A model generated the notes under the pieces. It saw only the letters and a list, made by a program, of their open reading frames with translations. It was not told the DNA's origin and searched no databases. Positions 1 to 64,000 of a stretch of DNA of 64,000 nt are shown one piece after another. The translations under genes and the position numbers were made by a program. The stretch covers positions 91,259-155,258 of the forward strand of contig JAYUQG010000024.1 of assembly GCA_043756865.1 (NCBI GenBank), in the 5' to 3' direction. Within the stretch, counting starts at the first letter, position 1. The number at the start of each line of letters is the position of its first letter. Source of the DNA: a bacterium. Its GTDB lineage: Bacteria > Patescibacteriota > Minisyncoccia > Phycocordibacterales > UBA6899.

Positions 1-645
1 ATTGTGATTCCAAAACTCTCAGCGATTATTTTGGAAACAGGAAAGGATTTACCAATCTATACAAAGGCAGTTATTGGCGCGTCGAATTTTATGATAAATT
101 ACGGCCTGCTTTTTGCAGCAGCCATTGCGCTCTTTATTTTTTCTATATGGCGCTACGTACAAACAGATCACGGGAAGGAAGTTATGGCCCGTCTCTCACT
201 CTCAGTCCCGTATATTGGTGACTTATACAAGAAACTCTATTTGGCCCGCATTGCTGATAACTTAAACACAATGCTTTCTTCGGGTATTGCCGTTGTGCGT
301 GCGGTTGAAATCGCAGCGTCAGTTGTCGGCAACGAAGTCTACAAAAACGCACTCCTGAATGTCGCGTCAGATGTACGTACTGGAGTTTCGCTTTCACAGG
401 CAATGGGAAAGCATCCAGAAATTCCCGGAATTATGATTCAAATGATAAAAGTGGGAGAGGAAACAGGGGAAGTGGGAAGTATTCTCGAGACACTCGCAAA
501 GTTTTATAAACGCGAAGTTGATAATGCTGTTGAAACACTCATTGGTATGATTGAGCCAGCAATGATTATTTTGCTGGGGTTGGGGGTTGGGGGACTGTTG
601 GTATCCATCCTCCTCCCAATCTACGACATCACCGCAAGTTTCTAA
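1..645 (+). CDS. pilC: Type II secretion / type IV pilus platform protein GspF/PilC, C-terminal part; the 5' end lies outside the window
   Basis: Open frame with no upstream stop inside the window. Multi-TM GspF-like C-terminal repeat (..LSVPYIGDLYKKLYLARIADNLNTMLSSGIAVVRAVEIAA..). Sits directly upstream of pilin and prepilin peptidase genes. Confidence 0.75.
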   Translation: MVIPKLSAIILETGKDLPIYTKAVIGASNFMINYGLLFAAAIALFIFSIWRYVQTDHGKEVMARLSLSVPYIGDLYKKLYLARIADNLNTMLSSGIAVVRAVEIAASVVGNEVYKNALLNVASDVRTGVSLSQAMGKHPEIPGIMIQMIKVGEETGEVGSILETLAKFYKREVDNAVETLIGMIEPAMIILLGLGVGGLLVSILLPIYDITASF

Positions 646-687
646 AATTGACGCATTGCTCGGTTTTCCCTCACTAAACTCACGCAA

Positions 688-740
688 CGTATAAAACATA
701 CGTCTCGTGAGTATTAGCTCAGTCCAAACCTTCGCACTGC
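688..740. repeat. 54-nt intergenic repeat, copy A (most diverged member of a 3-copy family)
   Basis: acgtataaaacatacg..cagtccaaaccttcgca shares its pattern with copies at 784-839 and 22977-23036. Confidence 0.55.
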
Positions 741-783
741 ATCTCATTTTGTGCGTTTTACTCAGCATTATGAACAGTTTTTT

Positions 784-839
784 GGACGTATAACTCATAC
801 GCCCATCCAAATATCGCCGCAGTCCAGAACTTCGCAATC
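784..839. repeat. 54-nt intergenic repeat, copy B (tandem to copy A)
   Basis: ggacgtataactcatacgcccatccaaatatcgccgcagtccagaacttcgcaatc is about 85% identical to copy C at 22977-23036. Confidence 0.6.
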
Positions 840-1090
840 TTGGAGCGAGTGTTACCTTTTGGGGGGACTCTCGCAGGAGGGTTGGCTTGGTGTCGCTCTC
901 TTGAGCGACCAACCCGCCGAGAGTGAAGTTGGCGCCCGCAGGAGGCGCCGACTTGTGCCCCTCAAAAGGCTAACCCGAGCGGTTATTTATCCACACCCTC
1001 TTCCCGTACCCTCATTTTGCATGGTACGATATATACAGTGCTTCGAAAATCTGAAGCAATTACATCAGTTATTAATTTTAGTCATTTCTT

Positions 1091-1690
1091 ATGTTCACCT
1101 CTATTAAAGACACGAAGAAAGGTTTCACCCTGATTGAGCTTCTTGTGGTCATTGCGATCATCGGTATTCTCTCTTCAGTTGTGCTCGCATCGCTTTCAAC
1201 CGCGCGCCAAAAGTCACGTGACGCAAAGCGTATCTCTGACGTAGGGCAGATTCAGCTTGCGCTCGAACTCTTCTTCGACGCACAGCAGAGCTACCCACGA
1301 ACAACGCAGCTTGCAAGTACTGTAACGCAGGATGGAGGAGTGCTCGCTCTTACTGCCGCTCAATTTCTTCCTCAGACACCGGTTCCTCCAGCAGGTGGAA
1401 GTCCAAAGTATTTCTACCGCGGTCGTGTAAGCGCAGCGAATCCCCCCGGCATTGCTGATGAGTGTAATGCACTTGCAGAGACATCATGCACTTCGTACAT
1501 TGTTGCAGTCACGCTGGAGCGTGCGGACAACACCGTGCTGACAAGTGATGCCGACACTGACGCAAGTGCTTGGGTTGCCCATGCAGCTGGAGTGGTAGCA
1601 CAGTATGGTGAAGGAGGTGACATCTTTGGTGGCGCTGCAGCTTGTGGGGTCACTGGTGGTGCAGACCTTTGCTACGACATCTCACCGTAA
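1091..1690 (+). CDS. Type IV pilin (major pilin candidate)
   Basis: Class III signal peptide with prepilin processing motif KKGFTLIELLVVIAIIGIL. First pilin gene after the pilC-like gene. Confidence 0.8.
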   Translation: MFTSIKDTKKGFTLIELLVVIAIIGILSSVVLASLSTARQKSRDAKRISDVGQIQLALELFFDAQQSYPRTTQLASTVTQDGGVLALTAAQFLPQTPVPPAGGSPKYFYRGRVSAANPPGIADECNALAETSCTSYIVAVTLERADNTVLTSDADTDASAWVAHAAGVVAQYGEGGDIFGGAAACGVTGGADLCYDISP

Positions 1691-1776
1691 GCAACAGCGA
1701 ATCTTATTTGATTCCAACACAAGCCCAAGCGGGGCTTGTTTTGTTTCGGGCCACCAAGTATGTCTGAACACTCGAG

Positions 1777-2628
1777 GTGAGATGGTATACTGTGTTCCAC
1801 ATGACGTTGTATATTGGAGTTATATACTTTCTTGCTTTTCTTCTCGGAGCTACTATCGGGAGCTTTCTCAATGTGGTTATTTATCGTATGGGAAGTGGAG
1901 TGGGGTTGGGGGGAAGGTCAAAGTGTCTTTCCTGCGGGCGCGCACTCACCGTGCGCATGCTCATTCCGTTATTCTCGTATTTCTTCCAGAAGGGAAAATG
2001 TGTATTTTGTCGCACAAAAATTGCAGTACAGTATCCCGCTGTTGAATTGGCACTCGCTTCACTTTTCGTTGCTGTTGTAGTGTTGCGTGGATTTGACCCC
2101 CTGCTCGCCACTTGGGTTGAGGTGTTACGAGTATTGCTTGAAATGACCGTGTGGTCGGTTTTACTTGGGGTACTCGTGTATGATCTCAAGCATAAGATTA
2201 TTCCTGACAGATTTTCTGTCATGTTTGCGGTTACTTCAGGAATATTGTTGTTTGTCACTACGCAATTGCAGACACCATCCGTGCAATATATTCCATTCCT
2301 CAATACTACGCCTGCGTGGATTGATTGGGCGGCTGCCCCCCTTATTGCAATTCCGTTTGCGTTACTGTGGCTTCTCTCGGGTGGTCGCGCGATGGGGTTG
2401 GGTGACGCGAAACTTGCTTGGGGGATAGGGTGGTTTCTCGGTTTTTCAGGTGGCGTAACGGCGGTCATTCTCAGTTTTTGGATTGCATTCATCCCAAGTA
2501 TAGTGCTGTTGTTTCTTCGTGCAAAACACTTTACAATGAAAAGTGAGATTCCATTTGCACCCTTTCTTGTGCTCGGCACACTTGTCACTTATTTGTTTGG
2601 GGTCGACATACTCGCATGGACATTTTAG
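1777..2628 (+). CDS. pilD: Prepilin peptidase (A24 family, PilD-like)
   Basis: N-terminal CxxC..CxxC tetracysteine motif (CLSCGRAL..CVFCRT), multiple TM segments, acidic catalytic-loop region. Located inside the pilus locus. The start codon is uncertain. Confidence 0.75.
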   Translation: MRWYTVFHMTLYIGVIYFLAFLLGATIGSFLNVVIYRMGSGVGLGGRSKCLSCGRALTVRMLIPLFSYFFQKGKCVFCRTKIAVQYPAVELALASLFVAVVVLRGFDPLLATWVEVLRVLLEMTVWSVLLGVLVYDLKHKIIPDRFSVMFAVTSGILLFVTTQLQTPSVQYIPFLNTTPAWIDWAAAPLIAIPFALLWLLSGGRAMGLGDAKLAWGIGWFLGFSGGVTAVILSFWIAFIPSIVLLFLRAKHFTMKSEIPFAPFLVLGTLVTYLFGVDILAWTF

Positions 2629-2647
2629 GCGATTCGGTATTTATAAT

Positions 2648-3292
2648 ATGTACAAGAAACAGCCATACACACAGTCCCAGTCATTGGAGAAAGGATTTTC
2701 CCTGCTCGAACTTATTGTTGCCATTTCCATTTTTATTGTCCTTTCGAGTGCTTTTTTGATTAACTATAATTCGTTTAATAAGCGTATCAGTATTGATACA
2801 TTGGCACATCAGATAGGCCAGTGGGTTCGCGATGCTCAAGTTTCTGCAATGAGCGTGAAGCGGACCAGTGTTTCATCGACCGTATTTCCCGGATATGGGT
2901 TGCATTTTTCGACATTAACTCCCAACAAGTTCATCTTTTTTGCAGATTCCCTGACCGCAAATAATCAATATGATGCAGGTGTGGGAATATGCGGCAGCGC
3001 AACCACTGAATGTGAGCGTGAGGTGCAACTCCTGCAGGGGAATGTGCTTGAGGCGCTCTGCGGCGATGCTCCGTCGGGTGCCGCCATTACGGCAAAATGC
3101 GGACTACTCGATACTTCAGAAACATTTGATATTGTGTTCACGCGACCCAATCCTGATGCGGTAATTACTGGCGACCTTGGCGGGGCATCATTCCCCACAG
3201 CGTATTCTCGGGCACAAATTCATTTGCTTTCCCCTGCAGGACACCGACGTGTGGTGGAGGTGTGGACAACTGGCCAGGTATCAATCAGATAA
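2648..3292 (+). CDS. Pilin-like / pseudopilin (minor pilin candidate)
   Basis: The ATG at 2648 gives MYKKQPYTQSQSLEKGFSLLELIVAISIF, a prepilin N-terminus. The longer ORF from 2543 would overlap pilD. Confidence 0.65.
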   Translation: MYKKQPYTQSQSLEKGFSLLELIVAISIFIVLSSAFLINYNSFNKRISIDTLAHQIGQWVRDAQVSAMSVKRTSVSSTVFPGYGLHFSTLTPNKFIFFADSLTANNQYDAGVGICGSATTECEREVQLLQGNVLEALCGDAPSGAAITAKCGLLDTSETFDIVFTRPNPDAVITGDLGGASFPTAYSRAQIHLLSPAGHRRVVEVWTTGQVSIR

Positions 3293-3296
3293 TGCC

Positions 3297-3908
3297 ATGA
3301 AACCAAACGTTATAAAAAAAGCAGGAAAGAAGAATGGATTCACACTCATTGAGATGATTGTCTCGATGTCTATTTTTACCATCGCACTCCTCATTATCGT
3401 TGGAGCGCTTATCAGTCTTGAAAATGCGAGCAGGAAAGCCCGAACAGTGCGTATTGTGACTGACAACTTGAGTGCGGCCATCGACTCCATGTCGCGCAAT
3501 GTGCGCATGGGCACGTATTACCACTGTGGTTGCGTCGGCCCCTATACTACGCCGCTTAACTGCCCAATGACCGACGACACGGGAGGTGGTGGCGCGACAT
3601 GCTTGGCGTTCGAGAGCCAGCGTGGCGATCCATCTATTTCAACCGACCAATATATCTACCGCCTTTCAGGAAATCGCATAGAACGCTCAACAGATGGCGG
3701 AAGCACGTTTCTCGCGCTCACAGCTCCTGAGCTCGATGTAACAAACCTGCGTTTTTATGTCACGGGAACTGAGACAAGCAGCAATCAACCTTATGTGACA
3801 ATGATAGTTCGTGGCTCGGCGTCCACCACACCAAGGACGGCAACAGATTTTAATATTCAAACAACCATCGGCGAGCGAACCCCAAACTTCGACTTCACAG
3901 CACCGTAG
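3297..3908 (+). CDS. Pilin-like / pseudopilin (minor pilin candidate)
   Basis: The internal ATG at 3297 gives MKPNVIKKAGKKNGFTLIEMIVSMSIF, a prepilin N-terminus. The upstream part of the ORF overlaps the previous gene. Confidence 0.65.
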   Translation: MKPNVIKKAGKKNGFTLIEMIVSMSIFTIALLIIVGALISLENASRKARTVRIVTDNLSAAIDSMSRNVRMGTYYHCGCVGPYTTPLNCPMTDDTGGGGATCLAFESQRGDPSISTDQYIYRLSGNRIERSTDGGSTFLALTAPELDVTNLRFYVTGTETSSNQPYVTMIVRGSASTTPRTATDFNIQTTIGERTPNFDFTAP

Positions 3909-3910
3909 CC

Positions 3911-4510
3911 ATGAAATACTCAAATGCACATCACAAGGGTTTTACACTCATAGAGGCAGTGGTCTCCATTGCAATTTTAGCGTTTGCGGTCGGAGGTCCC
4001 ATGGCACTTTCCGCACAAAGTTTGCGTGCGTCGCGTGAGGCGCGTATCCAGCTGGAAGCTATACACATTGCAGAAGAGGGAATTGAGATTATTCATAACA
4101 TTCGTGACAATAATTCCGCAAAAGACGTTACGCTCACCCGCGATGCATGGATGTCATCCATACTGGGAACATGCGTAGGCGGTTGTATCGCGGATGTTAC
4201 TGACCACTCCGCTGGTGTATGGGGTCCAGCAGCACTTACTGCATGCCCCGCTGGTGACTGCAGTGTTGTAGGGCGCATTTACTATCATCCAACGTCATCA
4301 TTGTATCGACAACGCCAAATCGCGCTTGCGGCGCCGTGGGTGCCAACGGTGTTTACCCGCTCAATGACCGTTGCGGGCGTTGATGACGTGTCGAATCCTG
4401 TGCGACAGGTCGTGGTTACCTCAACGGTGACGTATCAGGGATATAATGGAGCCATCCGTACAATAAGCGTACGTCAGGATCTTTACAATTGGTTTCCTCG
4501 GCTCAACTGA
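3911..4510 (+). CDS. Pilin-like / pseudopilin (PilV-like minor pilin candidate)
   Basis: MKYSNAHHKGFTLIEAVVSIAILAF prepilin motif. Begins 2 nt after the previous gene ends. Confidence 0.65.
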   Translation: MKYSNAHHKGFTLIEAVVSIAILAFAVGGPMALSAQSLRASREARIQLEAIHIAEEGIEIIHNIRDNNSAKDVTLTRDAWMSSILGTCVGGCIADVTDHSAGVWGPAALTACPAGDCSVVGRIYYHPTSSLYRQRQIALAAPWVPTVFTRSMTVAGVDDVSNPVRQVVVTSTVTYQGYNGAIRTISVRQDLYNWFPRLN

Positions 4511-4516
4511 TACTTC

Positions 4517-5041
4517 ATGAAACACTTACGCACACAACTTGAGGATGAAAAACAAGGAGGATATATTCTTCTGCTCACCGTGCTCATTGTCAGCATTATT
4601 CTTGCAATCAGTTTCAGTATTTATGCACTCAGCATAAAGGAAGTAATTCTCGCATCGTTCCTTCGGGAATCAGAAAAGGCATTTACTGCAGCAGACCGTG
4701 CGGTGGAGTGTACAATCTATTGGGACCGTTCGTTCCCTCAGAATGGTTTACCCTACACTGCGTTTGCAACGTCAACAACTTGGGTAGATCCTGTTAATGT
4801 CAATACGGTTGTCTGTGACACCACCTCGCTTCCGCTCATTCCTTGGGATAACACCACAGGGAGAACTGCAACGAGGGGGATTACCACATTTACCATGCAG
4901 TATGTAGATGGTACGTGCGCTGATGTAACAGTCATCAAAGAAAACGGAGGAACAAACATCACCACCAATGGCTATAACAATTGCACACCCGGTGCAGCGC
5001 GAAGAACGCAGCGGACTATTCTGGTTGACAGTAACATTTAA
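4517..5041 (+). CDS. Pilus-associated hypothetical protein (PilX-like; N-terminal TM anchor)
   Basis: N-terminal hydrophobic helix with no canonical G-F-T-L-I-E prepilin motif. Last gene of the pilin run. Function inferred from context only. Confidence 0.4.
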   Translation: MKHLRTQLEDEKQGGYILLLTVLIVSIILAISFSIYALSIKEVILASFLRESEKAFTAADRAVECTIYWDRSFPQNGLPYTAFATSTTWVDPVNVNTVVCDTTSLPLIPWDNTTGRTATRGITTFTMQYVDGTCADVTVIKENGGTNITTNGYNNCTPGAARRTQRTILVDSNI

Positions 5042-5047
5042 CACTAA

Positions 5048-7156
<2,109 letters not shown>

Positions 7157-7253
7157 GACGCAGGGGCGGAAGCCCTCCAAGACAATGGGGAAGATTTTTT
7201 ACGAAAAATTTTCTGTTTTGTCAATGAACTCATCATTTCGCAAATGGTGTAGT

Positions 7254-7547
7254 ATGAAGACCATGCTCACAAAAGATGACATCAGTAATCTGGCAGAACT
7301 CGCGCGACTTTCTATTTCTGACGAAGAAAAAGCACTTTTCGCAGAGCGTCTTGGTCCCGTACTTGCCTACGTATCCGAGGTAACCTCCGTTACTACCGAA
7401 GAAGATGCAGTGCCCCGTGTTGGTGCACTAAGAAATGTTATGCGCGAAGATGGCGCGCCCAGAGAAGGCGGAACCTTCACTGACCGTATCCTCACCAACG
7501 CTCCTGCAACCGAAGACGGGTATGTTAAAGTGCGTCAGATTTTCTAG
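7254..7547 (+). CDS. gatC: Asp-tRNA(Asn)/Glu-tRNA(Gln) amidotransferase subunit C
   Basis: 98 aa reading MKTMLTKDDISNLAELARLSISDEEKALFAERLGPVLAYV.., the GatC pattern. Immediately upstream of gatA. Confidence 0.8.
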   Translation: MKTMLTKDDISNLAELARLSISDEEKALFAERLGPVLAYVSEVTSVTTEEDAVPRVGALRNVMREDGAPREGGTFTDRILTNAPATEDGYVKVRQIF

Positions 7548-7557
7548 TTTTCCACCT

Positions 7558-8991
7558 ATGTCTATCGATATACACAATCTCACAATTAAAGATGCAAGTG
7601 TCGCGCTTCGCGATGGGGAATACACTTCGGTGCAATTGACCGAAGCAGTGCTTACTAATGCAAAAAAAGAAAATCCAGAAATCAATGCGTATGCGGAAAT
7701 TTTTGAAGATGCGGTGGAGCTCGCCGCAAAGGCGGATGCACTGATTGCCCGCAAAGAGGGTGGACCAATGACCGGCATCCCTGTGTCTATAAAGGACAAT
7801 ATGCTCTATCAAGGCAAAGAATCTACTTCAGGCTCGATGATTTTGCGCGGACACAAAGCGACATACAATGGGACAGCAGTTGAAAAACTCATAGCCGGAG
7901 GAGCGGTCATTATTGGACGCACAAATATGGACGAGTTCGCCATGGGAAGCTCAACAGAGACGTGTGCCTATGGGCAGGTAAAGAACCCTATTGACCCCAC
8001 ACGCGTTCCTGGGGGCTCTTCTGGGGGTGCTGCTGCATCGCTTACTATGGGGGGCGCCCTTGGCTCCTACGGCTCGGATACGGGAGGGTCTATTCGTCAG
8101 CCTGCTGCGTTTTGCGGCATCGTTGGGCTAAAGCCCACCTACGGTGCAGTTTCGCGTTACGGACTTATGGCACTGGCGTCATCATTGGACCAGATTGGAC
8201 CATTCGGGAAAACCGTAGAAGACACGAGACTCCTTTTTGATGCAGTGCGTGGGCACGACCCCATGGATAGCACGTCAGTACCCGAAGCACATGCACTCCG
8301 CGCAAAACGCGATGCACCAAAGACGCTCACCATTGGTATTCCGGAGGCATTTATCGACATGGATGGAATGGATGCAGATGTACGTGAAAATTTTCGTGCA
8401 ACGATCGCCCGACTGGAAGCTTCAGGACACAAAATTAAACCTATTGACCTGCCGTCGATGCCGCGATCGCTTGCGGTGTACTACATCATTCAGCCCGCAG
8501 AAGCTTCCGCAAACCTTGCGCGGTATGATGGTATTCGTTTTGGATTCTCGAAATCCGCAGACCGTCTTCGTGAGGTGTATACAGAGACCCGCGGAGAAGG
8601 GTTTGGCAAAGAGGTCCGCCGACGCATCCTCCTTGGAACGTATGTACTTTCTGCAGGATATTACGATGCGTACTACAACAAAGCAGTTGCAGTTCGCCGC
8701 ATGATTATGGAGGAGATGAAGAAGGCGTTTAGTGAGGTAGATGTTATCGCTACACCCACCACCCCTTCTCCCGCATGGAAATTGGGCGCAATGAACGCGG
8801 ATCCACTCAAGATGTATCTCGAAGACATCTTCACTGTACCCGCCAATATTGCCGGTGTGCCAAGCATCTCCATTCCCTCAGGTGTGGTGACGCGCGACGG
8901 CGTGGTGCTTCCCGTGGGTATACAGTTCATGGCGGATGCATTCAACGAAGACGTGCTGTTTCAGGCGGGTTCTGCAGTTGAGCGTATATGA
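7558..8991 (+). CDS. gatA: Glutamyl-tRNA(Gln) amidotransferase subunit A (amidase signature family)
   Basis: Amidase signature GGSSGGAAASLTMGGALGSYGSDTGGSIRQPAAFCG. 477 aa. Follows gatC. Confidence 0.9.
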   Translation: MSIDIHNLTIKDASVALRDGEYTSVQLTEAVLTNAKKENPEINAYAEIFEDAVELAAKADALIARKEGGPMTGIPVSIKDNMLYQGKESTSGSMILRGHKATYNGTAVEKLIAGGAVIIGRTNMDEFAMGSSTETCAYGQVKNPIDPTRVPGGSSGGAAASLTMGGALGSYGSDTGGSIRQPAAFCGIVGLKPTYGAVSRYGLMALASSLDQIGPFGKTVEDTRLLFDAVRGHDPMDSTSVPEAHALRAKRDAPKTLTIGIPEAFIDMDGMDADVRENFRATIARLEASGHKIKPIDLPSMPRSLAVYYIIQPAEASANLARYDGIRFGFSKSADRLREVYTETRGEGFGKEVRRRILLGTYVLSAGYYDAYYNKAVAVRRMIMEEMKKAFSEVDVIATPTTPSPAWKLGAMNADPLKMYLEDIFTVPANIAGVPSISIPSGVVTRDGVVLPVGIQFMADAFNEDVLFQAGSAVERI

Positions 8992-9638
8992 CTATGTCAG
9001 ACAAACCCCCAGCAAAAGGACCACCAAAAGCAGCAGTAGGAGCGCCAAGCGGAAACAAGATATTTGCGGAGGTTGGAGGTATTCTCATAGCACTCCTCGT
9101 GTTTCTTCCAATCTTAAGCTCGCTTGCGGGGTCGCTCGGATTTCTTGGAGTGGTTGGTGACACGGTGGCTTCTGTTTTCTCTTATGTAAAGATGCTCGCT
9201 ACGGTTATTTCAATGGTTGCATTGATTATTGCTGTCTATTCGTTTATACGTATTTCAGAAATTGCCGCTGAGGAAACAAAGAAGCTTGGGCTCGCGCTCA
9301 ATTGGACAAGTGAACGAAAGCAGAAGAATGCACGTTGGGAGCGCGTAGAGACATACATGACTTCGCTGAATTCCTCTGACTGGAAAATTGCGATTCTTGA
9401 GGCTGATAACATTCTCGACCAAGTAGTAGAACGGATGGGCTACAAGGGGACCACGCTTGGGGAGCGCATGAAGCATATCGAAGCAAGTGATTTCCCGTAT
9501 CTTGAGGACGCATGGACTGCACATAAGACAAGAAATGCGATAGCGCATAAAGGGACTGACTATGAAGTATCCCGCAGTGATGCGGAGCAAACCATCAATA
9601 TCTATCACAGAATTTTTAAGGAGTTGGGGTATTTGTAA
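8988..9638 (+). CDS. Membrane-anchored protein with a C-terminal HEPN-like (DUF4145-type, Rx4H motif) domain
   Basis: The start overlaps the gatA stop (ATGA). Two or three N-terminal TM helices. The C-terminal domain carries AHKTRNAIAHKG, an R-x4-H HEPN-type motif. Confidence 0.55.
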   Translation: MTMSDKPPAKGPPKAAVGAPSGNKIFAEVGGILIALLVFLPILSSLAGSLGFLGVVGDTVASVFSYVKMLATVISMVALIIAVYSFIRISEIAAEETKKLGLALNWTSERKQKNARWERVETYMTSLNSSDWKIAILEADNILDQVVERMGYKGTTLGERMKHIEASDFPYLEDAWTAHKTRNAIAHKGTDYEVSRSDAEQTINIYHRIFKELGYL

Positions 9639-9646
9639 AGCCCAGT

Positions 9647-10756
9647 TTATTCTGCCCATGGACTCGCCAATGGTTCGCCTACAAAAACACCTTGTGCAGG
9701 AAACGCAACGCTTTTCCAGTATGACTCAATCAGCGTCTCTCCTTGAGTGTAGTGAGTAATCACTATTTGTGGGTCAGGAAATTTTTTTTTCAGCGCGTAC
9801 GGTTCGCTTACTGTGCCGTAACTCCCTGTTACTCCAGCTTCAATAAATTCAAGTATGCTCATTTGCGAAGTGTCAGTCAGCATTCCACCAAATGAGGTTA
9901 GGTGGTCTGCTACTGCCCCATTGGGAAATTTGTTTGACGAAATGTTGGGGACCTTGGTTAGACCCTGAAAATAAAAGAGTGCATCGGTAGTATTAGAAAT
10001 GTAATTTTCTGAGGATGCTTTTGTTGATGTGGCACTCTCGGGTTGCGCAGAAAGAAGTTTCACGTGCACTTGCTGGCTAATTGCATGCCCAAGCATCGAT
10101 TTTGAATAATTATTTGCACGCATGCTTCTTATTTGATCTGATGTTTTCATAATGTACGCACTCCCAAATGGTTGTGAATTGTCAGAGGCGACCCCCCGCT
10201 CAATTAATTTTTTTACGCTCGAGACTGATTTTCCCGCGAGCATCATTGATGGCCTAAACCCAAAATCTGTATATGGTGCCAGAGACAGAGAATTATAATA
10301 GGGAAGTGCATCGGGCACATTCCGAGGATCAACGCACGCCATATCGTTGTACCCGAGAGATATTGCGGAGGTAATTCCGTTGCAATTAACGCGTGAGGGG
10401 TTTGTCCACGCAACGGCAATAATCTGAACTGTCTTTGGCAATGCAGCGTTTACTTCCTGAGATAATGCACCGAATTCCTCAGCAGTTAATTGATTTTTTA
10501 GGGGGAGGCTAACATGGACAATATTTTCATTCGGTATACCCCTTTTTGTTTGGTAGTACCATCCAATCTCGATACTTTCGGGGTCATTTTTGTTAATAAC
10601 AATTCCGGTGTTTTGACTGGTTACTTCCCTGTGAAACGTGAGCAATTTCTTTACTGGGGAGATTGTAACCCCACCTTCACTTCGGAAATGTCCAACAAAG
10701 TAGGTACTTACAAACATATAAGCAAGGACAAAAAGAAATATTTCTTTTCTAGGCAT
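9647..10756 (-). CDS. Hypothetical secreted/membrane-anchored protein
   Basis: 369 aa from the first ATG, with an N-terminal signal/TM segment (IFLFVLAYMFVSTYFV). No motif recognised. Confidence 0.5.
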   Translation of the reverse strand: MPRKEIFLFVLAYMFVSTYFVGHFRSEGGVTISPVKKLLTFHREVTSQNTGIVINKNDPESIEIGWYYQTKRGIPNENIVHVSLPLKNQLTAEEFGALSQEVNAALPKTVQIIAVAWTNPSRVNCNGITSAISLGYNDMACVDPRNVPDALPYYNSLSLAPYTDFGFRPSMMLAGKSVSSVKKLIERGVASDNSQPFGSAYIMKTSDQIRSMRANNYSKSMLGHAISQQVHVKLLSAQPESATSTKASSENYISNTTDALFYFQGLTKVPNISSNKFPNGAVADHLTSFGGMLTDTSQMSILEFIEAGVTGSYGTVSEPYALKKKFPDPQIVITHYTQGETLIESYWKSVAFPAQGVFVGEPLASPWAE

Positions 10757-11092
10757 GCATACAGAATAGCATAGCAAGAAAGCAGGCTTAGCCTAAGGGA
10801 ACTCTCGGCTACCGCCGCGGGTGATATTCAATCTCGACGACTTGATAATGGATATCCTTTCTTCAGCAGACGGGACTCTAGCATAAGAGGCGCAACACCC
10901 ATTTCCAATTTTCAGAACGAGACTCTGTCGCGAATATTTTGCTTGCCGCCGAGCGCAAAATTTCTCGACCCCAGCTCGTGGTTTCGCCTGCTGACGAAAC
11001 ATCGCTCCGCTTTTCGAGTCCCTCGTTGAGTGCGGCAGCGCACTCAACACCGCCGTGCAAAAATACCACCTTACGGTGGCTTTTTGTATTTG

Positions 11093-11166
11093 CGCGGCGG
11101 ACGGGACTCGAACCCGCAACCTCCCACGTGACAGGCGGGTGCTCTAACCAGTTGAGCTACCACCGC
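11093..11166 (-). tRNA. tRNA-Asp (anticodon GTC)
   Basis: The reverse complement folds as a cloverleaf. Acceptor stem GCGGTGG/CCGCCGC, anticodon loop CTGTCAC, T-loop GGTTCGAGTCC. CCA is not encoded. Confidence 0.85.
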
Positions 11167-11195
11167 AAATATTATTTTCTGGCCACCTTGACCAG

Positions 11196-11272
11196 TGGTG
11201 TCGACGGGAGGGAACGATCCTCCGACCTCGGGCTTATGAGTCCCGCGCTCTAACCAACTGAGCTACGTCGAC
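11196..11272 (-). tRNA. tRNA-Met-like (anticodon CAT; could be elongator Met, Ile2 or initiator)
   Basis: The reverse complement reads GTCGACGTAGCTCAGTTGGTTAGAGCGCGGGACTCATAAGCCCG..CGTCGACACCA. Perfect 7-bp acceptor stem. CCA is encoded. The T-loop is atypical. Confidence 0.75.
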
Positions 11273-11400
11273 ATATAAACATGCGTGCTCCAGTCACACC
11301 AATGAGCACAGTGGATTTATAGCATATTCTGTCTCAAAATCAAACTTGGATGTCATTTGCATGCGGTTAGGAATTAATCACCAGTCCTAAGTTCACAGAC

Positions 11401-11424
11401 AGGACTCGGTCACGAGTTACTAAG
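11401..11424. repeat. 24-nt repeat related to the repeats next to tRNA-Gln (36153-36186 and 37301-37331, reverse complement)
   Basis: aggactcggtcacgagttactaag matches the reverse complement of cttagtgactcgtgaccgagtcc at 36153-36175 at 22 of 24 positions. Confidence 0.5.
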
Positions 11425-11550
11425 TCTTTTGGTGCGAAGGCCACCAAAAGCCCAAGTACTCCCGACCCCGACTCGCCCGTCTCACAAGGCTTCGACATGG
11501 CTCCGTCTTTCGATTCCTGATGAAAGTGCCATTGGGCGCTTTTTTGTAAT

Positions 11551-11623
11551 TGTTGCGGGGACAGGAATCGAACCTGTGCCTGAAGGTTATGAGCCTTCCG
11601 AGCTACCGCTGCTCCACCCCGCT
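11551..11623 (-). tRNA. tRNA-Met-like (anticodon CAT) with a mismatched 1-72 pair (possible initiator)
   Basis: The reverse complement reads AGCGGGGTGGAGCAGCGGTAGCTCGGAAGGCTCATAACCTTCAGGCACAGGTTCGATTCCTGTCCCCGCAA. Classic TTCGATT T-loop. Positions 1 and 72 form an A-A mismatch. Confidence 0.75.
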
Positions 11624-11748
11624 ATATTCAATAGTTCCTTGTCCGCATGACTAAGGAAGTGATGATTTCGGCATTATAAGCAATAGAGCCATTTTTCGCA
11701 AGGACTTGCGTAGTGGGCGCAAAACGATAAATCCGATATGATGGAACA

Positions 11749-12369
11749 ATGAATTTGTTCTCACATATTGTGCATTCTCCACTCATAAATATCTCCCTCG
11801 GTTTTATGCTTTCTATGGTATGGGTAATCTTTGCATTTTCACACGTACAGGCATGGCAATCGACGGGCGAATTCGCGCTCCTCGCATTCTGCCTTTCGGA
11901 GACTTTGCAGGCAATGTTTTTTTTGTTTCGTAAGGTTCCCGAAACAGTATCTGTCGACCCCTTTGACTGGCTTGTTGCAGGAGGGGGAACTTTTGCGCCA
12001 CTGCTTTTTCGTCCGGGGGGAGAGGTGCTGTTTGCCCATGGCGACAAAATATTGCTTATTGGCGTATTTTTGCAAATTGCCGCATTAATTTCTTTGAATA
12101 GGAGTTTTGCAATTGTTGCTGCCAAGCGCTCGGTGAAAACAAAAGGCATGTATAGGATTGTGCGCCATCCTATGTATGCGAGTTATATATTCCTTTTGTT
12201 TGGCTACATACTGTTCAACGCCTCAATCGTCAATGTTTTTTTGCTTATGATGGCGTTTCTGTTTATGTATCTGCGGATTGAACAAGAAGAAAAGCACTTA
12301 CTGCAGGATTCGCTCTATCTTGCCTTCACAAAAAAAACAAAGTGGCGACTGATTCCTTTCGTGTATTAG
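11749..12369 (+). CDS. Isoprenylcysteine carboxyl methyltransferase / phospholipid methyltransferase family membrane protein
   Basis: Multi-TM protein with C-terminal signature RIVRHPMYASYIFLLFGYIL..EEKHLL, the RHPxY..EE motif of the ICMT/PEMT family. Confidence 0.65.
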   Translation: MNLFSHIVHSPLINISLGFMLSMVWVIFAFSHVQAWQSTGEFALLAFCLSETLQAMFFLFRKVPETVSVDPFDWLVAGGGTFAPLLFRPGGEVLFAHGDKILLIGVFLQIAALISLNRSFAIVAAKRSVKTKGMYRIVRHPMYASYIFLLFGYILFNASIVNVFLLMMAFLFMYLRIEQEEKHLLQDSLYLAFTKKTKWRLIPFVY

Positions 12370-12438
12370 GAGAGAGGAATTGTAAAATAGTGTTGTATCA
12401 TGTATATTCTCGGTACTGTGAATTGATTCGCGTTTTAT

Positions 12439-12514
12439 GCCGTTTTAGCTCAGCTGGTAGAGCATTTCCATGGTAAGGAAAAGGTCCCCGGTTCGATTCC
12501 GGGAAACGGCTCCA
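12439..12514 (+). tRNA. tRNA-Thr (anticodon GGT)
   Basis: GCCGTTTTAGCTCAGCTGGTAGAGCATTTCCATGGTAAGGAAAAGGTCCCCGGTTCGATTCCGGGAAACGGCTCCA. Perfect acceptor stem. CCA is encoded. Confidence 0.85.
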
Positions 12515-12537
12515 TGCTAGTATCTCGCTACTAGTTT

Positions 12538-12610
12538 GCCGCCTTAGCTCATCTGGTAGAGCAACGGTATCGTAAATCGTAGGTGCCCAGTTCGAGTCTG
12601 GGAGGCGGCT
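12538..12610 (+). tRNA. tRNA-Thr (anticodon CGT)
   Basis: GCCGCCTTAGCTCATCTGGTAGAGCAACGGTATCGTAAATCGTAGGTGCCCAGTTCGAGTCTGGGAGGCGGCT. Anticodon loop ATCGTAA. Confidence 0.85.
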
Positions 12611-12613
12611 CAA

Positions 12614-13087
12614 ATGAATTCCTCGGCAAATAATCCGCGTGTGGGTATCGGGGTCATGATATTTCGTGACTTTCCTGCGTACGCAGGTGGAACTGTAGTC
12701 AAAAAAATATTACTAGGAAAACGAAAGAGTAAGCTTGGGCAGGGCGATTGGTCGTTTCCCGGCGGACACCTCGAAGCAGGGGAGTCCTTCGCTACGTGCG
12801 CAATTCGCGAAACTCAGGAAGAGACGGGAATAGAAATAACAAATATGCAATTTCAATTATTGGGAAATATTCCCAACACGTTTTCGGCGCATTATGTCCA
12901 GATTGCATTCACGGCGGATTGGAAGTCCGGTGAGCCTACAGTGATGGAACCGGAGAAGTGTGAACGCTGGGAGTGGAGTACGCTAAATGACTTACCTGAA
13001 CCACTGTTTGTACCAACGCGGATGATGATTGATGCATGGAAAGAGGGAATACATTTTTTAGATAGTAAGCAAAAAAGTAATATTTAG
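12614..13087 (+). CDS. NUDIX hydrolase
   Basis: Nudix box GGHLEAGESFATCAIRETQEETGIE. Confidence 0.85.
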   Translation: MNSSANNPRVGIGVMIFRDFPAYAGGTVVKKILLGKRKSKLGQGDWSFPGGHLEAGESFATCAIRETQEETGIEITNMQFQLLGNIPNTFSAHYVQIAFTADWKSGEPTVMEPEKCERWEWSTLNDLPEPLFVPTRMMIDAWKEGIHFLDSKQKSNI

Positions 13088-13093
13088 TATTTA

Positions 13094-13120
13094 AAAAGCC
13101 GCGCAATGCGCGGCTTGTGG
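13094..13120. terminator. Bidirectional rho-independent terminator between convergent genes
   Basis: aaaaagccgcgcaatgcgcggctt is a perfect GC-rich hairpin, A-rich on one side and T-rich on the other. Confidence 0.7.
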
Positions 13121-13612
13121 CTATGTTCTGAGAACTCGTGGAATATCCCCCGAGTAAATACGCCTGAGAATCAGGGGAATGAGCAATGCGTTACTGAGAA
13201 GAAAAAGCACAGTGCCCAACCATCGGCAGAGATCGCCGATACTCACGATGTTTACGCCCCCCTCGAAGGGGTAGTCAAGCCATTTGCCCCACCACCGAAT
13301 TGCGGAACCGATGGCTCCACGCGGAATCTCGTCTTCCCAATTCGGAAAGTCGATACGCACTCGGTCTGCAAGTATGAGCAGTTTGCCATCATCTACGAAC
13401 TGGCGAGGTGTTCCTGCGTTGGTCGTGATAATTCCGGGTATATCGACAATGACCGGCATGACCCCGTCATTTACTTCCACCACTATGCCGTTCATCACAA
13501 CTCCCCATGCATTGAGCGCAAGCCCAATGACGACAAGGAGAGTGAGCGCGGTATCAACGAAACCCCATTTGGTTCGCTCGCGACGAAGATTCAGTTCTTG
13601 AGAGAGTTCCAT
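13121..13612 (-). CDS. Hypothetical membrane protein
   Basis: 163-aa protein-like sequence with a TM helix. Convergent with the NUDIX gene across a shared terminator. The overlapping + strand frame at 13106-13741 is Cys/His/Arg-rich junk. Confidence 0.5.
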   Translation of the reverse strand: MELSQELNLRRERTKWGFVDTALTLLVVIGLALNAWGVVMNGIVVEVNDGVMPVIVDIPGIITTNAGTPRQFVDDGKLLILADRVRIDFPNWEDEIPRGAIGSAIRWWGKWLDYPFEGGVNIVSIGDLCRWLGTVLFLLSNALLIPLILRRIYSGDIPRVLRT

Positions 13613-13741
13613 GTGTACTCCTTAGAATGGAAAGATGTGTCAGCCAAGTATAATAATAGTACAAAAAAACTGAATTGTCAAACACGCAAGTCAGTAACAA
13701 GGAGGACATGCAGTGTTCGTCTAGGTATTTGCTATACTCGC

Positions 13742-14227
13742 ATGATGAATACGTACACCGTGCGCACCGCAACAAAAAAAGATATAGACGCGCTTATTCC
13801 ACTGCAAAAAGAGATGGCAAAATATCACCACGCGCTCGATTCCATCTGGAATAAGGGAGCAAAGGATGATTCTGTTTGGCGTGAAATGCTTCTTGGGTTT
13901 TTTAAAAGAGGAAAAAATTTTTCCTTTCTCGTGCTTGAGTGTAATGGAAAAATAGTTGGTTATGCGAACGCAGAAATAAAGGTCGCGAGTCCCGCATATG
14001 CAGTCAAGTTGCTCGGGCATATAGGTAGTGTGTATGTGCAAAAACCCTATCGTCGCTCAGGTCTTGCAAGTATGGCAGTTGACCACTCCATGGACTGGTT
14101 TAAGAAAAATAAGGTGACATGGGTTACGCTTCAGGTTGATACAGACAATCCTTTGGGCACTAAAACGTGGAAGAAACTTGGATTTGAGGAGTGGCGCTTG
14201 GTGTTACGCAAGAAGCTACGTACATAG
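13742..14227 (+). CDS. GNAT family N-acetyltransferase
   Basis: The internal ATG of long ORF 13106..14227 gives a 161-aa protein with a GNAT-like acetyl-CoA binding core (VQKPYRRSGLASMAV). Confidence 0.65.
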   Translation: MMNTYTVRTATKKDIDALIPLQKEMAKYHHALDSIWNKGAKDDSVWREMLLGFFKRGKNFSFLVLECNGKIVGYANAEIKVASPAYAVKLLGHIGSVYVQKPYRRSGLASMAVDHSMDWFKKNKVTWVTLQVDTDNPLGTKTWKKLGFEEWRLVLRKKLRT

Positions 14228-14269
14228 CCTGTTGGTTGCATCGCGCGCAGTTCTCGCTATGATACCTCT

Positions 14270-14962
14270 ATGTCCAAGCATAAGGAGTTTTGGAATAAAG
14301 AATACAAGACTGCAGAGCACCTGCAGCTTTCAGACGAGCCCGCAGAGGACTTGGAGAAGTTTTGTCGTTGGCTGGAGCGCAATCATGGCAAAAAATATTT
14401 GAACGTGACAACGCGCGTGCTGGACCTCGGCAGCGGCAATGGCCGTAACCTGATTTATCTTGCACAGAACTATGGCATGCGTGCGGTGGGATATGACATT
14501 TCCGAGGAGGGAGTGAAGCTTGCAACTAAGGCATCTCAAGGTATGCCAATCAAATATGTTACTCGTTCGATTGCGGGAGAGTTTGAGGAAAAAGATTCCT
14601 CGTTCGATGTGGTGATGGATATGATGACCTCACATTTTCTTCGCGAACAAGAACGCGAAATGCTGCTTCGCGAGACACTTCGCGTACTTAAGCCAGGGGG
14701 ATGGCTTTTTTATAAATCTTTCCTCGCCGACCAAGACTTGAATGTTAAACGACTCCTAAATAAACATAGTGCAGATGAAAAAGATTCATACATCCACCCG
14801 ACGCTCGGCGTGTACGAGCATGTTTGGACAGAAGAAACATTGCACGAGTTTTTTGCTCCTCATTTCGTTATTGAAAAGGTTGAGAAGTCGTTTAAGCATA
14901 TTCGTGACGGAAAGGCATTTAAGCGCAGAACCGTTGTCGCATATCTCAGAAAGCCTTTTTAG
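14270..14962 (+). CDS. Class I SAM-dependent methyltransferase
   Basis: Motif I VLDLGSGNGRNLIYLA and motif II-like DVVMD. Confidence 0.8.
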   Translation: MSKHKEFWNKEYKTAEHLQLSDEPAEDLEKFCRWLERNHGKKYLNVTTRVLDLGSGNGRNLIYLAQNYGMRAVGYDISEEGVKLATKASQGMPIKYVTRSIAGEFEEKDSSFDVVMDMMTSHFLREQEREMLLRETLRVLKPGGWLFYKSFLADQDLNVKRLLNKHSADEKDSYIHPTLGVYEHVWTEETLHEFFAPHFVIEKVEKSFKHIRDGKAFKRRTVVAYLRKPF

Positions 14963-15047
14963 GGTAAATAGGATATGTGAGTACTATCGCGCCACGACTT
15001 ATAAAAAAGCGCCAGCACAATTTGCTGGCGAGTGTTGCTTCATTCTC

Positions 15048-15359
15048 TCACGAGACGCAAACGGGCGTCGCGGTGTGTTTTGCGTGGTACTCACTTGGGG
15101 GAAGTCCACCGATTTGCGCAAATGGCGTTTCGCCTGCGACGTATCCCCAAGAGCAGACGCCGCATGTGCATGAGCCACCTTTGTCAAAGTGGGCTGGGAG
15201 AGTGTCCTTGCATTGCGGGCAATGCGCTGTGATGACCTTCGAGGTGACCATGGCGTCCTTCCATTGATTGTTGCAACCCAAAATATACACTAAGTTATAC
15301 ATATTGTCAATGTTTTTGTTGGAGGGGTACATATTTACAAAGCTTAAATTATCTTGCAA
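15048..15359 (-). CDS. Small Cys-rich (zinc-ribbon-like) hypothetical protein
   Basis: 103 aa with HCPQCKD..CTCGVC. A hairpin plus T-run terminator lies on the minus strand just downstream (15003-15030). Confidence 0.4.
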   Translation of the reverse strand: MQDNLSFVNMYPSNKNIDNMYNLVYILGCNNQWKDAMVTSKVITAHCPQCKDTLPAHFDKGGSCTCGVCSWGYVAGETPFAQIGGLPPSEYHAKHTATPVCVS

Positions 15360-15432
15360 AAAGATGTGGTTGGAATAGCATTAGCCCAGAGCTGTTATTT
15401 CACATAGTTCAACTTTATAAAGGGGATCAGAT

Positions 15433-18027
15433 ATGGGCTGGTTCAAAAATGGGGCGGGTGACGAAGCTGAGCGCAGAAAAAGTGAACGGCGCGCAGCAGC
15501 GTTAGCACAGAACGCAAAGCGCTCCCGTGTCTGGCGTTTCTTTGCTGTCGGACTCCCTGCACTGGCTTGGACACTCTTGTGGCTTGTTGGCCTTCCGCTC
15601 GCATGCTTCGGCATGATTGGATTGTGGTACTTCGCCGACAGTCTGCTCGACACCAATACGCTTGAAAGCGTTGCGATCGTCTTCTCCACCGTTGTGTCCG
15701 AATTCATCTATGCAGTGGATATGCGCACGGGTTGGTTCTCGTATGAGATGCCAAAGGTATTCACGCTCGGAGTCAAAGAGTACATACTCACCATTCCGTT
15801 TGTTTTTTACCTGAAAGTTGCGAGTGCGGCACTCGTTGCGCTTACTGCGTTCTTTGTGGCGATTCGCTACAAAAAGGCGCGCTGGGCAGCATCGCTTATT
15901 GCGCTCATCCTGTTCACCGGAATTTCCGTCGGGTACTACACCGTTTTGGATCCCGTGGCCGCACCTCCTGCCTACGGAACACAGCTGCGCGACTTTCGCA
16001 TGCGTGAAGCTACTCATGTCACCGACGCGACAGGCACAAACGAGATTGGCTGTTTTGCGCATGAAAATCGCAACATCGTCGACCTTGCGCAGGTGAGTCC
16101 GCATCTCCTTCAAGCCATTCTTGCGTCCGAAGACCACAAGTTTTACGACCATGCGGGAGTGAACCTGTACGCGATTGTGCGTGCGGCGTTTGCAAACGCC
16201 ATGAAAGCAAAGATTGCTTCAGGCGCTTCGACGATTCCGATGCAACTGACGAAAAACGTGTTTTTGACTCCGGAAAAGTCGCTTATCCGCAAGGCGCGGG
16301 AGGCGGTCATCGCCATACATCTGGAGCATTCGGTTTCAAAAGACGAACTCCTGTATTTGTACATCAACCTTGTGTACTTCGGTGGCGCATATGGCGTCGA
16401 GGCGGCGAGTCAATCGTACTTCGGCAAGTCGGCAAAAAATGTGACCATTGCGGAAGCGGCATTTCTCGCAGCGCTCATCAACCAACCTGAAGCATATCGC
16501 CGTGGCGGCACTGCTGGGCGAAAAGCAATCATGGTGCGCCAAGTGCGCGTTGTGGACTTGATGGTCAAACGCGGAATGATTTCGGCAAGAGATGGCGACC
16601 TCGCAAAACAGCAAACGCTCGCGCCGCAAGAGTACAAGGGTACCTGCACACGTACTGAGGCGTACATTAACGCTGCGGTGAATCGTGAATTCGGCATTGA
16701 CCGCAAGATACCGATTGCAAGCGCCGGACTCAATATTCAAACGACTATTGACCTCGCGAAGCAGTCGGTGCTCGACAAGGCATGCAGAAAGGCCATTGAA
16801 GACTATCTGAAGCGTCGTCCGGAAAATGCGGAAACGATACGCTGCTCGTCGCTTGCGATAAAGACGCAGACGGGTGAAGTTGTCGCCATGGTGAGCGGTC
16901 AGAACTTTAAGATCGATCAGTATGACCACGTGGAGATGTCTGAACGCCAAGCGGGTTCGGTGTTCAAGCCCTTCGTGTATGCGGCACTCTTGGAAAAAAT
17001 CGAACTCGACGAGCTGGCGCTTCGCGAAGAACGCTGCTCCTCCATCACGGAAGACGAATGCACCGCACTCATGTCCATTCCAATTGACCTGAACTCGCTC
17101 TGCAAGGTCCTCGACGCTCCTGTTTGGGTGCCTCAAGTCGTGGGGTGGAAAGGTCGCATCGTCTCACGGCATGTGATCAACAACTACCCCTATGAGGCGC
17201 GCCCACAGCATCGTGGATGGATTTCCTGCACGCTTGCGCTCGGAGAAAGTCGCAATACTGCAACCATCTGGGGTGAAGGTCAGCTGGCTCCCGCAAGTTG
17301 GGGAGAACTGGAGCGCTGGGTTTACGGGGCGAAGACTGTGGTTAGCATGGCGCACCGCTTGGGTGTGAAGAGTCCGCTCGAACACAAGAGCGTAACCGGC
17401 AAGACCGCAGAAGAGCGTGCACAATCGCTCCCCAACTACACCATCGGCATCGGTTCCGCTGAGGTGACATTGTGGGAAATGGCAGAAGCATTCTTGCCGC
17501 TTATGAATGGAGGATGCAAACAAAGCATCTCATTCATCAAGAAAGCGACGAACGCTGAAGGCAAGGTCATCTACGAACACCTGCTCGCACCTTCGTGCAA
17601 GCGCGTGCTCTCACCGCGAGTGGCGGCCGCAATGCGCGACTTGATGACCGCATCGATTGATGTGCGCGGACAGCGTGGCTCGAATGCTCCCGGGGACGTA
17701 CTCCTCGGCACGGCTGCAAGCTTGCGCAAGTCTTTCCCGGAGGGCGTGCTCTACGGGAAGACAGGTACCGCTACGGGCCCAGATGGAACCTCATCGACCG
17801 AGAACTGGTTCATCGGTGCGAGCGCCGATTACCTTGTGGCGACAAGGCTGAATAACGTCAACAAGACGCCCCTCGGCAAGAAAGAGACCGGCGGCAGGAA
17901 CGCGCTTCCTGTATTTGATATCTTCAACAGGGAATTGAAACTCTTCGACCCGCTCGCCGTTTCTCCTCCCATCGACACCAGTGCGTCGTGGGCCCCTCCG
18001 GCACCACGGCCGATGGCAACCCGTTGA
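15433..18027 (+). CDS. Bifunctional penicillin-binding protein 1A (GT51 transglycosylase plus transpeptidase)
   Basis: GT51 motifs (EDHKFYDHAGVN, RKAREAV..), transpeptidase SxxK region and C-terminal KTGT. 864 aa. Confidence 0.9.
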   Translation: MGWFKNGAGDEAERRKSERRAAALAQNAKRSRVWRFFAVGLPALAWTLLWLVGLPLACFGMIGLWYFADSLLDTNTLESVAIVFSTVVSEFIYAVDMRTGWFSYEMPKVFTLGVKEYILTIPFVFYLKVASAALVALTAFFVAIRYKKARWAASLIALILFTGISVGYYTVLDPVAAPPAYGTQLRDFRMREATHVTDATGTNEIGCFAHENRNIVDLAQVSPHLLQAILASEDHKFYDHAGVNLYAIVRAAFANAMKAKIASGASTIPMQLTKNVFLTPEKSLIRKAREAVIAIHLEHSVSKDELLYLYINLVYFGGAYGVEAASQSYFGKSAKNVTIAEAAFLAALINQPEAYRRGGTAGRKAIMVRQVRVVDLMVKRGMISARDGDLAKQQTLAPQEYKGTCTRTEAYINAAVNREFGIDRKIPIASAGLNIQTTIDLAKQSVLDKACRKAIEDYLKRRPENAETIRCSSLAIKTQTGEVVAMVSGQNFKIDQYDHVEMSERQAGSVFKPFVYAALLEKIELDELALREERCSSITEDECTALMSIPIDLNSLCKVLDAPVWVPQVVGWKGRIVSRHVINNYPYEARPQHRGWISCTLALGESRNTATIWGEGQLAPASWGELERWVYGAKTVVSMAHRLGVKSPLEHKSVTGKTAEERAQSLPNYTIGIGSAEVTLWEMAEAFLPLMNGGCKQSISFIKKATNAEGKVIYEHLLAPSCKRVLSPRVAAAMRDLMTASIDVRGQRGSNAPGDVLLGTAASLRKSFPEGVLYGKTGTATGPDGTSSTENWFIGASADYLVATRLNNVNKTPLGKKETGGRNALPVFDIFNRELKLFDPLAVSPPIDTSASWAPPAPRPMATR

Positions 18028-18083
18028 GCGGTATGTGAAATAGTTCTTAGCATCCCCCGCGCCTTGGCGCGGGGGCTTTCTTT
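18028..18083 (+). terminator. Rho-independent terminator after the PBP1A gene
   Basis: cccccgcgccttggcgcgggggctttcttttt. Confidence 0.7.
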
Positions 18084-18140
18084 TTGCCAAATTCACGTTA
18101 TGGTGAGATGAGACAGCTGTTTAACTTTTTGGAGAATAAC

Positions 18141-19466
18141 ATGAAAGCACTCCTCGCAGTGTTTTTGAGCGCTACTACAGTTGCGTGTCTCGCAGCGCCA
18201 CCTTTGCCGACCGTTGCTCCTGAGTTGCGCGGTGAATACATTTTGACTAAAGTCGCCGAGGCAGAAGAGCGTTGTCGCGATGAGCCGCTCACGCTTCCGC
18301 AGTCACCTGATCCGAAGGGCGCAAACAATACCTGGTTCATTGAACGCCCCGTGCTTTTGTGCGCCTACAGTGAAGTCAATCGCACTTGGCACCCCGTTGT
18401 GGTCACGATTCCGTCTCCCGTTCCTCGCGAATATTTTGCGTGTATCGGTGCAGCGCAGACTGTGCAAGACCGCAAATCATGTGTCATGCCCTATCGTATA
18501 ATTAGCGATGGGTATAGGCTCGCACACCTTGGCGGCACTGGAGCAACCCGACTTTCATTCAATGTTTGGCATCAAGCAACGGGGGAGCGTCTCACGGTCT
18601 ACCGTACGCGACATCTCTGGCTTGACGATGATGCACTCAAGAGTAGAGACATTACTCGAGTCATCGCCACGATGCGGACGATTAGCTACACACCGTATCA
18701 CGCCGATCTTTATGATCCTGCGTTGGTGGTCGAGGGGAAAGAGTTTCTCTATCGCGCCGTGGAGCGGTCGCTTGCGGAGATGACACACGTGCCATCAAAC
18801 GCATTTCCTGATCGGACCCTCTCGAAATCAGTCCCATGGGAAATTCCCATGGCACTCGCGATCATTGAGCAGATGGATGACAAGGCATTTGAGGAGTTGC
18901 CCACCGTAACGACAGAGGCAGTGTTTGTGGAATACGCGCTCAACCGCGAGCGCACGTTTATGTGGACGCAATCATCCGCAATGGCAATTGGTCCAATGCA
19001 GTTCACCAACGGTAATGGCAACGGCACCTATTCATCCGTGGTCGCGCGATGCCCAGAGGCCAAGCTCAATCCGAACTTTGATGTTGGCGCACGCGAACTG
19101 ACGAACTCAATTAAGGCAGCGATTTGCCTGATTGATCTTGAGGTTGCGCAGTTCCCACGTATCGCTAAGCTGTTCGAGCGCAGCCCGATCCTGGCAGGTA
19201 TCTATCCTGTCGCTGCCTATAACGGCTCGCCCGCCTCTGCGCGCGCACTCTATGACTGGGTTTTGCGTCGAGGTATCGACATCGAGGCTGACGCCGTGGC
19301 TGTGCCGGATGCACTGCATATGAAACGCCACGAATCATGCCCCTGTCGTCTTGCGAACGGAAAGCTCCGCAAAAAGGGAACTCGGCTTGTGATAAAGCAA
19401 AACACCGAAACACCGGGGTACATCAAGAAATACATTTTTGTCATCAATTACCTTTCAAAGGAATAA
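18141..19466 (+). CDS. Secreted hypothetical protein (weak lytic-transglycosylase-like E..GxMQ motif)
   Basis: RBS ggaga upstream of the ATG at 18141. Signal peptide MKALLAVFLSATTVACLAAPP. Segment NRERTFMWTQSSAMAIGPMQF resembles the SLT E-S..GLMQ motif only weakly. Confidence 0.5.
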   Translation: MKALLAVFLSATTVACLAAPPLPTVAPELRGEYILTKVAEAEERCRDEPLTLPQSPDPKGANNTWFIERPVLLCAYSEVNRTWHPVVVTIPSPVPREYFACIGAAQTVQDRKSCVMPYRIISDGYRLAHLGGTGATRLSFNVWHQATGERLTVYRTRHLWLDDDALKSRDITRVIATMRTISYTPYHADLYDPALVVEGKEFLYRAVERSLAEMTHVPSNAFPDRTLSKSVPWEIPMALAIIEQMDDKAFEELPTVTTEAVFVEYALNRERTFMWTQSSAMAIGPMQFTNGNGNGTYSSVVARCPEAKLNPNFDVGARELTNSIKAAICLIDLEVAQFPRIAKLFERSPILAGIYPVAAYNGSPASARALYDWVLRRGIDIEADAVAVPDALHMKRHESCPCRLANGKLRKKGTRLVIKQNTETPGYIKKYIFVINYLSKE

Positions 19467-19494
19467 ATAAACACCCGCCATGGCGGGTGTTTTC
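19467..19494. terminator. Bidirectional terminator
   Basis: aacacccgccatggcgggtgtttt. Confidence 0.7.
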
Positions 19495-20169
19495 TTATGC
19501 AAACAAATGCGGCTTGTCCGTGAAGATGCGCTCGGCTCCCCAGTCATAGACGCGCTTAGCCGTCTTCAGGTCATTTACTGTCCATACCCACACATGAAAG
19601 CTTAGTGCTTTGGCGCGAGCCATGAACTCACCTCCGTTTTGCATGTCCATGTCTGCGTTCATATATTCCATGTGCAGATTATCTATCTGCGCTTCGTGGA
19701 GGATATCGAGGTAGCGCACATCGGGGATAGCGTCCATGATGACGCCGACCGTGAGGCGGGGGGAGCGTTTTTTGATGAGCAACGCAGTGGGGTGGTGAAA
19801 TGTGGAAATGACAAATTGCTCTGCCCGCCATCCAGCATGGGTGATGTACCAATGCATAATCTCCAGCACTCTTTGCCATATGGCTGGGTCTTTGATTTCG
19901 ATATTTACACGACAGGAATCATTGATCACATCGAGCGCATCCACGATAGTTGGAACATTGCCTCCAGAATAAGGGTCATGCGCAATGACAGGAAAATTTT
20001 TATCCCCAAGTGGGTTTATTCTTGCATCGAATTCGATCATTACTGCACCTCTATCAATCGAGGCACGAAACGCCGCAAGTGAGTTTTCGGCAATGAGGAC
20101 AATATGCCCTCCGCAGTTGACATATCCGTGCCGGCCTCGATGGTCGATGAGATCTTTCTGGGTGAACAT
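19495..20169 (-). CDS. Glycerophosphodiester phosphodiesterase (GDPD family)
   Basis: HRGRHG..ENSLAAF..GAVMIEFDARI GDPD motifs. Confidence 0.8.
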   Translation of the reverse strand: MFTQKDLIDHRGRHGYVNCGGHIVLIAENSLAAFRASIDRGAVMIEFDARINPLGDKNFPVIAHDPYSGGNVPTIVDALDVINDSCRVNIEIKDPAIWQRVLEIMHWYITHAGWRAEQFVISTFHHPTALLIKKRSPRLTVGVIMDAIPDVRYLDILHEAQIDNLHMEYMNADMDMQNGGEFMARAKALSFHVWVWTVNDLKTAKRVYDWGAERIFTDKPHLFA

Positions 20170-20260
20170 GCAACACTCCAAGGAACACTGTCCTCATTCA
20201 ACCAAGTTTACAAAAGGAGTCAACCCGAGATAAAGGTTGCTATTTGCTATACTGGATTTC

Positions 20261-21145
20261 ATGAGTGACCAACCACACCCACATCAAACCCGTATTGCCG
20301 AAATTGAAAACGTAATGCTTACGGGAGATTTCTGGAGTGATAAAGAAAAGGCGCATGCGCTCATTAAGGAGCTTCAGGATTTAAAGACTGAAGTCGAAGG
20401 GGGAGGAAAATATGACAAGGCAAATGCGATTATCACCATCTTCTCTGGCGCCGGTGGCGACGACTCCGAAGATTTCTCCGCAATGTTGGTGCGCATGTAT
20501 TTCAAATACTGCGAACGCAAAGGTTGGGGATACGATGTACTGCACGCCCACGACAATGACCATGGGGGATATCGCAATATCACATTTGAGGTAGTGGGCA
20601 AAGCATCATACGGTGAACTCAAGAATGAATCCGGTGTGCATCGACTGGTGCGCATCTCGCCGTTTAATTCAAATGCAAAACGACACACCTCCTTCTCAAT
20701 GGTCGAGGTCATACCGAAATTCAAAAAAGGTGAAATTGAAGCACTTCCAGAAGCAGAAGTGCGTTTCGAGTACTCGCGCTCTGGTGGCGCAGGTGGGCAG
20801 AACGTAAACAAGCGCGAGACCGCAGTGCGTGCCGTGCATGAGCCAACAGGACTTGCCGTACATGTGTCTGCCGAGCGCTCGCAGCTCCAAAACAAAGAGC
20901 GCGCACTCGAGATTCTCGCTGCGAAGGTTTTTCATTTGCGCGAATCACTCACTCAGGCGGAAAAAGAAAAGATGTATGTATCCAAAACCACAAAGGTGGA
21001 ATGGGGCAATCAGATACGCTCATATGTCCTTCATCCCTACAAGATGGTAAAGGATCATCGCACCGATGTAGAGACATCGAAGGTTGATGACGTACTTCTG
21101 CACGGGGAGCTCGATGAGTTTATTGAGGCCGAGCGAGGGTTGTAG
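20261..21145 (+). CDS. prfB: Peptide chain release factor 2
   Basis: SPF motif (VRISPFNSNAKRHTSF), GGQ motif (SGGAGGQNVNKRETAV) and FSGAGG region. Short N-terminus. No CTTTGAC frameshift site seen. Confidence 0.85.
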   Translation: MSDQPHPHQTRIAEIENVMLTGDFWSDKEKAHALIKELQDLKTEVEGGGKYDKANAIITIFSGAGGDDSEDFSAMLVRMYFKYCERKGWGYDVLHAHDNDHGGYRNITFEVVGKASYGELKNESGVHRLVRISPFNSNAKRHTSFSMVEVIPKFKKGEIEALPEAEVRFEYSRSGGAGGQNVNKRETAVRAVHEPTGLAVHVSAERSQLQNKERALEILAAKVFHLRESLTQAEKEKMYVSKTTKVEWGNQIRSYVLHPYKMVKDHRTDVETSKVDDVLLHGELDEFIEAERGL

Positions 21146-21246
21146 TTCGGCACCCACTCAGTTTCCTAAGAGTTTCTTGACCCACCAGAGGACTTCCCGT
21201 AGCTTTATATATAGACGCATATTGTTCGTTTACTGGGGGTATCACC

Positions 21247-22158
21247 ATGAAGCACGTGGAAATGCTCAATCGATATTTTGATCCGCTCTCCGTACGAGCA
21301 AGCATCATCCATGAAAATTGGAGCCAAACGCCTTCTCGGAGTTTCGCTCATTTGGTTCGCCGCATTCAAAATGGGTTTGCGCGCATCCTTGATGACGAGT
21401 CACAGCATGCACCGTTTTTGATTTCTGAAGCACTTTACGAGCGCGACGAGAATGGCGAGGAATACGAGGTCGGTCTACTACCTAAGCGCACCGGGGGAGT
21501 GAAGCGTGTACTCACACCCACTGAGGCAATCGAAGGCCGTAAGTCATACGACACAAATAAATGGCGCTTCCATTATGGCGATGACTTGTTACCCCATCTC
21601 GCGGGTCAGACAGAGGTGCTGCGCGCACATCGCGATTTTCTTTCGGCATGCCGCATTATGAACAATCGTGGTGCATATCTCGCCACGCAGCTTGCTCGTG
21701 CATTTGACCAGTGTGGGTACCCTGGTAATCTGGAAGCGAAGTTTGCAAAAGGAAAAGCATTCACGCGTGTGTTGCGCTATGAGCAACCGCAAGGAAATGC
21801 TCCAGACGCGGGACTCCACCGCGACCGGTCTGCACTGACTTTTCACTGGTACTCCTCACACTCGGGACTCGTACTGTTTAACCAGGCGGGCAATCCGATG
21901 CAAGGAAACGAGACCGACCCCCGTGCAGTCATGACGTTTCCGGGAACTAAATTCTGGGCAATGACTCGAGGGAGGTATGGCAAAGGAACCATTCATGGTG
22001 TGCGCGACAACCGTCGTGATTTGCAAGCTGCGACAACAAATCAGGCGCGCTACGCAATTGTGACCTTTGTGCACTCAATGCTCGACCCCGACGACGTATT
22101 GTTTATGCGCGAACACCTACCTGAACTCCGCATCGACCAAGGTGCATACCGTATCTAA
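21247..22158 (+). CDS. 2OG-Fe(II) oxygenase superfamily-like protein (isopenicillin N synthase-like fold)
   Basis: LHRDRSALTFHW (HxD) .. GLVLF .. KGTIHGVRD..RYAIVTF, consistent with an HxD...H...RxS facial triad. Confidence 0.45.
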   Translation: MKHVEMLNRYFDPLSVRASIIHENWSQTPSRSFAHLVRRIQNGFARILDDESQHAPFLISEALYERDENGEEYEVGLLPKRTGGVKRVLTPTEAIEGRKSYDTNKWRFHYGDDLLPHLAGQTEVLRAHRDFLSACRIMNNRGAYLATQLARAFDQCGYPGNLEAKFAKGKAFTRVLRYEQPQGNAPDAGLHRDRSALTFHWYSSHSGLVLFNQAGNPMQGNETDPRAVMTFPGTKFWAMTRGRYGKGTIHGVRDNRRDLQAATTNQARYAIVTFVHSMLDPDDVLFMREHLPELRIDQGAYRI

Positions 22159-22200
22159 CACCCCGCCGTGGGGTGTTTTCTCTTGGTGAGCAATAGAACT
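22159..22200 (+). terminator. Rho-independent terminator
   Basis: aacaccccgccgtggggtgttttctc. Confidence 0.65.
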
Positions 22201-22260
22201 ACACATATCCCATTGGAGATTCTTTTCCTTCGTGTGTGAAAAAGCTATACTAGAGCAACG

Positions 22261-22938
22261 ATGATTTATTTCGATAATGTCACCAAGCTGTACTCCGACC
22301 ACGCAGCACTTTCCGATGTGACGTTTGGAATTCAAACGGGGGAGTTCGTCTCTATCGTGGGGCATTCTGGCGCCGGCAAGACTACTATGCTTCGTCTGCT
22401 GATGGTGGAAGACAAGCCGACAAGTGGGGCGATTTTTTTTGAATCTACAAATGTGCACCGTATCAAGTCTTCCAGCGTGCCAGAGTATCGACGCAGAATT
22501 GGGACGGTTTTTCAGGATTTCCGCTTGCTTCCAAATAAGACCGCTTATGAAAACATCGCCTTTGCCATGGAAGCTGCGGGACGCCCCGACGAGGAGATTC
22601 ACTCCGATGTTCCTCAAGTACTCGAACTTGTCGACTTATCATCGAAGGCACTGCATTTTCCTCACGAACTTTCAGGCGGTGAAAAACAGCGCGTCGCTAT
22701 CGCGCGCGCGATCATAAGCCAGCCTGATGTGTTGATAGCTGACGAGCCGACAGGAAACCTTGATCCCGTGAATACATACGACATCATCCAGATACTCAAA
22801 AAGATAAACGACATGGGAACGACGATTATTTTGACGACACACAATAAGGGCATTATTGATGCATTGAAACGACGGGTGATTACGATGGAGCATGGAAAGA
22901 TTATCCGTGACGACCAGCACGGCAAGTATATTCTCTAG
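22261..22938 (+). CDS. ftsE: Cell division ATP-binding protein FtsE (ABC ATPase)
   Basis: Walker [13 protein letters not shown] signature [14 protein letters not shown], Walker [13 protein letters not shown]. 225 aa. Confidence 0.9.
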
Positions 22939-22976
22939 TATTTGGGCGCACTACTCGCCCTTCCTTTGGCAAATTT

Positions 22977-23036
22977 GGAGGACGTATCACTCATACGCCC
23001 TCGCAAATATTGCCGCAGTCCAGGACTTCGTACTGC
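22977..23036. repeat. 54-nt intergenic repeat, copy C
   Basis: ggaggacgtatcactcatacgccctcgcaaatattgccgcagtccaggacttcgtactgc matches copy B at 784-839. Confidence 0.6.
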
Positions 23037-23221
23037 GACCAATTTTTATTAGCGGTATCCGCCTTAGAAAAATGAAGTACTCTTGTGGTGCATCCCAAAT
23101 ATTAGAGAATACACGAGTTCTTGCGCCTCGTAATGCGCTGAGAATATTAGAGAATATGCGTGACCGTGATTTTGGTGTGCTATATTTTGGATACATGGAA
23201 CAAGAAAACAGAGTCCAACAC

Positions 23222-24394
23222 ATGAAGCAAAACGGCTCAAATATTTTCCTTGGAATTGTAGCGATACTCACGGGGGTATTCGCATTGCTTGTTGGTTTCG
23301 GCCTCATTCAAACTGACGGGAATGACAATGATGTTCCTCTCGGGATTGCGCGCATTACAGGAGGGATCTTTTTTGTTGCAGGAGTGATGGCGCTTGGAAT
23401 AGGAAAGTTTCCCCCACGTTTATACAACATACTGGGTGCAGTCCTCATGACCCTTTTTTCTTTTATAGCGGGATGGGTGGCATTCGGACCCGGCAACAGA
23501 GTGTTTGGTGGTGCTGGACCAATGTTGGGACGCATGGTTTTTGGATTTTCGGCATTTATTTGTGTTTATATGGCTATAGTGGCATGGAAGCGAGTTTTTA
23601 TGAGCGAAGTAAATGAGGGGAATAAAACCATAGTTATTGATAAGCCTAAAGGATTTTTTACTCTGTTTTTATTTTTATTTCCGTTTATGGTTTGGCCTTT
23701 TGTTGTGTTTTTCTTTGTTCAATCTGACGGGTCGTGGAAGTTCCCCACACTTGATGTCCTGCCGACAACCTCGTCGACAATGCAGCAACATGAAGAATTA
23801 TTAAACCGACAAGGATTCACCCTCCACACTGCGGAAAAGAATGGTACACATATATTCGACGGTGCCATTATTGTCGCGTTTGACAAACAAACAGGGGCGA
23901 TCGTGGGCGAAGCGATTATCGACATGGATGGTAATGCACAATTTATCCTACCGTACGGACATTATGAGTTTCGTCCGCATCCTCTTAAGGAAGATAAAGT
24001 TGTTGGCAGTCTTGATTTTGATATGTTTGCCACAAAACTACAACCAACCATACTGTATCTTTCCGAGATAGGCCCACATGGGTTCGGAACACCACTAAAG
24101 AGTTGCGAAGAAAAAAAGGATGTTCTTGCTGTGGCTGTCGAAAATAAGAATTACTGCGATGATGATGGGGACTGTAAATTTCTGAATACTTATTTTGGCT
24201 GCCCGTATCTTGTAAACAGACATGCTGATCTTGAGATATTTAAGGATCGTGATGAAGATGTTTTAAAATCTTGTCCGACTATTGTGGATATGTTGTGTCC
24301 TCTTTCTTCTCAAAATCTGAGGTGTGAGAAACATTCTTGTGTTTCAGGTTCTCGGGGAAATGGGGAAAGTCAAACAATTGACAATGCTATATAA
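23222..24394 (+). CDS. Hypothetical multi-pass membrane protein with a Cys-rich C-terminal domain (AT-rich gene)
   Basis: Start taken at MKQNGSNIFLGIVAIL, after the repeat. Four to five TM helices, then a domain with eight or more Cys. Noticeably AT-rich. Inserted between ftsE and ftsX. Confidence 0.5.
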   Translation: MKQNGSNIFLGIVAILTGVFALLVGFGLIQTDGNDNDVPLGIARITGGIFFVAGVMALGIGKFPPRLYNILGAVLMTLFSFIAGWVAFGPGNRVFGGAGPMLGRMVFGFSAFICVYMAIVAWKRVFMSEVNEGNKTIVIDKPKGFFTLFLFLFPFMVWPFVVFFFVQSDGSWKFPTLDVLPTTSSTMQQHEELLNRQGFTLHTAEKNGTHIFDGAIIVAFDKQTGAIVGEAIIDMDGNAQFILPYGHYEFRPHPLKEDKVVGSLDFDMFATKLQPTILYLSEIGPHGFGTPLKSCEEKKDVLAVAVENKNYCDDDGDCKFLNTYFGCPYLVNRHADLEIFKDRDEDVLKSCPTIVDMLCPLSSQNLRCEKHSCVSGSRGNGESQTIDNAI

Positions 24395-24406
24395 AAGTGA
24401 TATAAT
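24378..24406 (+). promoter_or_regulatory. Consensus sigma70-type promoter (TTGACA, 17-nt spacer with TG, TATAAT)
   Basis: ttgaca at 24378-24383, a 17-nt spacer ending in tg, then tataat at 24401-24406. Sits about 65 nt upstream of the 24474 ORF. Confidence 0.6.
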
Positions 24407-24473
24407 ATATATGGCACAGTGAATTCTAGTTACGTCCTGTACGTTGGTATTGTCATTCCACTAGGAGAGACAC

Positions 24474-24776
24474 ATGTTGGAAACCGTTCCCGTCCCGTTG
24501 GTCCGCTTCGACCTGAAATCGGAATCCCCATTCGACCTCACCGAGGCTATCTCGGTGACGGAGTGGAAGGGCTTCGCCGTCGGTATGACCGTGGACGTCA
24601 ACATTGCGCGCGGTACGGCACTCGGCGAGATTCACACGATTTGGCTCGGCGCCAAGTCGCACAACGACGCACACGTGGTCGCTTTCGAAGTTCACGTCGA
24701 CAACATACAGCATTACCTCACCCAGCGCGGCGTGCATCACGTCGTCGTCGATGACCTCGCACACCGCCTTCACTGA
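24474..24776 (+). CDS. Small hypothetical protein (GC-rich gene of likely foreign origin)
   Basis: RBS aggagag 6 nt upstream. 100-aa protein-like sequence. Local GC is about 60%, against a flanking AT-rich gene. Followed by a terminator. The overlapping Arg-rich ORF 24419..24754 is rejected. Confidence 0.55.
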   Translation: MLETVPVPLVRFDLKSESPFDLTEAISVTEWKGFAVGMTVDVNIARGTALGEIHTIWLGAKSHNDAHVVAFEVHVDNIQHYLTQRGVHHVVVDDLAHRLH

Positions 24777-24795
24777 CTCCCTTCGAGGAGTCAAC

Positions 24796-24829
24796 ACACC
24801 GTAGCTATTGCTACGGTGTACTTTTTTCT
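24796..24829 (+). terminator. Rho-independent terminator
   Basis: acaccgtagctattgctacggtgtactttttt. Confidence 0.75.
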
Positions 24830-25251
24830 AACAGGCTTTTAAGAAAAACATCCGCGCGCTGCGGATGTCGATATTAGGAGTTCGGACCTTGTGGGCGCTT
24901 GAGTGCTATCCACCGGACGCGGTGGGTGATGTCAGTTCGAGCGGGGCCTTCTGCGTAGAACCTGCTATTTCGGGCACCGTAAACGGCCATGACTGCATGC
25001 GCGTCACCTGTACATTTCACCATGAGAAATGCGGGAATGACACTTGGTGCTTGTTCCGGCCACTTGAGCCATTCGATTACTTCGCCAATCATATGCACCT
25101 CTGTGAGAACGCTCGTATGACCATAACACACGAACTTTTAAAGACAAGTATGTGCGTAACTAGGCGTGAATTACTGAATTTCACTAATAATATCTAACGT
25201 CTTTCTATCCCCATTTCGCATTCTCTGCATATCATGGGAAAATAAAGGCTT

Positions 25252-26181
25252 ATGGGAGTTTTCACGAGTACACGCAGGATTATTAAGGCTGGCTTCATTA
25301 ATTTTTGGAGAAATGCGGTGGTTTCGCTTTCTGCGATTTTTGTAATGACCGTCGCACTCTTTGTCGTTGGGGCAACTATCTTGTCTTCAGCGTTTCTCGA
25401 CTCGGCTCTGCGGGAAATCAAAAGCAAGGTTGATATCAACGTCTATTTCAATCCTGACGCTGAGGAATCAGACATCTTCGTGATGAAACGCTCGCTAGAA
25501 GACCTGCCCGAAGTTGCGGCTGTTGAGTATATCGCACGTGAAACCGCTATCGAGAATTTCAAGCAGCGTCATGAGAACGACTATCTCATGAAACAGGCGC
25601 TCGACGAGCTCATTGATAATCCGCTCGGTGCAATTTTGAACATCAAAGCGAAAGACACTTCACAGTACGAGGCTATCGCCAAGCACATTAGGGCAGAACA
25701 AGAAGACGCAGGTCCAAGTGGGAACCTTATCTACAACGTCAACTACGGCAAAAACAAAATTGTTATCGACAAACTGACCGCTATCACAAGGGGTGTCGAG
25801 CGTGTCTCCTTGGCGGTACTCCTACTCCTTATTGTCATTGCTATTGTGATTACGTTTAACACTATTCGCCTCGCTATTTATGTATCGCGCGAAGAAATTG
25901 CAATCATGAGACTCGTTGGTGCGAACAACATGTTTGTCCGAGGGCCATTTGTTGTTGAGGGAATCATGTATGGCATGGTTTCCGCAATTGTGGCCACTGC
26001 GCTCTTCTATCCTGTTACGGTGTGGTTGCGCGATTCCACTGAGAATTTCTACGGAGGGATAGACCTCTTTGTCTACTACATTACAAACTTCAATCAAATA
26101 TTTCTCGTACTGCTTTTTAGTGGAATGTTCCTTGGAGCGGTGTCAGCATTTCTGGCGGTCAGAAGGTATTTAAAAGTATAA
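25252..26181 (+). CDS. ftsX: Cell division permease-like protein FtsX
   Basis: N-terminal TM, large periplasmic loop and C-terminal three-TM FtsX-family region. Partner of ftsE but separated from it by 2.3 kb. Confidence 0.8.
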   Translation: MGVFTSTRRIIKAGFINFWRNAVVSLSAIFVMTVALFVVGATILSSAFLDSALREIKSKVDINVYFNPDAEESDIFVMKRSLEDLPEVAAVEYIARETAIENFKQRHENDYLMKQALDELIDNPLGAILNIKAKDTSQYEAIAKHIRAEQEDAGPSGNLIYNVNYGKNKIVIDKLTAITRGVERVSLAVLLLLIVIAIVITFNTIRLAIYVSREEIAIMRLVGANNMFVRGPFVVEGIMYGMVSAIVATALFYPVTVWLRDSTENFYGGIDLFVYYITNFNQIFLVLLFSGMFLGAVSAFLAVRRYLKV

Positions 26182-26284
26182 ACACGATTCATGAGTGAAT
26201 GCACACCACAACAAGAAAGTGAGACCCCCTCACTTCTCGTCTCCGAGTTTCGTTTTATACAGCAAGTAATAACACATAAACAGT

Positions 26285-27931
26285 ATGGCAAAAAATCATA
26301 AATACATCTTTGTTGTGGGTGGTGTGATGAGCGGGGTGGGGAAGGGTGTGGCCACTTCATCTATCGCGCTTTTGTTGCAATCACGCGGGTTCAAAATTTC
26401 GCCAATTAAAATTGACCCGTATCTAAACGTGGACGCGGGCACGATGAATCCAACCGAGCACGGTGAGGTGTTTGTATTAAATTCCGGGCTTGAGACTGAC
26501 CAAGACATGGGCTCGTACGAGCGCTTTCTCGGAAGGGACCTGAATACTGAGAACTATATGACGGGAGGATTGGTGTATAAGACCGTGATTGACCGTGAGC
26601 GTGCACTTGGCTATGGCGGAAAATGTGTCGAGCCTGTGCCACATATTCCTGAGGAAGTTATTCGTCGCATTAAAGCGGCAGGAGAGAAAGATAAGTCCGA
26701 TATCACCATTGTGGAAATCGGAGGGACACTCGGCGAGTACCAGAGCGTCATGTTTATCGAAGCGGCACGTACGCTTCATCTCGATAATCCCGATGACGTC
26801 CTCTTTGTACTCGTCTCCTATCTTCCTGTTCCGGGAAAGTTGGGTGAAATGAAGACGAAACCCACACAGTATGCGGTACGCACGATGAATTCGTACGGTG
26901 TGCAGCCTGATATTATCATTGCACGCGGTGAGGTTGCACTCGACCAAAAGCGCAAAGAGAAGATTGCCGCATCTTCGGGTATGCGGGTGGAGCAGGTTAT
27001 TGCTGCCCCTGACGTGGACAGTGTCTATGACGTACCGCTGAACTTCGAAGACGACTACATGGCGGACATTGTCATGAAGATTTTGAAACTCAAAGCGAAG
27101 CGCCCCGTCAATCTTCTGCCATGGAAAGGTTTTGTCCGTAAGGTGAACAACGCAAAGGGTGAAGTCCGTATTGGTATGGTGGGAAAGTATTTTGCAACGG
27201 GAGATTTCGTACTTGCCGACTCTTACCTTTCCGTTATCGAGGCACTGAAATACGCCGCATACCATGCAGGGAAGAAACCCGTGATTGATTGGATTGCCGC
27301 CACGGACTTTGAGGGTAGCGGGGCATCAAAAAATCTTGCGAAGCTCGCAAAGTATGACGGCATTGTCATTCCGGGAGGATTTGGGTCACGCGGTGTGGAG
27401 GGAAAGCTTAAAGTTATAGCATATGCACGCACGCACAAAATTCCGTATTTCGGACTGTGCTATGGCATGCAGCTTATGGTCGTCGAATACGCACGCAATG
27501 TGCTTGGCCTCAAGGGCGCAATCACTACCGAAATTGACCCGAAGACAAAGTATCCTGTAATAGACGTGATGCCCGACCAAAAAGCAAAGCTTGCAGAGGG
27601 GGATTATGGAGGATCTATGCGCCTCGGCACATACCCTGCATATCTGAAGGAAAAGACAGTTGCGCGATTGGCATATAAATCCGAAATGGTGCACGAGCGT
27701 CACCGCCATCGCTATGAGGTGAACCCTGAGTATGTGTCGCAGCTTGAAGCGGCAGGACTCGTCTTTTCAGGCATATCGCCCGATCGTGCACTTATGGAAA
27801 TTGCGGAACTTCCAAAATCAAAGCACCCCTTCTTTTTGGGAACGCAGTTTCACCCCGAGTTTACGGCCCGCCCACTTACCTCGCACCCACTTTTCGACGC
27901 GTTCATCAAGGCAGCGGCAAAAAGAAAGTAG
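26285..27931 (+). CDS. pyrG: CTP synthase
   Basis: N-terminal synthetase motif GGVMSGVGKGVATSSIALLL. C-terminal class I glutamine amidotransferase domain (GLCYGMQ, H..E). 548 aa. Confidence 0.95.
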   Translation: MAKNHKYIFVVGGVMSGVGKGVATSSIALLLQSRGFKISPIKIDPYLNVDAGTMNPTEHGEVFVLNSGLETDQDMGSYERFLGRDLNTENYMTGGLVYKTVIDRERALGYGGKCVEPVPHIPEEVIRRIKAAGEKDKSDITIVEIGGTLGEYQSVMFIEAARTLHLDNPDDVLFVLVSYLPVPGKLGEMKTKPTQYAVRTMNSYGVQPDIIIARGEVALDQKRKEKIAASSGMRVEQVIAAPDVDSVYDVPLNFEDDYMADIVMKILKLKAKRPVNLLPWKGFVRKVNNAKGEVRIGMVGKYFATGDFVLADSYLSVIEALKYAAYHAGKKPVIDWIAATDFEGSGASKNLAKLAKYDGIVIPGGFGSRGVEGKLKVIAYARTHKIPYFGLCYGMQLMVVEYARNVLGLKGAITTEIDPKTKYPVIDVMPDQKAKLAEGDYGGSMRLGTYPAYLKEKTVARLAYKSEMVHERHRHRYEVNPEYVSQLEAAGLVFSGISPDRALMEIAELPKSKHPFFLGTQFHPEFTARPLTSHPLFDAFIKAAAKRK

Positions 27932-28190
27932 CACCCCCTTATGTATCTCTCGCTCCTTCTGCTCCTGCTTGCAAAAGTTCCCTACACTTAACCCCAGATT
28001 CCGTTGGGAATTTATGTGGTAGTAAAGTTCCTTGTGCTCGTAGCCTTCGGGGCTGGAATTGGGCGCTTCTTTGTTTTTTGCCGCGTTTGCGCATTTTATC
28101 GCGCTTCGGCGCCTCGATAACTCTGCCTATGCGTGGTTTGCGGTAGCGGTGATTGGAGCGCTCCTTGTGTCGATGTTATAATAGGGGCAT

Positions 28191-28619
28191 ATGAATTTTG
28201 CGCGTTTGCCATTCTCATTCTGGGTTGTCTTCCTCGTCGCTGATATCGGGCTTCTCTTTACGCTACTTCTCTCCATTTCATACATTACCGACCTCAAATT
28301 TATTCAAGAGCCCGTGAGGTTCTTGCTCGGGCTCCCAATATACTATTTTGAGTTTCTCCTATTTCTTGTCATCGATGTTGTTTCCGTCTTTGTGCTGACG
28401 CGCGATTATGACATCTATCGTGTGCACATGATCACTGGCGCAATGAGCACCCTTGGAATTCTGCTTTCGGGTGTGTACTCAGCACTTGAAATGACCACCC
28501 TCATGCAACAGGGTGTTGGCGCATACACACTGCTGGCACCCACAAGTGTGTTCTCACTCGTATTGTTTATGATTGCGCTCGTGGCGGCCGCGCTGTCACT
28601 GTCGAGTCGACCTGAGTAG
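28191..28619 (+). CDS. Hypothetical membrane protein
   Basis: 142 aa with four predicted TM helices. Confidence 0.45.
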   Translation: MNFARLPFSFWVVFLVADIGLLFTLLLSISYITDLKFIQEPVRFLLGLPIYYFEFLLFLVIDVVSVFVLTRDYDIYRVHMITGAMSTLGILLSGVYSALEMTTLMQQGVGAYTLLAPTSVFSLVLFMIALVAAALSLSSRPE

Positions 28620-29208
28620 TGGTGCTTCGCTTCCCTAGAATTAGGGTCACCGAGATTAGTACATTAATCACAAGCAAGTATGCAGGGATCAACATGTCGG
28701 GGAGTGCATAGGCGGGTATCGCATATAATGCAAGTGAGTTTGCAATTACAGATAATGCATAGGTTAAGAATGTTTCTTCGCTCGGCCTTCTCCATGCATG
28801 AAGAACGGTGGGTATTGCGCCAATGGCGTCCGTGACTACGAAGCCGATTATCGCTGCAGTGGGGTTGTCGGTGAGCCACCATGCCAATAGACCAAGTAAC
28901 GCACCTGCTTGGCAAAATGCGTCGAAACGCGTGTATGTGTAATGCCCTTTCCCAAGTGAAAATAGCACGATGACAAAACTTTCTATCGTAAGCGCCATGG
29001 CCAAAATAGCCGATGCATAGGCGCCCTCTATAAACGCCGCAATTGATGCAATTCCCGCAAGCACCATCCATGTCATCCAGCTCACTATCGCGGGCTTAGT
29101 CGTTCCACGACGAATATCACGAATGTACGGAAGAGCTGTACTTGCTTCAAGGATTCCGGCCAGAATAAGGAGTGGCAGCATTTTTCGATAATAACACATG
29201 AACCCCAT
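28567..29208 (-). CDS. Hypothetical multi-pass membrane protein
   Basis: About 213 aa from an internal ATG, chosen to avoid overlapping the divergent gene at 29244. Six or more TM helices. Its 3' end overlaps the convergent ORF by 52 nt. Confidence 0.45.
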   Translation of the reverse strand: MGFMCYYRKMLPLLILAGILEASTALPYIRDIRRGTTKPAIVSWMTWMVLAGIASIAAFIEGAYASAILAMALTIESFVIVLFSLGKGHYTYTRFDAFCQAGALLGLLAWWLTDNPTAAIIGFVVTDAIGAIPTVLHAWRRPSEETFLTYALSVIANSLALYAIPAYALPDMLIPAYLLVINVLISVTLILGKRSTTTQVDSTVTARPPRAQS

Positions 29209-29243
29209 GGAATGGTTGAGTCGTCTGCATATGTTGCTATACT

Positions 29244-30059
29244 GTGATGTATATGAAAAATAACACAATATTGAGCATCGGAGTGGGTGTTGTTGCACTC
29301 GTTTTTACTCCAGCGGGACTTATTACTGCAGAAACTACAGGTGCGGGAGTACAGAGTAAGCCGCAGCCGCTCCTTTATATGGAGGCAGGTGGTGAGGCGG
29401 GAGGAGAAGGGGGTATTATCATGGAAGACCGGGTGAAAATGGAAGGAACTACCATGACAAAAGAAGAGATGGAAAATGCTCGTCCCATGGAAAAAAATAT
29501 TGATGCAATCAAAAACGAAATAGACACGGACGATGATACTGACGAGGATCTTTTTGATATCGAGATAGATATTGATGTGGACGCACTCATGAATGATAAG
29601 AATGAGTCAAGTCATACTCATGAAGGTAAGAGTGATATAGATGAGGCAGATGATGTTGACTCTGCGGCTGATTTCGAACATTTCGTCTCTTTTAAAGTGA
29701 AGGCAGATGATCGCATCAAAGATGTTGATATTAAGGACGGAAATCTCGTTGTCACCTACGCTCTCCCTGTTAAATTCTTTGGATTTTGGAAAACATCGTT
29801 GAACACTACAGCGGAGGTGGATAGTGCGGGCACTGTGGAAGTCCGATACCCCTGGTATGCGATATTCATGAGAAAAGAGTTTTCGAAGAAAACACTCGAG
29901 CCAATATTCACCGCATCGCTTGAAGCAGAGCAGGGCGGAAGTGCAAAGGCCTATGTCGTACCCCATGTTTTTGATACTGTTGTAAAAACTTTTAGCGAAG
30001 TTTCTTCCAGTGAGTTGTCTTACTCCGCGAAAACAGGAAAAACGGGAAAGACGAAGTAG
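29244..30059 (+). CDS. Secreted acidic hypothetical protein
   Basis: Signal peptide, then a highly acidic D/E-rich stretch (DTDDDTDEDLFDIEIDIDVD). Confidence 0.5.
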   Translation: MMYMKNNTILSIGVGVVALVFTPAGLITAETTGAGVQSKPQPLLYMEAGGEAGGEGGIIMEDRVKMEGTTMTKEEMENARPMEKNIDAIKNEIDTDDDTDEDLFDIEIDIDVDALMNDKNESSHTHEGKSDIDEADDVDSAADFEHFVSFKVKADDRIKDVDIKDGNLVVTYALPVKFFGFWKTSLNTTAEVDSAGTVEVRYPWYAIFMRKEFSKKTLEPIFTASLEAEQGGSAKAYVVPHVFDTVVKTFSEVSSSELSYSAKTGKTGKTK

Positions 30060-30062
30060 CGT

Positions 30063-30092
30063 TAAAAAAGACCCCGATTGGGGTCTTTTTGC
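30063..30092 (+). terminator. Rho-independent terminator
   Basis: aaaaaagaccccgattggggtctttttgc. Confidence 0.75.
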
Positions 30093-30150
30093 TATCCCTT
30101 GATGTATCACCGTAAACCCGTTACGCTACAGCTACTCATTTGTATAACGT

Positions 30151-32034
30151 ATGACACAAGACACCGCACTTACAATTATGAAAACCGGGGCAAATATTTT
30201 CCTCACTGGTGAGCCGGGGTCTGGAAAAACACATACCGTGAACGCATATGTGCGGTACCTGAAGGAGCATGGTATTCAACCTTCCATCACTGCGTCGACG
30301 GGGATTGCCGCAACACATGTCGGAGGTATGACGATTCACTCATGGAGCGGTATTGGGATACGTCGCGCACTCTCCGAATATGACCTTGATGCAATGGCCT
30401 CGAACGAGGGGCTGGTCCGCCGACTCGCGAAAGCCAAAGTGCTTATCATCGACGAAATCTCGATGCTTGATGGCACGGTGCTCGACATGGTCGACCAAGT
30501 CTCGCGCACGATAAGGATGAAACAAGAACCCTTTGGCGGGCTACAGGTGATTTTGGTGGGTGACTTCTTTCAGCTCCCGCCGATTGCAAAGCAAGGCGAA
30601 CGTGCGCAGTTTGCGTTTGATTCAAAGGCGTGGAAACTCGCCAATCCAATTATTTGCTATCTTTCTGAACAGCATCGCCAAGAAGACACGGCGTTTCTCT
30701 CGACCTTGGGTGCGATACGTCGCGGGGAATTGGAGGACAGTGTCTTTGAGTATATTGGTGAGCGTAACGTGGCACCGGGTGAACACCCACTCGATATTCC
30801 CCAACTGTACACACACAATATCGACGTCGACAAAAAGAACACCATAGAACTAGAAAAGCTCACCAGCGCACCTGTGGTCTTTCTGATGGAAACAAAGGGG
30901 AGTACGGGGCGGGTAGAACAGTTGGTAAAAGGATGCCTCTCGCCAGAGGAATTGGTCTTGAAGGAAGGTGCGTCTGTCATGTTTACCAAGAACAGCTTTG
31001 ATTCAGGTTATGTAAATGGCACACTCGGTACGGTCATCGGGTTTGATGCTGACAACGGATTTCCTATCGTGGAAACACGTGATGGCGATGAGATAACGGC
31101 GTTTCCGTCGGAGTGGGCAGTGGACGATAGTGGCAAGGTCCTCGCGACCATCACGCAAGTGCCACTACGACTCGCATGGGCTATCACGGTGCACAAAAGC
31201 CAAGGACTCTCGCTGGACGCGGCGGTCATGGACCTCTCACGTGCGTTTGAGTACGGTCAGGGGTATGTCGCACTCTCACGTGTTCGTGAATTCGCTGGTC
31301 TGCATATTCTTGGTATCAACCAGCGCGCGTTTGAGGTACATCCACTCGTCCTTGAACGCGATCAAGCATTCCGCGAACGCTCCGACGATGCAGAGCGTGG
31401 TTTTGAAGACATGCCACCGTCTGATCTCCTGGCACTCCACAATAATTTTATTACTGCTATGGGGGGAACGATTCATGCCGTCGCGCTTGATGAAGCGACA
31501 AAAGCCCCGAAGATTTCTACATATGAACAAACACTCGCACTGGTCGCAGACGGAAAAACTCTTGCAGAGATTATCGCACTTCGCGGGATGACCGAGGGTA
31601 CAATTGTGAAACATCTCGAAGAGCTCGCGCTTTCGGGCAATCTTCCGCCCCTCGAGATGGCACAATTCACAGGACTCGAGCAGCGTGGGCTCGACGATAT
31701 ACGGGAAGCCATCCTCGGCGTAGAAGGAGGTTACTTAAAGCCTATTTATGAAGCGCTCGATGAAGCCTATTCTTATGAAATGATTCGACTTGTGCGCTTA
31801 GCCACAGGCGCTCTGGCAAAGCGTAAAGAAGAGAGCACAGAGCAAAAAGTCGCTCGTAAAGAACCAGCCACTGCGAAGCCAGACAATCTTGGTGCCAAAT
31901 GGTCAACGGAAGAGGAGTCACGTCTGAGAGAAATGTTTCAATCGGGAATGAAGACTGCGCACATCGCCCGCGAGCTCAAGCGTCAATCGGGAGGTATCCG
32001 TGCGCGACTCAAGAAGCTCGGGTTGCTTGAATAG
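30151..32034 (+). CDS. PIF1/RecD-family ATP-dependent helicase with a C-terminal HTH domain
   Basis: Walker A GEPGSGKTH, AAA_30-like core (LIIDEISMLDG), UvrD_C-like region and C-terminal HTH_40-like segment. Confidence 0.75.
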   Translation: MTQDTALTIMKTGANIFLTGEPGSGKTHTVNAYVRYLKEHGIQPSITASTGIAATHVGGMTIHSWSGIGIRRALSEYDLDAMASNEGLVRRLAKAKVLIIDEISMLDGTVLDMVDQVSRTIRMKQEPFGGLQVILVGDFFQLPPIAKQGERAQFAFDSKAWKLANPIICYLSEQHRQEDTAFLSTLGAIRRGELEDSVFEYIGERNVAPGEHPLDIPQLYTHNIDVDKKNTIELEKLTSAPVVFLMETKGSTGRVEQLVKGCLSPEELVLKEGASVMFTKNSFDSGYVNGTLGTVIGFDADNGFPIVETRDGDEITAFPSEWAVDDSGKVLATITQVPLRLAWAITVHKSQGLSLDAAVMDLSRAFEYGQGYVALSRVREFAGLHILGINQRAFEVHPLVLERDQAFRERSDDAERGFEDMPPSDLLALHNNFITAMGGTIHAVALDEATKAPKISTYEQTLALVADGKTLAEIIALRGMTEGTIVKHLEELALSGNLPPLEMAQFTGLEQRGLDDIREAILGVEGGYLKPIYEALDEAYSYEMIRLVRLATGALAKRKEESTEQKVARKEPATAKPDNLGAKWSTEEESRLREMFQSGMKTAHIARELKRQSGGIRARLKKLGLLE

Positions 32035-32043
32035 CTATCCCGA

Positions 32044-32158
32044 GTTATGCACACCCACCCCTTGCGTAATTCTACACAGGGTGTATATTTCATTCATCGA
32101 GACGATACGTCGTCTCAATTTAACAAAGCCTGTCACCCGACGGGCTTTTTTACGCCTC
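32044..32158 (+). repeat. Direct repeat R (~115 bp) holding a promoter-like element, an 18-nt hairpin and an intrinsic terminator; left copy
   Basis: About 95% identical to 33721-33837. ttgcgt, 16 nt, (tgt)atattt. Hairpin gagacgatacgtcgtctc. Terminator agcctgtcacccgacgggctttttt. Confidence 0.7.
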
Positions 32159-32178
32159 GATAAAGTATTAAGTATTTC

Positions 32179-32226
32179 AGCGCGAAGCGCAGAGATAGTG
32201 AGTCCTCGAGCGACAACGCCAAATAG
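32179..32226 (+). repeat. Direct repeat X (48 nt), left copy
   Basis: agcgcgaagcgcagagatagtgagtcctcgagcgacaacgccaaatag matches 33666-33712 at roughly 80%. Confidence 0.6.
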
Positions 32227-32262
32227 AAAGAAAAAACCGCCTTTTAGAGGCGGTCTGGTTTT

Positions 32263-33591
32263 TTAAGCTACTTCGTCGATTTTCTCAAGCGGGCGATCAT
32301 TGATTGCACGTTCAAGTGAACTCAAACGTTTGTAGATTGAGAGCATTTCGACAATAGTCGGCCAATTGAGGACCAAATATTGAAAAGAACTTTCTACTCT
32401 TCCGAATGCGCGCACAATCTGCTGCATGACTCCAAGGGTGAATCCTGCAAGTATCGCCTCTTTGGAAAGCAGGGTTGGTGCGAGTGCGATGTAGGGAACG
32501 AGTGCACCCGCCTGTAGATAGCTATACCGCACCATGTTGAAGTACATGTAGTGAAAGTACATCCGAAAGTAGTTTGTTCTCACGTGACCAAACAGCTCAC
32601 GCAATGTCTTCGGTTGTGCCCGAGTTTCGTCCTCTTCGCCGAATACTAGCTCCTTGCGGTAAGCGTGCTCCACTCGTTGGTTGTGGAATTTCAATGTCGG
32701 CAGATAATAACCCGTCAGTGCGAGCACAATCGTACCGAAAACAGACCAGCAGACTGCAATAATCACCAATCCATGGGCGATCGGTCCGATGACGGGTATC
32801 TCCGAGACAAACTTCGTCGAGAGCATCCAAAGAATCGGCAAGAACGCAATGAGCGTCATCACCGCATCAAGCAGTCCCGCACCCAATCCTTCCATGATGT
32901 CTGCAAAACGCATCGTGTCGTCTTGAATACGTTGGGACGCTCCTTCGATGTGACGGACTTTGCTCCATTTCCCAGTATAGTACTCGTTCATCGCGGTGCG
33001 CCACCGGAAGTTGTAGTGCTGGATGAAATAGTTTCCCAGCGTTCTCACAATCACAAACACCGCTGCAATGGTGAAAAAGGTGGCCAGACGTCCGTAGTAC
33101 TCAGTATTTTCGATAGTTCCGGGGTTCGCAAACATGGTTTGAATCATGTTGTAAAACCCACCGAACCATTCGTTAATCATGACATCGAGTTGCACCTGAA
33201 ACCACGTGAAAAAGATAATCACAGCGGAACCAAGAAGCGACCACTTCAGCCATTTGTGTGAACTACAGAAGTACCAGCAGGCAATAAATATTCCGTAGCA
33301 AGGGATGAGGAATTGGTATGCCCAAAAAGTCACCGCGCTTCCGAGCGCACTTATCTGGGATTGCACCAACTTTACTCGCTCGGGGTCTGTCTTTGCACCG
33401 AATCGCGCCGCTTCCTTTTGTAGCGTTTCGAGTAATCCGTAGTCGAGTTGAGCAAAGCCGAACCATTGACCAACGGAATACATTTGACCTGTTTGCTCTC
33501 CTAATGTGAACCAAAACACCAAGCAGGCAAGTGCCCATATCACAAATGAGCCAAAGAAGAGGAGCGGCCTCGGAAAGAAGGAATTAAACAT
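32263..33591 (-). CDS. sbmA: SbmA/BacA-family peptide (microcin/antimicrobial peptide) transporter
   Basis: 442 aa, collinear with enterobacterial SbmA along its whole length by eye: MF.SFFP, RWRTAMNEYY, HIEGA.QR.Q.DTMRFA, NQRVE.AYRKELV.GE.D.TRA, FHYMYFN, SIYKRL. Confidence 0.85.
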   Translation of the reverse strand: MFNSFFPRPLLFFGSFVIWALACLVFWFTLGEQTGQMYSVGQWFGFAQLDYGLLETLQKEAARFGAKTDPERVKLVQSQISALGSAVTFWAYQFLIPCYGIFIACWYFCSSHKWLKWSLLGSAVIIFFTWFQVQLDVMINEWFGGFYNMIQTMFANPGTIENTEYYGRLATFFTIAAVFVIVRTLGNYFIQHYNFRWRTAMNEYYTGKWSKVRHIEGASQRIQDDTMRFADIMEGLGAGLLDAVMTLIAFLPILWMLSTKFVSEIPVIGPIAHGLVIIAVCWSVFGTIVLALTGYYLPTLKFHNQRVEHAYRKELVFGEEDETRAQPKTLRELFGHVRTNYFRMYFHYMYFNMVRYSYLQAGALVPYIALAPTLLSKEAILAGFTLGVMQQIVRAFGRVESSFQYLVLNWPTIVEMLSIYKRLSSLERAINDRPLEKIDEVA

Positions 33592-33665
33592 TGGGGGACC
33601 CCTTTTGTGTCGAGAACTTTGTCTGTCAAAAGTCTAAAGGAAGGCGCAAATATAGCAACTGCATT

Positions 33666-33712
33666 AAGCGCGAAGCACCCGGATAGTGAGTCCGCGAGCG
33701 GTAACGTCAAAT
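33666..33712 (+). repeat. Direct repeat X', right copy
   Basis: agcgcgaagcacccggatagtgagtccgcgagcggtaacgtcaaatag. Confidence 0.6.
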
Positions 33713-33720
33713 AGCCCCCA

Positions 33721-33837
33721 AGTTATCCACACCCACCCCTTGCGTAATTCTACACAGGGTGTATATTTCATTCATCGAGACGATACGTCGTCTCAATTTA
33801 ACAAAGCCCGTCTCTGACGGGCTTTTTTACGTCTCCA
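33721..33837 (+). repeat. Direct repeat R', right copy (promoter-like element, hairpin, terminator)
   Basis: Near-identical to 32044-32158, including gagacgatacgtcgtctc and agcccgtctctgacgggcttttttacg. Confidence 0.7.
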
Positions 33838-33901
33838 CAACCGCCACAGCTTTTTCAAGAAAAAAACCGCCAACTGTTGATGGCGGTTTATTGTGTTTCT
33901 G

Positions 33902-34621
33902 CTATTTACGCAGTTTGCGAATGAGCGGTTTCACGAGTATGAGGGTGATGTTGAGTGCAATCAGGCAAAGCCACAATCCAAATAGGTATTTCATGGCTGT
34001 GAAAAACCAGTCATGTTCAGTCCAGATTTCTTTGAGCGTGAACACGAAGTAGTCTGGGTCATGCCACGCGAATGCGACGATTGCTGCCACAAAAAGTGAG
34101 GTGAGGATGATTTGCCCTCGTGGTTCCTCCACAAGCCACGCGCCGATGCGCTCGAGACGATTCGTGATTTTGCTCCACCCCTCCGCCGTTCGTACGGCGA
34201 TGGGTGTCCAGAATGCACGGAGTGCTTCGTGAATTGGATCCCATGCCATATGCCAAATCTTGGTGACCCAACTTGCGGTAGCATTCCACATGCGGGCAAG
34301 TCTGTCGCCGAGTCTCAGCACGCTCACGATGGCCACTATGGTGAGGGCGACCTGACCCAAGATTGCAAAGGGAAGTCCCACAATAAGGAGCGGAATACCC
34401 CACCATGCACCTGCAGAAATTCGTTCAACAAATGCACTGCCGAGCAGTAGCGCAAAAGAGAGAATCGCCACTCCCCATGCAGGTAAGAGTGGCATTTCAT
34501 GGCGGAGCCAAAATTTGAGCCCCACAAACAGGTGGAAGTAATAAGCAATTCCTGATTTCTCGGGAACTGATTCATGCCTTGCGAGGTACGGACGCTCAAA
34601 GAAAAACCGTGCAATGTTCAT
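33902..34621 (-). CDS. Hypothetical membrane protein
   Basis: 239 aa with several TM helices. No motif recognised. Confidence 0.5.
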   Translation of the reverse strand: MNIARFFFERPYLARHESVPEKSGIAYYFHLFVGLKFWLRHEMPLLPAWGVAILSFALLLGSAFVERISAGAWWGIPLLIVGLPFAILGQVALTIVAIVSVLRLGDRLARMWNATASWVTKIWHMAWDPIHEALRAFWTPIAVRTAEGWSKITNRLERIGAWLVEEPRGQIILTSLFVAAIVAFAWHDPDYFVFTLKEIWTEHDWFFTAMKYLFGLWLCLIALNITLILVKPLIRKLRK

Positions 34622-34758
34622 GTGATGAACCCCTTTTTATCTTTCTGCAAACTACAACGATAAATGGTTATTGTAAAGAGCTTGTCGTCATGTGGTGTAT
34701 TGCACTCTCCGCCCCCACCCCGTATCATTTGCACCAGCATGTACAGCGGGAAAAGGTA

Positions 34759-35055
34759 ATGGGCAAAATGGATACATGGCGTATGACCGAAACAGGCACG
34801 GTCGGAGAATGGATACAGGCACCCAATGGTGAATTTGTGGGGACTATTGTCTCCGACTGTGGCGATGTGTACATCGCAGGAAGCAAGGACTGCCCTGATC
34901 CCTACGATGGCGCGCTCATTACCAAAGGCACGCGCGTGCGCTTCGTCCCCGAGCAAAAGGGGAACAAGGTGAAAGACATGGACACGGGTGTTCCGTACTC
35001 TTGGGGCGTCGCTCGAGAAATCGCGATTGTTCCTAAAACACTCAAGCACCGTTAG
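34759..35055 (+). CDS. Small hypothetical protein
   Basis: The internal ATG with an upstream AAGG gives 98 aa (MGKMDTWRMTETGTVGEWIQ..). The longer ORF from 34579 has an implausible Cys-rich N-terminus. Confidence 0.4.
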   Translation: MGKMDTWRMTETGTVGEWIQAPNGEFVGTIVSDCGDVYIAGSKDCPDPYDGALITKGTRVRFVPEQKGNKVKDMDTGVPYSWGVAREIAIVPKTLKHR

Positions 35056-35396
35056 CGGTGCTTTTTCTTTGCACCGCTAATTTCCGCGGACTCACGCACC
35101 CAGGCGTCGATTTGCTCGCGGTCAGTCATGATTTCTTCGGGGACTTCCCAGTAGCTCATGGCTACCTTCTTTTGGTCTTTGCTTGAATATGCAAACGGGG
35201 CGCTGCCTAGCGTTTCATAGTGAGCACGGTTTGTCTCGTTCACCTTGAAATAAAGCGTGCTTTCGGCAATGATTCCAAAAATTATCCCGTCTAAGTACAG
35301 CCCATAGCCGCCAAACATGGATTTGGAGGTAATGCCACGAATGCGCCCTAAGACATCATGCACCACATAGTCGTGGAACTCACTCGATTTTTTCAT
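35052..35396 (-). CDS. TfoX N-terminal domain protein (TfoX/Sxy competence-regulator family)
   Basis: VLGRIRGITSKSMFGGYGLYLDGIIFGIIAESTLYFKVNE..APFAY..MSYWEVPEEI matches the TfoX_N pattern. Confidence 0.7.
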   Translation of the reverse strand: MKKSSEFHDYVVHDVLGRIRGITSKSMFGGYGLYLDGIIFGIIAESTLYFKVNETNRAHYETLGSAPFAYSSKDQKKVAMSYWEVPEEIMTDREQIDAWVRESAEISGAKKKHR

Positions 35397-35848
35397 GGAC
35401 GTGGTTTGTGCAATGCTTCTTGCTCAGTCTTAAAACGAAACCATACTTTTCTCCAGTACTGGTAAGTGAGAAAAATAAAGACTCCTGCTAAGGCCGACCA
35501 TGCTCCAAGCAGAAAAAAGTAGGCACACCAGAAAAGTTCTTTGATATAAAAATATTTGATGAGTTTTGGGTAGCAACTCACCTCCGCCTGTGTGGCGTCG
35601 GGGTACTTTCTGCGCTGCGCTTCTTCTAGACTGTTTGCCACTGATGCGTGCATCCAAGAAAAGAATACCGCACAGACACCGAGATATTCGATCCAACCCT
35701 TGTTTGAAATATACGCAGTAGTAAGCAATACGAAAGCCACAATAATGGATTCAACTTGCCACGTATGCATGCCCGTCAGCTTCTGTATGCGCACCATACC
35801 GAGGCAAAAGAGGTTTTTCATAGTGCAAATTGTAACATGGACAGACAT
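35393..35848 (-). CDS. Hypothetical membrane protein
   Basis: 151 aa with three or four TM helices. Overlaps the downstream gene by 4 nt, suggesting an operon. Confidence 0.45.
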   Translation of the reverse strand: MSVHVTICTMKNLFCLGMVRIQKLTGMHTWQVESIIVAFVLLTTAYISNKGWIEYLGVCAVFFSWMHASVANSLEEAQRRKYPDATQAEVSCYPKLIKYFYIKELFWCAYFFLLGAWSALAGVFIFLTYQYWRKVWFRFKTEQEALHKPRP

Positions 35849-35918
35849 GGGGGTAATACCTTGAAAAATAGACGCATTTGGCTATACTGCGTAGGTTAGT
35901 TGGATTGATATAACATAT

Positions 35919-35989
35919 TGCGGGTTCGTCTAATGGTAGGACGTTACCCTCTGGAGGTAAATATTGGGGTTCGAGTCCCTGACCCGCAG
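35919..35989 (+). tRNA. tRNA-Gln (anticodon CTG)
   Basis: TGCGGGTTCGTCTAATGGTAGGACGTTACCCTCTGGAGGTAAATATTGGGGTTCGAGTCCCTGACCCGCAG. U1-A72 pair and anticodon loop CTCTGGA. Confidence 0.85.
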
Positions 35990-36057
35990 TTACCACACAA
36001 AAACACTCTGCCAAGAGTGTTTTTGTTTTGTGGTAACTCGCGGGTCAGGGACTCGAA
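35971..36057. repeat. 87-nt palindrome: tRNA-Gln 3' end, a 20-bp hairpin, and an inverted copy of the tRNA 3' end
   Basis: tcgagtccctgacccgcag..ttaccacacaaaaacactctgccaagagtgtttttgttttgtggtaa..ctcgcgggtcagggactcgaa. Confidence 0.7.
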
Positions 36058-36152
36058 ATGCGTAAGGTGGTATACAAGACGAGCGAAGCGAGTGCTTGTC
36101 ACCGAGCCGGGGTCGAGAGCACTTTGTAGTTCGGTGGCCTTGCGCCGAAATA

Positions 36153-36186
36153 CTTAGTGACTCGTGACCGAGTCCCTGACCCGCAG
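36153..36186 (+). repeat. att-like direct repeat of the tRNA-Gln 3' end (18 of 19 nt identical)
   Basis: cttagtgactcgtgaccgagtccctgacccgcag, compared with the tRNA 3' end tcgagtccctgacccgcag. Confidence 0.6.
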
Positions 36187-36221
36187 CAATGTCGCAACGT
36201 CACCCTTTTTGGGTGATTTTG

Positions 36222-36391
36222 CTATGGGTGAAAATTGTTTGTGAGGGTGATGTTTTTCTCCCCCCGCTCAATTATGCCAATATATGTGCGGTGCACCTCG
36301 GCGCGCTCTGTGAGTTTTTCTTGGGAAAGCTCGCGTTTCAAGCGTTCCTCGCGGACTCGTTTGCCGAATTTGGTTAGCAACTGTTTATTCA
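36222..36391 (-). CDS. XRE-family (Cro/CI-type) HTH transcriptional regulator, 56 aa
   Basis: Below the 60-aa cutoff of the ORF track. The minus-strand translation reads MNKQLLTKFGKRVREERLKRELSQEKLTERAEVHRTYIGIIERGEKNITLTNNFHP, a canonical HTH_XRE. Divergent from the DUF2726 gene, with a palindrome gtaggaagttgcctac between them. Confidence 0.7.
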
Positions 36392-36452
36392 TATCTACAT
36401 GTACAGTGTAGGAAGTTGCCTACCATGGTTCTACATACTAAAGTTAGCAAAT

Positions 36453-37043
36453 ATGGACAATAATGCGGTGATATTTATACTAGTTGTTTTTGTTGTTTTT
36501 ATTGTGATGAAGATGTTTTTTCAAAAAAAGACACACACAAACACTCATTCAAAAAGCGGACTAATCCTTTCAATCATCTCGCTTTTGTTACCATTCGCGA
36601 AGGAGTTTTTAGAAAAGAGACAGGAGGAAAAGAAGTATATTACAGAAGACGCTCGATATAGTAAAAAACAATATTTCATGACGACCGCTGAGCATCATGT
36701 TTTCGACCAGTTGTTAAAAATAGCAGGGGAGAAATATCACGTCTTTCCGCAGGTGCACTACAGTAAAATTATGTACGCCGAGGGACAGCAGAATTTCCAT
36801 AATCCGTGGTTCAACAAGATAGACCGAAAGTCCGCAGACTTTGTACTTTTTGACAAGCACGACATTTCTCCTGTTTTGGTGATTGAGCATGACGATAAGA
36901 CTCATAATCGTAAAGACCGAATTGAAAGGGACGATTTTATTGACCACACACTTGAAAAAAGTGGAATTTCAATTGTGCATGTTCGACCATTCGCGACCGA
37001 AGAGGAACTGAAGAAACTACTCCAAGTAAAAATCAGTATATAA
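36453..37043 (+). CDS. DUF2726-like protein (PD-(D/E)xK nuclease-like fold) with an N-terminal TM segment
   Basis: Core FDQLLKIAGEKYHVFPQVHYSKIMY..ADFVLFDKHDISPVLVIEHDDKTHNRKDRIERDDFIDHTLEKSGISIVHV matches the DUF2726 pattern (..DF.. ..IELDD.SH....R..RD.F.D..L...GI.L.RI). Confidence 0.55.
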   Translation: MDNNAVIFILVVFVVFIVMKMFFQKKTHTNTHSKSGLILSIISLLLPFAKEFLEKRQEEKKYITEDARYSKKQYFMTTAEHHVFDQLLKIAGEKYHVFPQVHYSKIMYAEGQQNFHNPWFNKIDRKSADFVLFDKHDISPVLVIEHDDKTHNRKDRIERDDFIDHTLEKSGISIVHVRPFATEEELKKLLQVKISI

Positions 37044-37300
37044 GCTTGGATTGGCTTAAAATTGTTCCAACGTCGTCCCACACTCCCAGCAAATGGAAGC
37101 ACCCCTTGGGGGTGTTTTCATTTGCGGGAAAAAGTGCTCTGCAGCACTTTTGGCAGGGACTCGAAGCCGTTCTCCCCTATTTGTGAAGGATTCTTATCCT
37201 GAGTAAATGGAAAACGGGTACTGCCCCTGTAAGGGGAGAGTCTCTGACTCGGAAGACTGAGGCGAAACACTTGGCACATAAGCACTCCTGTGCGAATATG

Positions 37301-37331
37301 TTTAGTAACTAATGACCAGTCCCTGACCCGC
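37301..37331 (+). repeat. att-like partial repeat (agtccctgacccgc) with a flanking ttagtaact motif
   Basis: tttagtaactaatgaccagtccctgacccgc. 14 nt are identical to the tRNA-Gln 3' region. Confidence 0.5.
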
Positions 37332-37364
37332 TACTAAATTGAGTGAGGTTCGGTTCGCGAGAGT

Positions 37365-37790
37365 ATGATTATGACGCCAGAAAATTTAATAAACATAATA
37401 AGTATCGGAGGGGCACTACTAGGTGTTGTTGTTGGAGCACTCCTTAATCACTTTCTAGAAAAAGATAGAAATAAAGACTCTTTAATCTTAAATAAGAAAA
37501 TTGATATTTACTCCTCCCTGTTAGTTAAATTAAATACAGTATTTCAAGACAGTGAGAAAAATATTCTTAATGACCCACTCTTTGAAACAACAATCAGAAC
37601 AACCCTTGCACAATCATTGTCAGAAGCTCGCCTAATAGCTGATGCAAAATTAGAACAGAAACTCAGGGACTACTATGATGAAGCAGTGCTTTTTTGGGAG
37701 AATAAAAAGTACGACAACACCATGCCTAATTTAGTTATTGAGATTGAGCAGTTGATGCGAATTGAGCTAGGAAAAGAACGTCTGCATTAA
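37365..37790 (+). CDS. Hypothetical small membrane protein (one N-terminal TM plus helical region)
   Basis: 141 aa. A TM helix at 12-30 is followed by a charged helical segment. Confidence 0.45.
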   Translation: MIMTPENLINIISIGGALLGVVVGALLNHFLEKDRNKDSLILNKKIDIYSSLLVKLNTVFQDSEKNILNDPLFETTIRTTLAQSLSEARLIADAKLEQKLRDYYDEAVLFWENKKYDNTMPNLVIEIEQLMRIELGKERLH

Positions 37791-37915
37791 TCATTTTGCT
37801 GAGCGCCGAAATGACTTCTTTCAAATCGCCTTATATATCATTATTGGCTTAATGGGGGAAAGTAGGACGCAGGGGGCTGCGGTAAAACCACGAAGTGAAA
37901 AGAAGTATCGATCCA

Positions 37916-38614
37916 ATGAAAAACGAAAAAATTAACTCAAAAATCATCGCTCTGTGGAACAAGTATTTTCAGAATGACACTGAGGTGTACGCACCGATGT
38001 TCTACGATGACTTCAAGCGGGGCGGGTTATTGTTTGTCGGCATGAACCCGTCATTTAGCGAGCGAGGATTCAAGACGATCTTGAAAGGCACAAAGTATGA
38101 GAAGATTGACCCCACTTCGTTTTTCAGGTGGAGTAATATTTCCTCAAACCCTGATCTTATCAGCGACTGTATTGCGGTCGAGACCCATGCGTACGAGAAT
38201 TACAAACCCTTCTTTGCTCGTCCTGTTGCGATCGCAAAAGAAGTCGGGCTTGATTGGCAACACATTGATCTATTTCTTTATAAAGAAACATCGCAGGCAG
38301 ATTTCAAGAAACGCATTAAGGATGGTGACTTGCTGAATCAATTTGCACTCGAGCAAATCGCGCTCTTTGAGGAGGTGCTCCTTGCGATTGAGCCGAAGTG
38401 CATCATCGTTGCGAACGCATTCGGCTCCGAGCTTCTCCGTGAACACATCAAGAATGACCTCTTGTGGGATAAAGAGCGGGGATTTCACTGGTTCACCAAA
38501 GGAGGACGAAAGATTCCCATGCTCTTTTCCTCCATGCTTAGTGGGCAAAGAGCACTTGATCGGTGGTCGTATGAACGCTTGAAATGGCACGTTGGGCAGG
38601 CGGTAAAATCATGA
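37916..38614 (+). CDS. Hypothetical protein, possibly a divergent uracil-DNA glycosylase superfamily member
   Basis: LLFVGMNPSFSE resembles UDG motif A (GMNPG in SMUG, GINPG in MUG). C-terminal PMLFSSMLSGQRA resembles motif B (HPSP/MPSSSAR). By-eye similarity only. Confidence 0.3.
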   Translation: MKNEKINSKIIALWNKYFQNDTEVYAPMFYDDFKRGGLLFVGMNPSFSERGFKTILKGTKYEKIDPTSFFRWSNISSNPDLISDCIAVETHAYENYKPFFARPVAIAKEVGLDWQHIDLFLYKETSQADFKKRIKDGDLLNQFALEQIALFEEVLLAIEPKCIIVANAFGSELLREHIKNDLLWDKERGFHWFTKGGRKIPMLFSSMLSGQRALDRWSYERLKWHVGQAVKS

Positions 38615-39321
38615 AAATTATGACAGGAATATTTTTTTCACATCCACATACACTTTCAGATCAAGTAGGTAAAATCTTGGAAAGAGTTGGTCCTCAGAAA
38701 TTCTTTTCAAGTTCTGACAAAGAAGTGAAGAAAGCACAAGAAGGATTCGCGGCATATTTCTTCACTCTTACTTTAAAGAAATACACAGGAAGAGACTGGT
38801 GGTTAGCTCAATACGATCAAGCGGCTCGGTCTTATCCAGATTTTAATTTTATATCATTCGCCGAAAATCCTGGCGATATAAAGATGGAACCAGTAGAACT
38901 AACTGGTATTTATCCTCATTTCAAAACTTTTGATGAGGCCTTAAGAGTTGTTGAAAATAAAAAGAAGAAATATGGATCTGAGCCAGTGAATTTTAGTCTG
39001 CTGGTATTTGTTAATCACGAAAAAAGCGAAGAGTGGATTAATCTGCTAAGGGAGAAAGTGAGTAGCGAGCATCCATTCCTAAGTATTTGGACTATACACT
39101 TGAGATTCAAGAAGGGTGGAAAGGAAGTTGGTAAGTCGGTCGCCCAAAGCATACCCCCCTTGCCATGGCTGAGGATTGAAGCAGATACTGATGATTCAGA
39201 AGTGCACAAGCGCCAGCCGCTCCCATCCTATATGGAAGAGCATCATGAAGGAAGGAATACTTACGTCACATTCAAACCCGAGTTTCTTGATAAGATCAGG
39301 TCGTTGCAAAAAAGTGCCTAG
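38611..39321 (+). CDS. Hypothetical protein; its start overlaps the previous gene (ATGA)
   Basis: 236 aa with no motif recognised. 4-nt overlap with the upstream gene suggests an operon. Confidence 0.45.
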   Translation: MKIMTGIFFSHPHTLSDQVGKILERVGPQKFFSSSDKEVKKAQEGFAAYFFTLTLKKYTGRDWWLAQYDQAARSYPDFNFISFAENPGDIKMEPVELTGIYPHFKTFDEALRVVENKKKKYGSEPVNFSLLVFVNHEKSEEWINLLREKVSSEHPFLSIWTIHLRFKKGGKEVGKSVAQSIPPLPWLRIEADTDDSEVHKRQPLPSYMEEHHEGRNTYVTFKPEFLDKIRSLQKSA

Positions 39322-39628
39322 TTTGTTGGTGCTGTAAGAATATCCCCGAATGGCTTCACTGTACGGTATTTGTTGTAAATGAGGCAGAGACAGAGACGGG
39401 TGTTTTGTGTCTTATCTGTAGCATTCACAAAATGACCCCAGTGACCGAGACGCCTAGTTACAAGAGTAGAAGGGGTGGTAAGATATCCGTATAAGGTCTT
39501 GCCCTACATGTTTGAGACCGAGATAGTCAGCTATCAACAATAGGTTCGGCTGACCGAGTGCTATCAGAACTGGAAATTTAAAGATTCACTCAATTCCATC
39601 CCGACATACCGGCTGAGTGCCGTATCTA

Positions 39629-39667
39629 GAAACTCAAAGTCGCTCAATGGGCGACTTTGAGTTTGAG
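39629..39667 (+). other. Strong 13-bp hairpin in a 600-bp noncoding stretch
   Basis: aactcaaagtcgctcaatgggcgactttgagtt. Confidence 0.5.
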
Positions 39668-39806
39668 TTGTAGAATAGGTCTGTAATCTATAGGATATAC
39701 AAATGTCAGTCAAACTCATTCTGAAGAGATAGTCCGCTTCTTGAAAACCACAGAGCCGGAAGCCATTTGTATTAGGGGTGAATAGGGTGTCAGATTTGCA
39801 ACTTTC

Positions 39807-39821
39807 GGTTCGAATCCCTGA
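39807..39821 (+). repeat. tRNA T-arm-like fragment (ggttcgaatccctga); possible degenerate right att boundary
   Basis: 15 of 16 identity to the tRNA-Gln T-arm/acceptor junction ggttcgagtccctga. Confidence 0.4.
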
Positions 39822-39933
39822 AGCATTACCTCCACGGAATTGCACTGTACTTTCACCTTTTTTTATATTGCCTTGCGTTTTGTGCAGATATTGATAGTTT
39901 GAGCAGTATTATTTATCAACGCACGGCTTCTTT

Positions 39934-42681
39934 ATGCGTAAACTCGTCACCGTCTTATTCCTCGCCCTCACGCTTTTAGCTATCTCTCTGCCCACTGCGT
40001 TTGCAGCCTTCCCTGTTTTTCCTCCGACACTCAATAAAAGTCCCGACGCTGGGTATGCGGATGATTCAGTGAGCAGTGGAGTGGTGCCGAACATTGGTAC
40101 AACGAGTGCTACAGTCTTCACCTTTAAGGTGCTGTATGCACAGTCACAGAATCGTGAGCCATGGGACATTAATCTTGTTGTCACTGATGGAACAACCACT
40201 GCAATTCATGCGATGAATCATGATGTGGGTGCGAATGATCCAATATTACGCGATGGGAATTATGCGAATGGGGAACAGTACATCTTCGCTGCAACGCTCA
40301 CTCCAGGCATGTGGCAATACCACTTTGAAAGCGATTTCGGCGCACAACTTCCGGGAGCGGGGGAGTGGGATTTCACAGTGAGTGTCGATACGACTCCTTC
40401 GAAGTGTGGGGTGGATTGTTACTCAAATGTGCTTTTCCTGCCTGGACTTGAGGCGAGCAGATTATTTTGGACAGATCCAAATTGCATTTTCCTCAATTGC
40501 GAAAACCAACTATGGCTTGCCAATAGTGATACAGATGCAAAACAACTCTACCTTAATTCAAACGGCACAAGCATATTGAATGACATTTATACGAGTGTTG
40601 AACGAGGTGCGATCGACGAGGCGGCGATTCCTGTGGCGGGCACAAATATATATAAAACTTTTCTCAATAGTCTCAGTGAATGGAAGAATGAAGAGCATCT
40701 TATTGCCGACTACGCAGTAGCACCGTATGACTGGAGATTGTCAGTTGATGATGTGCTCACGAAGGGAATAAAAAACGGAGACAATATTTATTATGGTGGC
40801 GCGAGCGGGACATATATTCTTGATGAACTTTTACGCATGGCGTCCACGTCGAAAACGCAAAAAGTTACAATTGTTGCGCACTCAAATGGTGGATTAGTTG
40901 CAAAACAGTTAATGCTGAAGCTCCGCGAGCTAGGCAAGGAGGACTTGATTGACAGGCTCATTCTCGTCGCTGTTCCACAGGTTGGAACACCAAAGGCAGT
41001 CGGTGGACTACTTCACGGAACAGATCTTGGTCTCCCGTTCATTCTTGATGAGGAGCACGCTCGAACTCTTGGCGAGAATATGCCGAGTGCCTATGCATTG
41101 ATGCCATCTCAGAAATATTTCGAGACCATCAATCCGAATTCAATTACAAACAAACTCATTTCATTTACCGACTCACCGCTGTATGCGCCAGAGAGATCAC
41201 AGTACGGATTTTTGGTGAGCAACATGACGGAGCTTCGGGGCTATCTACTCGGCAGTGAAGGACGAACAGAGCCTGCCGATTCTGATCTCGATTCACCAAA
41301 TGTGCTGAAGTTCGAACTTCTCGATCAAGCATCATCAACCCATGCGCTACTCGATGAATGGCAACCTGCGAGTACGACCGAAGTGGTGCAAATTGGGGGA
41401 TGGGGAGAGAAAACCATATCCGGAGTCAGCTATTACACGGAACAACAACGTGATTGTGTGACTGTGCAGGGTCAGTTTGGCGCTAGTCACCAAGAGTGCG
41501 GTCCGTATTATGAGGTGAAAAAATACAAACCCAATTTTACGACAGAGGGCGATGGTACGGTGGTTGTTCCGAGTGCGCTTTGGATAGCGACAAGCACTTC
41601 GCAGGTTGAGAGGTATTGGGTGGATTTGAAAAAATACAATGATGAGAACATCGATAAAGACCACGCGAAAATACTGGAAGTGAGCACTCTCCTCGACTTC
41701 ATTAAGACCAAACTCACTAATGTGACGTCCTCACTCCCGAACTACATAGTAAACTCCGCATCGACGCTGAGCGACGCTCCAGACATAAAGTTTGTCTATA
41801 CACTCCACTCGCCGCTTTCGCTCAATCTCTACGACACTTTAGGAAATCATACGGGAATATCTACCACAACAGGTTACGTGGAGCAAAATATCTCAGGGTC
41901 TCGCTACGGCACATTCGGCGAAGTGAAGTATATTATTGCAAATGCCGATGTCGCTCAACATCTTGCGCTTCAGGGGTATGCGACAGGAACGTTCAGTTTG
42001 GATGTTGAAAAAGTACGTGGAGATATAATTCTCGCGAGCACCACCTTTGCTTCGGTGCCCGTATCTCCAAACACCATTGCGACATTCTCGCTTCCTGCAA
42101 ATGGTGACTTCTCATCTTCGACACCATTACGGGTTGACGTTGATGGAAATGGGGCAAATGATATCGTGCTCGTACCAGAGATTGGAGCAACTGTATATCC
42201 AGACTTCACTCCACCCGAAGCGATATTCTCATTTAATGCAATTACTAAAGATGTTGTGATTTTGGGGGAAGATAACGTTGGGACAACCTCAACACTAATC
42301 ACACCAACGTCGACCACCATCACTGACCAGTCGGGAAATACACTCAGCATCCCATTCATCAAGTTCAAAGAGAAGCCAACTAAATTAAAAATTGCATTCG
42401 ATACGTTAATTTATAACGGAGTAGCGACCGCAACACCATGGGTGACTATTGAGTATGAATGGGTGATTAAGAATAACGGCATGCTCCAGTCACTTTCACA
42501 GGATATTCGCATCAAGGGTGCGCGCCGTGTGACTGCAGACTATTCTTTGAGCAAGGGTGAAACCAAGATTATGGACAGAATCAGGGAGGATGGGGAAAAG
42601 AGTGTCACAAAAACTGTAAAAACGGGTGTAACCGTGCTTCCGCTGTCGACAAAAGCAGGAGCACTCGACGTGACGTATTGA
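39934..42681 (+). CDS. Large secreted alpha/beta-hydrolase (lipase/esterase GxSxG) protein with a long beta-rich C-terminal region
   Basis: Signal peptide MRKLVTVLFLALTLLAISLPTAFA. Nucleophile elbow VTIVAHSNGGLVAKQ. 915 aa. C-terminal about 400 aa rich in T/S/G/V repeats. Confidence 0.6.
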   Translation: MRKLVTVLFLALTLLAISLPTAFAAFPVFPPTLNKSPDAGYADDSVSSGVVPNIGTTSATVFTFKVLYAQSQNREPWDINLVVTDGTTTAIHAMNHDVGANDPILRDGNYANGEQYIFAATLTPGMWQYHFESDFGAQLPGAGEWDFTVSVDTTPSKCGVDCYSNVLFLPGLEASRLFWTDPNCIFLNCENQLWLANSDTDAKQLYLNSNGTSILNDIYTSVERGAIDEAAIPVAGTNIYKTFLNSLSEWKNEEHLIADYAVAPYDWRLSVDDVLTKGIKNGDNIYYGGASGTYILDELLRMASTSKTQKVTIVAHSNGGLVAKQLMLKLRELGKEDLIDRLILVAVPQVGTPKAVGGLLHGTDLGLPFILDEEHARTLGENMPSAYALMPSQKYFETINPNSITNKLISFTDSPLYAPERSQYGFLVSNMTELRGYLLGSEGRTEPADSDLDSPNVLKFELLDQASSTHALLDEWQPASTTEVVQIGGWGEKTISGVSYYTEQQRDCVTVQGQFGASHQECGPYYEVKKYKPNFTTEGDGTVVVPSALWIATSTSQVERYWVDLKKYNDENIDKDHAKILEVSTLLDFIKTKLTNVTSSLPNYIVNSASTLSDAPDIKFVYTLHSPLSLNLYDTLGNHTGISTTTGYVEQNISGSRYGTFGEVKYIIANADVAQHLALQGYATGTFSLDVEKVRGDIILASTTFASVPVSPNTIATFSLPANGDFSSSTPLRVDVDGNGANDIVLVPEIGATVYPDFTPPEAIFSFNAITKDVVILGEDNVGTTSTLITPTSTTITDQSGNTLSIPFIKFKEKPTKLKIAFDTLIYNGVATATPWVTIEYEWVIKNNGMLQSLSQDIRIKGARRVTADYSLSKGETKIMDRIREDGEKSVTKTVKTGVTVLPLSTKAGALDVTY

Positions 42682-42709
42682 TTTAGGATTTGAGGTATAA
42701 TTAAAATGT

Positions 42710-43090
42710 ATGGAGATATTGCAAAAATCTAGTTTTAAGTTTTTCTTGACGACAGCCGTCTTGTTGGCTGCAGTCTTTTTGGTCGGAATTTTTACTGGCG
42801 CACACCTCATGAACTTAGATGGCACCCTCCAAACAGTGGGGTCTGTACTACTTTCCCTCTTCGTGTGTTCTTTTTTTGCGTTATTTGTGAAGCCAGAAGT
42901 ATTTAAGTCATGGCTACACTATATGTATTGGTGGATTGTTCCACTACTCTTCGCATACAGTCTCACATTAAGTCGTGGGGGCGGGTTCAGTGGCATTAAT
43001 CCTTGGGAACCCCTGTTTCCAATTTTTCTCTTTTTGTTTGTCCTCTCGACTCCGATTTATCTCTATATCAAATCTAAAAGGCTGAAATAG
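42710..43090 (+). CDS. Hypothetical membrane protein
   Basis: 126 aa with four TM helices. Confidence 0.45.
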   Translation: MEILQKSSFKFFLTTAVLLAAVFLVGIFTGAHLMNLDGTLQTVGSVLLSLFVCSFFALFVKPEVFKSWLHYMYWWIVPLLFAYSLTLSRGGGFSGINPWEPLFPIFLFLFVLSTPIYLYIKSKRLK

Positions 43091-43149
43091 TGCGGAAAGA
43101 AATTAATAAAAAACGGCTTTATTACGAGGTCGTTTTGGAAAGAGGAGAT

Positions 43150-43320
43150 TTTAATCCCTCAATTCCCCTCAGCTTGCTGGGGGGTATCCGCTAAGGAAGA
43201 GTTTGAGAAACCGCTGGTTTCTCAAGATGATTCAGAGCGGAGCTCCTATGATACCCCGCCGATACGGAGCGGTAGCGGAGTGAGGGTAGCAGCTTGCTGC
43301 GGGGAGCTTCATTATTCTCA
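43150..43320 (+). other. Structured GC-rich noncoding region (candidate ncRNA or 5' leader) upstream of the collagen-like gene
   Basis: Hairpins cccctcagcttgctgggggg, ttgagaaaccgctggtttctcaa and gcagcttgctgc. The motif cagcttgctg occurs twice. No ORF of 60 aa or more in any frame. Confidence 0.35.
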
Positions 43321-43423
43321 GCGATCATCGTCTCGGGCTGTGTGTATTTTCTCGTGAGGAAGTAGGGAAAGGCCTATTATAAAAAGACGTGCACGTTTTT
43401 CCTCCCTTTCCTCTATACTCGAT

Positions 43424-44034
43424 ATGTCCCAACCCCCCTATCTTGCACCAACAGAAAATGGGTGTAAGTTTACTCATGCGATAAAAAAGAAATTCTCGCT
43501 TGCCTCTGGAGCACTCATGATTCTCGGTGGGTTATTCACTGCAGAGGGTTGCCATAGCGGCGGGTGGTTCGCCGTTTGACCGACTTGCGGCTGCACTCGG
43601 AGAGCTGCGGAGAGACCTCTCCAGCCTCGAAGTGTGCATTAACAACTTGGTACTTGTACCCGGTCCGCAGGGACCTCGAGGTATTCAGGGAGAGGTTGGA
43701 CCGCAGGGTTTACAGGGTGCTCCTGGTACACAGGGAGCGGTCGGTCGACTGATTACTTACCGTGTGACCTTACCATTCGCCGACATCGCGCTTAATTCTT
43801 CGGCTGCTGCAATCGCAAGGTGCGAACGCGGTGACCAGATACTCTGGTGGGTACTTCCTTCAGGGCTCGACTACTCAGATAGTGGACACAAGGCCTGACT
43901 ATATGGATTGGAACGGAACAAGTTTCGTCGAAGGATGGAAAGTCGTAGGTAGCAATACGAATCCTCCGGCAGGAATTCCCTCAAGCATCGGACTCATTGC
44001 CGCATACGCGCTGTGTAATGACGCCACGCCGTAG
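43424..44034 (+). pseudogene. Collagen-like (Gly-X-Y) repeat protein gene split across three reading frames (frameshifted pseudogene or sequencing errors)
   Basis: Frame a, 43424-43576, has signal-peptide-like MSQ..KKKFSLASGALMILGGLFTAEGC. Frame b, 43527-43898, carries GPQGPRGIQGEVGPQGLQGAPGTQGAVG. Frame c, 43831-44034, is a C-terminal domain. The three frames run consecutively and overlap. Confidence 0.5.
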
Positions 44035-44178
44035 TCTTGCTCGTTTATCAAAAAAACCGCTACTTGGCGTTGCCGCTCGAAGACTCACTTTTTTTGCGCG
44101 CTTTGCGCGGTAGATACAAAAAGCCATCACGTGGTTTTTTGGTAACACGGTCTCTATGTATTTTGCTAGAATACATTA

Positions 44179-44529
44179 ATGGAAAAACACCGTATCTACA
44201 CAATGAGCTTTGCTAGTGTTTATCCATTGTATGTCGCCAAGGCAGAGAAAAAGGGGCGTACGAAAAAAGAGGTGGATGAGGTCATCCGTTGGCTGACGAG
44301 GTACAGCCAGAAAGAATTGGGCACGCAACTGAAAAAACAAACAGACTTCGAGACGTTTTTTGGTGAGGCACCCGAAATGAATCCTGCGCGAGCATTAATT
44401 ACCGGTGTTATTTGTGGTGTGCGATTAGAAGATATTGAGGAAGCGCTTATGCGCGAAATCCGTTATCTGGATAAACTTATCGACGAGCTGGCTAAGGGGC
44501 GTACGATGGAGAGGATTTTGCGAAAGTAA
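44179..44529 (+). CDS. DUF2200 family protein
   Basis: [73 protein letters not shown] matches the DUF2200 pattern. Confidence 0.65.
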
Positions 44530-44577
44530 CACATCATCAGATGATGGAGTCACCAAGCTAAATGTTACAATTCCAAT

Positions 44578-44967
44578 ATGACAAAAAATAAAACAAAGTA
44601 TGTCGACGGGTTCGTGCTTATTGTTCCTCAAAAAAATGTAGCAGCTTACAAAAAAATGGCACAGAGTGCAGGGAAAATGTGGATGCGCTGTGGCGCTCTT
44701 GAGTACGTGGAATGTATGGGAGACGACATGTATCCACCATCCATGGGCATGCAGTCACTCACTTTTCCTAAATTGGCAAACGCGAAAAAGGGCGAGACGG
44801 TGTGGTTCTCCTACATTACGTACAAGTCTCGTGCGCATCGTGATCAGGTGAACAAAAAAGTATACGCAGAAATGAATAAAGTTGCTGCAAAGTACAAGAA
44901 CATGAAGATGCCCTTTGACATGAAGAAAATGGCATTCGGAGGCTTTAAGGTGATGGTACACAACTAA
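44578..44967 (+). CDS. DUF1428 family protein
   Basis: KYVDGFVLIVPQKNVAAYKKMAQSAGKMWMRCGALEYVECMGDD..FPKLA..GETVWFSYITYKSRAHRD..FGGFKVMV matches the DUF1428 pattern. Confidence 0.65.
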   Translation: MTKNKTKYVDGFVLIVPQKNVAAYKKMAQSAGKMWMRCGALEYVECMGDDMYPPSMGMQSLTFPKLANAKKGETVWFSYITYKSRAHRDQVNKKVYAEMNKVAAKYKNMKMPFDMKKMAFGGFKVMVHN

Positions 44968-44972
44968 TCTCT

Positions 44973-45380
44973 ATGCCGAAATCAGTCACAAAGTTACACG
45001 CAGACATCGAAGCATACAACAAGGCACAGTCTCGTGACGACAAAGCGATTTGCGTCATGTTGGCAGAAGAGATAATGCACAATCTTCCCGATGCTGAAAA
45101 TAAAATCTGGCACAGGCATCCTGTATGGTTTCTGGATGGAAATCCTGTTGTGGGGTATAGCAAGCTGAAGGATTCCGTCCGTCTCCTGTTTTGGAGCGGG
45201 CAGTCTTTTGATGAAGCGGGTTTAACGAATGAGGGAAGTTTTAAGGCAGCGGACATGCGCTATACGGAACTGTCACAGATAAACAAAAAAGACCTCAAGC
45301 GCTGGCTAAGGAAATCCGAGGATATTCAATGGGACTACAAAAACATTGTCAAAAGAAAGGGTGTGCTGATTAGATTGTAA
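44973..45380 (+). CDS. Hypothetical protein (DUF1801/YdhG-like?)
   Basis: 135 aa reading ..WHRHPVWFLDGNPVVGYSKLKDSVRLLFWSGQSF..QWDYKNIVKRKG. Family assignment is uncertain. Confidence 0.4.
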   Translation: MPKSVTKLHADIEAYNKAQSRDDKAICVMLAEEIMHNLPDAENKIWHRHPVWFLDGNPVVGYSKLKDSVRLLFWSGQSFDEAGLTNEGSFKAADMRYTELSQINKKDLKRWLRKSEDIQWDYKNIVKRKGVLIRL

Positions 45381-45482
45381 GCAGCGTTGTGGGTGCATAA
45401 TAACTTCAATATTTGCGAGGGAAAAATTTTGACAACCAGCCGTACGTATTCAAGACGGGAATTCTTTTGATATAATTAGTGC

Positions 45483-45830
45483 ATGCCTGATTTCGTCGTG
45501 AATACGTTTATTTCACTCGAGTCCAACGAACTGAGTGGAATTACATTGCTTGCAGCATTGGGGATCGTGTTTGTATTTTTTTGTTATTGGGGGATGCGAC
45601 TACTTCTGCCTTTGTTCCAAACAAATAAGCTACATATTTCAAAAAGACAAAAAATGATTTATGCATGGGGAGTCGTGGGTATTCTTTCACTTATTTTTTT
45701 AGGTATGATCAGAGAAAAGTTCCTTCCTTGGGTAGATAGCGATATCTTTATTTTCACATTCTCAGCAATTATTGTGTCGGGTTGTATCTATTTTTTGTTG
45801 AAGAAGGAGGATAAGACTATGCAAAAGTGA
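45483..45830 (+). CDS. Hypothetical membrane protein
   Basis: 115 aa with three TM helices. Confidence 0.4.
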   Translation: MPDFVVNTFISLESNELSGITLLAALGIVFVFFCYWGMRLLLPLFQTNKLHISKRQKMIYAWGVVGILSLIFLGMIREKFLPWVDSDIFIFTFSAIIVSGCIYFLLKKEDKTMQK

Positions 45831-45980
45831 ACTACTGTTTATTCAACCATTCACTCGTTCTCCCTTACGTTTGCTTTAGCATGCACTACGGGACCACGTA
45901 AGATCTGGGGGTGTCACCATGCCCATTCCGCTTAATGATATATTCTGCTACTCTCATTTCATAAATCTAATTTTATACAC

Positions 45981-46424
45981 ATGGCACGCGTCAGCACTTA
46001 TCTCAATTTCACTCGTTCGACGGAAGAAGCATTCAATTTTTACCAGTCAATCTTTGGAGGTACGTTCACGGGCGGAATCGCACGACTCGGTGATGCGCCT
46101 GCACAAGAGGGCATGCCCCCACTTGCTGATGGAGACAAAAATCTCGTTATGCATGTTGCACTCCCGATTCTCGGCGGTCACGTACTCATGGGCACCGATG
46201 CTCCAGAATCACTGGGATTTAAAGTCAGCTTTGGGAACAATATCTATATTAACCTTGAGCCGGACACTCGTACCCAAACAAAGAAATTGTTTGATGCGTT
46301 GTCGCAAGGAGGTAAAATTGAAATGGAGTTACAGGAAATGTTTTGGGGAGACTACTATGGTTCATGCACGGACAAATATGGGGTGCACTGGATGTTTAAT
46401 TGTAGTACTGCCCTTTCCAAATAA
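45981..46424 (+). CDS. VOC-family protein (PhnB / glyoxalase-bleomycin resistance-like)
   Basis: YLNFTRSTEEAFNFYQSIFGG..MHVALPILGGHVLMGTD..MELQEMFWGDYYGSCTDKYGVHWMF is PhnB-like. Confidence 0.7.
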   Translation: MARVSTYLNFTRSTEEAFNFYQSIFGGTFTGGIARLGDAPAQEGMPPLADGDKNLVMHVALPILGGHVLMGTDAPESLGFKVSFGNNIYINLEPDTRTQTKKLFDALSQGGKIEMELQEMFWGDYYGSCTDKYGVHWMFNCSTALSK

Positions 46425-46603
46425 ACTTAATGAAAAACATGCCACTTTTGCCCCATGCACACCATTCCCGCAAAACCCCTTTTCACCGTAATGCTATTAC
46501 GCCTCAAGGGTTTTTGCGCTTCATGGCAGCGCATGAGACAAAAGTCATCACGTTTGTTCTTGTTAAGTTAATTTAGAAAGAGCAGTAGTAAAACATAACT
46601 CAT

Positions 46604-47011
46604 ATGCCACAAATCACCGTTCACACAAGCGTAAACGCACCGGTGGAAAAAGTTTGGCAATATTACACGGAACCTATGCATGTCACGATGTGGAATAACG
46701 CCTCACCTGATTGGCACTCACCCCACGCAGAGAACGACTTGCGTGTCGGGGGCAACTTTAGCTTCAGAATGGAGGCGATGGACGGCAGTGCGGGATTTGA
46801 TTTTGCGGGGACATACACTGAAATAGTGCCCCTCCAAAAGATTGCATACACTTTTGGTGGCAGAAATGCATCTGTTTTATTTGCAGAACAAGGGGAAAAG
46901 ACCGACGTAACCATTGTGTTTGATGCAGAGTCTGAAAACTCCCTCGTAATGCAGCAAGACGGGTGGCAGGCGATTCTTGATAATTTCAAGAAGCATGTTG
47001 AAGCTGTGTAA
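46604..47011 (+). CDS. SRPBCC-family protein (AHSA1/polyketide cyclase-like)
   Basis: APVEKVWQYYTEP..WN..DLRVGGNFSFRM..FAGTYTEIVPLQKIAYTF. Confidence 0.65.
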   Translation: MPQITVHTSVNAPVEKVWQYYTEPMHVTMWNNASPDWHSPHAENDLRVGGNFSFRMEAMDGSAGFDFAGTYTEIVPLQKIAYTFGGRNASVLFAEQGEKTDVTIVFDAESENSLVMQQDGWQAILDNFKKHVEAV

Positions 47012-47081
47012 CCTGTTCTGTGCGTTGACAGCACCACAAAGCCATCTATCATGAACTGAGATGTCCCCTGAAGGGAAGCGC

Positions 47082-47717
47082 ATGAATACGCCCATTGCTC
47101 CTCGCCGCGACACTCAACCAAAGCGTACGCGCAAACCGCCACTTCGCTATGCGTTTGATCATCTTGCGATCGTGCTCGATGAGCAAACATATAGGGCATT
47201 GCGTCTGCGCCTGCCTATCCCAAAAGCGCGCGTCGCTTACGAAACACCGTATGTCGGAAACGATGCGGACGGCATGGAGACGTTCGTACTTCAGCGCGAT
47301 GACGTACGTATTGCATTTATGGTGGGAAGAGAAAAAGCAGCGGGTGCTGTTTCTCAGATCACACGGTACCAGATACGTTATGGAAATATGAAGCTCCAGC
47401 ACATCGCACTGCGCACAAATAACATCGAGCGCGCCGTGAGGGAATGGGAACGTGACGGACATCGTTTTCTCACCCGTTCCGCAGACGGCAAGCCTGCGAT
47501 ACTCAAGAGTGTAGATGAGCGTGGTGTGGTGTATCAGTGTTTTACCATGCCGATCGCGGACGGTCTGTTTTTTGAACTGAAGGAAGTATGCAAAAAAGAA
47601 CGCACACTTGTCGGCTTTCAGGAATTTCGAGACGACAACATTGAAGGCCTCTGGGGAGCCGTTGAACGCGAAATTCATGACGGCGAAGATCGATTCTGGC
47701 AGTACACTCTTTTTTGA
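47082..47717 (+). CDS. VOC-family (glyoxalase/dioxygenase) protein, two-module
   Basis: AFDHLAIVLDEQTYRAL.. and ..HIALRTNNIERAVREWERDGHRF form two beta-alpha-beta-beta-beta VOC-like modules. Confidence 0.55.
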   Translation: MNTPIAPRRDTQPKRTRKPPLRYAFDHLAIVLDEQTYRALRLRLPIPKARVAYETPYVGNDADGMETFVLQRDDVRIAFMVGREKAAGAVSQITRYQIRYGNMKLQHIALRTNNIERAVREWERDGHRFLTRSADGKPAILKSVDERGVVYQCFTMPIADGLFFELKEVCKKERTLVGFQEFRDDNIEGLWGAVEREIHDGEDRFWQYTLF

Positions 47718-47750
47718 CTCCCTCCCGCCATCTTGCGCACGGCGGGTTTT
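47718..47750 (+). terminator. Rho-independent terminator
   Basis: cccgccatcttgcgcacggcgggtttttta. Confidence 0.75.
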
Positions 47751-47853
47751 TTATACGTTTTTAAAAATCGTATAGGAACGGATTGCATTTGAAGCCCACT
47801 TCAATTGCGCATGCGTGGGCGCACTTGCTATGTAGCTGATAGAATAAGCATAT

Positions 47854-48045
47854 ATGAATCCGAAACTCACATATTTTTCAACCGCGATTATCTTGTCGCT
47901 TTTTATTTTAGTACTCGCAATGTTTGCAGGGTCAGCTTTAAAGGAACCGCAATTATTTTGGCTAGGTACAGTAGCCGTTATTTTTTGTGTTAATCTCGTG
48001 TGCTACATGCTGAGTCGGCGCGCCGCAAAGAAAAAAGCAAAGTGA
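47854..48045 (+). CDS. Small hypothetical membrane protein (63 aa, two TM)
   Basis: Two hydrophobic helices and a Lys-rich C-terminus. Confidence 0.3.
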   Translation: MNPKLTYFSTAIILSLFILVLAMFAGSALKEPQLFWLGTVAVIFCVNLVCYMLSRRAAKKKAK

Positions 48046-48174
48046 CTGCCGCTATTTCCAGCTGTGCACCGCAATTACAGTTTTAATGCACCCACACCAT
48101 CCTCTTTGAGTCTGGGCGCTTTTCATTCAAAACACATCTTGAAGGGGTAACGTGAAGGCATAAACGCAAAACAT

Positions 48175-48378
48175 ATGTCCAAACCCAAAATCACCGCACA
48201 GTCACAAGTGGTATTGGATACTTGCGCAAAAAAACTCGATGAGGCGGGGATAGAAGTCTCACACACGGAATACAAGGGAGTCTTTCATGAATTCTTTGGG
48301 ATGATAGGAGCTATCGATGAGGCGAGCGATGCCCTCGCCGAAGCAGCGAGGCGTTTGAATGTGGTATTTGGACAATAA
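48175..48378 (+). pseudogene. C-terminal fragment of an alpha/beta-hydrolase fold-3 (Aes-like) esterase
   Basis: 67 aa reading ..CAKKLDEAGIEVSHTEYKGVFHEFFGM.. matches the esterase C-terminus (..YA.RL..AGV.V....Y.G..HGF) with the catalytic His region. No N-terminal catalytic domain is present upstream. Confidence 0.5.
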
Positions 48379-48426
48379 GCAATCTTCATATTCCGGACTT
48401 TTTGCCGGAGTGTTATACTAGCTCAC

Positions 48427-48852
48427 ATGGACCAAAATTACACATTGATACTCTTGGCTACGGTCGCCCAGTTTATCTTGGGAGCGATGTGGTATTCGCC
48501 GCTTATGTTCGGGAAGTGGTGGATGGAAATCATGGAAAGCACTCATTTATCAAAAGAAGAATTGCAGAAGATACAAAAAGCAATGGCGCCATTCTATGGC
48601 CTGCAATTTTTGCTGACTGTACTCTCTACGTTTGTCCTTTCCCTGTTTATTCATTACCTTCAGATGGCGAACGTTGGTTTTTACGCATACGGCATCGCGG
48701 GGTGGGTGTGGCTCGGTTTTATAGTACCCAGCCAAGTGGCTGGTGTGGTGTGGGCGAATACAAAACAAAAATATTGGGTGAAACAAATTTTTGTGATGAC
48801 CAGCTATTCGTTGGTGGCGATGATGATTGCCGCATGGATATTGTCGCAATAG
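48427..48852 (+). CDS. DUF1761 family membrane protein
   Basis: LILLATVAQFILGAMWYSPLMFGKWW.. matches the DUF1761 N-terminal pattern. Four TM helices. Confidence 0.6.
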   Translation: MDQNYTLILLATVAQFILGAMWYSPLMFGKWWMEIMESTHLSKEELQKIQKAMAPFYGLQFLLTVLSTFVLSLFIHYLQMANVGFYAYGIAGWVWLGFIVPSQVAGVVWANTKQKYWVKQIFVMTSYSLVAMMIAAWILSQ

Positions 48853-48885
48853 TATCGCAGTAGTAGTATAAATTAAGTACTGAGT

Positions 48886-49080
48886 ATGATCGAAGAAACA
48901 GAGAATGAAGTAAGCACAGAGGCTCCACAAGAAAACAGTCGAGAACTGGGTGATTCACTTGTACCCGACGCTGGTCCCAGTCCTGTTGGCGAAGATACAA
49001 AACTGGGCAGCGGCATCCTTGTCATGGCACTTGTTGGAGTTGCGGTAATTGTGTATGTCTTGTTAATTCAGTCCAATTAA
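48886..49080 (+). CDS. Small hypothetical protein with a C-terminal TM anchor
   Basis: 64 aa. Acidic N-terminus, then a C-terminal hydrophobic helix. Confidence 0.3.
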   Translation: MIEETENEVSTEAPQENSRELGDSLVPDAGPSPVGEDTKLGSGILVMALVGVAVIVYVLLIQSN

Positions 49081-49120
49081 TGCCATCCCCAACTAATCAT
49101 CTTATAAAAAACTCCTCACT

Positions 49121-49708
49121 ATGTTACATATATATCTCGTACGACACGGCGAGGACCAAGACAATATGCACGGGGTATTGAATGGCCGCAGGGATCAATC
49201 ACTGACGTTGCGCGGTGAAGCGCAGGCTATGAGCGCTGCAAAGCAACTACGCGCACTGGATATACCTTTTGCTGTTGTATACACATCACCACTTGTGCGT
49301 GCCGTCAAAACTGCGGAAATTATTACCAATGAGCTTCGCGCGAAAAGGGCGGAGATACTCTCGGACCTTATTGAGAGAGATTTTGGAGTGATGACTGGGG
49401 AATTGGTTACACGAATTCCCGAATTGTGTGGGCCGAACATTCTCGTGACAGAAAAGAATACATATTTTCTCTCTGCAAAAAAAGCAGAGGCATTTCCTCA
49501 GATGATGACACGGGCACGCCGATTGCTAAAACGCATTGCCTTACGTACGCCGAATGGAGCGGTTATTCTGGTTACTCATGGCGATATCGGGAAGATGATT
49601 TACGCGAGTTACTACGAGTTAGACTGGAAAGAAGTGCTCGAATCGTTACATTTCGACAATTGCGATGTTCTGCTCCTTTCGCCAGATGCAGACCTCGACG
49701 AACCTTAG
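49121..49708 (+). CDS. Histidine phosphatase family protein (phosphoglycerate mutase-like)
   Basis: N-terminal LVRHGEDQDN catalytic RHG motif, and C-terminal VTHGD. Confidence 0.8.
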   Translation: MLHIYLVRHGEDQDNMHGVLNGRRDQSLTLRGEAQAMSAAKQLRALDIPFAVVYTSPLVRAVKTAEIITNELRAKRAEILSDLIERDFGVMTGELVTRIPELCGPNILVTEKNTYFLSAKKAEAFPQMMTRARRLLKRIALRTPNGAVILVTHGDIGKMIYASYYELDWKEVLESLHFDNCDVLLLSPDADLDEP

Positions 49709-49867
49709 AGCCTATCCCAGCAGGAACTTTCCTGCTGCAACACGCGATCTTCAATAAAAACACGCAAAACCTTTGTCGTCTTGTCTCGACAAGCCTTCGC
49801 AGGTTTTGCATGTTTTTATAATAAAGCTCTCGCGTTTCGCTACGGAGGTCCTACTGGGATAGGCTCT
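49707..49867. mobile_element. MITE-like 161-bp element with about 19-bp terminal inverted repeats and internal hairpins
   Basis: The left end agagcctatcccagcagga and the right end tcctactgggataggctct are a perfect 14-bp TIR that extends to about 19 bp. Internal hairpins include cagcaggaactttcctgctg and gcaaaacct..aggttttgc. No ORF. Confidence 0.45.
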
Positions 49868-49950
49868 TATGTGTTCATGCAGGAAGACCGCAATAACTAG
49901 TCCGCACATCCCGTTTCTGCTAATTGCTAAAGTGCGTATAATAGCCACAT

Positions 49951-50502
49951 ATGCAAAAAGTCACACTCAGCGCACTTGTATTCTTACTCGTGCTTTTCCC
50001 GTACTCCGCAAGCGCACACGGAGCAGGGGAGAGTATCCAAGTTGAGCACAACGGATACACGCTTTCGCTCGGTTCTGCTGCGGAATTTGTCACCGCTGCC
50101 GCCGCTGAGCGACTAAATTTGGAAATTGAGACAGTGGGCGATGAGGATTTTCAGGGATATACCGGCGTGTGGGTGCGCATCGTCGACCCAAGCGGTGAGT
50201 TTCTTTTTGCAGGAACAATCGACAAGGCACCTACGGGGCTGTTGACCGGTATGACTTTTTTCTTTCCTGTATCTGGAACATACGATATGACACTGCGATT
50301 TATGGACGATGAAAAAGTCATTGCAGAGGGACAATTCCCGCTTCCAGTCCGCGACAGCAAAGTCTCAGCTGGGGGCACAAAAGAGAATGGGGAAAGTGGT
50401 AAGATGCTGCCGTTGTATTTTTTTGTTTCTGGTTTGGGGGGTCTCATCATCGGACTACTGTTTGCCGTGCGGTTACGCAAGTCAGCACTTACACAAAAGT
50501 AA
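49951..50502 (+). CDS. Secreted membrane-anchored hypothetical protein (N-terminal His straight after the predicted signal cleavage site)
   Basis: Signal peptide ..FPYSASA followed by HGAGES. C-terminal TM anchor. Adjacent to the DUF411 gene. Confidence 0.45.
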   Translation: MQKVTLSALVFLLVLFPYSASAHGAGESIQVEHNGYTLSLGSAAEFVTAAAAERLNLEIETVGDEDFQGYTGVWVRIVDPSGEFLFAGTIDKAPTGLLTGMTFFFPVSGTYDMTLRFMDDEKVIAEGQFPLPVRDSKVSAGGTKENGESGKMLPLYFFVSGLGGLIIGLLFAVRLRKSALTQK

Positions 50503-50510
50503 TTTCTATC

Positions 50511-51212
50511 ATGATTATTCAACGATACTTTTTCGCCCTCATGAGTGTGGTTTGTGTCAGCGTCCCGAGCGCCGTGTTTGCGCACGGTGGCGAGCATCCC
50601 ATGATGATGACTGAGCCACGGTACGCAGCCTACCTCTTGCCGGCGAGCGCCATCTTTGCGGGGTGCATTATTGGCGGGCTTTTGTTTGCGAAAACTCGTT
50701 CAAAAAAAGATGCCGGTATGCTCGGCCTTATCTCCGCACTTGTTGTGTTGATAGTCAGTCCGATGGTGTTCCCGCAATTGGGTAGTACGCCACATGACAT
50801 GAGCACTATGGCACCGATCGGAATGACTCCTGTGGGACAAATACTGTTGGGGTCTACTGCGACCGTGTATCGTTCACCTGGATGCGGTTGCTGTGGAGGA
50901 TATATAGAGGAGCTTAAGGCTGCGGGGGCTGCCGTCACCGAGACACAAGTGACGGATGCGGAGCTGGCTCTATTAAAACAGAAGCATAACGTTCCAAATG
51001 AGTTATATAGTTGCCACACAAGCATCATTGACGGATACGTCGTTGAGGGTCATGTGCCTTTTGAGGCAGTCGCCAAACTCTTGAAAGAGAAACCTACTAT
51101 ATCAGGAATCGCACTCCCGGGGATGCCGATTGGAACACCCGGGATGCCGGGCACGAAGACGAAACCCTTTGAAATTAAAACACTTTCAGGGGAAGAGTTC
51201 ATGAATCTTTAA
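50511..51212 (+). CDS. DUF411 (copper-resistance-associated metal-binding) domain protein with an N-terminal Met-rich segment
   Basis: The C-terminus YRSPGCGCCGGYIEELKAAG..SCHTSIIDGYVVEGHVP..ALPGMPIGTPGM matches the DUF411 pattern. N-terminus reads AHGGEHPMMM. Confidence 0.6.
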   Translation: MIIQRYFFALMSVVCVSVPSAVFAHGGEHPMMMTEPRYAAYLLPASAIFAGCIIGGLLFAKTRSKKDAGMLGLISALVVLIVSPMVFPQLGSTPHDMSTMAPIGMTPVGQILLGSTATVYRSPGCGCCGGYIEELKAAGAAVTETQVTDAELALLKQKHNVPNELYSCHTSIIDGYVVEGHVPFEAVAKLLKEKPTISGIALPGMPIGTPGMPGTKTKPFEIKTLSGEEFMNL

Positions 51213-51261
51213 TTAAATAGGTTCGTTCAGGGCACGGTATTCAAATGCTATAATAAGTTTA

Positions 51262-52467
51262 ATGAAAAAAATCCTCCTTATCCTTGTGGGAATAGTGCTC
51301 CTCGTTCTCCTTGGGGCCGCACTCTTTGTTTGGTACACCTACGGCAGTATTAATGTTCCTCGCAAGAGTGGCACTCCCGCCACCGCAGGAGCATTCACTG
51401 TCCCAGCAGGTTTTGCGTTCACGGAATTTTCGGGTGACGTGCCTCACGCACGCACGATGGCTATTGCACCGCGGGGAGTGCTTATTGTGGCGCAACCAGC
51501 AGAGGGGATTATTTCCGCACTTCCAGATGCGGACGGAAACCACAAGGCGGAAACACCGGTCATCGTTGTGGAAGGACTTAATCATCCGCATGGCCTCGCG
51601 TTTCGTTGTGTAAATATTGAAACACCTGACGTGTGCAACCTCTATGTAGCCGAACACGATGCACTGAGTGTGTTTACGTACGACGCAGCAACTATGCGTG
51701 CAACAAACAAACAGCATCTCCTCGACCTTCCTGTGTCGAAAGCAATAGGTGCACACAAAACACGTTCGCTCCTTTTTCTTCCGTCACCAAATGAGGATGA
51801 ACTCCTCATTGCGCTCGGCTCCACATGCAATGTGTGCGAAGAAGATGACGAACGTTTTGCGGCGGTGCTTAAATACAACATCAAATCAAAGAAAGTGGAG
51901 CAGTATGCGTCGGGACTCCGAAATGCAGTATATATGACACTCCACCCCGTCACTGGGGCAGTGTGGGCTACTGAGATGGGACGCGATGGGTTGGGTGACG
52001 ACTTGCCTCCAGACGAAGTAAATATTGTGCAGGAAGGTGCATGGTATGGATGGCCGTGGTTTTATGGAAAAAATACTGAGGACATGACGTTTCATCCGAA
52101 TATGCGCCCAAGCTTTGGGCAAATGGCAGCAGAAAGTCTTGTTGATATTCCTGCACACTCCGCACCCCTTGGCATCGGGTTTATACCAGAGGAAGGCTGG
52201 CCTGAGGAATATTGGTTTAATGCGCTTGTGGCTTACCATGGGTCGTGGAATAGAAGTACTCCAACGGGATACAAGGTTGTGCGCATGATGTTTGATCAAG
52301 CGGGAACATACAAGGGTGAAGTAGATTTTATTACCGGTTGGTTGGGTGCTGACGGAAAAACTATTGGCAGGCCCGCTGATGTGCTTGTGCTTTCAGGGGG
52401 CACAATGTATGTGTCCGACGACCAAGCAGGGAAGGTATACGTCCTCACGAACGCTCGAGGAGAGTAA
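51262..52467 (+). CDS. PQQ-dependent sugar dehydrogenase (soluble aldose/sorbosone dehydrogenase-like beta-propeller)
   Basis: LNHPHGLAF.., GLRNAVYMTLHPVTGAVWATEMGRDGLGDDLPPDEVN..GAWYGWPWFYG, GGTMYVSDDQAGKVY. Confidence 0.7.
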   Translation: MKKILLILVGIVLLVLLGAALFVWYTYGSINVPRKSGTPATAGAFTVPAGFAFTEFSGDVPHARTMAIAPRGVLIVAQPAEGIISALPDADGNHKAETPVIVVEGLNHPHGLAFRCVNIETPDVCNLYVAEHDALSVFTYDAATMRATNKQHLLDLPVSKAIGAHKTRSLLFLPSPNEDELLIALGSTCNVCEEDDERFAAVLKYNIKSKKVEQYASGLRNAVYMTLHPVTGAVWATEMGRDGLGDDLPPDEVNIVQEGAWYGWPWFYGKNTEDMTFHPNMRPSFGQMAAESLVDIPAHSAPLGIGFIPEEGWPEEYWFNALVAYHGSWNRSTPTGYKVVRMMFDQAGTYKGEVDFITGWLGADGKTIGRPADVLVLSGGTMYVSDDQAGKVYVLTNARGE

Positions 52468-52514
52468 TCGTATCCTGTATTGTCATCCGATACGAGACTG
52501 GTAACATAGAACGT

Positions 52515-53858
52515 ATGCACAAAGCCTTCACCTGCGTACTTGGCGTGTTCGTACTATTCTCAGGAACAGTGGTTTATGCACAAGCAGGAGACGGTACTTC
52601 GGGAGGACTCCCTCCTCGCGATTCTTCGGCAGCAACAACTTCAACGGGACAAACGTCACCGACGGGCGACCCCAAACCCGATACTACCCCTTCTCCCGCG
52701 CCCGCAAGCAGCACGCCCCCTTTAGCTGTAGCATCTTCCACCGCTTCCACCCCACCGAGTACTCCCACCGGAAATGCTGTGGCCACCACCTCACCAGCGA
52801 CATTCCCAGTAACGCAAGAGGCACTTCCTGACCCCCAAGTATTCCCCCCGTTCATAGCGCCAATCAGTCACCCTTCTCCTCTCGACCCTCTTGAAGCGAA
52901 CACGGGGGAAAACATCAGCATGTTGCTTTCAATTGTTCTCGCAGGAGCCACTTTTTCGTTGATCGGCGGAGTTCTCGTTGCTGCACGAGCAAAAAAGAAA
53001 ATACCCAAAAGCGACCCATGTGGTGCATTACAAAAAAAGCTCGAACTTGCGCAGTCCGCGCACGAAATGGTTACGGAGCGCATCAGCATGCAGGAGCGAA
53101 TTATTACGCAACTAGAGCGTTCGATAGTTGAAGTGAGAGACGCACTCAAAGGAAAGATACAGGCACAGGTGCGACATGTCGCAGTCAAGATGACGACAGA
53201 AATATTGGAAGCAGAAAAAAGTGGAATACTGGAAGAGTCACTCGCCCTCGCAGGAGAAGCCAAAGTGGCATATGAGCAACTCTCAAAGCGATATAAGCAG
53301 GCGAAAGAATTGATGGAAATACTACAGGCGCGAGCGCATGGACTTTCCAACGAGGTCCGCGAACAGCAAGCACTACTGCAGATTTGCCAAGATGGTGTTG
53401 CTGCACTCACCACGAATCAAGGTGGCGGAGAAAAAATCGCAACTATCGGACACGTGCCCGAAGAAAAAACCATTCTGGTTGACGCGATTGATGCATTTGT
53501 AACCGACGAGGGCATTTTCCGCGAAATGTATGACCTACTCGAGACATACCCACACAGGAAAATTCTACTGACGGGTGCAAATGACGAGCAATGTGCAAAG
53601 TTCAGTTTAGGACTGATGCCCTATGAAGTGTTTACGCAGAAGCACAATCCGGAAAAGACCGACCCCCAATATTATGAACTTATGCTCCGCAATTTTGGTT
53701 TATCGAAAGACGATGTCATTTATTTTGAGCACAACGAGCAGGCCGCGCAAAGCGCAATATCGGTGGGGATTCCGACGTATCATTACGACAGCGCAACCCG
53801 AGACCTGCAATCACTGAAGCAATTTCTTGACACACAGTTAACTTCTCCAATTTTATGA
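52515..53858 (+). CDS. Membrane-anchored protein with a Pro/Thr/Ser-rich low-complexity region, a coiled coil, and a C-terminal HAD-like (possibly degenerate) domain
   Basis: Signal peptide, PT-rich tract (TTPSPAPASSTPPLAV..), TM helix, then QERIITQLERSIVEVRD.. coiled coil. C-terminus ..VIYFEHNEQAAQSAISVGIPT resembles HAD motif III. Confidence 0.45.
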   Translation: MHKAFTCVLGVFVLFSGTVVYAQAGDGTSGGLPPRDSSAATTSTGQTSPTGDPKPDTTPSPAPASSTPPLAVASSTASTPPSTPTGNAVATTSPATFPVTQEALPDPQVFPPFIAPISHPSPLDPLEANTGENISMLLSIVLAGATFSLIGGVLVAARAKKKIPKSDPCGALQKKLELAQSAHEMVTERISMQERIITQLERSIVEVRDALKGKIQAQVRHVAVKMTTEILEAEKSGILEESLALAGEAKVAYEQLSKRYKQAKELMEILQARAHGLSNEVREQQALLQICQDGVAALTTNQGGGEKIATIGHVPEEKTILVDAIDAFVTDEGIFREMYDLLETYPHRKILLTGANDEQCAKFSLGLMPYEVFTQKHNPEKTDPQYYELMLRNFGLSKDDVIYFEHNEQAAQSAISVGIPTYHYDSATRDLQSLKQFLDTQLTSPIL

Positions 53859-54040
53859 AAGATGTAGTTGTTATTTTGGGTGTGGAATAAATGTGGACGG
53901 CTCATTGCCTGAGTTGCCTCGGCGATGCGTCGACAAAGGAATTAGCTTCTGTAATGCCCATGACACTGCTAATATGATTAACATCAGGTACCATAAGAAG
54001 GGCGTTCTCGCTTGGTGAGCAGAGTGTTACCATAAGACAT

Positions 54041-54334
54041 ATGACAAACAGCGCAACCAATAACGCACCCACCGTCTCCATTCAAAAGCTCTCTGACGCA
54101 GAGCTTCGCGAGCGGGGAGTTTTCAATTGGGAGATATGGGAGAAAGAGGTCTCCGAATTTGCATATCATTACGACTCGGAAGAGCAATGTTATTTTCTTG
54201 CTGGGGATGTGGTGGTGACCACTGAGGAGGCAACGTATGCATTCGGAAAAGGAGATTTTGTGGTGTTCCCCAAAGGACTTTCCTGCACTTGGCACATTCG
54301 CGAGGCGGTACGCAAGCACTATCGCTTTGTGTAG
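54041..54334 (+). CDS. Cupin domain protein
   Basis: 97 aa reading ..GDVVVTTEEATYAFGKGDFVVFPKGLSCTWHI.. matches the cupin_3-like pattern. Confidence 0.65.
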   Translation: MTNSATNNAPTVSIQKLSDAELRERGVFNWEIWEKEVSEFAYHYDSEEQCYFLAGDVVVTTEEATYAFGKGDFVVFPKGLSCTWHIREAVRKHYRFV

Positions 54335-54413
54335 CACACCCCATCTCCTAGGCCACTTTACGCTCGGGCGGTACAATACTATACATCATTACATAAGCGT
54401 ACTGTCCCAATCT

Positions 54414-55307
54414 GTGAATAAACAATATCTTATTTTTGGAGCAATCGGCGTAATCGTGCTCGCCACAGGGGGATTCCTGTTGATGCAAAAGGGAAACGCT
54501 ACGGGTGGAGTTGCTAATTCGGTGACGCAGGGCATGGCAAAGCTTTTTAATGCAGAGTGTCGATATAATGACGCCGAGCTGTGTAAGTTTATGAATGACT
54601 GGGAAATGCCCACAGAGTATGCGATGCGCTTGACCATGACTTCAAAGGGCGGGCCCAAAACAGAATTTGAAAGCATAATAAAGGGTGAGGATTCCCACAC
54701 TACTATGAAGGAATCGGGGAAGGTAATCCAAGAGTTGATTACGCTATCAGGAGTCGACTACATCAAAGACTTGAGTGATGGGAAGTGGTGGAAGGTTCCC
54801 AAGGAAAAGGCGACGGAGACACCAGCTGAAGACATGATAGAGGTGGACTATGACTTTACTGAGAAAATGCAAGAAGTGGAGGACAAGACAACATATGTAC
54901 GTATTGGAATGGACGCGTGCGGATCTGCCCAGTGTTACAAATATGAGGTGGTTGATCCCGCAAACAAAACATTAAAAGAATTTATTTGGTTCGATGACGA
55001 AGACTACCTCATGCGCAAGAAGCGCTCTGAGGAGATTGGCGGAGAAATGTCTGTGTCGGAAGTTGAGAACACATACGGCAACATGACTATTGTGACGCCT
55101 GCCCCAGTGAAGGAAGGCACCGCACTTGATGTGTATGGTGCATCTTCCGGCATGAGCAAGGCAGAGATTGAACAAATGAAGAAAGACCAAGTTGAGGCTG
55201 AAAAAGAAGCTGCCTCGTATATGAAAATGATGAACAATCCAAGCGCGAGTGGAGATATGCAAATGCAGTGGGGTACATCGCCTGACATGCCTCAGGATGC
55301 TCCTTAG
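54414..55307 (+). CDS. Hypothetical membrane-anchored protein
   Basis: The long ORF from 54237 overlaps the cupin gene. A GTG at 54414 gives N-terminal TM YLIFGAIGVIVLATGGFLLM followed by a soluble domain. The start codon is uncertain. Confidence 0.4.
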   Translation: MNKQYLIFGAIGVIVLATGGFLLMQKGNATGGVANSVTQGMAKLFNAECRYNDAELCKFMNDWEMPTEYAMRLTMTSKGGPKTEFESIIKGEDSHTTMKESGKVIQELITLSGVDYIKDLSDGKWWKVPKEKATETPAEDMIEVDYDFTEKMQEVEDKTTYVRIGMDACGSAQCYKYEVVDPANKTLKEFIWFDDEDYLMRKKRSEEIGGEMSVSEVENTYGNMTIVTPAPVKEGTALDVYGASSGMSKAEIEQMKKDQVEAEKEAASYMKMMNNPSASGDMQMQWGTSPDMPQDAP

Positions 55308-55443
55308 CAGGAGATGGCCTACTGGGGGAGTGGGAGCACGAGGTTATGTAAATGCGAAATACGAAAAAGTCGCAAGTGTTCCGTGCTCCTTGCCCGATTC
55401 CTTGCCGGTCTATATGCTTTGAGTAGAAGTTAACGGAGTATCC

Positions 55444-56041
55444 ATGAACATTATTCTTTCTAGTCGGAACAAAAGCAAAATTCTCCAAATTAAAGCCGCC
55501 CTGGACGGCCTCGGGGTAGATGTCCTCTCACTTGAAGACGCGGGCATCGTAGGCGAGGCTGTCGAGGATGGGACAACACTTCATGAGAATGCACTCAAAA
55601 AGGCGCTTTTCGCTCACCAACAAACAGGGGGGGTGGGTAGTTGCCGAGGACACTGGTTTCTTCATTGACGCCTTGGGTGGCAGGCCCGGTATTTATGCCG
55701 CACGGTGGGCTGGTGATGGGCTTACAACCGAAGAAATTATGCACTACACACTTCGTGAACTGAAAGACATTCCTGAAGAAGCCCGCACGGCAACATTCAC
55801 CACCGTCGCGGTACTCGTATCTCCCGAAGGAGTTGTTTCTGTCTTTACAGGTTCGGTTCTCGGAAGTCTGCTCACAAGTCCACGGACGGAATGTCAACCG
55901 AATATGCCGTACAGCGCACTATTTATGCCGAGTGGCACGAACAAAGTTTGGGCGGAAATGGAAGTCGCAGAAGAGAACGCCATTAGTCACCGTGGTAAAG
56001 CGTTTCGTCAGGTACGCGACTACCTGAGTGAGATACTCTAG
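55444..56041 (+). pseudogene. rdgB: rdgB/HAM1-family non-canonical purine NTP pyrophosphatase, frameshifted at a poly-G(7) tract (or a sequencing error)
   Basis: Frame 1 covers 55444-55668 and reads MNIILSSRNKSKILQ..ENALKKALFAHQQTGG. Frame 2 covers 55568-56041 and reads ..VVAEDTGFFIDALGGRPGIYAARWAG..ISHRGKAF. Deleting one g from ggggggg at about 55624-55630 restores a single ORF. Confidence 0.75.
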
Positions 56042-56175
56042 CGCTCAAAAGACATGCGAATGCATGTCTGTTTATTTACAGACGCGATAGCCGTGGAGTA
56101 CAATCAGCACACGAGTATCCACCTCAAATAATCACAGCAAGGTCATTTCCTTTTTCTTCACGTACTACCCGAATT

Positions 56176-56652
56176 ATGAAAACTACGAGCACAACACAGC
56201 GTATTACCGTATTTTTCCTGCGCATATGCTTGGGGTGGTTTATGTTTTTTGCTGGTTTTGAGAAGGTGCTTGACCCCGCATGGACTGCCAAGGGCTTTCT
56301 TCTCGGTGCTAAAACTTTTCCTGACTTTTATGTGTGGTTCGCACTCCCCGCAAATACGTGGTGGGTAGATCCCCTAAATGCATGGGGGATACTTTTGGTT
56401 GGAGTTGCACTCCTCTTGGGACTAGGGGTGCGGCTTGCCTCATTGTGTGGCGCAGCACTCATGACCCTCTACTACTTCCCGCAAATTACGTTTCCGTATG
56501 TCCCGCATGGCTATATCGTCGACGACCATATTATCTACGCAGCGGCATTCATTTTTCTTGCGTTACTTCCACATAAAGAACATTTTGGTATCGGCAACGT
56601 CCTGCGCCGCACCCGCCTCGGACGTGTTCCCGTGGTTCGCTCACTCCTCTGA
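56176..56652 (+). CDS. DoxX family membrane protein
   Basis: FLRICLGWFMFFAGFEKVLDP.. is DoxX-like. Four TM helices. Confidence 0.6.
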   Translation: MKTTSTTQRITVFFLRICLGWFMFFAGFEKVLDPAWTAKGFLLGAKTFPDFYVWFALPANTWWVDPLNAWGILLVGVALLLGLGVRLASLCGAALMTLYYFPQITFPYVPHGYIVDDHIIYAAAFIFLALLPHKEHFGIGNVLRRTRLGRVPVVRSLL

Positions 56653-56847
56653 TTGAGCCGCTGTGTGTATTTCACGCTCTTTTGTGGATTTCCGCGACGC
56701 AAAAACCTCACTTTGAGGTCGCGCGCACCTCGATAATAGTCAAGAAAGACAAGCCCGTTTTAAATATGTCCCAAAAGGAGGGGGGTGCTTGACCTGAGGC
56801 CACAGGACTCTGTTTAAACCTATTTTCCTAGCCAGAGCCCTGTAGGG

Positions 56848-56862
56848 TGGTATAATGGATGG
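56848..56862 (+). promoter_or_regulatory. Extended -10 promoter element (TGgTATAAT) upstream of the SWIB gene
   Basis: gggtggtataatgg lies about 25 nt upstream of the ATG at 56885. Confidence 0.45.
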
Positions 56863-56884
56863 ATTAATTAAACATCAGTAAAAC

Positions 56885-57175
56885 ATGCCAACAGCAAAAC
56901 CAGCAGCAAAAGCAAAACCAGCTGCAAAAGCAAATTCCGCGTTTATGAAACCGCTTGCAGTGAGCGAAGAACTCGCCGCAGTGGTCGGAACGGGCCCGCT
57001 GCCTCGCTCAGAAGTCGTCAAGAAACTCTGGGTGTATATCAAGAAGCATGATCTTCAGGATCCAAAAAACAAGCGCAATATCATCGCTGACGTCAATCTC
57101 CTCCCTGTATTTGGTGGAAAGGATGTGGTCAACATGTTTGAAATGACGAAACTCGTTTCAAAACATCTCTCATAA
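56885..57175 (+). CDS. SWIB/MDM2 domain protein
   Basis: N-terminus is a Lys/Ala-rich tail. ..LAVSEELAAVVGTGPLPRSEVVKKLWVYIKKHDLQDPKNKRNIIADVNLLPVFGG..MFEMTKLVSKHL matches the SWIB pattern. Confidence 0.75.
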   Translation: MPTAKPAAKAKPAAKANSAFMKPLAVSEELAAVVGTGPLPRSEVVKKLWVYIKKHDLQDPKNKRNIIADVNLLPVFGGKDVVNMFEMTKLVSKHLS

Positions 57176-57243
57176 TTGCCATCTTACGGTAATGCACAAA
57201 TTGCTCCAATTGGAGCGATTTTTGTTACGCCTCGTTGGCGCAG

Positions 57244-57777
57244 ATGTTGTGTTACCATGAATTTATGAAGGAAAAGGTGTTTATTGTTGACTATGCATCC
57301 GGATTTCTTCCTGAGATTTGTGCCCCAGACCACATCTCGGTTGCGCGCACTCAAGCTGCACTTCGTGCCTTCCACGCATACCCCAATGCGAAGATTGTGC
57401 TTGGGGCGGGCCTTCGTGAGCGCACTATGGGTTGCGGTCCGCTTGCAGAAATGATGCATACCGCTCTCACTCTGCAGGGGATACCCGAGGATGCTATTTT
57501 AGAGAACGCACTTGGGCACGATACACTTTCGGAAACCGAAGCTGCATATGCGGTCATCGTGAAACAGGGAGGGGGAACAATAGTCTGTGCAACCTCGCGC
57601 TATCACATGCGCCGCGTGTGGTGTTTGTGGTTTTTTCGTTTCGGAATTACTCCAAAAATGTTCCCCGCGGAGATTCGTCCCAGTAGTCAAGAGCAATTTC
57701 GCGAGTATTGCAAGCTCCCTGTTGATTGTCTACGTGCATTAATCCATCGATTCACCAATGAAACCTCAAGCCAATAA
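57244..57777 (+). CDS. YdcF/DUF218 family protein
   Basis: ..IVLGAGLRER..LTLQGIPEDAILENALGHDTLSETEAAYAVI..CATSRYHMRRV.. is DUF218-like. Confidence 0.5.
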   Translation: MLCYHEFMKEKVFIVDYASGFLPEICAPDHISVARTQAALRAFHAYPNAKIVLGAGLRERTMGCGPLAEMMHTALTLQGIPEDAILENALGHDTLSETEAAYAVIVKQGGGTIVCATSRYHMRRVWCLWFFRFGITPKMFPAEIRPSSQEQFREYCKLPVDCLRALIHRFTNETSSQ

Positions 57778-58093
57778 GATTACCTTTTCGGAGCGTGTTG
57801 TGCGGCTTGCGCGCGCGATACCTGCCGGCCGCGTGACTACGTACGGACGTATTTCTCGGGCTGCTGGTGGCGGAGGCATGGCGGCACAAAGCATTACAAC
57901 TATTCTTAGCAAAGCGTGGGATGTGGGTATTAAAGATATTCCCTTTCATCGTATTGTGTATGCGAATGGGAGAATTTGGGTTGACGAAGCGCATCGCGCG
58001 AAACGCATGCAGCTCTACAAAAAAGAAGGAATTCTTATCGACAATCGTGACCGTGTTGTGCATTTTAACGACATTCTTCTTGAGTATAAGTAG
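57758..58093 (+). CDS. Alkyltransferase-like (ATL) protein: MGMT DNA-binding domain with the active-site Cys replaced (PFHR instead of PCHR)
   Basis: ERVVRLARAIPAGRVTTYGRISRAAG..IPFHRIVYANGRI.. has the MGMT helix-turn-helix and Asn hinge pattern, but Phe sits where the alkyl-acceptor Cys would be. 111 aa. Confidence 0.65.
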   Translation: MKPQANKITFSERVVRLARAIPAGRVTTYGRISRAAGGGGMAAQSITTILSKAWDVGIKDIPFHRIVYANGRIWVDEAHRAKRMQLYKKEGILIDNRDRVVHFNDILLEYK

Positions 58094-58155
58094 CATGTTG
58101 CGAAACTGAGGTATCTGCCTATACTCATGAGAGATGTCAGTCACTGGAGTTTAAA

Positions 58156-58842
58156 ATGCAGTTTCGTCCTCAGACCATTCTGGCCTACGTGATGGTTGCC
58201 ATGGTTGCAATCTACTTATTCTTCCCTTCCACTTCACCTGAGATAGAAACGGTGGTGGTGCCGAGTCGCCCAGATACACAGACCTTGATGAATGAGTCAG
58301 TCATTCGCATCAAGGATTTCGAACTGACCGTCCGGCTTGCTGGAGGGCATGCAGAATTTCCCGCAGACCCAAACGAGCCTGATGGCGTGAAGGGTACAGT
58401 TGAGCTGCTCCCAATCGTCGCCAAGAAGGAGGTCATTGTCGGGGAGGGTGACCCACCGCGGAAGGCCACATATGTCTTTAGCGTCGCTGTGGTGAATGCA
58501 GGGGGGAGCGGAAGCTTCTCATATCTTCTGATGTACTACGATGACGGCAAATCGCTTGGCCACGTTGCCTCCGCCGGTCTTGGTGACCGCGTAGTTATCC
58601 AAGAACTGAAAGTGGGAGAGTTTCTGGATAGGGGAGGAGAAAACTTCCCTGTGATGGTCCGCATACTTGGGCGTGAAGAAGGTGGTGCAGGTGGAAGCCC
58701 TCCACAGGTTTCAAAAGTGCTCATCTTTCGAGTCAAAAAAGACTCAGAAACATTGACTCCTGAAGTTATGTCGCCACAGGTGGTTCCGTATGTTCCGGGT
58801 AATCCGACAATCCCACCGGCTCCACCGTTGGGCGGGGATTAA
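58156..58842 (+). CDS. Hypothetical secreted/membrane-anchored protein
   Basis: N-terminal TM helix, followed by a beta-rich domain and a Gly/Pro-rich C-terminus. Confidence 0.45.
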   Translation: MQFRPQTILAYVMVAMVAIYLFFPSTSPEIETVVVPSRPDTQTLMNESVIRIKDFELTVRLAGGHAEFPADPNEPDGVKGTVELLPIVAKKEVIVGEGDPPRKATYVFSVAVVNAGGSGSFSYLLMYYDDGKSLGHVASAGLGDRVVIQELKVGEFLDRGGENFPVMVRILGREEGGAGGSPPQVSKVLIFRVKKDSETLTPEVMSPQVVPYVPGNPTIPPAPPLGGD

Positions 58843-58877
58843 TCAAAACCGCGAAAGTATCGCGGTTTTTTTATATC

Positions 58878-59888
58878 TCAGAGAGTGTACGCGCCACCTT
58901 CAAAAATTATTTCGTCGTCGACAAGTACGCGGTCAACGACGGGGAAGAGGTCGACATGAAAGCGCGCTTTGTGTGTTACGATGCCCTCCTTTTTGTATAC
59001 GCTATGCTTTTCTCCAAGCGAAAGATGCTGCCCAAGAATTCGTTCAAACGCGGTAACGTCATCGATGTAGCGTTCGCGTGTAATGGCACGATTTAGTCCA
59101 AAGCCGATTTCGCGCACCAGGGGTCGCTCGTTTGCGGTGATGCTCGCAATAACTTCGGGAAATGATGCAGGGGCATTCTCCGCCCAGCCTATAACGACGC
59201 CTTCTTTCACATCTACGCGAAAGGGTTCGTGCATAGCAACTGAGAAGTCGCTTCCCGCATACGCATAGACGACGAAGGAGCCATTCATTTGTGCAAAGTC
59301 GCGACTTTCAGTAAATACTTCTCCGATAGGGAATGTGCCGCCGATGTTCTCCATACCCGCATAGTCACCAAGATTTGGTTTCGGGGTTTCAAGCCCCCCT
59401 GTCACCACAAGTGCATGTGTGCCCGCTTCGATGCGCAGCACTTTGCAGTTGGCCAGCTTTGTTTGGAGCTTCGGTCCGATGACTCGGTACCACGATGGGT
59501 CATAGGCAAGCGCGTTGATATACACATCCCACACCTCTTCTTTGTTGCGATAGAGATGGGTGTGCTCGATAACCTTTAGCTTGAGTTTAAAGAGATGCAG
59601 ACGTATGCGAAAGTCATCCAGTCGGAAACTCGAGGTTTGGATAAGCACAACAAGGTCGCGCGGACTGAGTCCGTCGAATGCGGCAATCACTTCCTCCTTT
59701 GTCACCGTATCGAAGTCGATAAACTGTGCGTGAGGTAGCACGGTGCGATATGCAGCAGTCAGAATGTCTGTAAGACCATTTTGGGTGTCATAGACGACAA
59801 GTGCCCGCTCGGGGCTCTTGTGTTCGAGTGCAAGGGTGACCATGTCGCCGATATTCTTTGTTGCGAGCTGGAGCAGTTCCGCGTTCAT
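58878..59888 (-). CDS. Aminopeptidase, possibly M29 (AmpS/PepS-like) family
   Basis: 336 aa. Segments ..VREIGFGLNRAI.. and ..GTHALVV..EVFTE.. resemble M29 aminopeptidases. Tentative. Confidence 0.35.
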   Translation of the reverse strand: MNAELLQLATKNIGDMVTLALEHKSPERALVVYDTQNGLTDILTAAYRTVLPHAQFIDFDTVTKEEVIAAFDGLSPRDLVVLIQTSSFRLDDFRIRLHLFKLKLKVIEHTHLYRNKEEVWDVYINALAYDPSWYRVIGPKLQTKLANCKVLRIEAGTHALVVTGGLETPKPNLGDYAGMENIGGTFPIGEVFTESRDFAQMNGSFVVYAYAGSDFSVAMHEPFRVDVKEGVVIGWAENAPASFPEVIASITANERPLVREIGFGLNRAITRERYIDDVTAFERILGQHLSLGEKHSVYKKEGIVTHKARFHVDLFPVVDRVLVDDEIIFEGGAYTL

Positions 59889-60065
59889 ACCAAGAGCCTA
59901 TCGTAAATATATTGAAATACCAAATTTATTTTGTTCAACAAAAAACCCGACATTGGCGTGGATGTATCACGGTTTCCCTGAGGAGTGATCTGGGAACTGC
60001 TGTTCAGCTATAACACACTTGCTTGACTGGCACACACATTCATGTTATTTTAAAACCAGTAACAC

Positions 60066-60656
60066 ATGACAACACTTCCCGATTTATCGATAGGAACACA
60101 AATGAGTTTTGAACAAATGGTGACTGCAGTACGCGAACTTGGTGACAATGGCGCCTATATCGGCCGGCTTTGCCCTCCGCATTTGGGGCACCTCTATCTC
60201 GCCGACCTCCTGCTTCAGGCGTTTCCCAGCACGCACATGATTGGGGTCGGAAGTTGCAACGAGAAGGTTTCGTTCAAGCACCTCTTCAACTACGGTGATA
60301 AGCGCGATGTGTTGCGCCTCGTATATCCACAAGCGACGATTCTCCCAGTTCCCGACTTCGGCAACGATGCGCTCTGGTTTTCCGCCATCGATGACCAGTT
60401 GAGTGCAATGGGAAGAAATCCCAAGGACACCGTCTTCATCGGCGGGTGCGAAGAAGAAGTTGAGTTCTACTACAAGGCTGGGCGAAAGGTCTTCATCGTG
60501 AATCGCTTCGGGGGGCTCACCACCAAGGTGAGCGGCACTGAAGTACGCGACGCACTCATCGAAGGGAGACCACTTGATGGAATGCTCCATCCAAGCACAA
60601 TTCCACTTGTGAAAGAACGTTTCGTGTTGCGCTGGGAAGAATTGCGCAGCAAATAG
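60066..60656 (+). CDS. Nicotinamide-nucleotide adenylyltransferase-like cytidylyltransferase (NadM-type HxGH)
   Basis: GRLCPPHLGHLYLADLL is the (H/T)xGH nucleotidyltransferase motif. About 190 aa. Confidence 0.55.
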   Translation: MTTLPDLSIGTQMSFEQMVTAVRELGDNGAYIGRLCPPHLGHLYLADLLLQAFPSTHMIGVGSCNEKVSFKHLFNYGDKRDVLRLVYPQATILPVPDFGNDALWFSAIDDQLSAMGRNPKDTVFIGGCEEEVEFYYKAGRKVFIVNRFGGLTTKVSGTEVRDALIEGRPLDGMLHPSTIPLVKERFVLRWEELRSK

Positions 60657-60700
60657 CAAACAGACAGCACCCGCATGATGCGGGTGTTTTTTTGTGTACA
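60657..60700. terminator. Bidirectional terminator between convergent genes
   Basis: cagcacccgcatgatgcgggtgtttttttgtg. Confidence 0.7.
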
Positions 60701-60720
60701 AAATAACACGCCTTGGCGTG

Positions 60721-61365
60721 TTATGTAATTACGATGCGCAGATTTTTTCCCGTTCTCTGTGCATGCCCGACTACTTTCTCACCGATATATATCATCGTGT
60801 CCGCAAGTGTGGAACAAACAAAAAACGCACTTGCGATATATTCTTGAAACATGAAGAGCGTTGCAGTTTCGATGCGGGAGTACTGCCTGTGCAGATACAT
60901 GTGGTACAGGGAGAGTCGGTGGGGAAGCCAGCCTGGCGCAATCCTCCGTTCTGCCAAGAGGTCAATTTCGAATTGCATCGATTCCCCCGTGTCTTCGCAC
61001 GGACGCGATATTGCCTCTTTCGGAAGCGTAATCGTGAGTGCCGTCGCAGGAGAGTGGGCGAATGACTTCAGCACAGTTTCAAATGCGGTATGGTGACATA
61101 GAGTTCCGGTGTGCCCGACAATCGTAAGTTCGGTGCAATCGGCAAGGATTTGTCGCGTAAAGTCCTCGTGCATTTCACCAAGTGACGAACGTTGGTGCTG
61201 CAGGGTGTCGCTTTTGCGTAAGTACGTGAACGCCTCGGCTCGGTTGAGAATGACGAAGATGTCTCGTTCGTCATACTGTGTAACGTGAGCGATAATTGCA
61301 GCTCGCGTGAGGTGCATTGTGTCGTAGCGGGTTTGCGGATGCACCACGAGAAGTTTCTTTCCCAT
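60721..61365 (-). CDS. Isochorismatase-family cysteine hydrolase (possible nicotinamidase PncA-like)
   Basis: KKLLVVHPQTRYD.. and ..LTIVGHTGTLCHHTAFE carry the isochorismatase-like nucleophile Cys. Convergent with the NMNAT-like gene. Confidence 0.45.
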   Translation of the reverse strand: MGKKLLVVHPQTRYDTMHLTRAAIIAHVTQYDERDIFVILNRAEAFTYLRKSDTLQHQRSSLGEMHEDFTRQILADCTELTIVGHTGTLCHHTAFETVLKSFAHSPATALTITLPKEAISRPCEDTGESMQFEIDLLAERRIAPGWLPHRLSLYHMYLHRQYSRIETATLFMFQEYIASAFFVCSTLADTMIYIGEKVVGHAQRTGKNLRIVIT

Positions 61366-61479
61366 AGTCCTCTCTTAACAAGTCTGTCATCAGAAAACAC
61401 CCACAGTGCTACTTTTGCAAGTTTGCGCGAAGCACACAATAAAAAAGCCCCCTAGGGGGCTTTGTGTACAAAAGTAGAT

Positions 61480-62733
61480 TCAGTCTTTCCCGACTTCGCG
61501 AAGCATCGGTGCTTCGGCTGGGCCAGTCGGGGTGGGGGTGCCACCACGGCGAGAGACAACTTCGTCTTCGATTCTGTTCTTGGCTTCGATATTGTCGTAG
61601 ATGTAGCCGAAACGCTTCAGGAAGGCGTTGAAGACATCATGCAGGATGCGCAACGTGATGATCTTGCGGATTGCGCGCAGGCCCATGCTGAAAGGCCAGA
61701 AGAAGACCCACAGGAACAGTTGCCCCTTGTGTTCGTTCTTCGTCGTGGGGCTACGCTTCGTTGCCTTGCCGATGATGTAGTCGCTGAACTCGGGAACGAG
61801 GACGGTTTTCTCGGGCGTCGAACGACCAAGTTGCTGCGACCAGTACTTCAGGTCTTCGTCGGTGAAGGGGGCGTCTTCGGCTCCCTCTGCTTTCGTGAAC
61901 GCAGCCCTGAGTCTGTTTTCTTCGTCAGAGATGGCTTTCAGACCATACTGCACATCTTGCGAGTTGAAACTGCCCATCGAGACAGCCTTGGTGGGCAAGG
62001 GGTCATCTTTCGACAGTCCCGTACCCTTGCGGAAGTCCGTGCGCAGCTTGACCAGTGCGTCCATGCTCTCCTTGAGTTGGAGCGCCAGTTGCGTCTTGGT
62101 CTCGGTGAAGAGTTCGTGCAGGAAGGCACTGAAGTCTTTCCAGCGGTACACGCTCCAGCCGATGCCGATGGCCACCCAGATGGCGATTGCAGGCGCTGCC
62201 TTCCATGACATCAGCGTTTCCCAGATGGGAAGACCACCGTAGTTCAGGAATGCGAGCATGCCGACGAAAATCAGGGTTGTGGCGAACTCGTGCGTGTCGA
62301 TGCGCTCGCGCTGTCCGCGCTTGCTTTCACGCCAGAACCACCCGATACGCGAGTCGGAATATTCCGACAAGATACCGATTGCAGCCATGGGAATGAAGAG
62401 CACGAGGGCAAACGCGAGCCAGCCGATGGTGCCCATGCCGACCAAGAGCCAGCCACCCGCAAAGAGTGCGCCGAATGCAGCGGTGACACCAACGAACAGG
62501 CCTTTGAGAAAGCCGGTGTTTTCAGATTGCGCTGTGGTTGTTTCCGCGGCGACGCGGACGACGGTTTCAGGTGCGCGGGAGGGTGTGGACTGCGCAGCAG
62601 TACCCGATGGTGTTTGCGCATTTGCCACGACGGTAGCCGTTGCAACAGTACTTGCTGTCGTCGCGTCAGCGGGCGGTTTGAAGACAAACCATCCTGCTAT
62701 CGCAAGAACTATTACGAAAAACAAAGTCTTCAT
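61480..62733 (-). CDS. Hypothetical membrane protein (GC-rich gene)
   Basis: 417 aa. N-terminal signal/TM, then an Ala/Thr-rich tract, several TM helices and a soluble C-terminus. The overlapping + strand ORFs are read as GC-rich artefacts. Confidence 0.55.
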   Translation of the reverse strand: MKTLFFVIVLAIAGWFVFKPPADATTASTVATATVVANAQTPSGTAAQSTPSRAPETVVRVAAETTTAQSENTGFLKGLFVGVTAAFGALFAGGWLLVGMGTIGWLAFALVLFIPMAAIGILSEYSDSRIGWFWRESKRGQRERIDTHEFATTLIFVGMLAFLNYGGLPIWETLMSWKAAPAIAIWVAIGIGWSVYRWKDFSAFLHELFTETKTQLALQLKESMDALVKLRTDFRKGTGLSKDDPLPTKAVSMGSFNSQDVQYGLKAISDEENRLRAAFTKAEGAEDAPFTDEDLKYWSQQLGRSTPEKTVLVPEFSDYIIGKATKRSPTTKNEHKGQLFLWVFFWPFSMGLRAIRKIITLRILHDVFNAFLKRFGYIYDNIEAKNRIEDEVVSRRGGTPTPTGPAEAPMLREVGKD

Positions 62734-62883
62734 GTCTCAATCTCTCTTTCTCACTGTGTTGTAAAGAAGGGCCTCCGTAATAACTACTACGTTTTATAAA
62801 ATTGTCAAGCGTCTCTGTTGGGAGCATGTGTTTAATTTTTCAAAATCACTTATAATAGAGTAAATCACTTAACCTCATCTACT

Positions 62884-63090
62884 ATGAATAAAACAACCCT
62901 TATTGGGATACTGCTATTTATCGCACTTTTGCTTGTCGGGGCATTAGGGTTTCTTTTGTTTGGCTCGTCGGGCAGCGACGAGGCTCGCGCGTGTACCGAA
63001 GAAGCAAAACTTTGCCCAGATGGAAGTGCTGTTGGCAGGACTGGCCCCAATTGTGCATTCGCTGTATGTCCCGAAGTCTCAAAGCTGTAG
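62884..63090 (+). CDS. Small secreted Cys-containing peptide
   Basis: 68 aa. Signal-anchor LIGILLFIALLLVGALGFLLFG. Four Cys in the mature part. Confidence 0.4.
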   Translation: MNKTTLIGILLFIALLLVGALGFLLFGSSGSDEARACTEEAKLCPDGSAVGRTGPNCAFAVCPEVSKL

Positions 63091-63190
63091 GTTTTTGACA
63101 TTGCAGATGGTACGGAAATCAAGTGGAGATTTGACGGAGTACTGCCCACACTTATACTGCACTTAGTTGGTACAACATCTTGGAGGTCGA

Positions 63191-63961
63191 ATGACCGAAG
63201 CTATAAATGTGCGCATTCCCGACCTTATCACTCCGAAAACGGATGAAGACTTCTTTGCAATTGGCAGGTTGCTCTTGCCACGCTCGACGTGCTTGAAGAC
63301 TCAAACTGCTGCGCTTATCGTGCAGGACGGTGTCATCGTCTCGTACGGGTACAACATGTGCTGTCCGCAGGGGCAACTTTACGGCATGCCCGTAGCGCAC
63401 TGTCCTCGTGTGGACACGAAGACGGGTACCGCATATGCACTTTGCAAGCCGATTCATGCTGAGGTGGTTGCAGTCTTAAACGCATTTGGTATTAGCCACG
63501 CAGAACGCACATCGCTCTGGCATTTCCCTGGGCATCTGGTGAAGCTTTTTCAGTACAAAGACTACTTCAGGGGTAAGGCGACGTTATACTTGCTCGGTCA
63601 CTACTGGGCGTGCGAGGAGTGTGTTGCCTTTCTCAAGCTCATTGGAATAACGGAAATAAAGTTTGATGACCTCTCTGGCAATGCAACGCTCTCGACATAT
63701 GCCAGAGCAGGGCTGACTGGTACCGAAAGCGGCTGTGTCACTTCGGGGACGCTGCTTATGGGTGTGGTATCCGTTACGCTCACACCTACGGCAAGCGAAA
63801 GCGAACTCTGCGCACGCCTCGGCCTCACCACAGGGCTCTGTCTACCTAAAGAAACAGGTGTTGCACTCCTGCGGGTTCCTGCCGGGACAGAGTTTGAGTG
63901 GGCGAAGCTCCTCGCAACCGATGCTTCCGTCATTGAAGCAAACTTGATTTATCGGCACTGA
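63191..63961 (+). CDS. Cytidine/deoxycytidylate deaminase family protein with a C-terminal extension
   Basis: RBS ggagg before the ATG at 63191. CDA zinc motifs PIHAEVVAVLNA (HAE) and YWACEECVAFL (CxxC). Confidence 0.6.
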   Translation: MTEAINVRIPDLITPKTDEDFFAIGRLLLPRSTCLKTQTAALIVQDGVIVSYGYNMCCPQGQLYGMPVAHCPRVDTKTGTAYALCKPIHAEVVAVLNAFGISHAERTSLWHFPGHLVKLFQYKDYFRGKATLYLLGHYWACEECVAFLKLIGITEIKFDDLSGNATLSTYARAGLTGTESGCVTSGTLLMGVVSVTLTPTASESELCARLGLTTGLCLPKETGVALLRVPAGTEFEWAKLLATDASVIEANLIYRH

Positions 63962-64000
63962 CGCTACCGGCACAACACTGTGCCGGTTTTGCTTTGCAAA

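Follow-up and report, generated by a model that had tools for sequence, protein, structure and literature searches.

A gatA-adjacent two-helix membrane protein of Paceibacteria with a C-terminal HEPN-type domain, a candidate membrane-tethered endoribonuclease

The window, by which we mean the whole 64-kb stretch of DNA that was analysed, contains a genuine open reading frame (ORF) of at most 216 codons immediately 3' of gatA, present in the window's ORF list. We assigned ligA, gatC and gatA by Pfam and took their boundaries from the gene calls on an identical contig (L086). The genes and the features of the encoded protein are as follows:

5114-7156, forward strand: ligA, NAD-dependent DNA ligase (Pfam DNA_ligase_aden, OB, HHH and BRCT), the first gene of a conserved ligA-gatC-gatA-X block
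7263-7547, forward strand: gatC (Pfam GatC, E = 5.6e-13; called as a 94 aa gene in the identical contig L086)
7558-8991, forward strand: gatA, the amidase subunit of the tRNA-dependent amidotransferase, 477 aa (Pfam Amidase, E = 6.6e-145; start according to the L086 gene call)
8988-9638, forward strand: the two-TM protein with a C-terminal HEPN domain, 216 aa at most and 214 aa from the likely ATG at 8994
8988-9059, forward strand: short Lys/Pro-rich N-terminal tail, residues 1-24, of low pLDDT and predicted to be cytoplasmic by the positive-inside rule
9060-9134, forward strand: TM helix 1, approximately residues 25-49, variable in sequence (hydropathy scan; model helix 23-49)
9177-9248, forward strand: TM helix 2, approximately residues 64-87, conserved in alignment A1 (hydropathy scan; model helix 54-125)
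9297-9635, forward strand: HEPN domain, residues 104-216, with helices H1 (104-124), H2 (129-149), H3 (172-191) and H4 (196-213) and an insert at 150-171
9399-9407, forward strand: E138-A139-D140 in helix 2, with D140 invariant and E138 nearly so in alignment A2; a candidate for the acidic active-site residue
9522-9548, forward strand: H179-K-T-R182-N183-A-I-A-H187 at the end of helix 3, an Rx4H motif with a polar N after the R and an extra invariant His
9647-10756, reverse strand: convergent downstream gene of no known family, where the conserved block ends; it lies outside the system

The first ATG of the ORF, at 8988, overlaps the gatA stop codon TGA (8989-8991) as ATGA, and the sequence-only reading of this DNA had placed the gene start there. 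While the overlap of that ATG is present, the ATG at 8994, 2 nt past the gatA stop, appears to be the likelier start, because the methionine at position 3 is invariant and is the start in all 34 close homologues in alignment A1, and because gene callers begin the identical protein on contig L086 at this second ATG, yielding 214 aa. The junction with gatA is tight under either start. There is no second copy of the gene in the 64-kb window. Members of the family are named in the databases only as hypothetical proteins, and neither Pfam nor NCBIfam holds a model for the gatA-adjacent HEPN family.

As had been remarked from the sequence, no gatB follows gatA; after the HEPN-protein gene comes the convergent gene, and searches of the whole window by tblastn with two GatB queries and by Pfam did not find gatB. 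The first query was a Bacillus subtilis sequence, and its result was confirmed with a GatB derived from the database. Full-length GatB carrying both GatB_N (PF02934) and GatB_Yqey (PF02637) does exist in Paceibacteria, and in three independent loci from relatives (L089, L090 and L049) gatB is located 3' of obg. In L049, the obg-gatB pair stands immediately upstream of ligA-gatC-gatA-X. Since the window contains neither obg nor gatB, the gatB of the source genome lies elsewhere. The idea that the HEPN protein is a remnant of GatB or its replacement was rejected: it has no GatB domains, GatB is not among its fold matches, and intact gatB is found elsewhere.

Two or three N-terminal TM helices had been proposed; the hydropathy scan and the helices of a full-length AlphaFold model (pLDDT 84.7) agree on two, at approximately residues 25-49 and 64-87, and give no third. 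The description of a membrane-anchored protein tightly linked to gatA, with no gatB in its place, is thus borne out by the TM helices, the gatA junction and the gatB search. In the model, TM2 continues into HEPN helix 1 as a single unbroken long helix (54-125), and only 4 residues separate it from the helix that contains TM1 (23-49). The protein is therefore laid out, in order, as a tail, TM1, an outside loop, TM2, a long connecting helix and a four-helix HEPN domain. The same plan is found across 149 diverse representatives of the family, in which the segment between the TM helices ranges from a few to ~480 residues. A Pfam scan of the long members revealed SH3_3/GW-like repeats in this loop and no fusion with GatA, and the orthologues with long loop inserts occupy the same genomic slot. 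Repeats of the SH3_3/GW type are typical of extracellular wall-binding domains. Because of these repeats and the positively charged N-terminal tail, we infer that the loop is outside the cell and that the tail and the C-terminal domain are cytoplasmic. The SH3-like outside loops of some orthologues hint at regulation from outside, although a sensing role cannot be transferred as such to the protein of the window, since its outside loop is almost absent.

The C-terminal domain carries AHKTRNAIAH, within AHKTRNAIAHKG (residues 178-189; 9519-9554), and the sequence-only reading had pointed to an R-x4-H signature of the HEPN type here. The signature alone is not beyond chance, since ten R[NHDQ]xxxH strings occur in the long six-frame ORFs of the window; it is conservation that carries weight. 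H..RN...H was present in 268 of 269 family members. In an alignment (A2) of 100 diverse representatives, which share 28-67% identity with the window protein used as query, W117, W132, D140, G154, H179, R182, N183 and H187 were all invariant, and the proposed signature was in this way confirmed. The HEPN definition comprises four features: an up-down bundle of four helices whose H2 and H3 are separated by an insert, an Rx4-6H motif, a polar residue and an acidic residue (PMC3710099). The motif closes helix 3, and the polar residue (N, D or H) follows the R (PMC3710099). The models of the window protein show the up-down four-helix bundle with the H2-H3 insert, R182-N183-A-I-A-H187 lies within helix 172-191, and helix 129-149 holds the invariant D140 and the nearly invariant E138 as candidates for the HEPN acidic residue. 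When the domain was modelled by itself (residues 103-216; pLDDT 92.7, pTM 0.85), the top Foldseek match was the HEPN protein 1wol with a probability of 0.99, at E-values that were not significant. The full-length model matched mostly designed helical bundles, with YutE as the sole hint, again at E-values that were not significant. Fold, defining features and sequence converge, with the invariant residues and the fold being decisive, and we are highly confident that the C-terminal domain has the HEPN fold.

Searches with the window protein itself against the Pfam, NCBIfam and PADLOC models returned no family match, and no HEPN model of Pfam was matched even at E <= 10. Sequence and profile searches of the PDB sequences gave no match apart from TM and coiled-coil noise. 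When the 100 diverse members were scanned singly against Pfam, HEPN models did appear, all below their gathering scores: HEPN_Swt1 (PF18731) in 46 members (best whole-protein E = 1.5e-4), HEPN_RiboL-PSP in 17, pEK499_p136 in 12, DUF4145 (PF13643) in 6 (best E = 0.0044) and HEPN_Cthe2314 in 5. The profile check that had been suggested for HEPN/DUF4145 therefore gave no match for the window protein and sub-threshold matches for part of its homologues. HEPN_Swt1 is the closest curated model, and the gene is not a filed member of that family, as the gathering threshold is not reached. The suggestion of a DUF4145-type HEPN domain holds for the similar motif (RN..AH) but not for the nearest model, which is HEPN_Swt1 (46 vs. 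6 of the 100 members); the window protein does not match DUF4145.

Of 1.84 billion cluster representatives searched with a profile of the family, 2721 (clusters at 50% identity) matched at E <= 1e-3 and, of these, 532 at E <= 1e-30, and a relative is present in the genomes of at least 592 GTDB species (one genome per species). All 80 loci among the matches listed belong to Patescibacteria, and the groups represented among them are Nomura-, Vogel-, Taylor-, Zambryski-, Campbell- and Lloydbacteria and Paceibacterota. As far as seen, the family is confined to Paceibacteria. Many of the records of relatives bear the bulk-submission label "uncultured Candidatus Saccharibacteria", which we took as submitted. 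Among the matches listed, gatA was directly upstream on the same strand in all 78 loci with upstream DNA, preceded in most of the related loci by gatC and ligA. The distance between the gatA stop codon and the first ATG of the next gene had a median of 15 nt; it was 30 nt or less in 59 of these 78 loci, and the genes overlapped in nine. On the downstream side no conserved partner was found, the largest cluster of downstream genes accounting for 5 of 61. Since the downstream gene is not conserved, we regard the HEPN-protein gene as the last of a conserved ligA-gatC-gatA-X block.

Across 73 genomes, the HEPN domain averaged 49% pairwise identity, compared with 57% for GatA and 56% for LigA, and so evolves almost as slowly as GatA. 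The identity matrices of GatA and the HEPN domain were correlated (r = 0.50; Mantel p = 0.001), as were those of LigA and GatA (r = 0.47). Such a pattern points to vertical descent under strong constraint. A search of 2.9 million viral contigs produced only two weak partial matches, to an unrelated 421-aa protein (L092) with the signature HKxRNxIAH. The gene thus looks less like a toxin than like a vertically inherited core gene of Paceibacteria (Parcubacteria, Patescibacteria/CPR). The sequence-only reading had also described a contrary picture, in which gatB sits elsewhere and the gene is kept next to gatA in relatives but has no nuclease motif; the first two of these were found, but not the third, as the nuclease motif is invariant.

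What the protein does can be approached from this motif. Its conservation predicts that the HEPN domain is an active RNase, which we consider rather likely. The reading we favor, with chances that we judge to be about even, is that the protein as a whole is a conserved endoribonuclease, metal-independent and tethered to the membrane, which acts at the inner face and serves a housekeeping or regulatory role. As in other HEPN RNases, two copies of the domain would probably pair so that their two R-N-x3-H motifs form one active site, and cleavage would be predicted to leave 2',3'-cyclic phosphate ends. The tether would restrict the enzyme to RNA at the membrane's inner face. Since TM2 and HEPN helix 1 form one rigid helix, this TM2-H1 connection could relay changes of the membrane or of an outside loop to the RNase domain. 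The role would be in RNA turnover or processing, whether housekeeping or regulatory, and not in killing the cell. Between the two functions that had been put forward from the sequence, an RNA-processing factor is the better reading and a toxin or abortive-infection effector the poorer one, since the nuclease motif is invariant.

HEPN domains that have lost RNase activity are found in Swt1, in Roquin and in the substrate-binding domains of nucleotidyltransferases, and the protein could likewise be a non-catalytic module that binds RNA, a nucleotide or a protein, for example to tether or regulate GatCAB or some other partner at the membrane. Such domains typically lose the Rx4-6H motif (PMC3710099). 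Here, however, the R, N and H, the extra His and the helix-2 Asp are invariant over 100 diverse members, and the long members scanned with Pfam include no GatA fusion, so we regard a non-catalytic domain as unlikely, if still the strongest of the alternatives.

A second alternative is that the RNase of our favored reading has a narrower target and acts on the tRNAs of the transamidation pathway. This would explain why the slot after gatA has been kept throughout the class. Conserved synteny is nevertheless no proof of a functional tie to gatCA, because the block also holds the functionally unrelated ligA, which is equally conserved there with no link to tRNA. We take ligA-gatCA(B) to be an old gene order that is also present in Bacillus and Mycobacterium. 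In addition, gatB has moved next to obg, showing that operon position is no strict guide to function, and there is no obvious rationale for anchoring a tRNA quality-control enzyme in the membrane. We therefore consider a tRNA substrate quite improbable. A bolder version of our favored reading makes the protein a near-universal, signal-responsive membrane RNase of the class and a bacterial counterpart of Ire1. Its outside loop, which in many lineages bears SH3-like repeats that may bind the wall or a host, would link conditions at the cell surface or attachment to a host with the cleavage of specific RNAs, possibly among them the tRNAs on which GatCAB acts, and the gene would have stayed in one transcript with gatCA throughout the class. 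We offer it as speculation and give it an equally small chance.

The sequence-only reading had also suggested a toxin or abortive-infection effector. On this view the tethered HEPN RNase would kill the cell, or arrest it, upon phage attack or stress. Most bacterial HEPN proteins do belong to conflict systems (PMC3710099), and the HKxRNxIAH signature recurs in the 421-aa protein from a phage contig noted above. Against this, no antitoxin (MNT) gene or other defense gene adjoins the locus, where the neighbors are gatA and the convergent gene of no known family, and the PADLOC-DB models gave zero families at E <= 10. Among the matches listed, the gene always occupies the same housekeeping block, next to gatA (78/78 species loci); the window contains a single copy of it, its slow evolution follows that of GatA and LigA, and viral contigs practically lack it. 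The toxin reading fits poorly with a class-wide gene that has no antitoxin or defense context, slow congruent evolution and no association with phage. We consider an effector of this kind very improbable, and the HEPN protein is very likely not a toxin. Csx28, an accessory protein of Cas13b, combines TM helices with a HEPN-like domain, and on the strength of these shared elements (TM helices and a HEPN-type helical domain) the protein might be imagined as a membrane pore or channel whose helical domain serves oligomerization and not RNA cleavage, which we think extremely improbable.

Proteins in which a HEPN domain is anchored by TM helices are of an already known kind. What is new is a HEPN family that has no curated model, with a two-TM plan, a lineage-wide core distribution and a fixed slot in a housekeeping operon, and the plan, the distribution and the slot are each unusual for bacterial HEPN proteins. 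Our literature search on HEPN proteins, gatB and RNases in CPR bacteria found no paper on a gatA-adjacent HEPN family. Almost all known bacterial HEPN proteins are toxins or defense effectors that come and go, and HEPN enzymes with core functions are known mainly from eukaryotes (Ire1 and Las1); the gatA-linked protein behaves as a core gene, and the group that carries it is among the largest of the uncultured, ultra-small bacteria. Should the domain prove to be an active RNase, the protein would be a candidate main or regulatory endoribonuclease of Paceibacteria. The alignment data could serve to build a model for the new family.

Among characterized or described systems, the layout is similar to that of Ire1/RNase L (KEN domain) and C6orf70, which are core genes encoding an outside (lumenal) part, a TM segment and a cytoplasmic HEPN RNase, and activation by dimerization, as in Ire1/RNase L, is a likely model for the gatA-linked family too. 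The sequences are unrelated, however; no kinase domain is present in the family, the KEN domain is circularly permuted, unlike the domain described here, and an outside domain is almost absent from the window protein. As a membrane-tethered housekeeping endoribonuclease, the protein would resemble in its location RNase Y and RNase E, which initiate RNA decay at the membrane (PMC7029143, PMC8096251), and would be their functional analog, with no homology to either, since those enzymes are metal-dependent and have wholly different catalytic domains (HD/KH in RNase Y and S1/DNase I-like in RNase E). HepT of the HepT/MntA (HEPN-MNT) systems (DUF86; PDB 5yep, 7ae2 and 8xdj) is soluble, paired with an MNT antitoxin, patchy in distribution and mobile, whereas the gatA-linked protein has no MNT neighbor and is membrane-anchored, class-wide and vertically inherited.

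Similar as well are the bacterial TM-linked HEPN groups for which Anantharaman et al. (2013) proposed stimulus-dependent RNA degradation (PMC3710099). There are three, and none fits the architecture or the lineage of the gatA-linked family. The membrane HEPN proteins of the Abi2/Swt1 clade (PMC3710099; PF18731) likewise have a catalytic-type HEPN domain C-terminal to the TM segment and predicted to be cytoplasmic; R-N-x3-H is common to both, and HEPN_Swt1 is the best, if sub-threshold, Pfam model here. In that group, which occurs in Salmonella and other Proteobacteria, an all-alpha globular domain precedes one conserved TM helix (PMC3710099). In the gatA-linked family, by contrast, a variable outside loop lies between two TM helices, and the family is, as far as seen, confined to Paceibacteria and fixed in a housekeeping operon. 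DUF4145 (PF13643) shares the RN..AH-type motif, and one of its subgroups is TM-linked (PMC3710099). Members of this subgroup are anchored by one N-terminal TM helix that bears a conserved WP signature (PMC3710099), in contrast to the two TM helices of the window protein.

Paceibacteria gatB was found apart from gatCA and after obg in all three of the loci of relatives that we examined (L049, L089 and L090), in the following regions:

L049 1-1762, obg and gatB, with gatB after obg
L089 6334-8764, obg and gatB, with gatB after obg
L090 7030-9440, obg and gatB, with gatB after obg

The gene order at L049 is obg-gatB-ligA-gatC-gatA followed by the HEPN gene. Directly upstream of ligA in the window, we observed a type IV pilus-like cluster (1091-5041, +) with these members:

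1091-1690, +, ORF with a prepilin N-methylation motif
1777-2628, +, prepilin peptidase
2543-3292, +, ORF with a prepilin N-methylation motif
3177-3908, +, ORF with a prepilin N-methylation motif
3911-4510, +, ORF with a prepilin N-methylation motif

The same cluster precedes ligA in the Lloydbacteria loci L001-L003 and in L086, a contig identical to the window sequence. On its other side, the HEPN gene adjoins a convergent ORF (9647-10777, -; 369-376 aa) that matched no Pfam family, with 8 nt separating the two stops.

An IMG/VR viral contig, L092, encodes a 421-aa protein (5047-6312, +) that carries the HKxRNxIAH signature (AINHKLRNAIAHYKYEY) near its C-terminus and is unrelated to the HEPN gene product outside it. 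This protein is possibly an Abi-type HEPN protein.

Further along the window, a PEMT/ICMT-like methyltransferase gene (11749-12369) lies between two small tRNA clusters:

11092-11623, -, tRNAs Asp, Met, Met
12439-12611, +, tRNAs Thr, Thr

A 373-aa ORF (13106-14227, +) has a GNAT acetyltransferase domain confined to its C-terminal third (residues 218-362); the long N-terminal part, for which no family was found, may reflect an over-long ORF call. The class-I release factor ORF at 20237-21145 (+) encodes only 302 aa, and its N-terminal domain looks shortened, since the PCRF match begins at profile position 95. No prfB-type CTTTGAC frameshift site was present near this ORF. Finally, an SbmA/BacA-family transporter (32263-33591, -) adjoins a PIF1-like helicase (30151-32034, +) that carries an HTH_40 domain at its C-terminus.

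What the first reader, a model, noticed from the sequence alone, without database searches (positions are those of the whole stretch)
22938..25252. ftsE and ftsX are separated by a 2.3 kb insertion carrying two compositionally contrasting genes and a perfect consensus promoter
ftsE and ftsX are normally adjacent or overlapping. Here they are split by several elements. First is a 54-nt repeat copy. Next is an AT-rich gene for a multi-TM protein with a Cys-rich extracytoplasmic domain (23222-24394). Then comes a textbook TTGACA-17(TG)-TATAAT promoter embedded in that gene's 3' end (24378-24406). After that is a GC-rich (about 60%) 100-aa gene with a strong RBS (24474-24776), then a terminator. 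The segment ends with about 450 bp of ambiguous sequence holding overlapping Cys/His-rich ORFs on both strands. The mixed composition points to acquired DNA. The consensus promoter implies high constitutive expression of the small protein.
Basis: partly seen in the sequence, partly recalled or inferred. Interest (0 to 1): 0.6.

Follow-up and report, generated by a model that had tools for sequence, protein, structure and literature searches.

The report
Variable gene slot splitting ftsE and ftsX
In this uncultivated Patescibacteria (Lloydbacteria-like) genome, ftsE and ftsX each appear to have their own promoter, and the gap between them varies across the lineage; here it holds one orphan membrane-protein gene plus an older, conserved pair of small genes of unknown function, which is a well-dissected but fairly ordinary accessory-gene hotspot.

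Summary
ftsE (22261-22938) and ftsX (25252-26181) are 2313 nt apart. The gap holds a TM/Cys-rich ORF, a 12/12 consensus extended promoter, a GC-rich 100-aa gene and a terminator.

The "ambiguous 450 bp" is a real 72-aa gene on the minus strand (24874-25092), with its own terminator, SD and promoter.

The "one acquired insertion" reading is only partly right, because the gap is nested:
- **Small-gene pair:** the 100-aa(+)/72-aa(-) pair, its consensus promoter and both terminators are conserved, in the same place, in the nearest relatives (FtsX 93% identical). Third codon positions there are about 50% different.
- **GC3:** the 100-aa gene keeps GC3 of 0.77-0.83 in all four lineages.
- **Membrane-protein gene:** it has no homologue in about 5.8 billion proteins and is absent from one relative lineage.
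- **Other relatives:** eleven Lloydbacteria-like genomes (FtsX 77-86%) have gaps of 183-2137 nt with unrelated contents. More distant Parcubacteria have ftsE and ftsX overlapping or up to about 230 nt apart.

All 14 relatives keep an invariant TGnGAAAAT 6-9 nt before the ftsX ATG. The same promoter-at-the-start-codon geometry recurs across the window. My inference is that ftsX is a self-promoted, leaderless unit, which makes the junction tolerant of insertions.

The function of the small proteins remains unknown.

The parts
22261..22938 (+). ftsE. A -10-like TATACT lies at 22246-22251, 9 nt before the ATG.
   Evidence: TIGR02673 at 270.9 bits, above its cut-off. Pfam ABC_tran. Upstream sequence read.
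22980..23030 (.). Repeat R1 (51 nt). Its core is a hairpin with a GTAT-nnCTC-ATAC top. A second copy lies at 784-834.
   Evidence: 88% identical copy. The same hairpin top, with different complementary lower stems, follows ftsE in L003 and L034.
23028..23103 (.). Repeat R2 (about 76 nt). It contains a small hairpin (GCGG/CCGC).
   Evidence: blastn finds copies in L010 (two, one inverted), L022 and L034. The alignment shows a compensatory change in the hairpin, GTGG/CCAC.
23178..23186 (+). Extended -10 (TGcTATATT), 8 nt before ATG 23195. Proposed promoter of the membrane-protein gene, giving a leaderless mRNA.
   Evidence: Pattern scan. The same spacing peaks genome-wide. This is inference; no TSS data exist.
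23195..24394 (+). Orphan membrane-protein gene, 399 aa from ATG 23195 (390 aa from 23222). It has 5 TM segments and a C-terminal domain with 8 Cys, predicted to face outward.
   Evidence: Only a self hit among 5.8 billion proteins. No Pfam, PHROG, PADLOC, NCBIfam or PDB match. Topology. Absent in L003-5. No paralogue.
24378..24406 (+). Full-consensus sigma-70 promoter, TTGACA-17-TATAAT with TG, for the 100-aa gene. It overlaps the last codons of the upstream ORF.
   Evidence: 12 of 12. Unique in the window, 0.02 expected. Both hexamers and the TG are unchanged in L003-5 and L007, and in the fetched loci the pattern occurs only upstream of this gene's orthologues.
24451..24472 (+). Hairpin in the roughly 60-nt 5' UTR. 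Invariant TGTCATTCC pairs with the SD stretch GGAGAGACA.
   Evidence: Present in the MFE and centroid folds of all four orthologous leaders. Both arms are invariant, so covariation cannot be tested.
24474..24776 (+). 100-aa gene (p100). The protein is acidic (pI 5.8), has 9 His and is predicted to be beta-rich.
   Evidence: Orthologues at 60-69% identity. Third-position-dominated substitutions. GC3 0.77-0.83 in all four lineages. Distant family members P0008 and P0011: hhalign 98.2%, E = 5e-14.
24775..24829 (+). Post-stop hairpin (24775-24792), then an intrinsic terminator (stem 24796-24819 plus a T run).
   Evidence: Terminator scan. Both hairpins keep pairing in relatives through compensatory changes.
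24847..24869 (-). Intrinsic terminator of the 72-aa gene.
   Evidence: Terminator scan. Compensatory change in relatives, CATCCGC/GCGGATG versus CATCCAC/GTGGATG.
24874..25092 (-). 72-aa gene (p72), basic (pI 9.5). This resolves the 'ambiguous' region.
   Evidence: Orthologues at 79-90% identity in L003, L006 and L007. Codon-position differences 12/8/35.
25096..25128 (-). Expression signals of p72: SD GAGGTG (25096-25101) and extended -10 TGtTATGGT (25120-25128).
   Evidence: Conserved in window, L006 and L007 in alignment A5. Sequence read. This is inference.
25215..25243 (+). Proposed ftsX promoter: -35-like TTCGCA, a 17-nt spacer, then TGgGAAAAT, ending 8 nt before the ATG.
   Evidence: TGnGAAAAT is invariant in 14 relatives whose upstream DNA is otherwise unalignable. 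The leaderless geometry is common in the genome.
25252..26181 (+). ftsX
   Evidence: Pfam FtsX_ECD and FtsX, both above cut-off. 77-94% identical orthologues.

Best explanation
In this Lloydbacteria-like Patescibacteria lineage, ftsE and ftsX are not an operon.

**Uncoupled units (inferred).** Like many genes in the genome, each of the two has a -10 element 6-9 nt before its start codon (an extended TGn type for ftsX). Each is therefore probably a separate, leaderless transcription unit. Because ftsX does not depend on read-through from ftsE, DNA can be gained, lost or swapped at the junction without harming cell division. The junction has become a variable accessory-gene slot.

**Two layers of different age (shown).**
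- *Older layer, shared with the nearest relatives.* It consists of two convergent, independently promoted and terminated small genes. p100 has the strongest promoter match in the window, an atypical 60-nt leader, and an SD predicted to sit in a conserved hairpin. p72 lies on the opposite strand.
- *Younger layer, private to this lineage.* It is an orphan gene for a 5-TM protein with a Cys-rich domain predicted to face outward, embedded among short interspersed repeats.

**Role of the terminators (inferred).** The back-to-back terminators insulate the cargo and would block ftsE read-through. That makes the ftsX promoter necessary.

**Shown:** the anatomy, the conservation pattern, the coding status and the composition. 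**Inferred:** promoter activity, leaderless transcripts and SD occlusion. The biochemical role of p100 and p72 is unknown. My best guess is that p100 is an abundant, translationally gated small cytoplasmic protein, not a cell-division factor.
For: **Gap length against relatedness.**
- FtsX at 65% identity or less: the gap runs from an overlap to about 230 nt.
- FtsX at 77-86% (11 genomes): gaps of 183-2137 nt with unrelated ORFs and repeats.
- None of these 11 carries p100, p72 or the TM gene.

**ftsX promoter.**
- TGnGAAAAT is invariant 6-9 nt before the ftsX ATG in 14 relatives, with a -35-like TT(n)GC 17 nt upstream.
- Extended -10 motifs 5-9 nt before an ORF-opening start codon: 27 found against 11 expected.
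- The spacing histogram peaks sharply at 6-9 nt, both in the window and in 133 kb of relatives.
- prfB, ftsE and the TM gene show the same geometry.

**Older layer.**
- p100, p72 and ftsX are syntenic in L006 and L007.
- ftsE, the promoter, p100 and p72 are syntenic in L003-5.
- The promoter is unchanged.
- Both terminators are kept through compensatory changes.
- Both genes are under purifying selection.
- p100 keeps GC3 of 0.77-0.83, although 154 of 310 ftsX third positions differ between the window and L006.

**Younger layer.**
- The TM gene is an orphan.
- In L003-5 it is replaced by 167 nt.

**Assembly.** An independent assembly shows the same arrangement.
Against: - There are no transcript data. 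The promoters, leaderless starts and terminators are sequence inferences.
- The -10 of ftsX is GAAAAT, not TAnnnT. The conserved 9-mer could instead be a translation signal.
- The frame of the TM gene stays open for 101 codons upstream of ATG 23195, back into ftsE (P about 0.008). It may therefore start upstream and be coupled to ftsE.
- Only one relative lineage (L003-5) shows the left half, so loss there cannot be told apart from gain here.
- No mobility genes or target-site duplications explain how the cargo moves.
- Conservation of p100 and p72 beside ftsX could reflect a functional link that I cannot test.
Confidence: 0.6

Rival explanations
1. The whole 2.3 kb is one recently acquired foreign island. 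Its mixed GC would reflect its donors.
For: - p100 has a GC3 z-score of +4.0 and the TM gene -2.0.
- Both gene families are absent from the eleven FtsX-80% relatives.
- Distant p100 relatives sit in unrelated genomes, one with 58% GC.
Against: - The right half is syntenic in four diverged lineages.
- Its GC3 is unchanged despite near-saturated synonymous divergence.
- The left half is absent in L003-5, so the two halves have different histories.
- There is no integrase, transposase, tRNA site or flanking target duplication in the gap ORFs.
Confidence: 0.1
2. The cargo genes are lineage-specific partners or regulators of FtsEX. The outward-facing domain of the TM protein would serve as the FtsX-ECD partner, and p100 and p72 would be cytoplasmic modulators of FtsE. 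Their position would then be functional.
For: - They are stably placed next to ftsX in four lineages.
- In other bacteria, FtsX ECDs bind lineage-specific partners such as EnvC, PcsB, CwlO or RipC (established knowledge).
- The slot next to ftsE holds membrane or exported proteins in the window, L034, L010 and L022.
Against: - The slot contents are mutually unrelated across relatives.
- Several relatives have only 183-336 nt there, with no ORF of 60 aa or more.
- The prfB-ftsE junction is just as variable.
- The cargo has its own promoters and is insulated by terminators.
Confidence: 0.12
3. p100 and p72 form a toxin-antitoxin-like, defence or anti-defence module.
For: - They are an acidic (pI 5.8) and basic (pI 9.5) small-protein pair.
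- They sit in a variable hotspot.
- The distant p100 homologue P0008 lies directly downstream of a Tad4-like gene. Tad4 is a phage anti-Thoeris protein. The match is Pfam PF25186, E = 1e-24, plus phrog_9822.
Against: - The genes are convergent, with separate promoters and terminators. They are not a bicistronic operon.
- There are no PADLOC, PHROG or Pfam hits.
- There are no relatives in IMG/VR or GenBank phages.
- p72 is absent beside the distant p100 homologues.
- The Tad4 adjacency is a single case.
Confidence: 0.1

Closest known systems
Canonical ftsEX (ftsYEX) operon of E. coli, B. subtilis and most bacteria
   Same: The same two genes are present in the same order: an FtsE ATPase (TIGR02673) and an FtsX permease with an ECD. 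The conserved backbone is prfB-ftsE-ftsX-pyrG.
   Different: The genes are 2.3 kb apart, with two intrinsic terminators between them. ftsX carries its own conserved promoter-like element at the start codon.
Accessory-gene hotspots between conserved core genes (variable islets)
   Same: The flanks are fixed core genes. The contents differ between relatives. Orphan genes and short interspersed repeats are present.
   Different: No integrase, tRNA site or recognisable defence cargo is present. The slot lies inside what is normally an operon. One part of the cargo is old and conserved.
Leaderless mRNAs from promoters placed at the start codon (as in Actinobacteria, Deinococcus and archaea)
   Same: The -10 element ends 6-9 nt before the ATG for many genes, including prfB, ftsE, ftsX and the TM gene.
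   Different: This rests on sequence geometry only. The papers I could search describe nothing like it for Patescibacteria. p100 is the exception, with a 60-nt leader and a strong SD.
SD-sequestering 5' UTR hairpins (RNA thermometers such as ROSE and fourU; translational gates)
   Same: An invariant anti-SD stretch (UGUCAUUCC) pairs with GGAGAGACA, with a 4-5 nt loop, a U-G pair and an internal mismatch.
   Different: There is no Rfam match and no covariation. The whole leader folds no better than shuffled sequence (z from -1.6 to +1.0). No temperature or ligand dependence is known.

Membership tests
FtsE (TIGR02673) | Score above the equivalog cut-off; ABC ATPase domain | tested here: met
   270.9 bits against a cut-off of 264.85. 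Pfam ABC_tran E = 6e-36.
FtsX | FtsX extracellular domain plus a C-terminal FtsX permease domain | tested here: met
   PF18075 at 53.1 bits and PF02687 at 43.7 bits, both above cut-off. The NCBIfam FtsX models score 192-204 bits, below their strict cut-offs of 225-255.
ftsEX operon | Adjacent or overlapping genes transcribed together | tested here: not met
   The gap is 2313 nt and holds two conserved intrinsic terminators. Co-transcription itself cannot be tested here.
Sigma-70 consensus / extended -10 promoter (for p100) | TTGACA, 17-nt spacer, TGnTATAAT | tested here: met
   12 of 12 plus TG. Unique in the window. Conserved in orthologous loci. Activity was not tested.
Leaderless transcription unit (ftsX, TM gene, ftsE, prfB) | TSS at or within a few nt of the start codon | not testable with these tools
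   Only the geometry is shown: a -10 element 6-9 nt before the ATG, enriched (27 against 11) and peaked.
Intrinsic terminators | GC-rich hairpin plus a T run, with pairing kept in relatives | tested here: met
   (compensatory T-A/C-G and G-C/A-T changes).
Genomic island or mobile element | Integrase or transposase, a tRNA or att site, direct-repeat flanks | tested here: not met
   No such ORF, domain or tRNA lies in 22939-25251. Only short interspersed repeats R1 and R2 are present.
Type II toxin-antitoxin | Co-directional two-gene operon with homology to known toxin or antitoxin families | tested here: not met
   The genes are convergent with separate signals. There are no Pfam or PADLOC hits.
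Phage anti-defence proteins (Tad4 neighbourhood lead) | Homology of p100 or p72 to a known anti-defence family, or presence in phage genomes | tested here: not met
   No PHROG or Pfam hit. No viral relatives. The only link is adjacency of the distant homologue P0008 to a Tad4-like gene.
DUF551 (recalled resemblance for p72) | Match to Pfam PF04448 | tested here: not met
   No match in any of the four orthologues at E up to 10.
CsrA/RsmA (recalled resemblance for the p100 family) | Profile-profile similarity to CsrA | tested here: not met
   hhalign probability 0.1%.
Rfam RNA families in the gap | Covariance-model match | tested here: not met
   No match at E up to 1 in 22800-25400. None at gathering score in the gaps of relatives.

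The most novel reading that the evidence does not exclude
p100 may be a very abundant, translationally gated, His-rich small protein peculiar to one episymbiont sub-lineage. It belongs to an undescribed family whose distant member sits beside a Tad4-like anti-Thoeris gene. It could be a new kind of anti-defence or host-manipulation factor, or a metal-binding stress protein. Separately, promoter-at-start-codon (leaderless) expression may be the default gene architecture in these Patescibacteria, which would explain why their operons fragment.
Probability: 0.1. Interest if true: 0.6.

Novelty: new member of a known kind. Interest (0 to 1): 0.33.

Why it matters
The finding shows how a normally tight cell-division operon can be pulled apart without visible cost. 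Each gene appears to carry its own promoter at its start codon, so the junction behaves like any other intergenic spacer and collects lineage-specific cargo.

For Patescibacteria biology it yields three testable items:
- a probable genome-wide leaderless expression mode;
- two undescribed small-protein families, one behind the strongest promoter match in 64 kb;
- a slot that repeatedly holds variable membrane or surface-protein genes, which are candidates for host interaction in episymbionts.

None of this changes current understanding of FtsEX.

Tried and rejected
**Structure prediction**
- AlphaFold2 of p100 (4 sequences) gave pLDDT 37. p72 (2 sequences) gave pLDDT 46.6.
- Both models are unusable, so I ran no fold search.

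**Homologue searches for p100 and p72**
- Word-index search of 5.8 billion proteins found only orthologues.
- A profile HMM search of 1.8 billion representatives found only two credible distant p100 homologues, P0008 and P0011. Two further hits to very long multi-stretch proteins were not followed up.
- Two metagenome-contig scans found nothing.
- Three IMG/VR scans gave only one hit, which is spurious: an 'RPAFLMVK' motif inside a 1516-aa protein.
- tblastn against GenBank phages gave E of 4 or worse.
- PDB sequence and profile searches found nothing.

**Recalled resemblances and internal comparisons**
- DUF551 for p72 was rejected.
- CsrA for p100 was rejected.
- p72 is unrelated to the L016/L034 small proteins and to the p100 family.

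**Other checks**
- Rfam found nothing in the gap.
- The whole p100 leader is not more stable than shuffles.
- The ATCnAAAATnTTAnAGAAT motif is not repeated elsewhere in the window.
- I could not calibrate codon bias against highly expressed genes, because the ORFs I scanned included no ribosomal-protein or EF genes.
- A literature search found nothing on split ftsEX or leaderless expression in Patescibacteria.

Full report
**What is there**

The window comes from a Patescibacteria (Parcubacteria) genome. Its closest database relatives include Candidatus Lloydbacteria MAGs, with FtsX 77-86% identical.

- **Backbone.** The local backbone is prfB (20237/20261-21145), a 303-aa weakly 2OG-Fe(II)-like gene, ftsE (22261-22938), ftsX (25252-26181) and pyrG (26285-27931).
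- **Gene identity.** ftsE passes the NCBIfam equivalog cut-off. ftsX has both Pfam FtsX domains.
- **Gap.** The two genes are separated by 2313 nt.
- **Assembly.** An independent Logan assembly contig of 17.5 kb carries the identical arrangement, so this is not an assembly artefact.

**Anatomy of the gap, left to right**

1. **Weak hairpin, 22944-22960**.
2. **Repeat R1, 22980-23030.**
   - It is 51 nt, with an 88% identical copy at 784-834.
   - Its core is a hairpin with a conserved top, GTAT-nnCTC-ATAC.
   - In L003 and L034 the same hairpin top follows ftsE with different, complementary lower stems.
3. **Repeat R2, 23028-23103.** Copies occur in the ftsE-ftsX gaps of L010, L022 and L034, and once inverted elsewhere in L010.
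4. **Extended -10, TGcTATATT, 23178-23186.** It lies 8 nt before ATG 23195.
5. **ORF ending at 24394.**
   - From ATG 23195 it encodes 399 aa.
   - It has five hydrophobic segments, loop charges that fit the positive-inside rule, and a 224-aa acidic C-terminal domain with 8 Cys predicted to face outward.
6. **Consensus promoter, 24378-24406.** TTGACA-17-TATAAT with TG. It overlaps the last codons of the upstream ORF.
7. **Leader of about 60 nt.** Invariant TGTCATTCC (24451-24459) is predicted to pair with the SD stretch GGAGAGACA (24464-24472).
8. **p100 gene, 24474-24776.**
9. **Post-stop hairpin and plus-strand terminator, 24775-24829.**
10. **Minus-strand terminator, 24869-24847**.
11. **p72 gene on the minus strand, 24874-25092.** It has an SD (GAGGTG) and an extended -10 (TGtTATGGT) upstream.
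12. **ftsX promoter-like element.** A -35-like TTCGCA, a 17-nt spacer, then TGgGAAAAT at 25235-25243, ending 8 nt before the ftsX ATG.

**Are the small ORFs genes?**

Yes, both are.

- *p100.* Orthologues are 60-69% identical. Differences at codon positions 1/2/3 run from 15/16/30 to 26/21/36.
- *p72.* Orthologues are 79-90% identical. Differences are 12/8/35.

The coding frame there is on the minus strand, and gene callers called it independently on three other contigs.

**Comparison with relatives**

The history is nested.

- **Right half is old.**
  - L006 and L007 (FtsX 93.5% identical) carry p100(+), p72(-) and ftsX in the same order.
  - L003-5 are three contigs from different samples. 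They carry the ftsE 3' end (100% identical protein, 87% DNA), then about 360 nt, the same promoter, p100 and p72.
- **Left half is private to this lineage.** Compared with L003, window homology stops at 23032 and resumes exactly at the -35 hexamer, 24378. L003 has 167 nt of other repeat DNA where the window has 1345 nt that include the TM gene.
- **The TM gene is an orphan.** It has no homologue among about 5.8 billion proteins apart from its own record. It also has no paralogue in the window or in related loci.
- **Other Lloydbacteria-like genomes differ.**
  - None of the eleven (FtsX 77-86%) has p100, p72 or the TM gene.
  - Their ftsE-ftsX gaps are 183, 242, 274, 336, 440, 454, 606, 807, 986, 1421 and 2137 nt.
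  - Their contents are unrelated: a 62-68-aa TM protein in L010 and L022; a 302-aa membrane-anchored protein in L034; a different 67-73-aa minus-strand gene next to ftsX in L016 and L034 (BLASTP 7e-9); and a 131-aa minus-strand ORF in L022.
- **Distant Parcubacteria.** At FtsX 46-65% the gap runs from an overlap to about 230 nt.
- **The neighbouring junction also varies.** The prfB-ftsE junction ranges from 83 nt to about 3 kb.

**Composition**

- *p100.* It is a real outlier: GC 0.594, and GC3 0.772 is the highest of 68 ORFs (z = +4.0). It is also highest for both C/(C+T) and G/(G+A) at third positions.
- *TM gene.* GC3 0.368 (z = -2.0). Four other ORFs are as low or lower.
- *Persistence.* p100 GC3 is 0.77-0.83 in all four lineages, although 154 of 310 ftsX third positions differ between the window and L006.

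The bias is therefore maintained. It is not a fading mark of recent import. I could not link it to expression level, because the ORFs I scanned included no ribosomal-protein or EF genes.

**Promoters and the uncoupling of ftsX**

- **p100 promoter.**
  - The full-consensus match is the only one in 64 kb, even with one mismatch allowed (0.02 expected).
  - In about 330 kb of fetched loci it occurs only upstream of p100 orthologues, where both hexamers and the TG are unchanged.
- **Terminators.** The two terminators between p100 and p72 keep their pairing through compensatory changes. Read-through from ftsE into ftsX is therefore unlikely.
- **ftsX signal.** (A/G)TGnGAAAAT is invariant 6-9 nt before the ATG in all 14 aligned relatives, while the rest of the upstream DNA cannot be aligned.
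- **The geometry is general.**
  - TGn(T/G)AnnnT lies 5-9 nt before an ORF-opening start codon 27 times, against 11 expected.
  - For TGnTAnnnT, 18 of 21 ATGs at spacings of 6-9 nt open long ORFs, with almost none at other spacings.
  - The same peak appears in 133 kb from relatives.
  - prfB and the TM gene fit the extended -10 geometry; ftsE has a plain TATACT 9 nt before its ATG.

I infer that many genes here are leaderless, self-promoted units. This explains why splitting ftsEX is tolerated. p100 is the exception, with a long leader and a strong SD.

**Function of the cargo**

No known family matches the TM protein, p100 or p72.

- *Libraries searched.* Pfam, NCBIfam, PHROGs and PADLOC, the PDB and Rfam.
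- *Structure.* The AlphaFold2 models were too poor to use.
- *p100.* It is acidic (pI 5.8) with 9 His and a conserved RGVHHV...HRxH tail.
- *p72.* It is basic (pI 9.5).
- *Wider p100 family.*
  - A profile search of 1.8 billion representatives found two credible distant p100 relatives. Profile-profile comparison confirmed them at 98.2%, E = 5e-14.
  - P0008 (L036) also has a strong promoter and a long leader. It lies directly downstream of a Tad4-like gene (Pfam E = 1e-24). Tad4 is a phage inhibitor of the Thoeris ThsB protein.
  - P0011 (L037) is one of two tandem paralogues with Cys/His-rich C-terminal extensions.
- *Phage link.* No family member was found in viral collections.

This gives a weak lead toward anti-defence or metal binding, and nothing more.

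**Verdict**

The split is real, and the TM gene is either a lineage-specific addition here or was lost in L003-5. However, the promoter, p100 and p72 form an old, conserved arrangement in this sub-lineage.

The locus is best seen as a variable slot between two independently promoted core genes. It is a careful but fairly ordinary case of accessory-gene turnover. The side results are a probable leaderless expression mode in this clade and two uncharacterised small-protein families.

Noticed in passing
Whole window, e.g. 20261, 28191, 29253, 44179, 44578, 45483, 51262; also L009-L018, L022, L034: Extended -10 motifs (TGnTAnnnT) sit 6-9 nt before the start codons of many genes. In the window, 18 of 21 ATGs at that spacing open long ORFs. 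This points to widespread leaderless mRNAs in this Patescibacteria clade. The searchable literature describes nothing like it.
   Followed up: partly
window 21247-22158, and the prfB-ftsE junction in L009-L034: The prfB-ftsE junction also varies, from 83 nt to about 3 kb. Here it holds a 303-aa protein with a weak 2OG-Fe(II) oxygenase match (E = 5e-4). That protein is present at 36-46% identity in only four of the relatives.
   Followed up: partly
window 22892-23194: The reading frame of the TM gene stays open for 101 codons upstream of ATG 23195, across repeats R1 and R2 and into ftsE (P about 0.008 by shuffling). Gene callers disagree on the start: 495, 440 or 390-399 aa.
   Followed up: partly
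window 22968-23012 and 772-816; L003 260-304; L034 3907-3951: A hairpin with a conserved top, GTAT-nnCTC-ATAC, and different complementary lower stems in each lineage. It usually lies just downstream of ftsE. It may be a REP-like or terminator-like element.
   Followed up: partly
L036 2-535 and 810-1112: A Tad4-like (anti-Thoeris) gene lies immediately upstream of the distant p100 homologue P0008 (Pfam PF25186 E = 1e-24; phrog_9822). The contig also carries a string of 37-91-aa genes and tsaD. P0008 has a TTGACT-17-TATACT promoter with TG and a leader of about 95 nt.
   Followed up: partly
L037 5179-6117: Two tandem p100-family paralogues (145 and 160 aa) carry Cys/His-rich, zinc-ribbon-like C-terminal extensions. 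The genome has 58% GC.
   Followed up: no
L016 5664-5885 (-) and L034 5644-5847 (-): A different small protein family (67-73 aa, with a shared W.AV.YF..G.G...P...W.ELLK.T pattern) occupies the same minus-strand position next to ftsX in two relatives. It is unrelated to p72.
   Followed up: partly
L010 5382-5750, L022 4827-5180, L013 5579-5700: L010 and L022 share a 62-68-aa TM protein in the ftsE-ftsX gap. All three loci share a downstream stretch that stays conserved across ORF boundaries and may be a structured RNA. There is no Rfam match.
   Followed up: no
window 32039-32226 and 33664-33812: Direct repeats of 96 nt (97% identical) and 51 nt (82%) flank a minus-strand SbmA/BacA-like transporter gene at 32263-33591.
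   Followed up: no
window 61480-62733 (-): A 417-aa protein with a signal-peptide-like N-terminus and a Thr/Ala-rich start has the second-highest GC3 (0.70) and C-ending codon bias in the window. It has no Pfam match.
   Followed up: no
window 20237-21145: The prfB ORF is only 294-302 aa (PCRF plus RF-1 domains). An extended -10, TGCTATACT, lies 7 nt before ATG 20261. I did not examine whether an upstream frameshift segment exists.
   Followed up: no

Follow-up and report, generated by a model that had tools for sequence, protein, structure and literature searches.

The 442-aa protein encoded between the direct repeats described here is, judging from its sequence, a genuine SbmA orthologue, and the repeats that frame its gene, denoted R and X, are not the footprint of an SbmA transfer. 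Because four relatives retain the junction between the helicase gene and sbmA without R or X, sbmA very probably was already in place at this locus when the repeats were added. The frame itself is present in the window (the whole 64,000-nt stretch of DNA analyzed) as the initial annotation had it, with coordinates that prove right within 2-5 nt. We propose that R and X represent two unrelated kinds of lineage-specific non-coding DNA that were added to both intergenic regions adjacent to sbmA. The overall explanation that we favor combines a resident sbmA with a later-added small-RNA module (R) and an older dispersed repeat (X), a recombination substrate being a passive consequence; taken as a whole, it appears to have about an even chance of being correct.

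The sbmA gene, its product and its relatives

The gene (32263-33591, minus strand) is predicted to encode an orthologue of the proton-driven peptide importers SbmA/BacA (SLiPT). The collinearity with enterobacterial SbmA that had been perceived by eye is borne out by profile and structure-based references: residues 112-430 correspond to positions 2-314 of the 315 positions of PF05992 (SbmA_BacA; E=3.5e-131, 437.8 bits compared to the cutoff of 24), the NCBIfam equivalog NF008306 (PRK11098) is matched at full length over residues 1-440 (521.4 bits, cutoff 492), and the full-length, collinear alignment with E. coli SbmA (PDB 7p34) contains 173 identical residues among 341 aligned (51%). Of the 13 functionally tested residues of E. 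coli SbmA (PMC8442886), 10 are unchanged and the other 3 are replaced conservatively. Specifically, the glutamate ladder described in that study (E193/E203/E276/E287/E378) is retained except for a D in place of E193; of the further residues compared, among them those of the gate, also described there, Y116, R190, R280, K281, Y368 and R385 are identical, with F in place of Y285 and E in place of D288. The only domain matches are to PF05992 and PF06472, and there is no fused ABC ATPase domain, the feature that sets BclA/Rv1819c apart from SbmA/BacA (PMC12003926). The protein thus resembles E. coli SbmA and S. meliloti BacA in the lack of a nucleotide-binding domain and in the ladder (E193 excepted) but differs from E. 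coli SbmA in an insert of about 29 aa after TM0.

SbmA/BacA proteins have so far been reported only from Pseudomonadota, whereas the window belongs to a CPR/Patescibacteria-type genome, as judged by the names given to its nearest relatives rather than by a marker gene within it. A 2025 survey of 1,255 species detected SbmA/BacA in Pseudomonadota only (PMC12003926), which bears out the view that such a protein is unexpected here and makes an old inter-phylum transfer into CPR plausible. The closest relatives of the protein are SbmA sequences from CPR bacteria, with 62-82% identity (Lloydbacteria 81%, Kaiserbacteria 67%), and the CPR clade (P0001-P0014) has a neighbor-joining bootstrap of 100/100. 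The similarity to E. coli SbmA stressed in the initial annotation is real, but the best proteobacterial identity is 57-58%.

The locus itself points to residency. The convergent helicase/sbmA pair is syntenic in the four relatives (L002, L003 (Lloydbacteria), L090 and L091), with a spacer of 32-43 nt that contains one terminator. The helicase gene (30151-32034, plus strand), which codes for a PIF1/RecD-like protein with an HTH_40 domain, and sbmA show similar divergence between the window and L002 (74 and 81% amino acid identity, respectively). The GC content of sbmA (0.484, window mean 0.482) and its GC3 (0.567, compared to 0.504 +/- 0.067) are within one standard deviation, and among the genes searched from 22.9 to 44.5 kb none matched an integrase, recombinase or transposase family, the R-bounded segment containing sbmA alone. 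The bidirectional terminator T1 (32234-32256), which is homologous to the single sbmA/helicase terminator of L090 and L091, would be the ancestral terminator of sbmA, and an extended -10 promoter element read from the gene's upstream region, TGCTATATT (33649-33657, minus strand), is kept in L002, L003 and L090. Upstream of sbmA, homology to the relatives stops at 33658, 5 nt before the X2 repeat. Neither R nor X was found in any of the 12 CPR sbmA loci searched with nhmmer, and no empty site, with the flanking genes adjacent and sbmA absent, was encountered, L002, L003, L090 and L091 all carrying sbmA without the repeats.

The other neighbor of sbmA encodes a 239-aa membrane protein without a family match (orf239; 33902-34621, minus strand) and begins the variable stretch between sbmA and tRNA-Gln; its native terminator T2 (33864-33889) also follows its sole homologue, in L096. 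A tRNA-Gln integration hot spot is located 2.3 kb from sbmA. On other CPR contigs, sbmA was found in different gene neighborhoods.

The nearest relatives, shared synteny, matched divergence, typical composition and lack of a recombinase nearby speak against the recent acquisition of sbmA that had been suggested for this locus. The horizontal transfer considered likely in the initial annotation survives as a plausible old, inter-phylum event, the recent version being at odds with the synteny. We suggest that sbmA is a resident gene, an SbmA orthologue inherited vertically in a Lloydbacteria-like CPR lineage, and that it probably goes back to a single old transfer into CPR of an SbmA of proteobacterial type.

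The R repeat as a putative small-RNA and terminator module

The left copy, R (32039-32163, plus strand), starts 4 nt past the helicase stop codon, and the right copy, R' (33717-33840, plus strand), 2 nt after X2, with the same sub-features. The two align over a 96-nt block with 97% identity and a 25-nt block with 88% identity, and share an exact 81-nt core (32050-32130 = 33728-33808), the two cores being 1,678 nt apart. A 69-nt R probe has exactly 2 matches in the 64 kb compared to 0 expected from shuffled sequences. R includes a DnaA-box-like TTATGCACA (32045-32053; TTATCCACA at 33723-33731 in R') and, on the plus strand, a -35-like TTGCGT (32062-32067; 3/6 consensus matches), a -10-like TATATT separated from it by 16 nt (32084-32089; 5/6 matches), a 7-bp hairpin with a UACG loop, GAGACGA-UACG-UCGUCUC (32099-32116), and a 10-bp terminator stem (32125-32134/32139-32148) that is followed by a U6 tract in both copies. 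Three independent Logan unitigs (run SRR23617209) match the window at 100% identity over 29973-32079 (L097), 32101-33757 (L001) and 33801-39912 (L089), and end k-1 = 30 nt inside the R cores; the repeat is not limited to one assembly. Attempts to continue the sequence past the ends of the window added no more than 1.1 kb.

The suspicion of a promoter/terminator cassette voiced in the initial annotation finds a counterpart in R, which reads as a predicted promoter-like site, UACG hairpin and intrinsic terminator. Our best guess from these features is that R is a duplicated small-RNA/terminator module. Each copy would be a self-contained transcription unit of 125 nt on the plus strand, consisting of a sigma-70-like promoter, the UACG hairpin, an A/U-rich linker and an intrinsic terminator, so that two gene copies would encode a small RNA of about 60 nt. 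As a by-product, R would provide the helicase gene on the left and the 239-aa gene on the right with terminators of their own ahead of the ancestral terminator and promoter of sbmA. Transcription of R, a small-RNA function and recombination between the copies are what we infer, and the specific proposal that R is a transcribed small-RNA gene is tentative, being somewhat less likely than not.

The predicted transcripts of R and R' (58-59 nt) form two hairpins, with energies of -24.6 and -25.5 kcal/mol and z-scores of -7.4 and -6.5. All of the approximately 7 differences between the copies are in the outer 44 nt or in the terminator loop (ACCC in R, UCU in R') and none is in the 81-nt core, a distribution with an estimated P of about 7e-4 if the differences were spread uniformly. 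One terminator stem pair is C-G in R' and U.G in R; on the plus strand this substitution yields a G.U pair and nearly equal energies, whereas on the minus strand an A.C mismatch results and the energies differ by 4.9 kcal/mol. The R hairpins fold on both strands, and this single wobble-compatible change between two copies is the only covariation-type signal. Selection or gene conversion would have kept the copies alike in their functional core; gene conversion between neutral duplicates would likewise leave the core identical and the edges divergent.

A consensus promoter scan reported no promoter in 31900-34000, the TTGCGT-16-TATATT of R falling below the scan threshold, and the R terminator is absent from the list of the consensus terminator scan, we think because A-U pairs extend its stem into the U tract. 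No homologue of R was found in CPR loci, JGI metagenomes or IMG/VR viral contigs; no Rfam or other known RNA family was found, and in a search bearing on phage or viral origin IMG/VR yielded no match to the R or X patterns. A search for targets of the R RNA turned up no convincing candidate, the seed matches being scattered among genes. In particular, an 8/9 match to the sbmA start seen by eye at AUGUUUAAUU was rejected, sbmA ranking 52 among 68 genes in a duplexfold comparison, which is crude and ignores intramolecular structure, and the seeds appearing random. Two other roles for R were discarded as well: (i) coding, given that the small ORFs differ between the copies, with an indel that shifts the frame and an ATG lost in R', and (ii) a replication origin, given a single TTATNCACA box per copy, with no cluster and no GC-skew switch (the skew stays positive across almost all of the window and dips slightly at 32-36 kb).

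Sibling small RNAs such as OmrA/OmrB are encoded by duplicated genes that have a promoter, a hairpin at the 5' end and a Rho-independent terminator. R resembles such genes in comprising two near-identical short units with promoter-like hexamers, a hairpin, an A/U-rich linker and a terminator, and in the confinement of variation to a loop and a wobble-compatible stem position. It differs in that the copies are not adjacent but flank a protein gene, and in that neither orthologues nor a predicted target were found.

The X repeats and the arrangement of the frame

X1 (32176-32226, minus strand) lies between R and T1, and X2 (33664-33714, minus strand) ends 10 nt upstream of the -10 hexamer of sbmA, at the point where homology to the relatives stops; the strand is that on which the repeat reads CTATTTGGCGTTGTCGCTCGAGGACTCACT followed by the hairpin GCGC-UUC-GCGC. 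A third copy, X3 (44060-44112, plus strand), is in the opposite orientation some 10 kb off, in the spacer that precedes a DUF2200 gene (44179-44529), away from both R and sbmA. Each copy of about 50 nt consists of a 26-nt unit and a small covarying hairpin, in which one pair is C-G, U.G or U-A depending on the copy. A scan of JGI metagenomes with the exact X pattern gave only 2 matches, both to contigs (L087 and L088, identical in sequence) of another organism, where a full X and two extra 26-nt units in tandem overlap the 3' end of trmD and, in L087, supply the tail of TrmD. X1 and X2 are 82% identical over 51 nt; X1 is closer to the foreign copy, with 31 of 34 positions shared, than to X2, with which it shares 29 of 34, and across the two organisms the first 34 nt show 76-91% identity with a compensated hairpin.

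With a good deal of confidence, we consider X a dispersed family that is not specific to sbmA; it would be an older repeat of about 50 nt, present elsewhere in the genome and in another organism. The possibility, raised in the initial annotation, that the repeats are not specific to sbmA holds for X, with its third copy and the L087/L088 copies, but not for R, with 2 copies in 64 kb. Several more specific readings of X were rejected. A frame, ..SES(S/A)S(D/G)N(A/V)K-stop, is open in all copies, but a profile of this tail is unmatched in 5.8 billion proteins. A promoter (TTGRCG-16-CACTWT) would be at inconsistent distances from the downstream -10 element (10 nt for sbmA, 55 nt for the DUF2200 gene) and in L087 would point antisense into trmD. 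A possible X remnant after R', CACAACCGCCACAG, is ambiguous, being equally similar to the 5' stem of T2.

Short dispersed intergenic repeats, such as REP/BIME, ERIC, Correia and other MITEs, are familiar in bacteria. X shares with these that it is short, non-coding and dispersed at gene ends and in intergenic regions, can be repeated in tandem, is not confined to a single genome and may extend over the last codons of a gene. It differs from REPs and MITEs in having no palindrome, terminal inverted repeats or target-site duplication, as indicated by a repeat search and a 4-copy alignment, and in its seemingly low copy number (3 in 64 kb).

The alternative to be weighed most seriously, although we consider it rather unlikely, is that R and X have no function. 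They would be either leftovers of a segmental duplication at this locus or small non-autonomous mobile elements that a compact genome tolerates only in the few intergenic regions with room for them, and the identical R core would reflect recent copying or gene conversion rather than function. X does behave like an inserting repeat, being dispersed, tandem in another organism and overlapping trmD; for R, neither a homologue elsewhere nor a target was detected, and both its copies start directly after '..AATAGC', which suggests microhomology-mediated copying; and the relatives do well with a single 32-43-nt spacer. However, the terminal inverted repeats and target-site duplications of mobile elements are lacking in R as in X, R has only two copies in the window, its differences concentrate in the loop and at the edges, sparing the stems, the hairpin and the promoter-like region, and the first 34 nt of X are conserved in two organisms, with compensation in the hairpin.

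The arrangement of the elements remains awkward for the favored explanation, a small-RNA module and a dispersed repeat added around a resident sbmA. With a mirrored order (R-X ... X-R) but a direct orientation of all four, the frame does not amount to the simple duplication of an R-X unit. Why two of the three X copies and both copies of R should flank a single gene in this mirrored fashion is not accounted for by the explanation, which counts against it. The terminators were also considered as part of a duplication, AAAACCGCC occurring in the window only at T1 and T2. This was rejected because each is conserved with the terminator of the orthologous gene elsewhere, T1 in L090/L091 and T2 in L096, and the likeness between them is accordingly convergent.

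Recombination between the R copies and implications for CPR bacteria

An exact direct repeat of 81 nt has sufficient length to act as a substrate for recombination, and deletion or tandem amplification, dependent on RecA or mediated by slippage, is familiar for genes that lie between direct repeats. Through homologous recombination or replication slippage between the R cores, the 1.68-kb sbmA unit could be lost or amplified in tandem, which we regard as a passive consequence of the R pair. The locus resembles known cases in that the 81-nt repeat brackets a 1.6-kb unit with one gene, its promoter and its terminator, but differs in that sbmA is older than the repeats, as the relatives show, the repeats not having arisen by duplication of the gene region, and in that no amplified or deleted variant was observed.

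It appears improbable that the R pair is instead maintained as an integrase-free device for programmed copy-number or on/off variation, which would loop out (as a circle carrying X-R-X) or amplify the 1.68-kb unit in part of the population, tuning the trade-off between uptake of useful and of toxic peptides. The identity and spacing of the cores would suit such a device, a chromosome plus a circle, or a tandem array, would fit the k=31 assembly graph equally well, and loss of SbmA makes E. coli resistant to several peptide antibiotics (PMC8442886). Nevertheless, no variants were seen directly, a deletion could not be reversed, the MAG contig and every unitig agree with a single chromosomal copy, and the edge differences of R fit stable, separate copies. 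If the device existed, a CPR episymbiont population would gain heritable copy-number or on/off variation of a promiscuous importer that takes in nutrients but also admits toxic peptides, and R may also encode a new CPR small RNA.

We find it hard to credit the model of the initial annotation, in which R-X...X'-R' are att-like or duplication-junction footprints of a recently acquired proteobacterial sbmA cassette. The direct repeats flanking sbmA, the reported restriction of SbmA/BacA to Pseudomonadota (PMC12003926), the differing neighborhoods of sbmA in other CPR contigs and the tRNA-Gln hot spot could be invoked in its favor; against it stand the excess of Lloydbacteria over proteobacterial identity, the same helicase/sbmA junction and terminator in four relatives that carry no R or X, the similar divergence of SbmA and helicase, the typical composition, the absence of a recombinase gene nearby, and the fact that X1 and X2 are not each other's closest copies. 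Finally, a mis-join at a repeat or strain mixing that misplaced one R copy or sbmA can be dismissed as very unlikely because, although the window comes from a metagenome-assembled contig and short-k unitigs break at R, all four R edges are exact unitigs in an independent assembly of 2 samples, the R copies carry distinct edge variants and the helicase-sbmA order agrees with the relatives.

The repeat frame is a modest finding that illustrates the build-up of non-coding modules around one gene of a compact genome and, in principle, leaves sbmA structurally unstable between identical 81-nt repeats. Two uncharacterized CPR repeat families came to light here, X and, separately, a tRNA-linked insert. 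More notable is that a true SbmA is present in a member of the ultra-small CPR bacteria, SbmA having so far been reported from one other phylum only. The well-supported SbmA clade in Lloydbacteria- and Kaiserbacteria-type CPR, with the glutamate ladder kept and no ATPase domain, points to a wider host range of SLiPT importers and suggests that some ultra-small, auxotrophic bacteria may use a proton-driven, promiscuous peptide importer.

Organization of the sbmA locus

The sbmA gene (33591 to 32263, minus strand) is convergent with a helicase gene (30151-32034, plus strand), and between the two lie, in this order from the helicase, the left copy of the repeat R (32039-32163, plus-strand order), the first copy of a shorter repeat (X1, 32176-32226) and a terminator, T1 (32234-32256). 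On the opposite side, a 72-nt sbmA leader that includes the promoter (33592-33663) is followed by a second copy of X (X2, 33664-33714), the right copy of R (R', 33717-33840, plus-strand order), a second terminator, T2 (33864-33889), and a gene for a 239-aa protein (34621 to 33902, minus strand). T2 is the terminator of the latter gene; in locus L096, the gene's sole homologue (54% identity) likewise has this terminator (AAACCGCCAACATGTTGGCGGT) behind it.

The two R copies share an exact core of 81 nt (32050-32130 = 33728-33808), with an alignment that extends over ~125 nt, and a 69-nt R probe yielded two matches in the window and none in shuffled sequences; X1 and X2 align over 51 nt with 82% identity. 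Three Logan unitigs (run SRR23617209) match the window exactly (29973-32079, 32101-33757 and 33801-39912) and stop 30 nt inside the R cores, which is the behavior of a k=31 graph at a two-copy repeat, so that R is duplicated also in an independent assembly. The initial annotation, under which sbmA is framed by the direct repeats R and X, is thus borne out. The cores are perfect direct repeats 1,678 nt apart. The minimal homology for RecA-type recombination in model bacteria is below 81 nt, and therefore recombination via R could delete the sbmA unit or amplify it in tandem; no such variant was found, and the k=31 graph fits equally the assembled arrangement and a chromosome plus a circle or a tandem array.

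The X and R repeats

The X repeats are not specific to sbmA: a third copy in the window (X3, 44060-44112), on the strand opposite to X1 and X2, is located upstream of a DUF2200 gene, and a degenerate X pattern has matches in two JGI contigs (116 and 158 kb), identical to each other in the sequence compared, where the end of trmD, namely its final 16 codons and its TAG stop, is formed by a full X (protein tail ..TVRSTRKSESASDNAK in Ga0155243_114); the Pfam TrmD domain there stops at residue 220 of 233. Directly after this domain, Ga0155243_114 contains three tandem 26-nt X units (1270-1347), the first unit being the full X, with two further 26-nt units behind it. Within the first 34 nt, X1 shares 31 positions with the foreign copy and 29 with X2, so X1 and X2 are not a fresh local duplicate. 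Judging from these sequences, X is an older dispersed family. The X 3' hairpin is GCGC-UUC-GCGC in X1, GUGC-UUC-GCGC in X2 and GUGC-UUC-GCAC in Ga0155243_114, with one pair varying from C-G through U.G to U-A, and the X2 wobble pairs solely on the CTATTTGGCG... strand; at X1 and X2 alike, sbmA is on this strand. The repeat search showed X to be neither palindromic nor bounded by terminal inverted repeats, no Rfam family matched it, and its distance to the promoter varies between copies.

On the plus strand, R contains promoter-like hexamers (TTGCGT-16 nt-TATATT), then a UACG-loop hairpin of 7 bp and an A/U-rich linker, and, in its 3' part, a G+C-rich stem of 10 bp with U6 behind it; a promoter scan of the R/sbmA region reported nothing, these hexamers included. 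A DnaA-box-like site on the same strand, TTATNCACA, was judged to be incidental. The predicted RNA, starting just past the -10 element, would be 58-59 nt long, and the two copies fold at -24.6 and -25.5 kcal/mol (z-scores -7.4 and -6.5). The approximately seven differences between R and R' are found at both edges, in the terminator loop (ACCC vs UCU) and in a single stem pair (U.G vs C-G), with none inside the 81-nt core (P about 7e-4 under a uniform spread, by our estimate). The stem change is near-neutral on the plus strand (-24.6 vs -25.5 kcal/mol) and creates an A.C mismatch on the minus strand (-24.0 vs -28.9 kcal/mol). Tentatively, this pattern fits a constrained plus-strand RNA unit, which would be an sRNA gene or, at a minimum, a terminator module; neutral R copies with gene conversion between them would give a similar pattern. 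Duplex ranking and seed matches revealed no evident target for the predicted RNA, and no R homologues outside the window were detected in JGI metagenomes or IMG/VR.

Both R copies begin directly after '..AATAGC', supplied on the left by the helicase stop (GAATAG) and on the right by the end of X2 (AAATAG), which hints at microhomology-mediated copying. That sbmA is flanked, in mirrored order, by R on both sides and by two of the three copies of X could reflect local copying, tolerance of insertions by the two intergenic regions concerned or a connection with sbmA regulation.

Leaders and variable regions in the window

In the sbmA 5' leaders of the window (33592-33663) and of other CPR loci (L002, L003, L082, L085 and L086), the TAG..CAG.C positions are invariant and a purine-rich ribosome-binding site is kept despite divergence elsewhere; a conserved leader or an operator is one possibility. 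The extended -10 element of the DUF2200 gene, TGCTAGAAT (region 44163-44181), ends 6 nt before the ATG, suggestive of a leaderless mRNA. Such elements also occur at sbmA (TGCTATATT) and tRNA-Gln (TGATATAAC), and may be the usual promoter type of this genome. A 51-nt direct repeat (784-834 and 22980-23030; 88% identity), which has no Rfam family match, possibly represents a 5' leader element common to two genes. The first copy is located in the 445-nt intergenic region that precedes a prepilin (N_methyl) gene, beside hairpin-forming sequence of very high G+C content (about 845-960), and the second precedes the probable start (about 23222) of a 500-aa ORF.

The tRNA-Gln gene (35918-35990) is followed by a ~183-nt insert (region 35918-36236), at the end of which 17 nt from the tRNA 3' end recur as a direct repeat, GAGTCCCTGACCCGCAG (35973-35989 and 36172-36188); in the Lloydbacteria locus L002, tRNA-Gln is joined directly to the sequence found after the second repeat in the window (97% identity). 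The insert contains, in this order, a hairpin, the reverse complement of the tRNA T-arm/acceptor and a ~75-115-nt module that is repeated beside tRNA-Met (11400-11530, minus strand; region 11380-11623), where it is likewise preceded by the complement of the tRNA-Met T arm. The insert has no Rfam family match and, by its organization, looks like a small non-autonomous element integrating into tRNA 3' ends. In L002, a 504-aa ORF (230-1757) with an N-terminus that is resolvase-like by eye alone overlaps the end of the syntenic tRNA-Gln. The interval between tRNA-Gln and sbmA is a variable hot spot adjoining sbmA, encoding one 131-aa membrane protein in L002 and 239-aa, 90-aa, TfoX_N and 151-aa genes in the window. 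Just past tRNA-Gln, a stretch of lower GC (36000-40000; 0.425-0.455 vs 0.48 overall), with an HTH_3 gene, a DUF2726 gene and several genes without a family match, is probably an island.

SbmA in CPR bacteria and the age of its repeat frame

The sbmA product matches Pfam SbmA_BacA (E=3.5e-131), reaches 521 bits (cutoff 492) with the NCBIfam equivalog 'peptide antibiotic transporter SbmA', and has E. coli SbmA (7p34, E=1.6e-117; 173 of 341 aligned residues identical) as its closest solved structure. Among the E. coli residues probed by Ghilarov et al. (PMC8442886), E203, E276, E287, E378, Y116, R190, R280, K281, Y368 and R385 are identical, whereas E193, Y285 and D288 are replaced by D, F and E, respectively; a Pfam domain search found no ATPase domain. 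On this sequence evidence, the gene encodes a genuine SbmA, in agreement with the initial annotation.

By identity, the nearest relatives are CPR proteins and not proteobacterial ones. The 13 closest proteins show 62-82% identity, and the next matches, from Alpha-, Beta- and Gammaproteobacteria, at most 58%; the three closest loci in the species-representative genome set come from two Candidatus Lloydbacteria MAGs (81%) and a Candidatus Kaiserbacteria 102-kb scaffold (67%). In a distance tree of 38 sequences, the CPR proteins (P0001-P0014) form one clade in 100 of 100 bootstrap replicates.

The convergent pair of sbmA and this helicase gene also occurs in the Lloydbacteria loci L002 and L003 and in the Logan contigs L090 and L091, with a spacer of 32-43 nt containing one bidirectional terminator; in L090 this terminator (AGACCGCCTCACATGAGGCGGTTTTTTC) is a clear homologue of T1. 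tRNA-Gln is likewise syntenic. Compared with the other CPR loci, R and X1 lengthen the interval from the helicase stop codon to T1 by ~190 nt in the window. On the upstream side of sbmA, homology with L002 and L003 covers the leader and the extended -10 element (33657 to 33649) and ends at 33658, 5 nt short of X2. Profile searches found neither R nor X in any of the 12 CPR sbmA loci. The repeat frame is a later, lineage-specific non-coding addition to a locus where sbmA was already resident, and not a footprint of its transfer, given that relatives have the helicase/sbmA junction without R or X.

The shared junction, the divergence from L002 (74% protein identity for the helicase, 81% for SbmA) and the typical composition of sbmA (GC 0.484 vs a window mean of 0.482 +/- 0.046; GC3 0.567 vs 0.504 +/- 0.067) indicate that the transfer was not recent; the genes tested from 22.9 to 44.5 kb include no recombinase or transposase. 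The surprise originally expressed at SbmA in this genome is justified because a survey of 1,255 species detected SbmA/BacA in Pseudomonadota only (Smith et al., 2025; PMC12003926), and horizontal transfer stands as well, though as a likely old entry of sbmA into CPR bacteria rather than a recent acquisition. The existence of SbmA in CPR bacteria is the most useful side result of this analysis.

What the first reader, a model, noticed from the sequence alone, without database searches (positions are those of the whole stretch)
32063..32158. Each R repeat encodes a self-contained promoter, hairpin and terminator unit: a candidate sRNA of about 60 nt
Inside R sits a -35-like ttgcgt, a 16-nt spacer, then tgtatattt (extended -10). 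About 10 nt downstream is a perfect 7-bp hairpin, gagacgatacgtcgtctc. Next comes an intrinsic terminator, agcctgtcacccgacgggctttttt. No ATG-initiated ORF lies inside the unit. The unit occurs twice (32063-32158 and 33740-33837). Its orientation allows it to act as a bidirectional terminator between the convergent helicase and sbmA genes.
Basis: inference. Interest (0 to 1): 0.5.

Follow-up and report, generated by a model that had tools for sequence, protein, structure and literature searches.

The report
Small RNA mini-gene family, candidate-phylum bacterium
The repeat is real and is most likely a small family of about 55-nt non-coding RNA genes, each with its own promoter, a 5' hairpin and a terminator, in an uncultivated Lloydbacteria-like (candidate phyla radiation) bacterium; nothing shows that the RNA is made, and its role is unknown.

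Summary
R1 (32039-32163) and R2 (33717-33840) are about 96% identical direct repeats on the + strand that flank sbmA.

An independent Logan assembly confirms both junctions. A third copy, R3, lies about 4.3 kb beyond the window end on Logan contig L092. It is about 65% identical to R1.

R3 keeps the whole architecture:
- a TTG -35, an exact 16-nt spacer and a TAnATT -10;
- an A at the predicted start;
- a 7-bp hairpin with a UNCG loop, two of whose pairs changed on both sides and one to U.G;
- an 11-nt A/U-rich linker;
- a terminator with one flipped pair.

Both wobble pairs form only on the + strand. An RNA structure on the + strand is therefore under selection.

The promoter is moderately supported. 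The motif arises in 1.2% of shuffles of R1. The 13 other intergenic instances in the window all sit just upstream of a gene or tRNA.

The "extended -10" is not canonical, and the bidirectional-terminator role is weak.

No homologue exists in Rfam, in related genomes or in metagenomes. Relatives have intergenic gaps of only 41-43 nt at the same sites. Expression and function are untested.

This is a new, lineage-restricted member of a known kind. Confidence in an autonomous sRNA gene is about 0.55.

The parts
32039..32163 (+). R1, the complete repeat unit. It starts 5 nt after the stop codon of the PIF1-type helicase gene.
   Evidence: 96-97% identical to R2. nhmmer and the covariance model score it at E about 1e-23 or lower.
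32062..32089 (+). R1 promoter-like element TTGCGT-16 nt-TATATT. The predicted start is A32096.
   Evidence: The key positions and the spacer length are conserved in R3. Activity is inferred, not shown.
32099..32116 (+). R1 5' hairpin: 7 bp with a UACG (UNCG-type) loop, 3 nt after the predicted start.
   Evidence: -9.9 kcal/mol. Covariation with R3 is shown.
32117..32127 (+). R1 single-stranded A/U-rich linker AAUUUAACAAA (11 nt).
   Evidence: The length is conserved in R3, but only 6 of 11 bases are identical.
32128..32151 (+). R1 intrinsic terminator: 7-bp stem with one U.G pair, ACCC loop, U6. It also ends the helicase mRNA.
   Evidence: -14.7 kcal/mol on +, -11.2 on -.
33717..33840 (+). R2, the complete repeat unit. 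It lies upstream of sbmA and points away from it. No co-oriented gene lies upstream of it.
33740..33767 (+). R2 promoter-like element, identical to that of R1. The predicted start is A33774.
33777..33794 (+). R2 5' hairpin, identical to that of R1.
33806..33828 (+). R2 intrinsic terminator: perfect 7-bp stem, UCU loop, U6.
   Evidence: -15.6 kcal/mol.
32263..33591 (-). sbmA/bacA-family transporter gene enclosed by R1 and R2. This is context and not part of the unit.
   Evidence: Pfam PF05992, E = 3.5e-131. Its position next to the helicase is conserved in relatives.
32234..32256 (-). sbmA's own terminator (Ta), homologous to the single shared terminator in relatives.
32176..32226 (+). D2a, a copy of a second, unrelated 51-nt intergenic repeat next to R1.
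33664..33714 (+). D2b, the copy of the same 51-nt repeat next to R2. A third copy lies at 44056-44115 in the other orientation.

Best explanation
R is a mini-gene for a small non-coding RNA, present in at least three copies in this Lloydbacteria-like (Patescibacteria) genome.

Proposed mechanism:
1. A sigma-70-type promoter (TTGCGT, 16 nt, TATATT) starts transcription at an A 7 nt after the -10 (32096 in R1, 33774 in R2).
2. The RNA begins 3 nt before a 7-bp hairpin capped by a UNCG tetraloop.
3. It continues through an 11-nt A/U-rich single strand.
4. It ends at a strong intrinsic terminator, giving a transcript of 55-56 nt.

R1 and R3 lie directly after the stop codon of a co-oriented gene. 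The same terminator therefore also ends that mRNA, and the RNA could also be released from the mRNA 3' end. This is the layout of sRNAs such as DapZ or MicL, which have their own promoter near the stop codon of the upstream gene (PMC9438474).

Shown:
- the repeat family;
- the two-hairpin fold;
- selection on that fold on the + strand;
- conservation of the promoter positions.

Inferred:
- that the promoter fires;
- that the RNA accumulates;
- that it acts as a regulator, with the 5' hairpin as a stabiliser and the linker or the terminator/U-tail as the interaction surface.

The near-identity of R1 and R2 reflects a recent duplication or gene conversion. A side effect is that the two copies can recombine to delete or amplify sbmA.
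For: - **Family.** R1 and R2 are confirmed. R3 was found by nhmmer at E = 5e-7 with the two-copy profile. It lies on contig L092, which is 100% identical to window 57127-64000 and belongs to the same NCBI contig.
- **Structure under selection.** Of 42 pair cells in three sequences, 97.6% are paired and 3 pairs changed on both sides. Versions with the 3' partners slid by 1-3 columns give 24-50% paired and no double changes. Five substitutions in the 14 stem positions of hairpin 1 keep all 7 pairs, which has p about 0.005 by simulation.
- **Strand.** Both wobble pairs (R1 terminator, R3 hairpin 1) are U.G on the + strand and would be A.C on the - strand. The minus-strand folds are correspondingly worse. 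The clean U5-6 tract is on the + strand.
- **Promoter motif is rare.** The pattern TTGnnn, 16-18 nt, TAnnnT (at least 5 of 6 matches to TATAAT) occurs 23 times in the window. The 13 other intergenic cases all sit 0-58 nt upstream of a gene or tRNA start, many of them leaderless, and 8 lie inside genes. R1 and R2 are the only orphans. The motif arises in 1.2% of dinucleotide-preserving shuffles of R1 on the + strand.
- **Promoter is conserved in R3.** R3 keeps TTG, the exact 16-nt spacing, GGTG, TA..TT and an A at +1. The first 12 spacer bases are only 3/12 identical, and the sequence upstream of -35 is unrelated.
- **R2 context.** R2 has no co-oriented upstream gene, so its + strand terminator only makes sense with its own promoter.
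- **Pattern of differences.** The differences between R1 and R2 avoid an 81-nt core. They fall at the edges of the repeat, in one stem position of the terminator and in its loop.
- **Not coding.** There is no conserved ORF. A 1-nt loop indel shifts the frame between the copies.
Against: - No expression data of any kind are available.
- The promoter is mediocre: -35 matches 3 of 6 positions and there is no correctly spaced TG. The tool's consensus scan did not call it. On a generic position-weight matrix, about 110 sites in the window score as well.
- An equally scoring promoter-like site exists on the minus strand.
- The motif criterion used for the census was chosen after seeing R.
- Covariation rests on effectively two independent sequences. 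20 of 500 shuffles reach the observed values.
- R1 and R3 could be nothing more than 3' UTRs.
- The family is absent from every relative and every collection searched, so there is no deep conservation.
- The linker, the presumed seed, is only 6/11 conserved, and no target stands out in the window.
Confidence: 0.55

Rival explanations
1. R is a cis-acting 3'-end module with no promoter of its own. The hairpin plus terminator ends and stabilises the helicase mRNA (R1) and the ABC-transporter mRNA (R3). R2 is a recent, functionless or merely insulating duplicate. The promoter-like hexamers are coincidental.
For: - R1 and R3 both start just after the stop codon of a co-oriented gene.
- The terminator is strong on the + strand.
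- The promoter match is only 8 of 12 and was not called by the scan.
- About 110 sites score as well on a generic matrix.
- R2 is 96% identical to R1, so it may be too young for selection to have acted on it.
Against: - In R3, conservation starts at the -35, not at the hairpin. It keeps TTG, the 16-nt spacing, TA..TT and the A at +1 while the spacer diverges.
- The motif is rare in shuffles (p = 0.012).
- Elsewhere in intergenic DNA the motif is always at a gene start.
- Relatives end the same genes with one simple terminator in a 41-43-nt gap, so no elaborate 3' module is needed.
Confidence: 0.25
2. R is a small selfish or mobile intergenic repeat, in the style of MITE, REP or mobile promoter-terminator cassettes. 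It spreads into gaps behind genes. Its hairpins are kept for its own propagation or are tolerated because they terminate transcription.
For: - All three copies are insertions relative to the nearest relatives, whose gaps are 41-43 nt.
- At least three copies lie in about 68 kb.
- R is adjacent to a second repeat family, D2, in either order.
- There is an analogy to the PeSL promoter/stem-loop cassettes of T4-type phages, which flank genes and recombine (PMC2839356).
Against: - No terminal inverted repeats, target-site duplications or shared target sequence are visible.
- No transposase lies nearby.
- The hairpin sequences differ between R1 and R3. That argues against recognition by one trans-acting enzyme and for selection on RNA pairing.
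- The genome-wide copy number could not be measured.
- This rival does not exclude the best explanation: a mobile cassette could still encode an RNA.
Confidence: 0.12
3. R is a DNA-level protein-binding element: a palindromic operator, a DnaA box (TTATCCACA) or a dif-like recombination site that regulates sbmA or replication.
For: - Hairpin 1 is a perfect 7-4-7 palindrome placed just downstream of a promoter-like site.
- R2 carries TTATCCACA and R1 carries TTATGCACA.
Against: - The palindrome sequence is not conserved in R3 (GAGACGA versus AAGGTGA); only the pairing is kept, including a U.G pair.
- The DnaA-box-like and C-rich part is absent from R3.
- TTATNCACA occurs 6 times in the window against 2.3 expected, which is unremarkable.
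- Cumulative GC skew shows no origin in the window.
Confidence: 0.03
4. R encodes a small protein, or a type I toxin-antitoxin pair.
For: The minus strand carries a 20-22-codon ATG ORF (MNEIYTLCRITQGVGV...), read directly.
Against: - The ORF has no ribosome-binding site and no leaderless promoter.
- The peptide is not hydrophobic.
- The ends of the ORF differ between R1 and R2.
- The + strand frames are shifted by the loop indel and run through the terminators.
Confidence: 0.02

Closest known systems
Bacterial sRNA genes with their own promoter at the 3' end of a protein gene, sharing that gene's terminator (DapZ, MicL, MicX type; PMC9438474)
   Same: In R1 and R3 the promoter lies next to the stop codon of a co-oriented gene. 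The transcript is short and structured, and the mRNA and the sRNA share one intrinsic terminator.
   Different: - The promoter lies after the stop codon, not inside the coding sequence.
- There is no sequence homology.
- No Hfq or ProQ partner is known in this phylum.
- No conserved seed or target was found.
- Expression is unproven.
- One copy (R2) stands alone, with no parent gene.
Multicopy sRNA paralogue families (for example Qrr1-5, PrrF1/2, OmrA/B, LhrC1-5; recalled from general knowledge)
   Same: Several copies per genome share one architecture: promoter, stem-loop, single-stranded stretch, Rho-independent terminator. Some copies are near-identical and some have diverged.
   Different: In those families the seed sequence is the best conserved part. 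Here the structure and the promoter positions are conserved while the linker is only 6/11 identical. R matches none of the 4227 Rfam families.
PeSL promoter/stem-loop regulatory cassettes of T4-type phages (PMC2839356, PMC4122927)
   Same: These are short repeated cassettes that combine a sigma-70-like promoter with a terminator stem-loop. They flank single genes in direct orientation, so recombination between them can excise or shuffle the gene.
   Different: - R is in a bacterial chromosome, not a phage.
- The enclosed sbmA is ancestral and syntenic, not a shuffled ORFan.
- R places the promoter upstream of two hairpins, so it defines a transcript of its own.
- No mini-circle or shuffling evidence exists.
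Small intergenic repeat elements with hairpins (REP/BIME, ERIC, Correia elements; recalled from general knowledge)
   Same: They are short, structured and confined to intergenic DNA, and they can carry promoter or terminator activity. They are absent from orthologous sites in relatives.
   Different: R has no terminal inverted repeats or target duplications. Only three copies have been seen so far. Pairing is maintained by compensatory change rather than by sequence identity.
Ordinary (bidirectional) intrinsic terminators between convergent genes
   Same: A GC-rich stem is flanked by an A-tract and a T-tract between the helicase gene and sbmA.
   Different: Relatives manage with a single hairpin in a 41-nt gap. 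R adds a promoter-like element and a second conserved hairpin, and it works poorly on the minus strand in R1.

Membership tests
Any described RNA family (Rfam 15) | Covariance-model match at or above the family's gathering score | tested here: not met
   Only tRNAs pass in the window. In 31900-34000 only chance-level sub-threshold hits overlap the terminators.
Intrinsic (Rho-independent) terminator | GC-rich stem of 5 bp or more, short loop, followed directly by a U-tract | tested here: met
   7-bp stems, loops of 3-4 nt, U5-6. Energies are -14.7 and -15.6 kcal/mol with 0 of 200 shuffles as stable. R3 has the same layout. For unknown reasons the tool's terminator scan did not list it.
Sigma-70-type promoter | -35 and -10 hexamers at 16-18 nt spacing, with A at position 2 and T at position 6 of the -10 | tested here: inconclusive
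   TTGCGT-16-TATATT matches 8 of 12 positions. It was not called by the consensus scan. It is rare in shuffles (1.2%) and conserved in position in R3. The same pattern elsewhere in intergenic DNA always precedes a gene.
   The sequence is GTG directly followed by TATATT, so the TG is one position off.
Independent trans-encoded sRNA gene | A primary transcript with a defined 5' end and a discrete size | not testable with these tools
   No transcriptome data are accessible. The organism is known only from metagenomes.
Independent trans-encoded sRNA gene | Conserved secondary structure supported by covariation on the transcribed strand | tested here: met
   3 pairs changed on both sides and 2 wobble changes occur only on the + strand; 97.6% of cells are paired. 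Simulation gives p about 0.005 for hairpin 1. Only three sequences are available.
Independent trans-encoded sRNA gene | No conserved protein-coding potential | tested here: met
   There is no + strand ATG in the unit. A loop indel shifts the frame. The minus-strand 20-22-codon ORF is not conserved at its ends.
Independent trans-encoded sRNA gene | Conserved seed and identifiable target | tested here: not met
   The linker is 6/11 identical between R1 and R3. Duplex and k-mer searches in the window are no better than shuffles. Targets elsewhere in the genome could not be searched.
MITE / REP-type mobile repeat | Terminal inverted repeats and/or target-site duplication | tested here: not met
   None is seen at the ends of the three copies.
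MITE / REP-type mobile repeat | Many dispersed copies per genome | not testable with these tools
   Only about 69 kb of this genome could be read, and it holds 3 copies. The exact-match scans found no copy in the public genome, metagenome or viral collections.
PeSL-type promoter/terminator cassette | Repeated promoter plus terminator stem-loop units that flank variable genes and mediate their shuffling | tested here: inconclusive
   The units do flank one gene in direct orientation. That gene is ancestral at this site, and no recombinant form could be looked for.
Type I toxin-antitoxin repeat (Sib/Ibs, Ldr type) | Small hydrophobic toxin ORF opposite the sRNA | tested here: not met
   The only opposite-strand ORF is hydrophilic. 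It has no ribosome-binding site, and its ends differ between the copies (sequence).

The most novel reading that the evidence does not exclude
R is the first sRNA gene family in Patescibacteria to be defined from promoter to terminator. It is also a proliferating promoter-terminator cassette: it has inserted behind several genes of a streamlined genome, where it sets the 3' ends of mRNAs. As the direct repeats R1 and R2, it makes the peptide-uptake gene sbmA excisable or amplifiable, a bacterial counterpart of phage PeSL cassettes.
Probability: 0.2. Interest if true: 0.65.

Novelty: new member of a known kind. Interest (0 to 1): 0.45.

Why it matters
My two literature searches for small RNAs in candidate-phyla-radiation bacteria returned nothing on this group. 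These organisms have tiny, compact genomes and mostly cannot be cultured.

This locus offers a concrete, testable candidate. It is a structured RNA of about 55 nt with covariation support, a mapped putative promoter and copy-specific SNPs, so metatranscriptome reads can be assigned to individual copies.

The locus also shows that a streamlined genome tolerates or recruits 125-nt insertions at gene ends. The window further reveals a clear promoter grammar, with many leaderless genes, that can guide annotation of related genomes.

If the RNA is not expressed, the finding reduces to an unusual duplicated terminator module.

Tried and rejected
- **Rfam.** The gathering-threshold and permissive searches found nothing.
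- **Exact-pattern scans.** Two genome-contig scans were available; one was used on an R 22-mer (no hit) and one on the helicase. Two metagenome scans and two viral scans with R segments found nothing.
- **BLAST against phages and plasmids.** No match, in near or distant mode.
- **Orthologous sites.** The orthologous sites in 90 related loci show no R by BLAST, nhmmer or covariance model. Weak model hits, such as the one downstream of the L014 helicase, were inspected and are not homologous.
- **sbmA as an inserted cassette.** Rejected, because helicase-sbmA synteny is ancestral.
- **Collinear duplication of the whole intergenic region.** Rejected, because similarity stops about 8 nt after the T-tract.
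- **DnaA box, dif site or palindromic operator.** Rejected after R3 was found.
- **Coding potential, including a leaderless start.** Rejected, because the base triplet at the predicted start is ATC, not ATG.
- **Target prediction within the window.** Not better than shuffles.
- **Reading more of the genome.** Edge proteins gave only 4.35 kb more on the right and 1.1 kb more on the left. The 184-kb NCBI contig itself was not retrievable.
- **Orthologue of the gene next to R3.** Its 3' gap is compact at 43 nt and holds no R.

Full report
**Observation**

The window holds two direct copies of a repeat of about 125 nt on the + strand: R1 at 32039-32163 and R2 at 33717-33840. They are 96-97% identical. 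The 29-nt promoter segment occurs exactly twice, against 0 expected.

The copies enclose the sbmA/bacA-family gene at 32263-33591 on the minus strand (Pfam PF05992, E = 3.5e-131). R1 begins 5 nt after the stop codon of a PIF1-type helicase gene at 30151-32034 on the + strand.

- a 16-nt spacer
- TATATT at 32084-32089
- the perfect 7-bp hairpin at 32099-32116
- an 11-nt A/U-rich linker
- the terminator at 32128-32151

The predicted 55-56-nt RNAs fold into exactly these two hairpins. The energies are -24.6 and -25.5 kcal/mol, z = -5.8 and -6.4.

An independent Logan assembly contig (L001) runs at 100% identity from inside R1, across sbmA, into R2. It breaks where 31-mers stop being copy-specific, so the duplication is not an assembly artefact.

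**Organism and context**

The helicase is 73-74% identical to helicases of Candidatus Lloydbacteria MAGs (Parcubacteria, Patescibacteria group). CTP synthase is 87% identical to that of a Parcubacteria MAG. The window therefore comes from an uncultivated candidate-phyla-radiation bacterium.

The convergent helicase-sbmA arrangement is ancestral. It is found in L006-L011 and in the Lloydbacteria locus L012. In L012 the gap between the two genes is only about 41 nt and holds a single hairpin. That hairpin is homologous to sbmA's own terminator in the window (32234-32256).

R1 and the neighbouring 51-nt repeat D2a are therefore lineage-specific insertions. The same holds for R2 and D2b upstream of sbmA, beyond the conserved sbmA promoter TGCTATATT.

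**Search for relatives**

- Rfam gives nothing.
- Exact scans of the genome, metagenome and viral collections give nothing.
- BLAST against phages and plasmids gives nothing.
- BLAST, nhmmer and covariance-model searches of about 90 related loci give nothing.

**A third copy**

A Logan contig of the same organism, L092, is 100% identical to window 57127-64000 and extends 4.35 kb beyond the window end. It belongs to the same NCBI contig.

nhmmer with the R1/R2 profile found a third, diverged copy at its very end: R3, at L092 1-96 on the minus strand of the locus. This is the + strand in window orientation, at a window-equivalent position of about 68258-68353 (E = 5e-7). R3 starts about 40 nt after the stop codon of a co-oriented ABC_tran_2 gene. 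In the closest relative of that gene, the corresponding gap is 43 nt and holds no R.

**What R3 shows**

The alignment keeps the whole architecture at about 65% identity:

| Element | R1 | R3 |
|---|---|---|
| -35 | TTGCGT | TTGCAA |
| Spacer | 16 nt | exactly 16 nt (first 12 bases only 3/12 identical, last four GGTG identical) |
| -10 | TATATT | TAAATT |
| Base 7 nt after the -10 | A | A |
| Hairpin 1 | GAGACGA-UACG-UCGUCUC | AAGGUGA-UUCG-UCGCCUU |
| Linker | 11 nt, A/U-rich | 11 nt, A/U-rich (6/11 identical) |
| Terminator | GCCUGUC-ACCC-GACGGGC + U6 | GCCCCU-CCCA-AGGGGC + U5 |

Counting pairs on the three sequences gives these results:
- 97.6% of cells are paired.
- Three pairs changed on both sides (G-C to A-U, A-U to G-C, G-C to C-G).
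- Two pairs changed to wobble.
- Versions with the 3' partners slid by 1-3 columns give 24-50% paired and no double changes.

A simulation shows that five random substitutions in the 14 stem positions of hairpin 1 keep all seven pairs in only 0.5% of trials.

Both wobble pairs are U.G on the + strand and would be A.C on the minus strand. The minus-strand folds are correspondingly worse. Both loops of hairpin 1 are of the UNCG type.

The conclusion is that an RNA structure on the + strand is under selection. A DNA palindrome or operator is excluded, because the sequence of the arms is not conserved. The DnaA-box-like and C-rich 5' part of R1 and R2 is absent from R3, so it is not part of the functional core.

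**Is the promoter real?**

On a generic sigma-70 matrix the site scores 9.6 bits. About 110 sites in the window do as well. The tool's consensus scan did not call it, and an equally scoring site exists on the minus strand.

This genome, however, has a clear promoter grammar. Many genes are leaderless, with a TAnnnT hexamer ending 6-8 nt before the ATG, often as TGnTATAAT, and spacers of 16 nt are common.

I counted sites with TTGnnn, a spacer of 16-18 nt and TAnnnT matching TATAAT in at least 5 of 6 positions. The window has 23:
- 13 intergenic sites, each 0-58 nt upstream of a gene or tRNA start
- 8 sites inside genes
- 2 sites in R1 and R2, the only intergenic ones with no gene behind them

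Dinucleotide-preserving shuffles of R1 produce such a motif on the + strand in 1.2% of cases.

Together with the conservation of the key positions, the spacer length and the start base in R3, I regard the promoter as probable but unproven. The criterion was chosen after seeing R, so these numbers are somewhat optimistic.

**Other points**

- The differences between R1 and R2 avoid an 81-nt core, 32050-32130, which covers the promoter through the linker. They fall at the edges of the repeat, at one stem position (U.G versus C-G) and in the terminator loop. This fits constraint or recent gene conversion.
- R2 has no co-oriented gene upstream, so a + strand terminator there has nothing to terminate except a transcript from its own promoter.
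- The bidirectional-terminator idea is weak. sbmA has its own strong terminator, and on the minus strand the R1 hairpin has a mismatch and a poor U-tract (-11.2 kcal/mol, z = -1.8).
- No coding potential is conserved.
- No target stands out within the window.

**Interpretation**

The best explanation (confidence about 0.55) is a small family of autonomous sRNA mini-genes. Two of them are appended to the 3' ends of protein genes and share their terminators. This layout is known from DapZ- and MicL-type sRNAs (PMC9438474). The 5' hairpin would act as a stabiliser. The function of the RNA is unknown.

Rivals:
- A promoter-less 3'-end module, with R2 as a neutral duplicate (0.25).
- A selfish or mobile promoter-terminator cassette comparable to phage PeSLs (0.12; PMC2839356). 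This does not exclude the best explanation.
- A DNA-binding site (0.03).
- A small protein or type I toxin-antitoxin pair (0.02).

A consequence of the R1/R2 arrangement, whatever its function, is that homologous recombination could delete or amplify sbmA.

**Novelty and verdict**

R is a new, lineage-restricted family of a known kind. It is interesting mainly because my two literature searches found nothing on RNA regulators in this group of bacteria, and because the candidate is directly testable in metatranscriptomes using the copy-specific loop sequences. Interest is 0.45.

Noticed in passing
window-wide, e.g. gene starts 5114, 11749, 14270, 28191, 42710, 44179, 44578, 45483, 47061, 49951, 51262, 52515: Many genes appear to be leaderless. 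A TAnnnT -10 hexamer, often TGnTATAAT, ends 6-8 nt before the ATG, frequently with a TTG -35 at 16-nt spacing. This gives a usable promoter grammar for this candidate-phylum genome.
   Followed up: partly
32176-32226 (+), 33664-33714 (+), 44056-44115 (opposite orientation): A second intergenic repeat family, D2, of about 51 nt (nhmmer E = 1e-14 to 1e-16). On the other strand its conserved block reads TTGrCG-16 nt-CACTnT, followed by a GCGC..GCGC hairpin. Two of the three copies point towards a downstream gene (sbmA and the gene at 44179). It sits next to R twice, but in opposite order.
   Followed up: partly
35918-36190 and 11400-11470: The 3' end of tRNA-Gln (cgagtccctgacccgcag) recurs inverted at about 36033-36057 and direct at about 36170-36187. 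The DNA between them shares a segment of about 40 nt (ggtggccttgcgccgaaatacttagtgactcgtgaccgagtcc) with the spacer between two tRNA-Met genes at 11402-11445. No Rfam match. It could be an integration scar or a tRNA-linked structured element.
   Followed up: no
32069-32097 and 33747-33775, minus strand: R also carries a promoter-like site on the minus strand, ATGAAT-17-TAGAAT, which scores the same on the generic matrix. In R2 it would point towards sbmA. A 20-22-codon ATG ORF lies on the same strand.
   Followed up: partly
15000-15330, minus strand: A near-consensus promoter (TTGACA-17-TATATT) lies upstream of a small, apparently Cys/His-rich ORF that ends at a clean terminator. It sits in a 470-nt gap that a length-based ORF list would mis-annotate.
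   Followed up: no
30151-32034 (+): The PIF1-type helicase carries a C-terminal extension of about 70 residues after its HTH_40 domain. Lloydbacteria homologues share the extension (625-627 aa). The 559-aa homologues in L006-L011 lack it.
   Followed up: no
L002-L005 versus L006-L012: The SbmA proteins closest in sequence (81-82% identity) include some in a different gene neighbourhood with no helicase. More distant ones (74-75%) keep the helicase-sbmA-TfoX synteny. This hints at exchange or relocation of sbmA among these bacteria.
   Followed up: no
57180-57235 (+): The terminator after the gene at 56885-57175 is followed by TTACGCCTCG, the same 10 bases that follow the R1 T-tract. The Logan contig L092 also ends close by, at window position 57127. 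This is probably chance.
   Followed up: no
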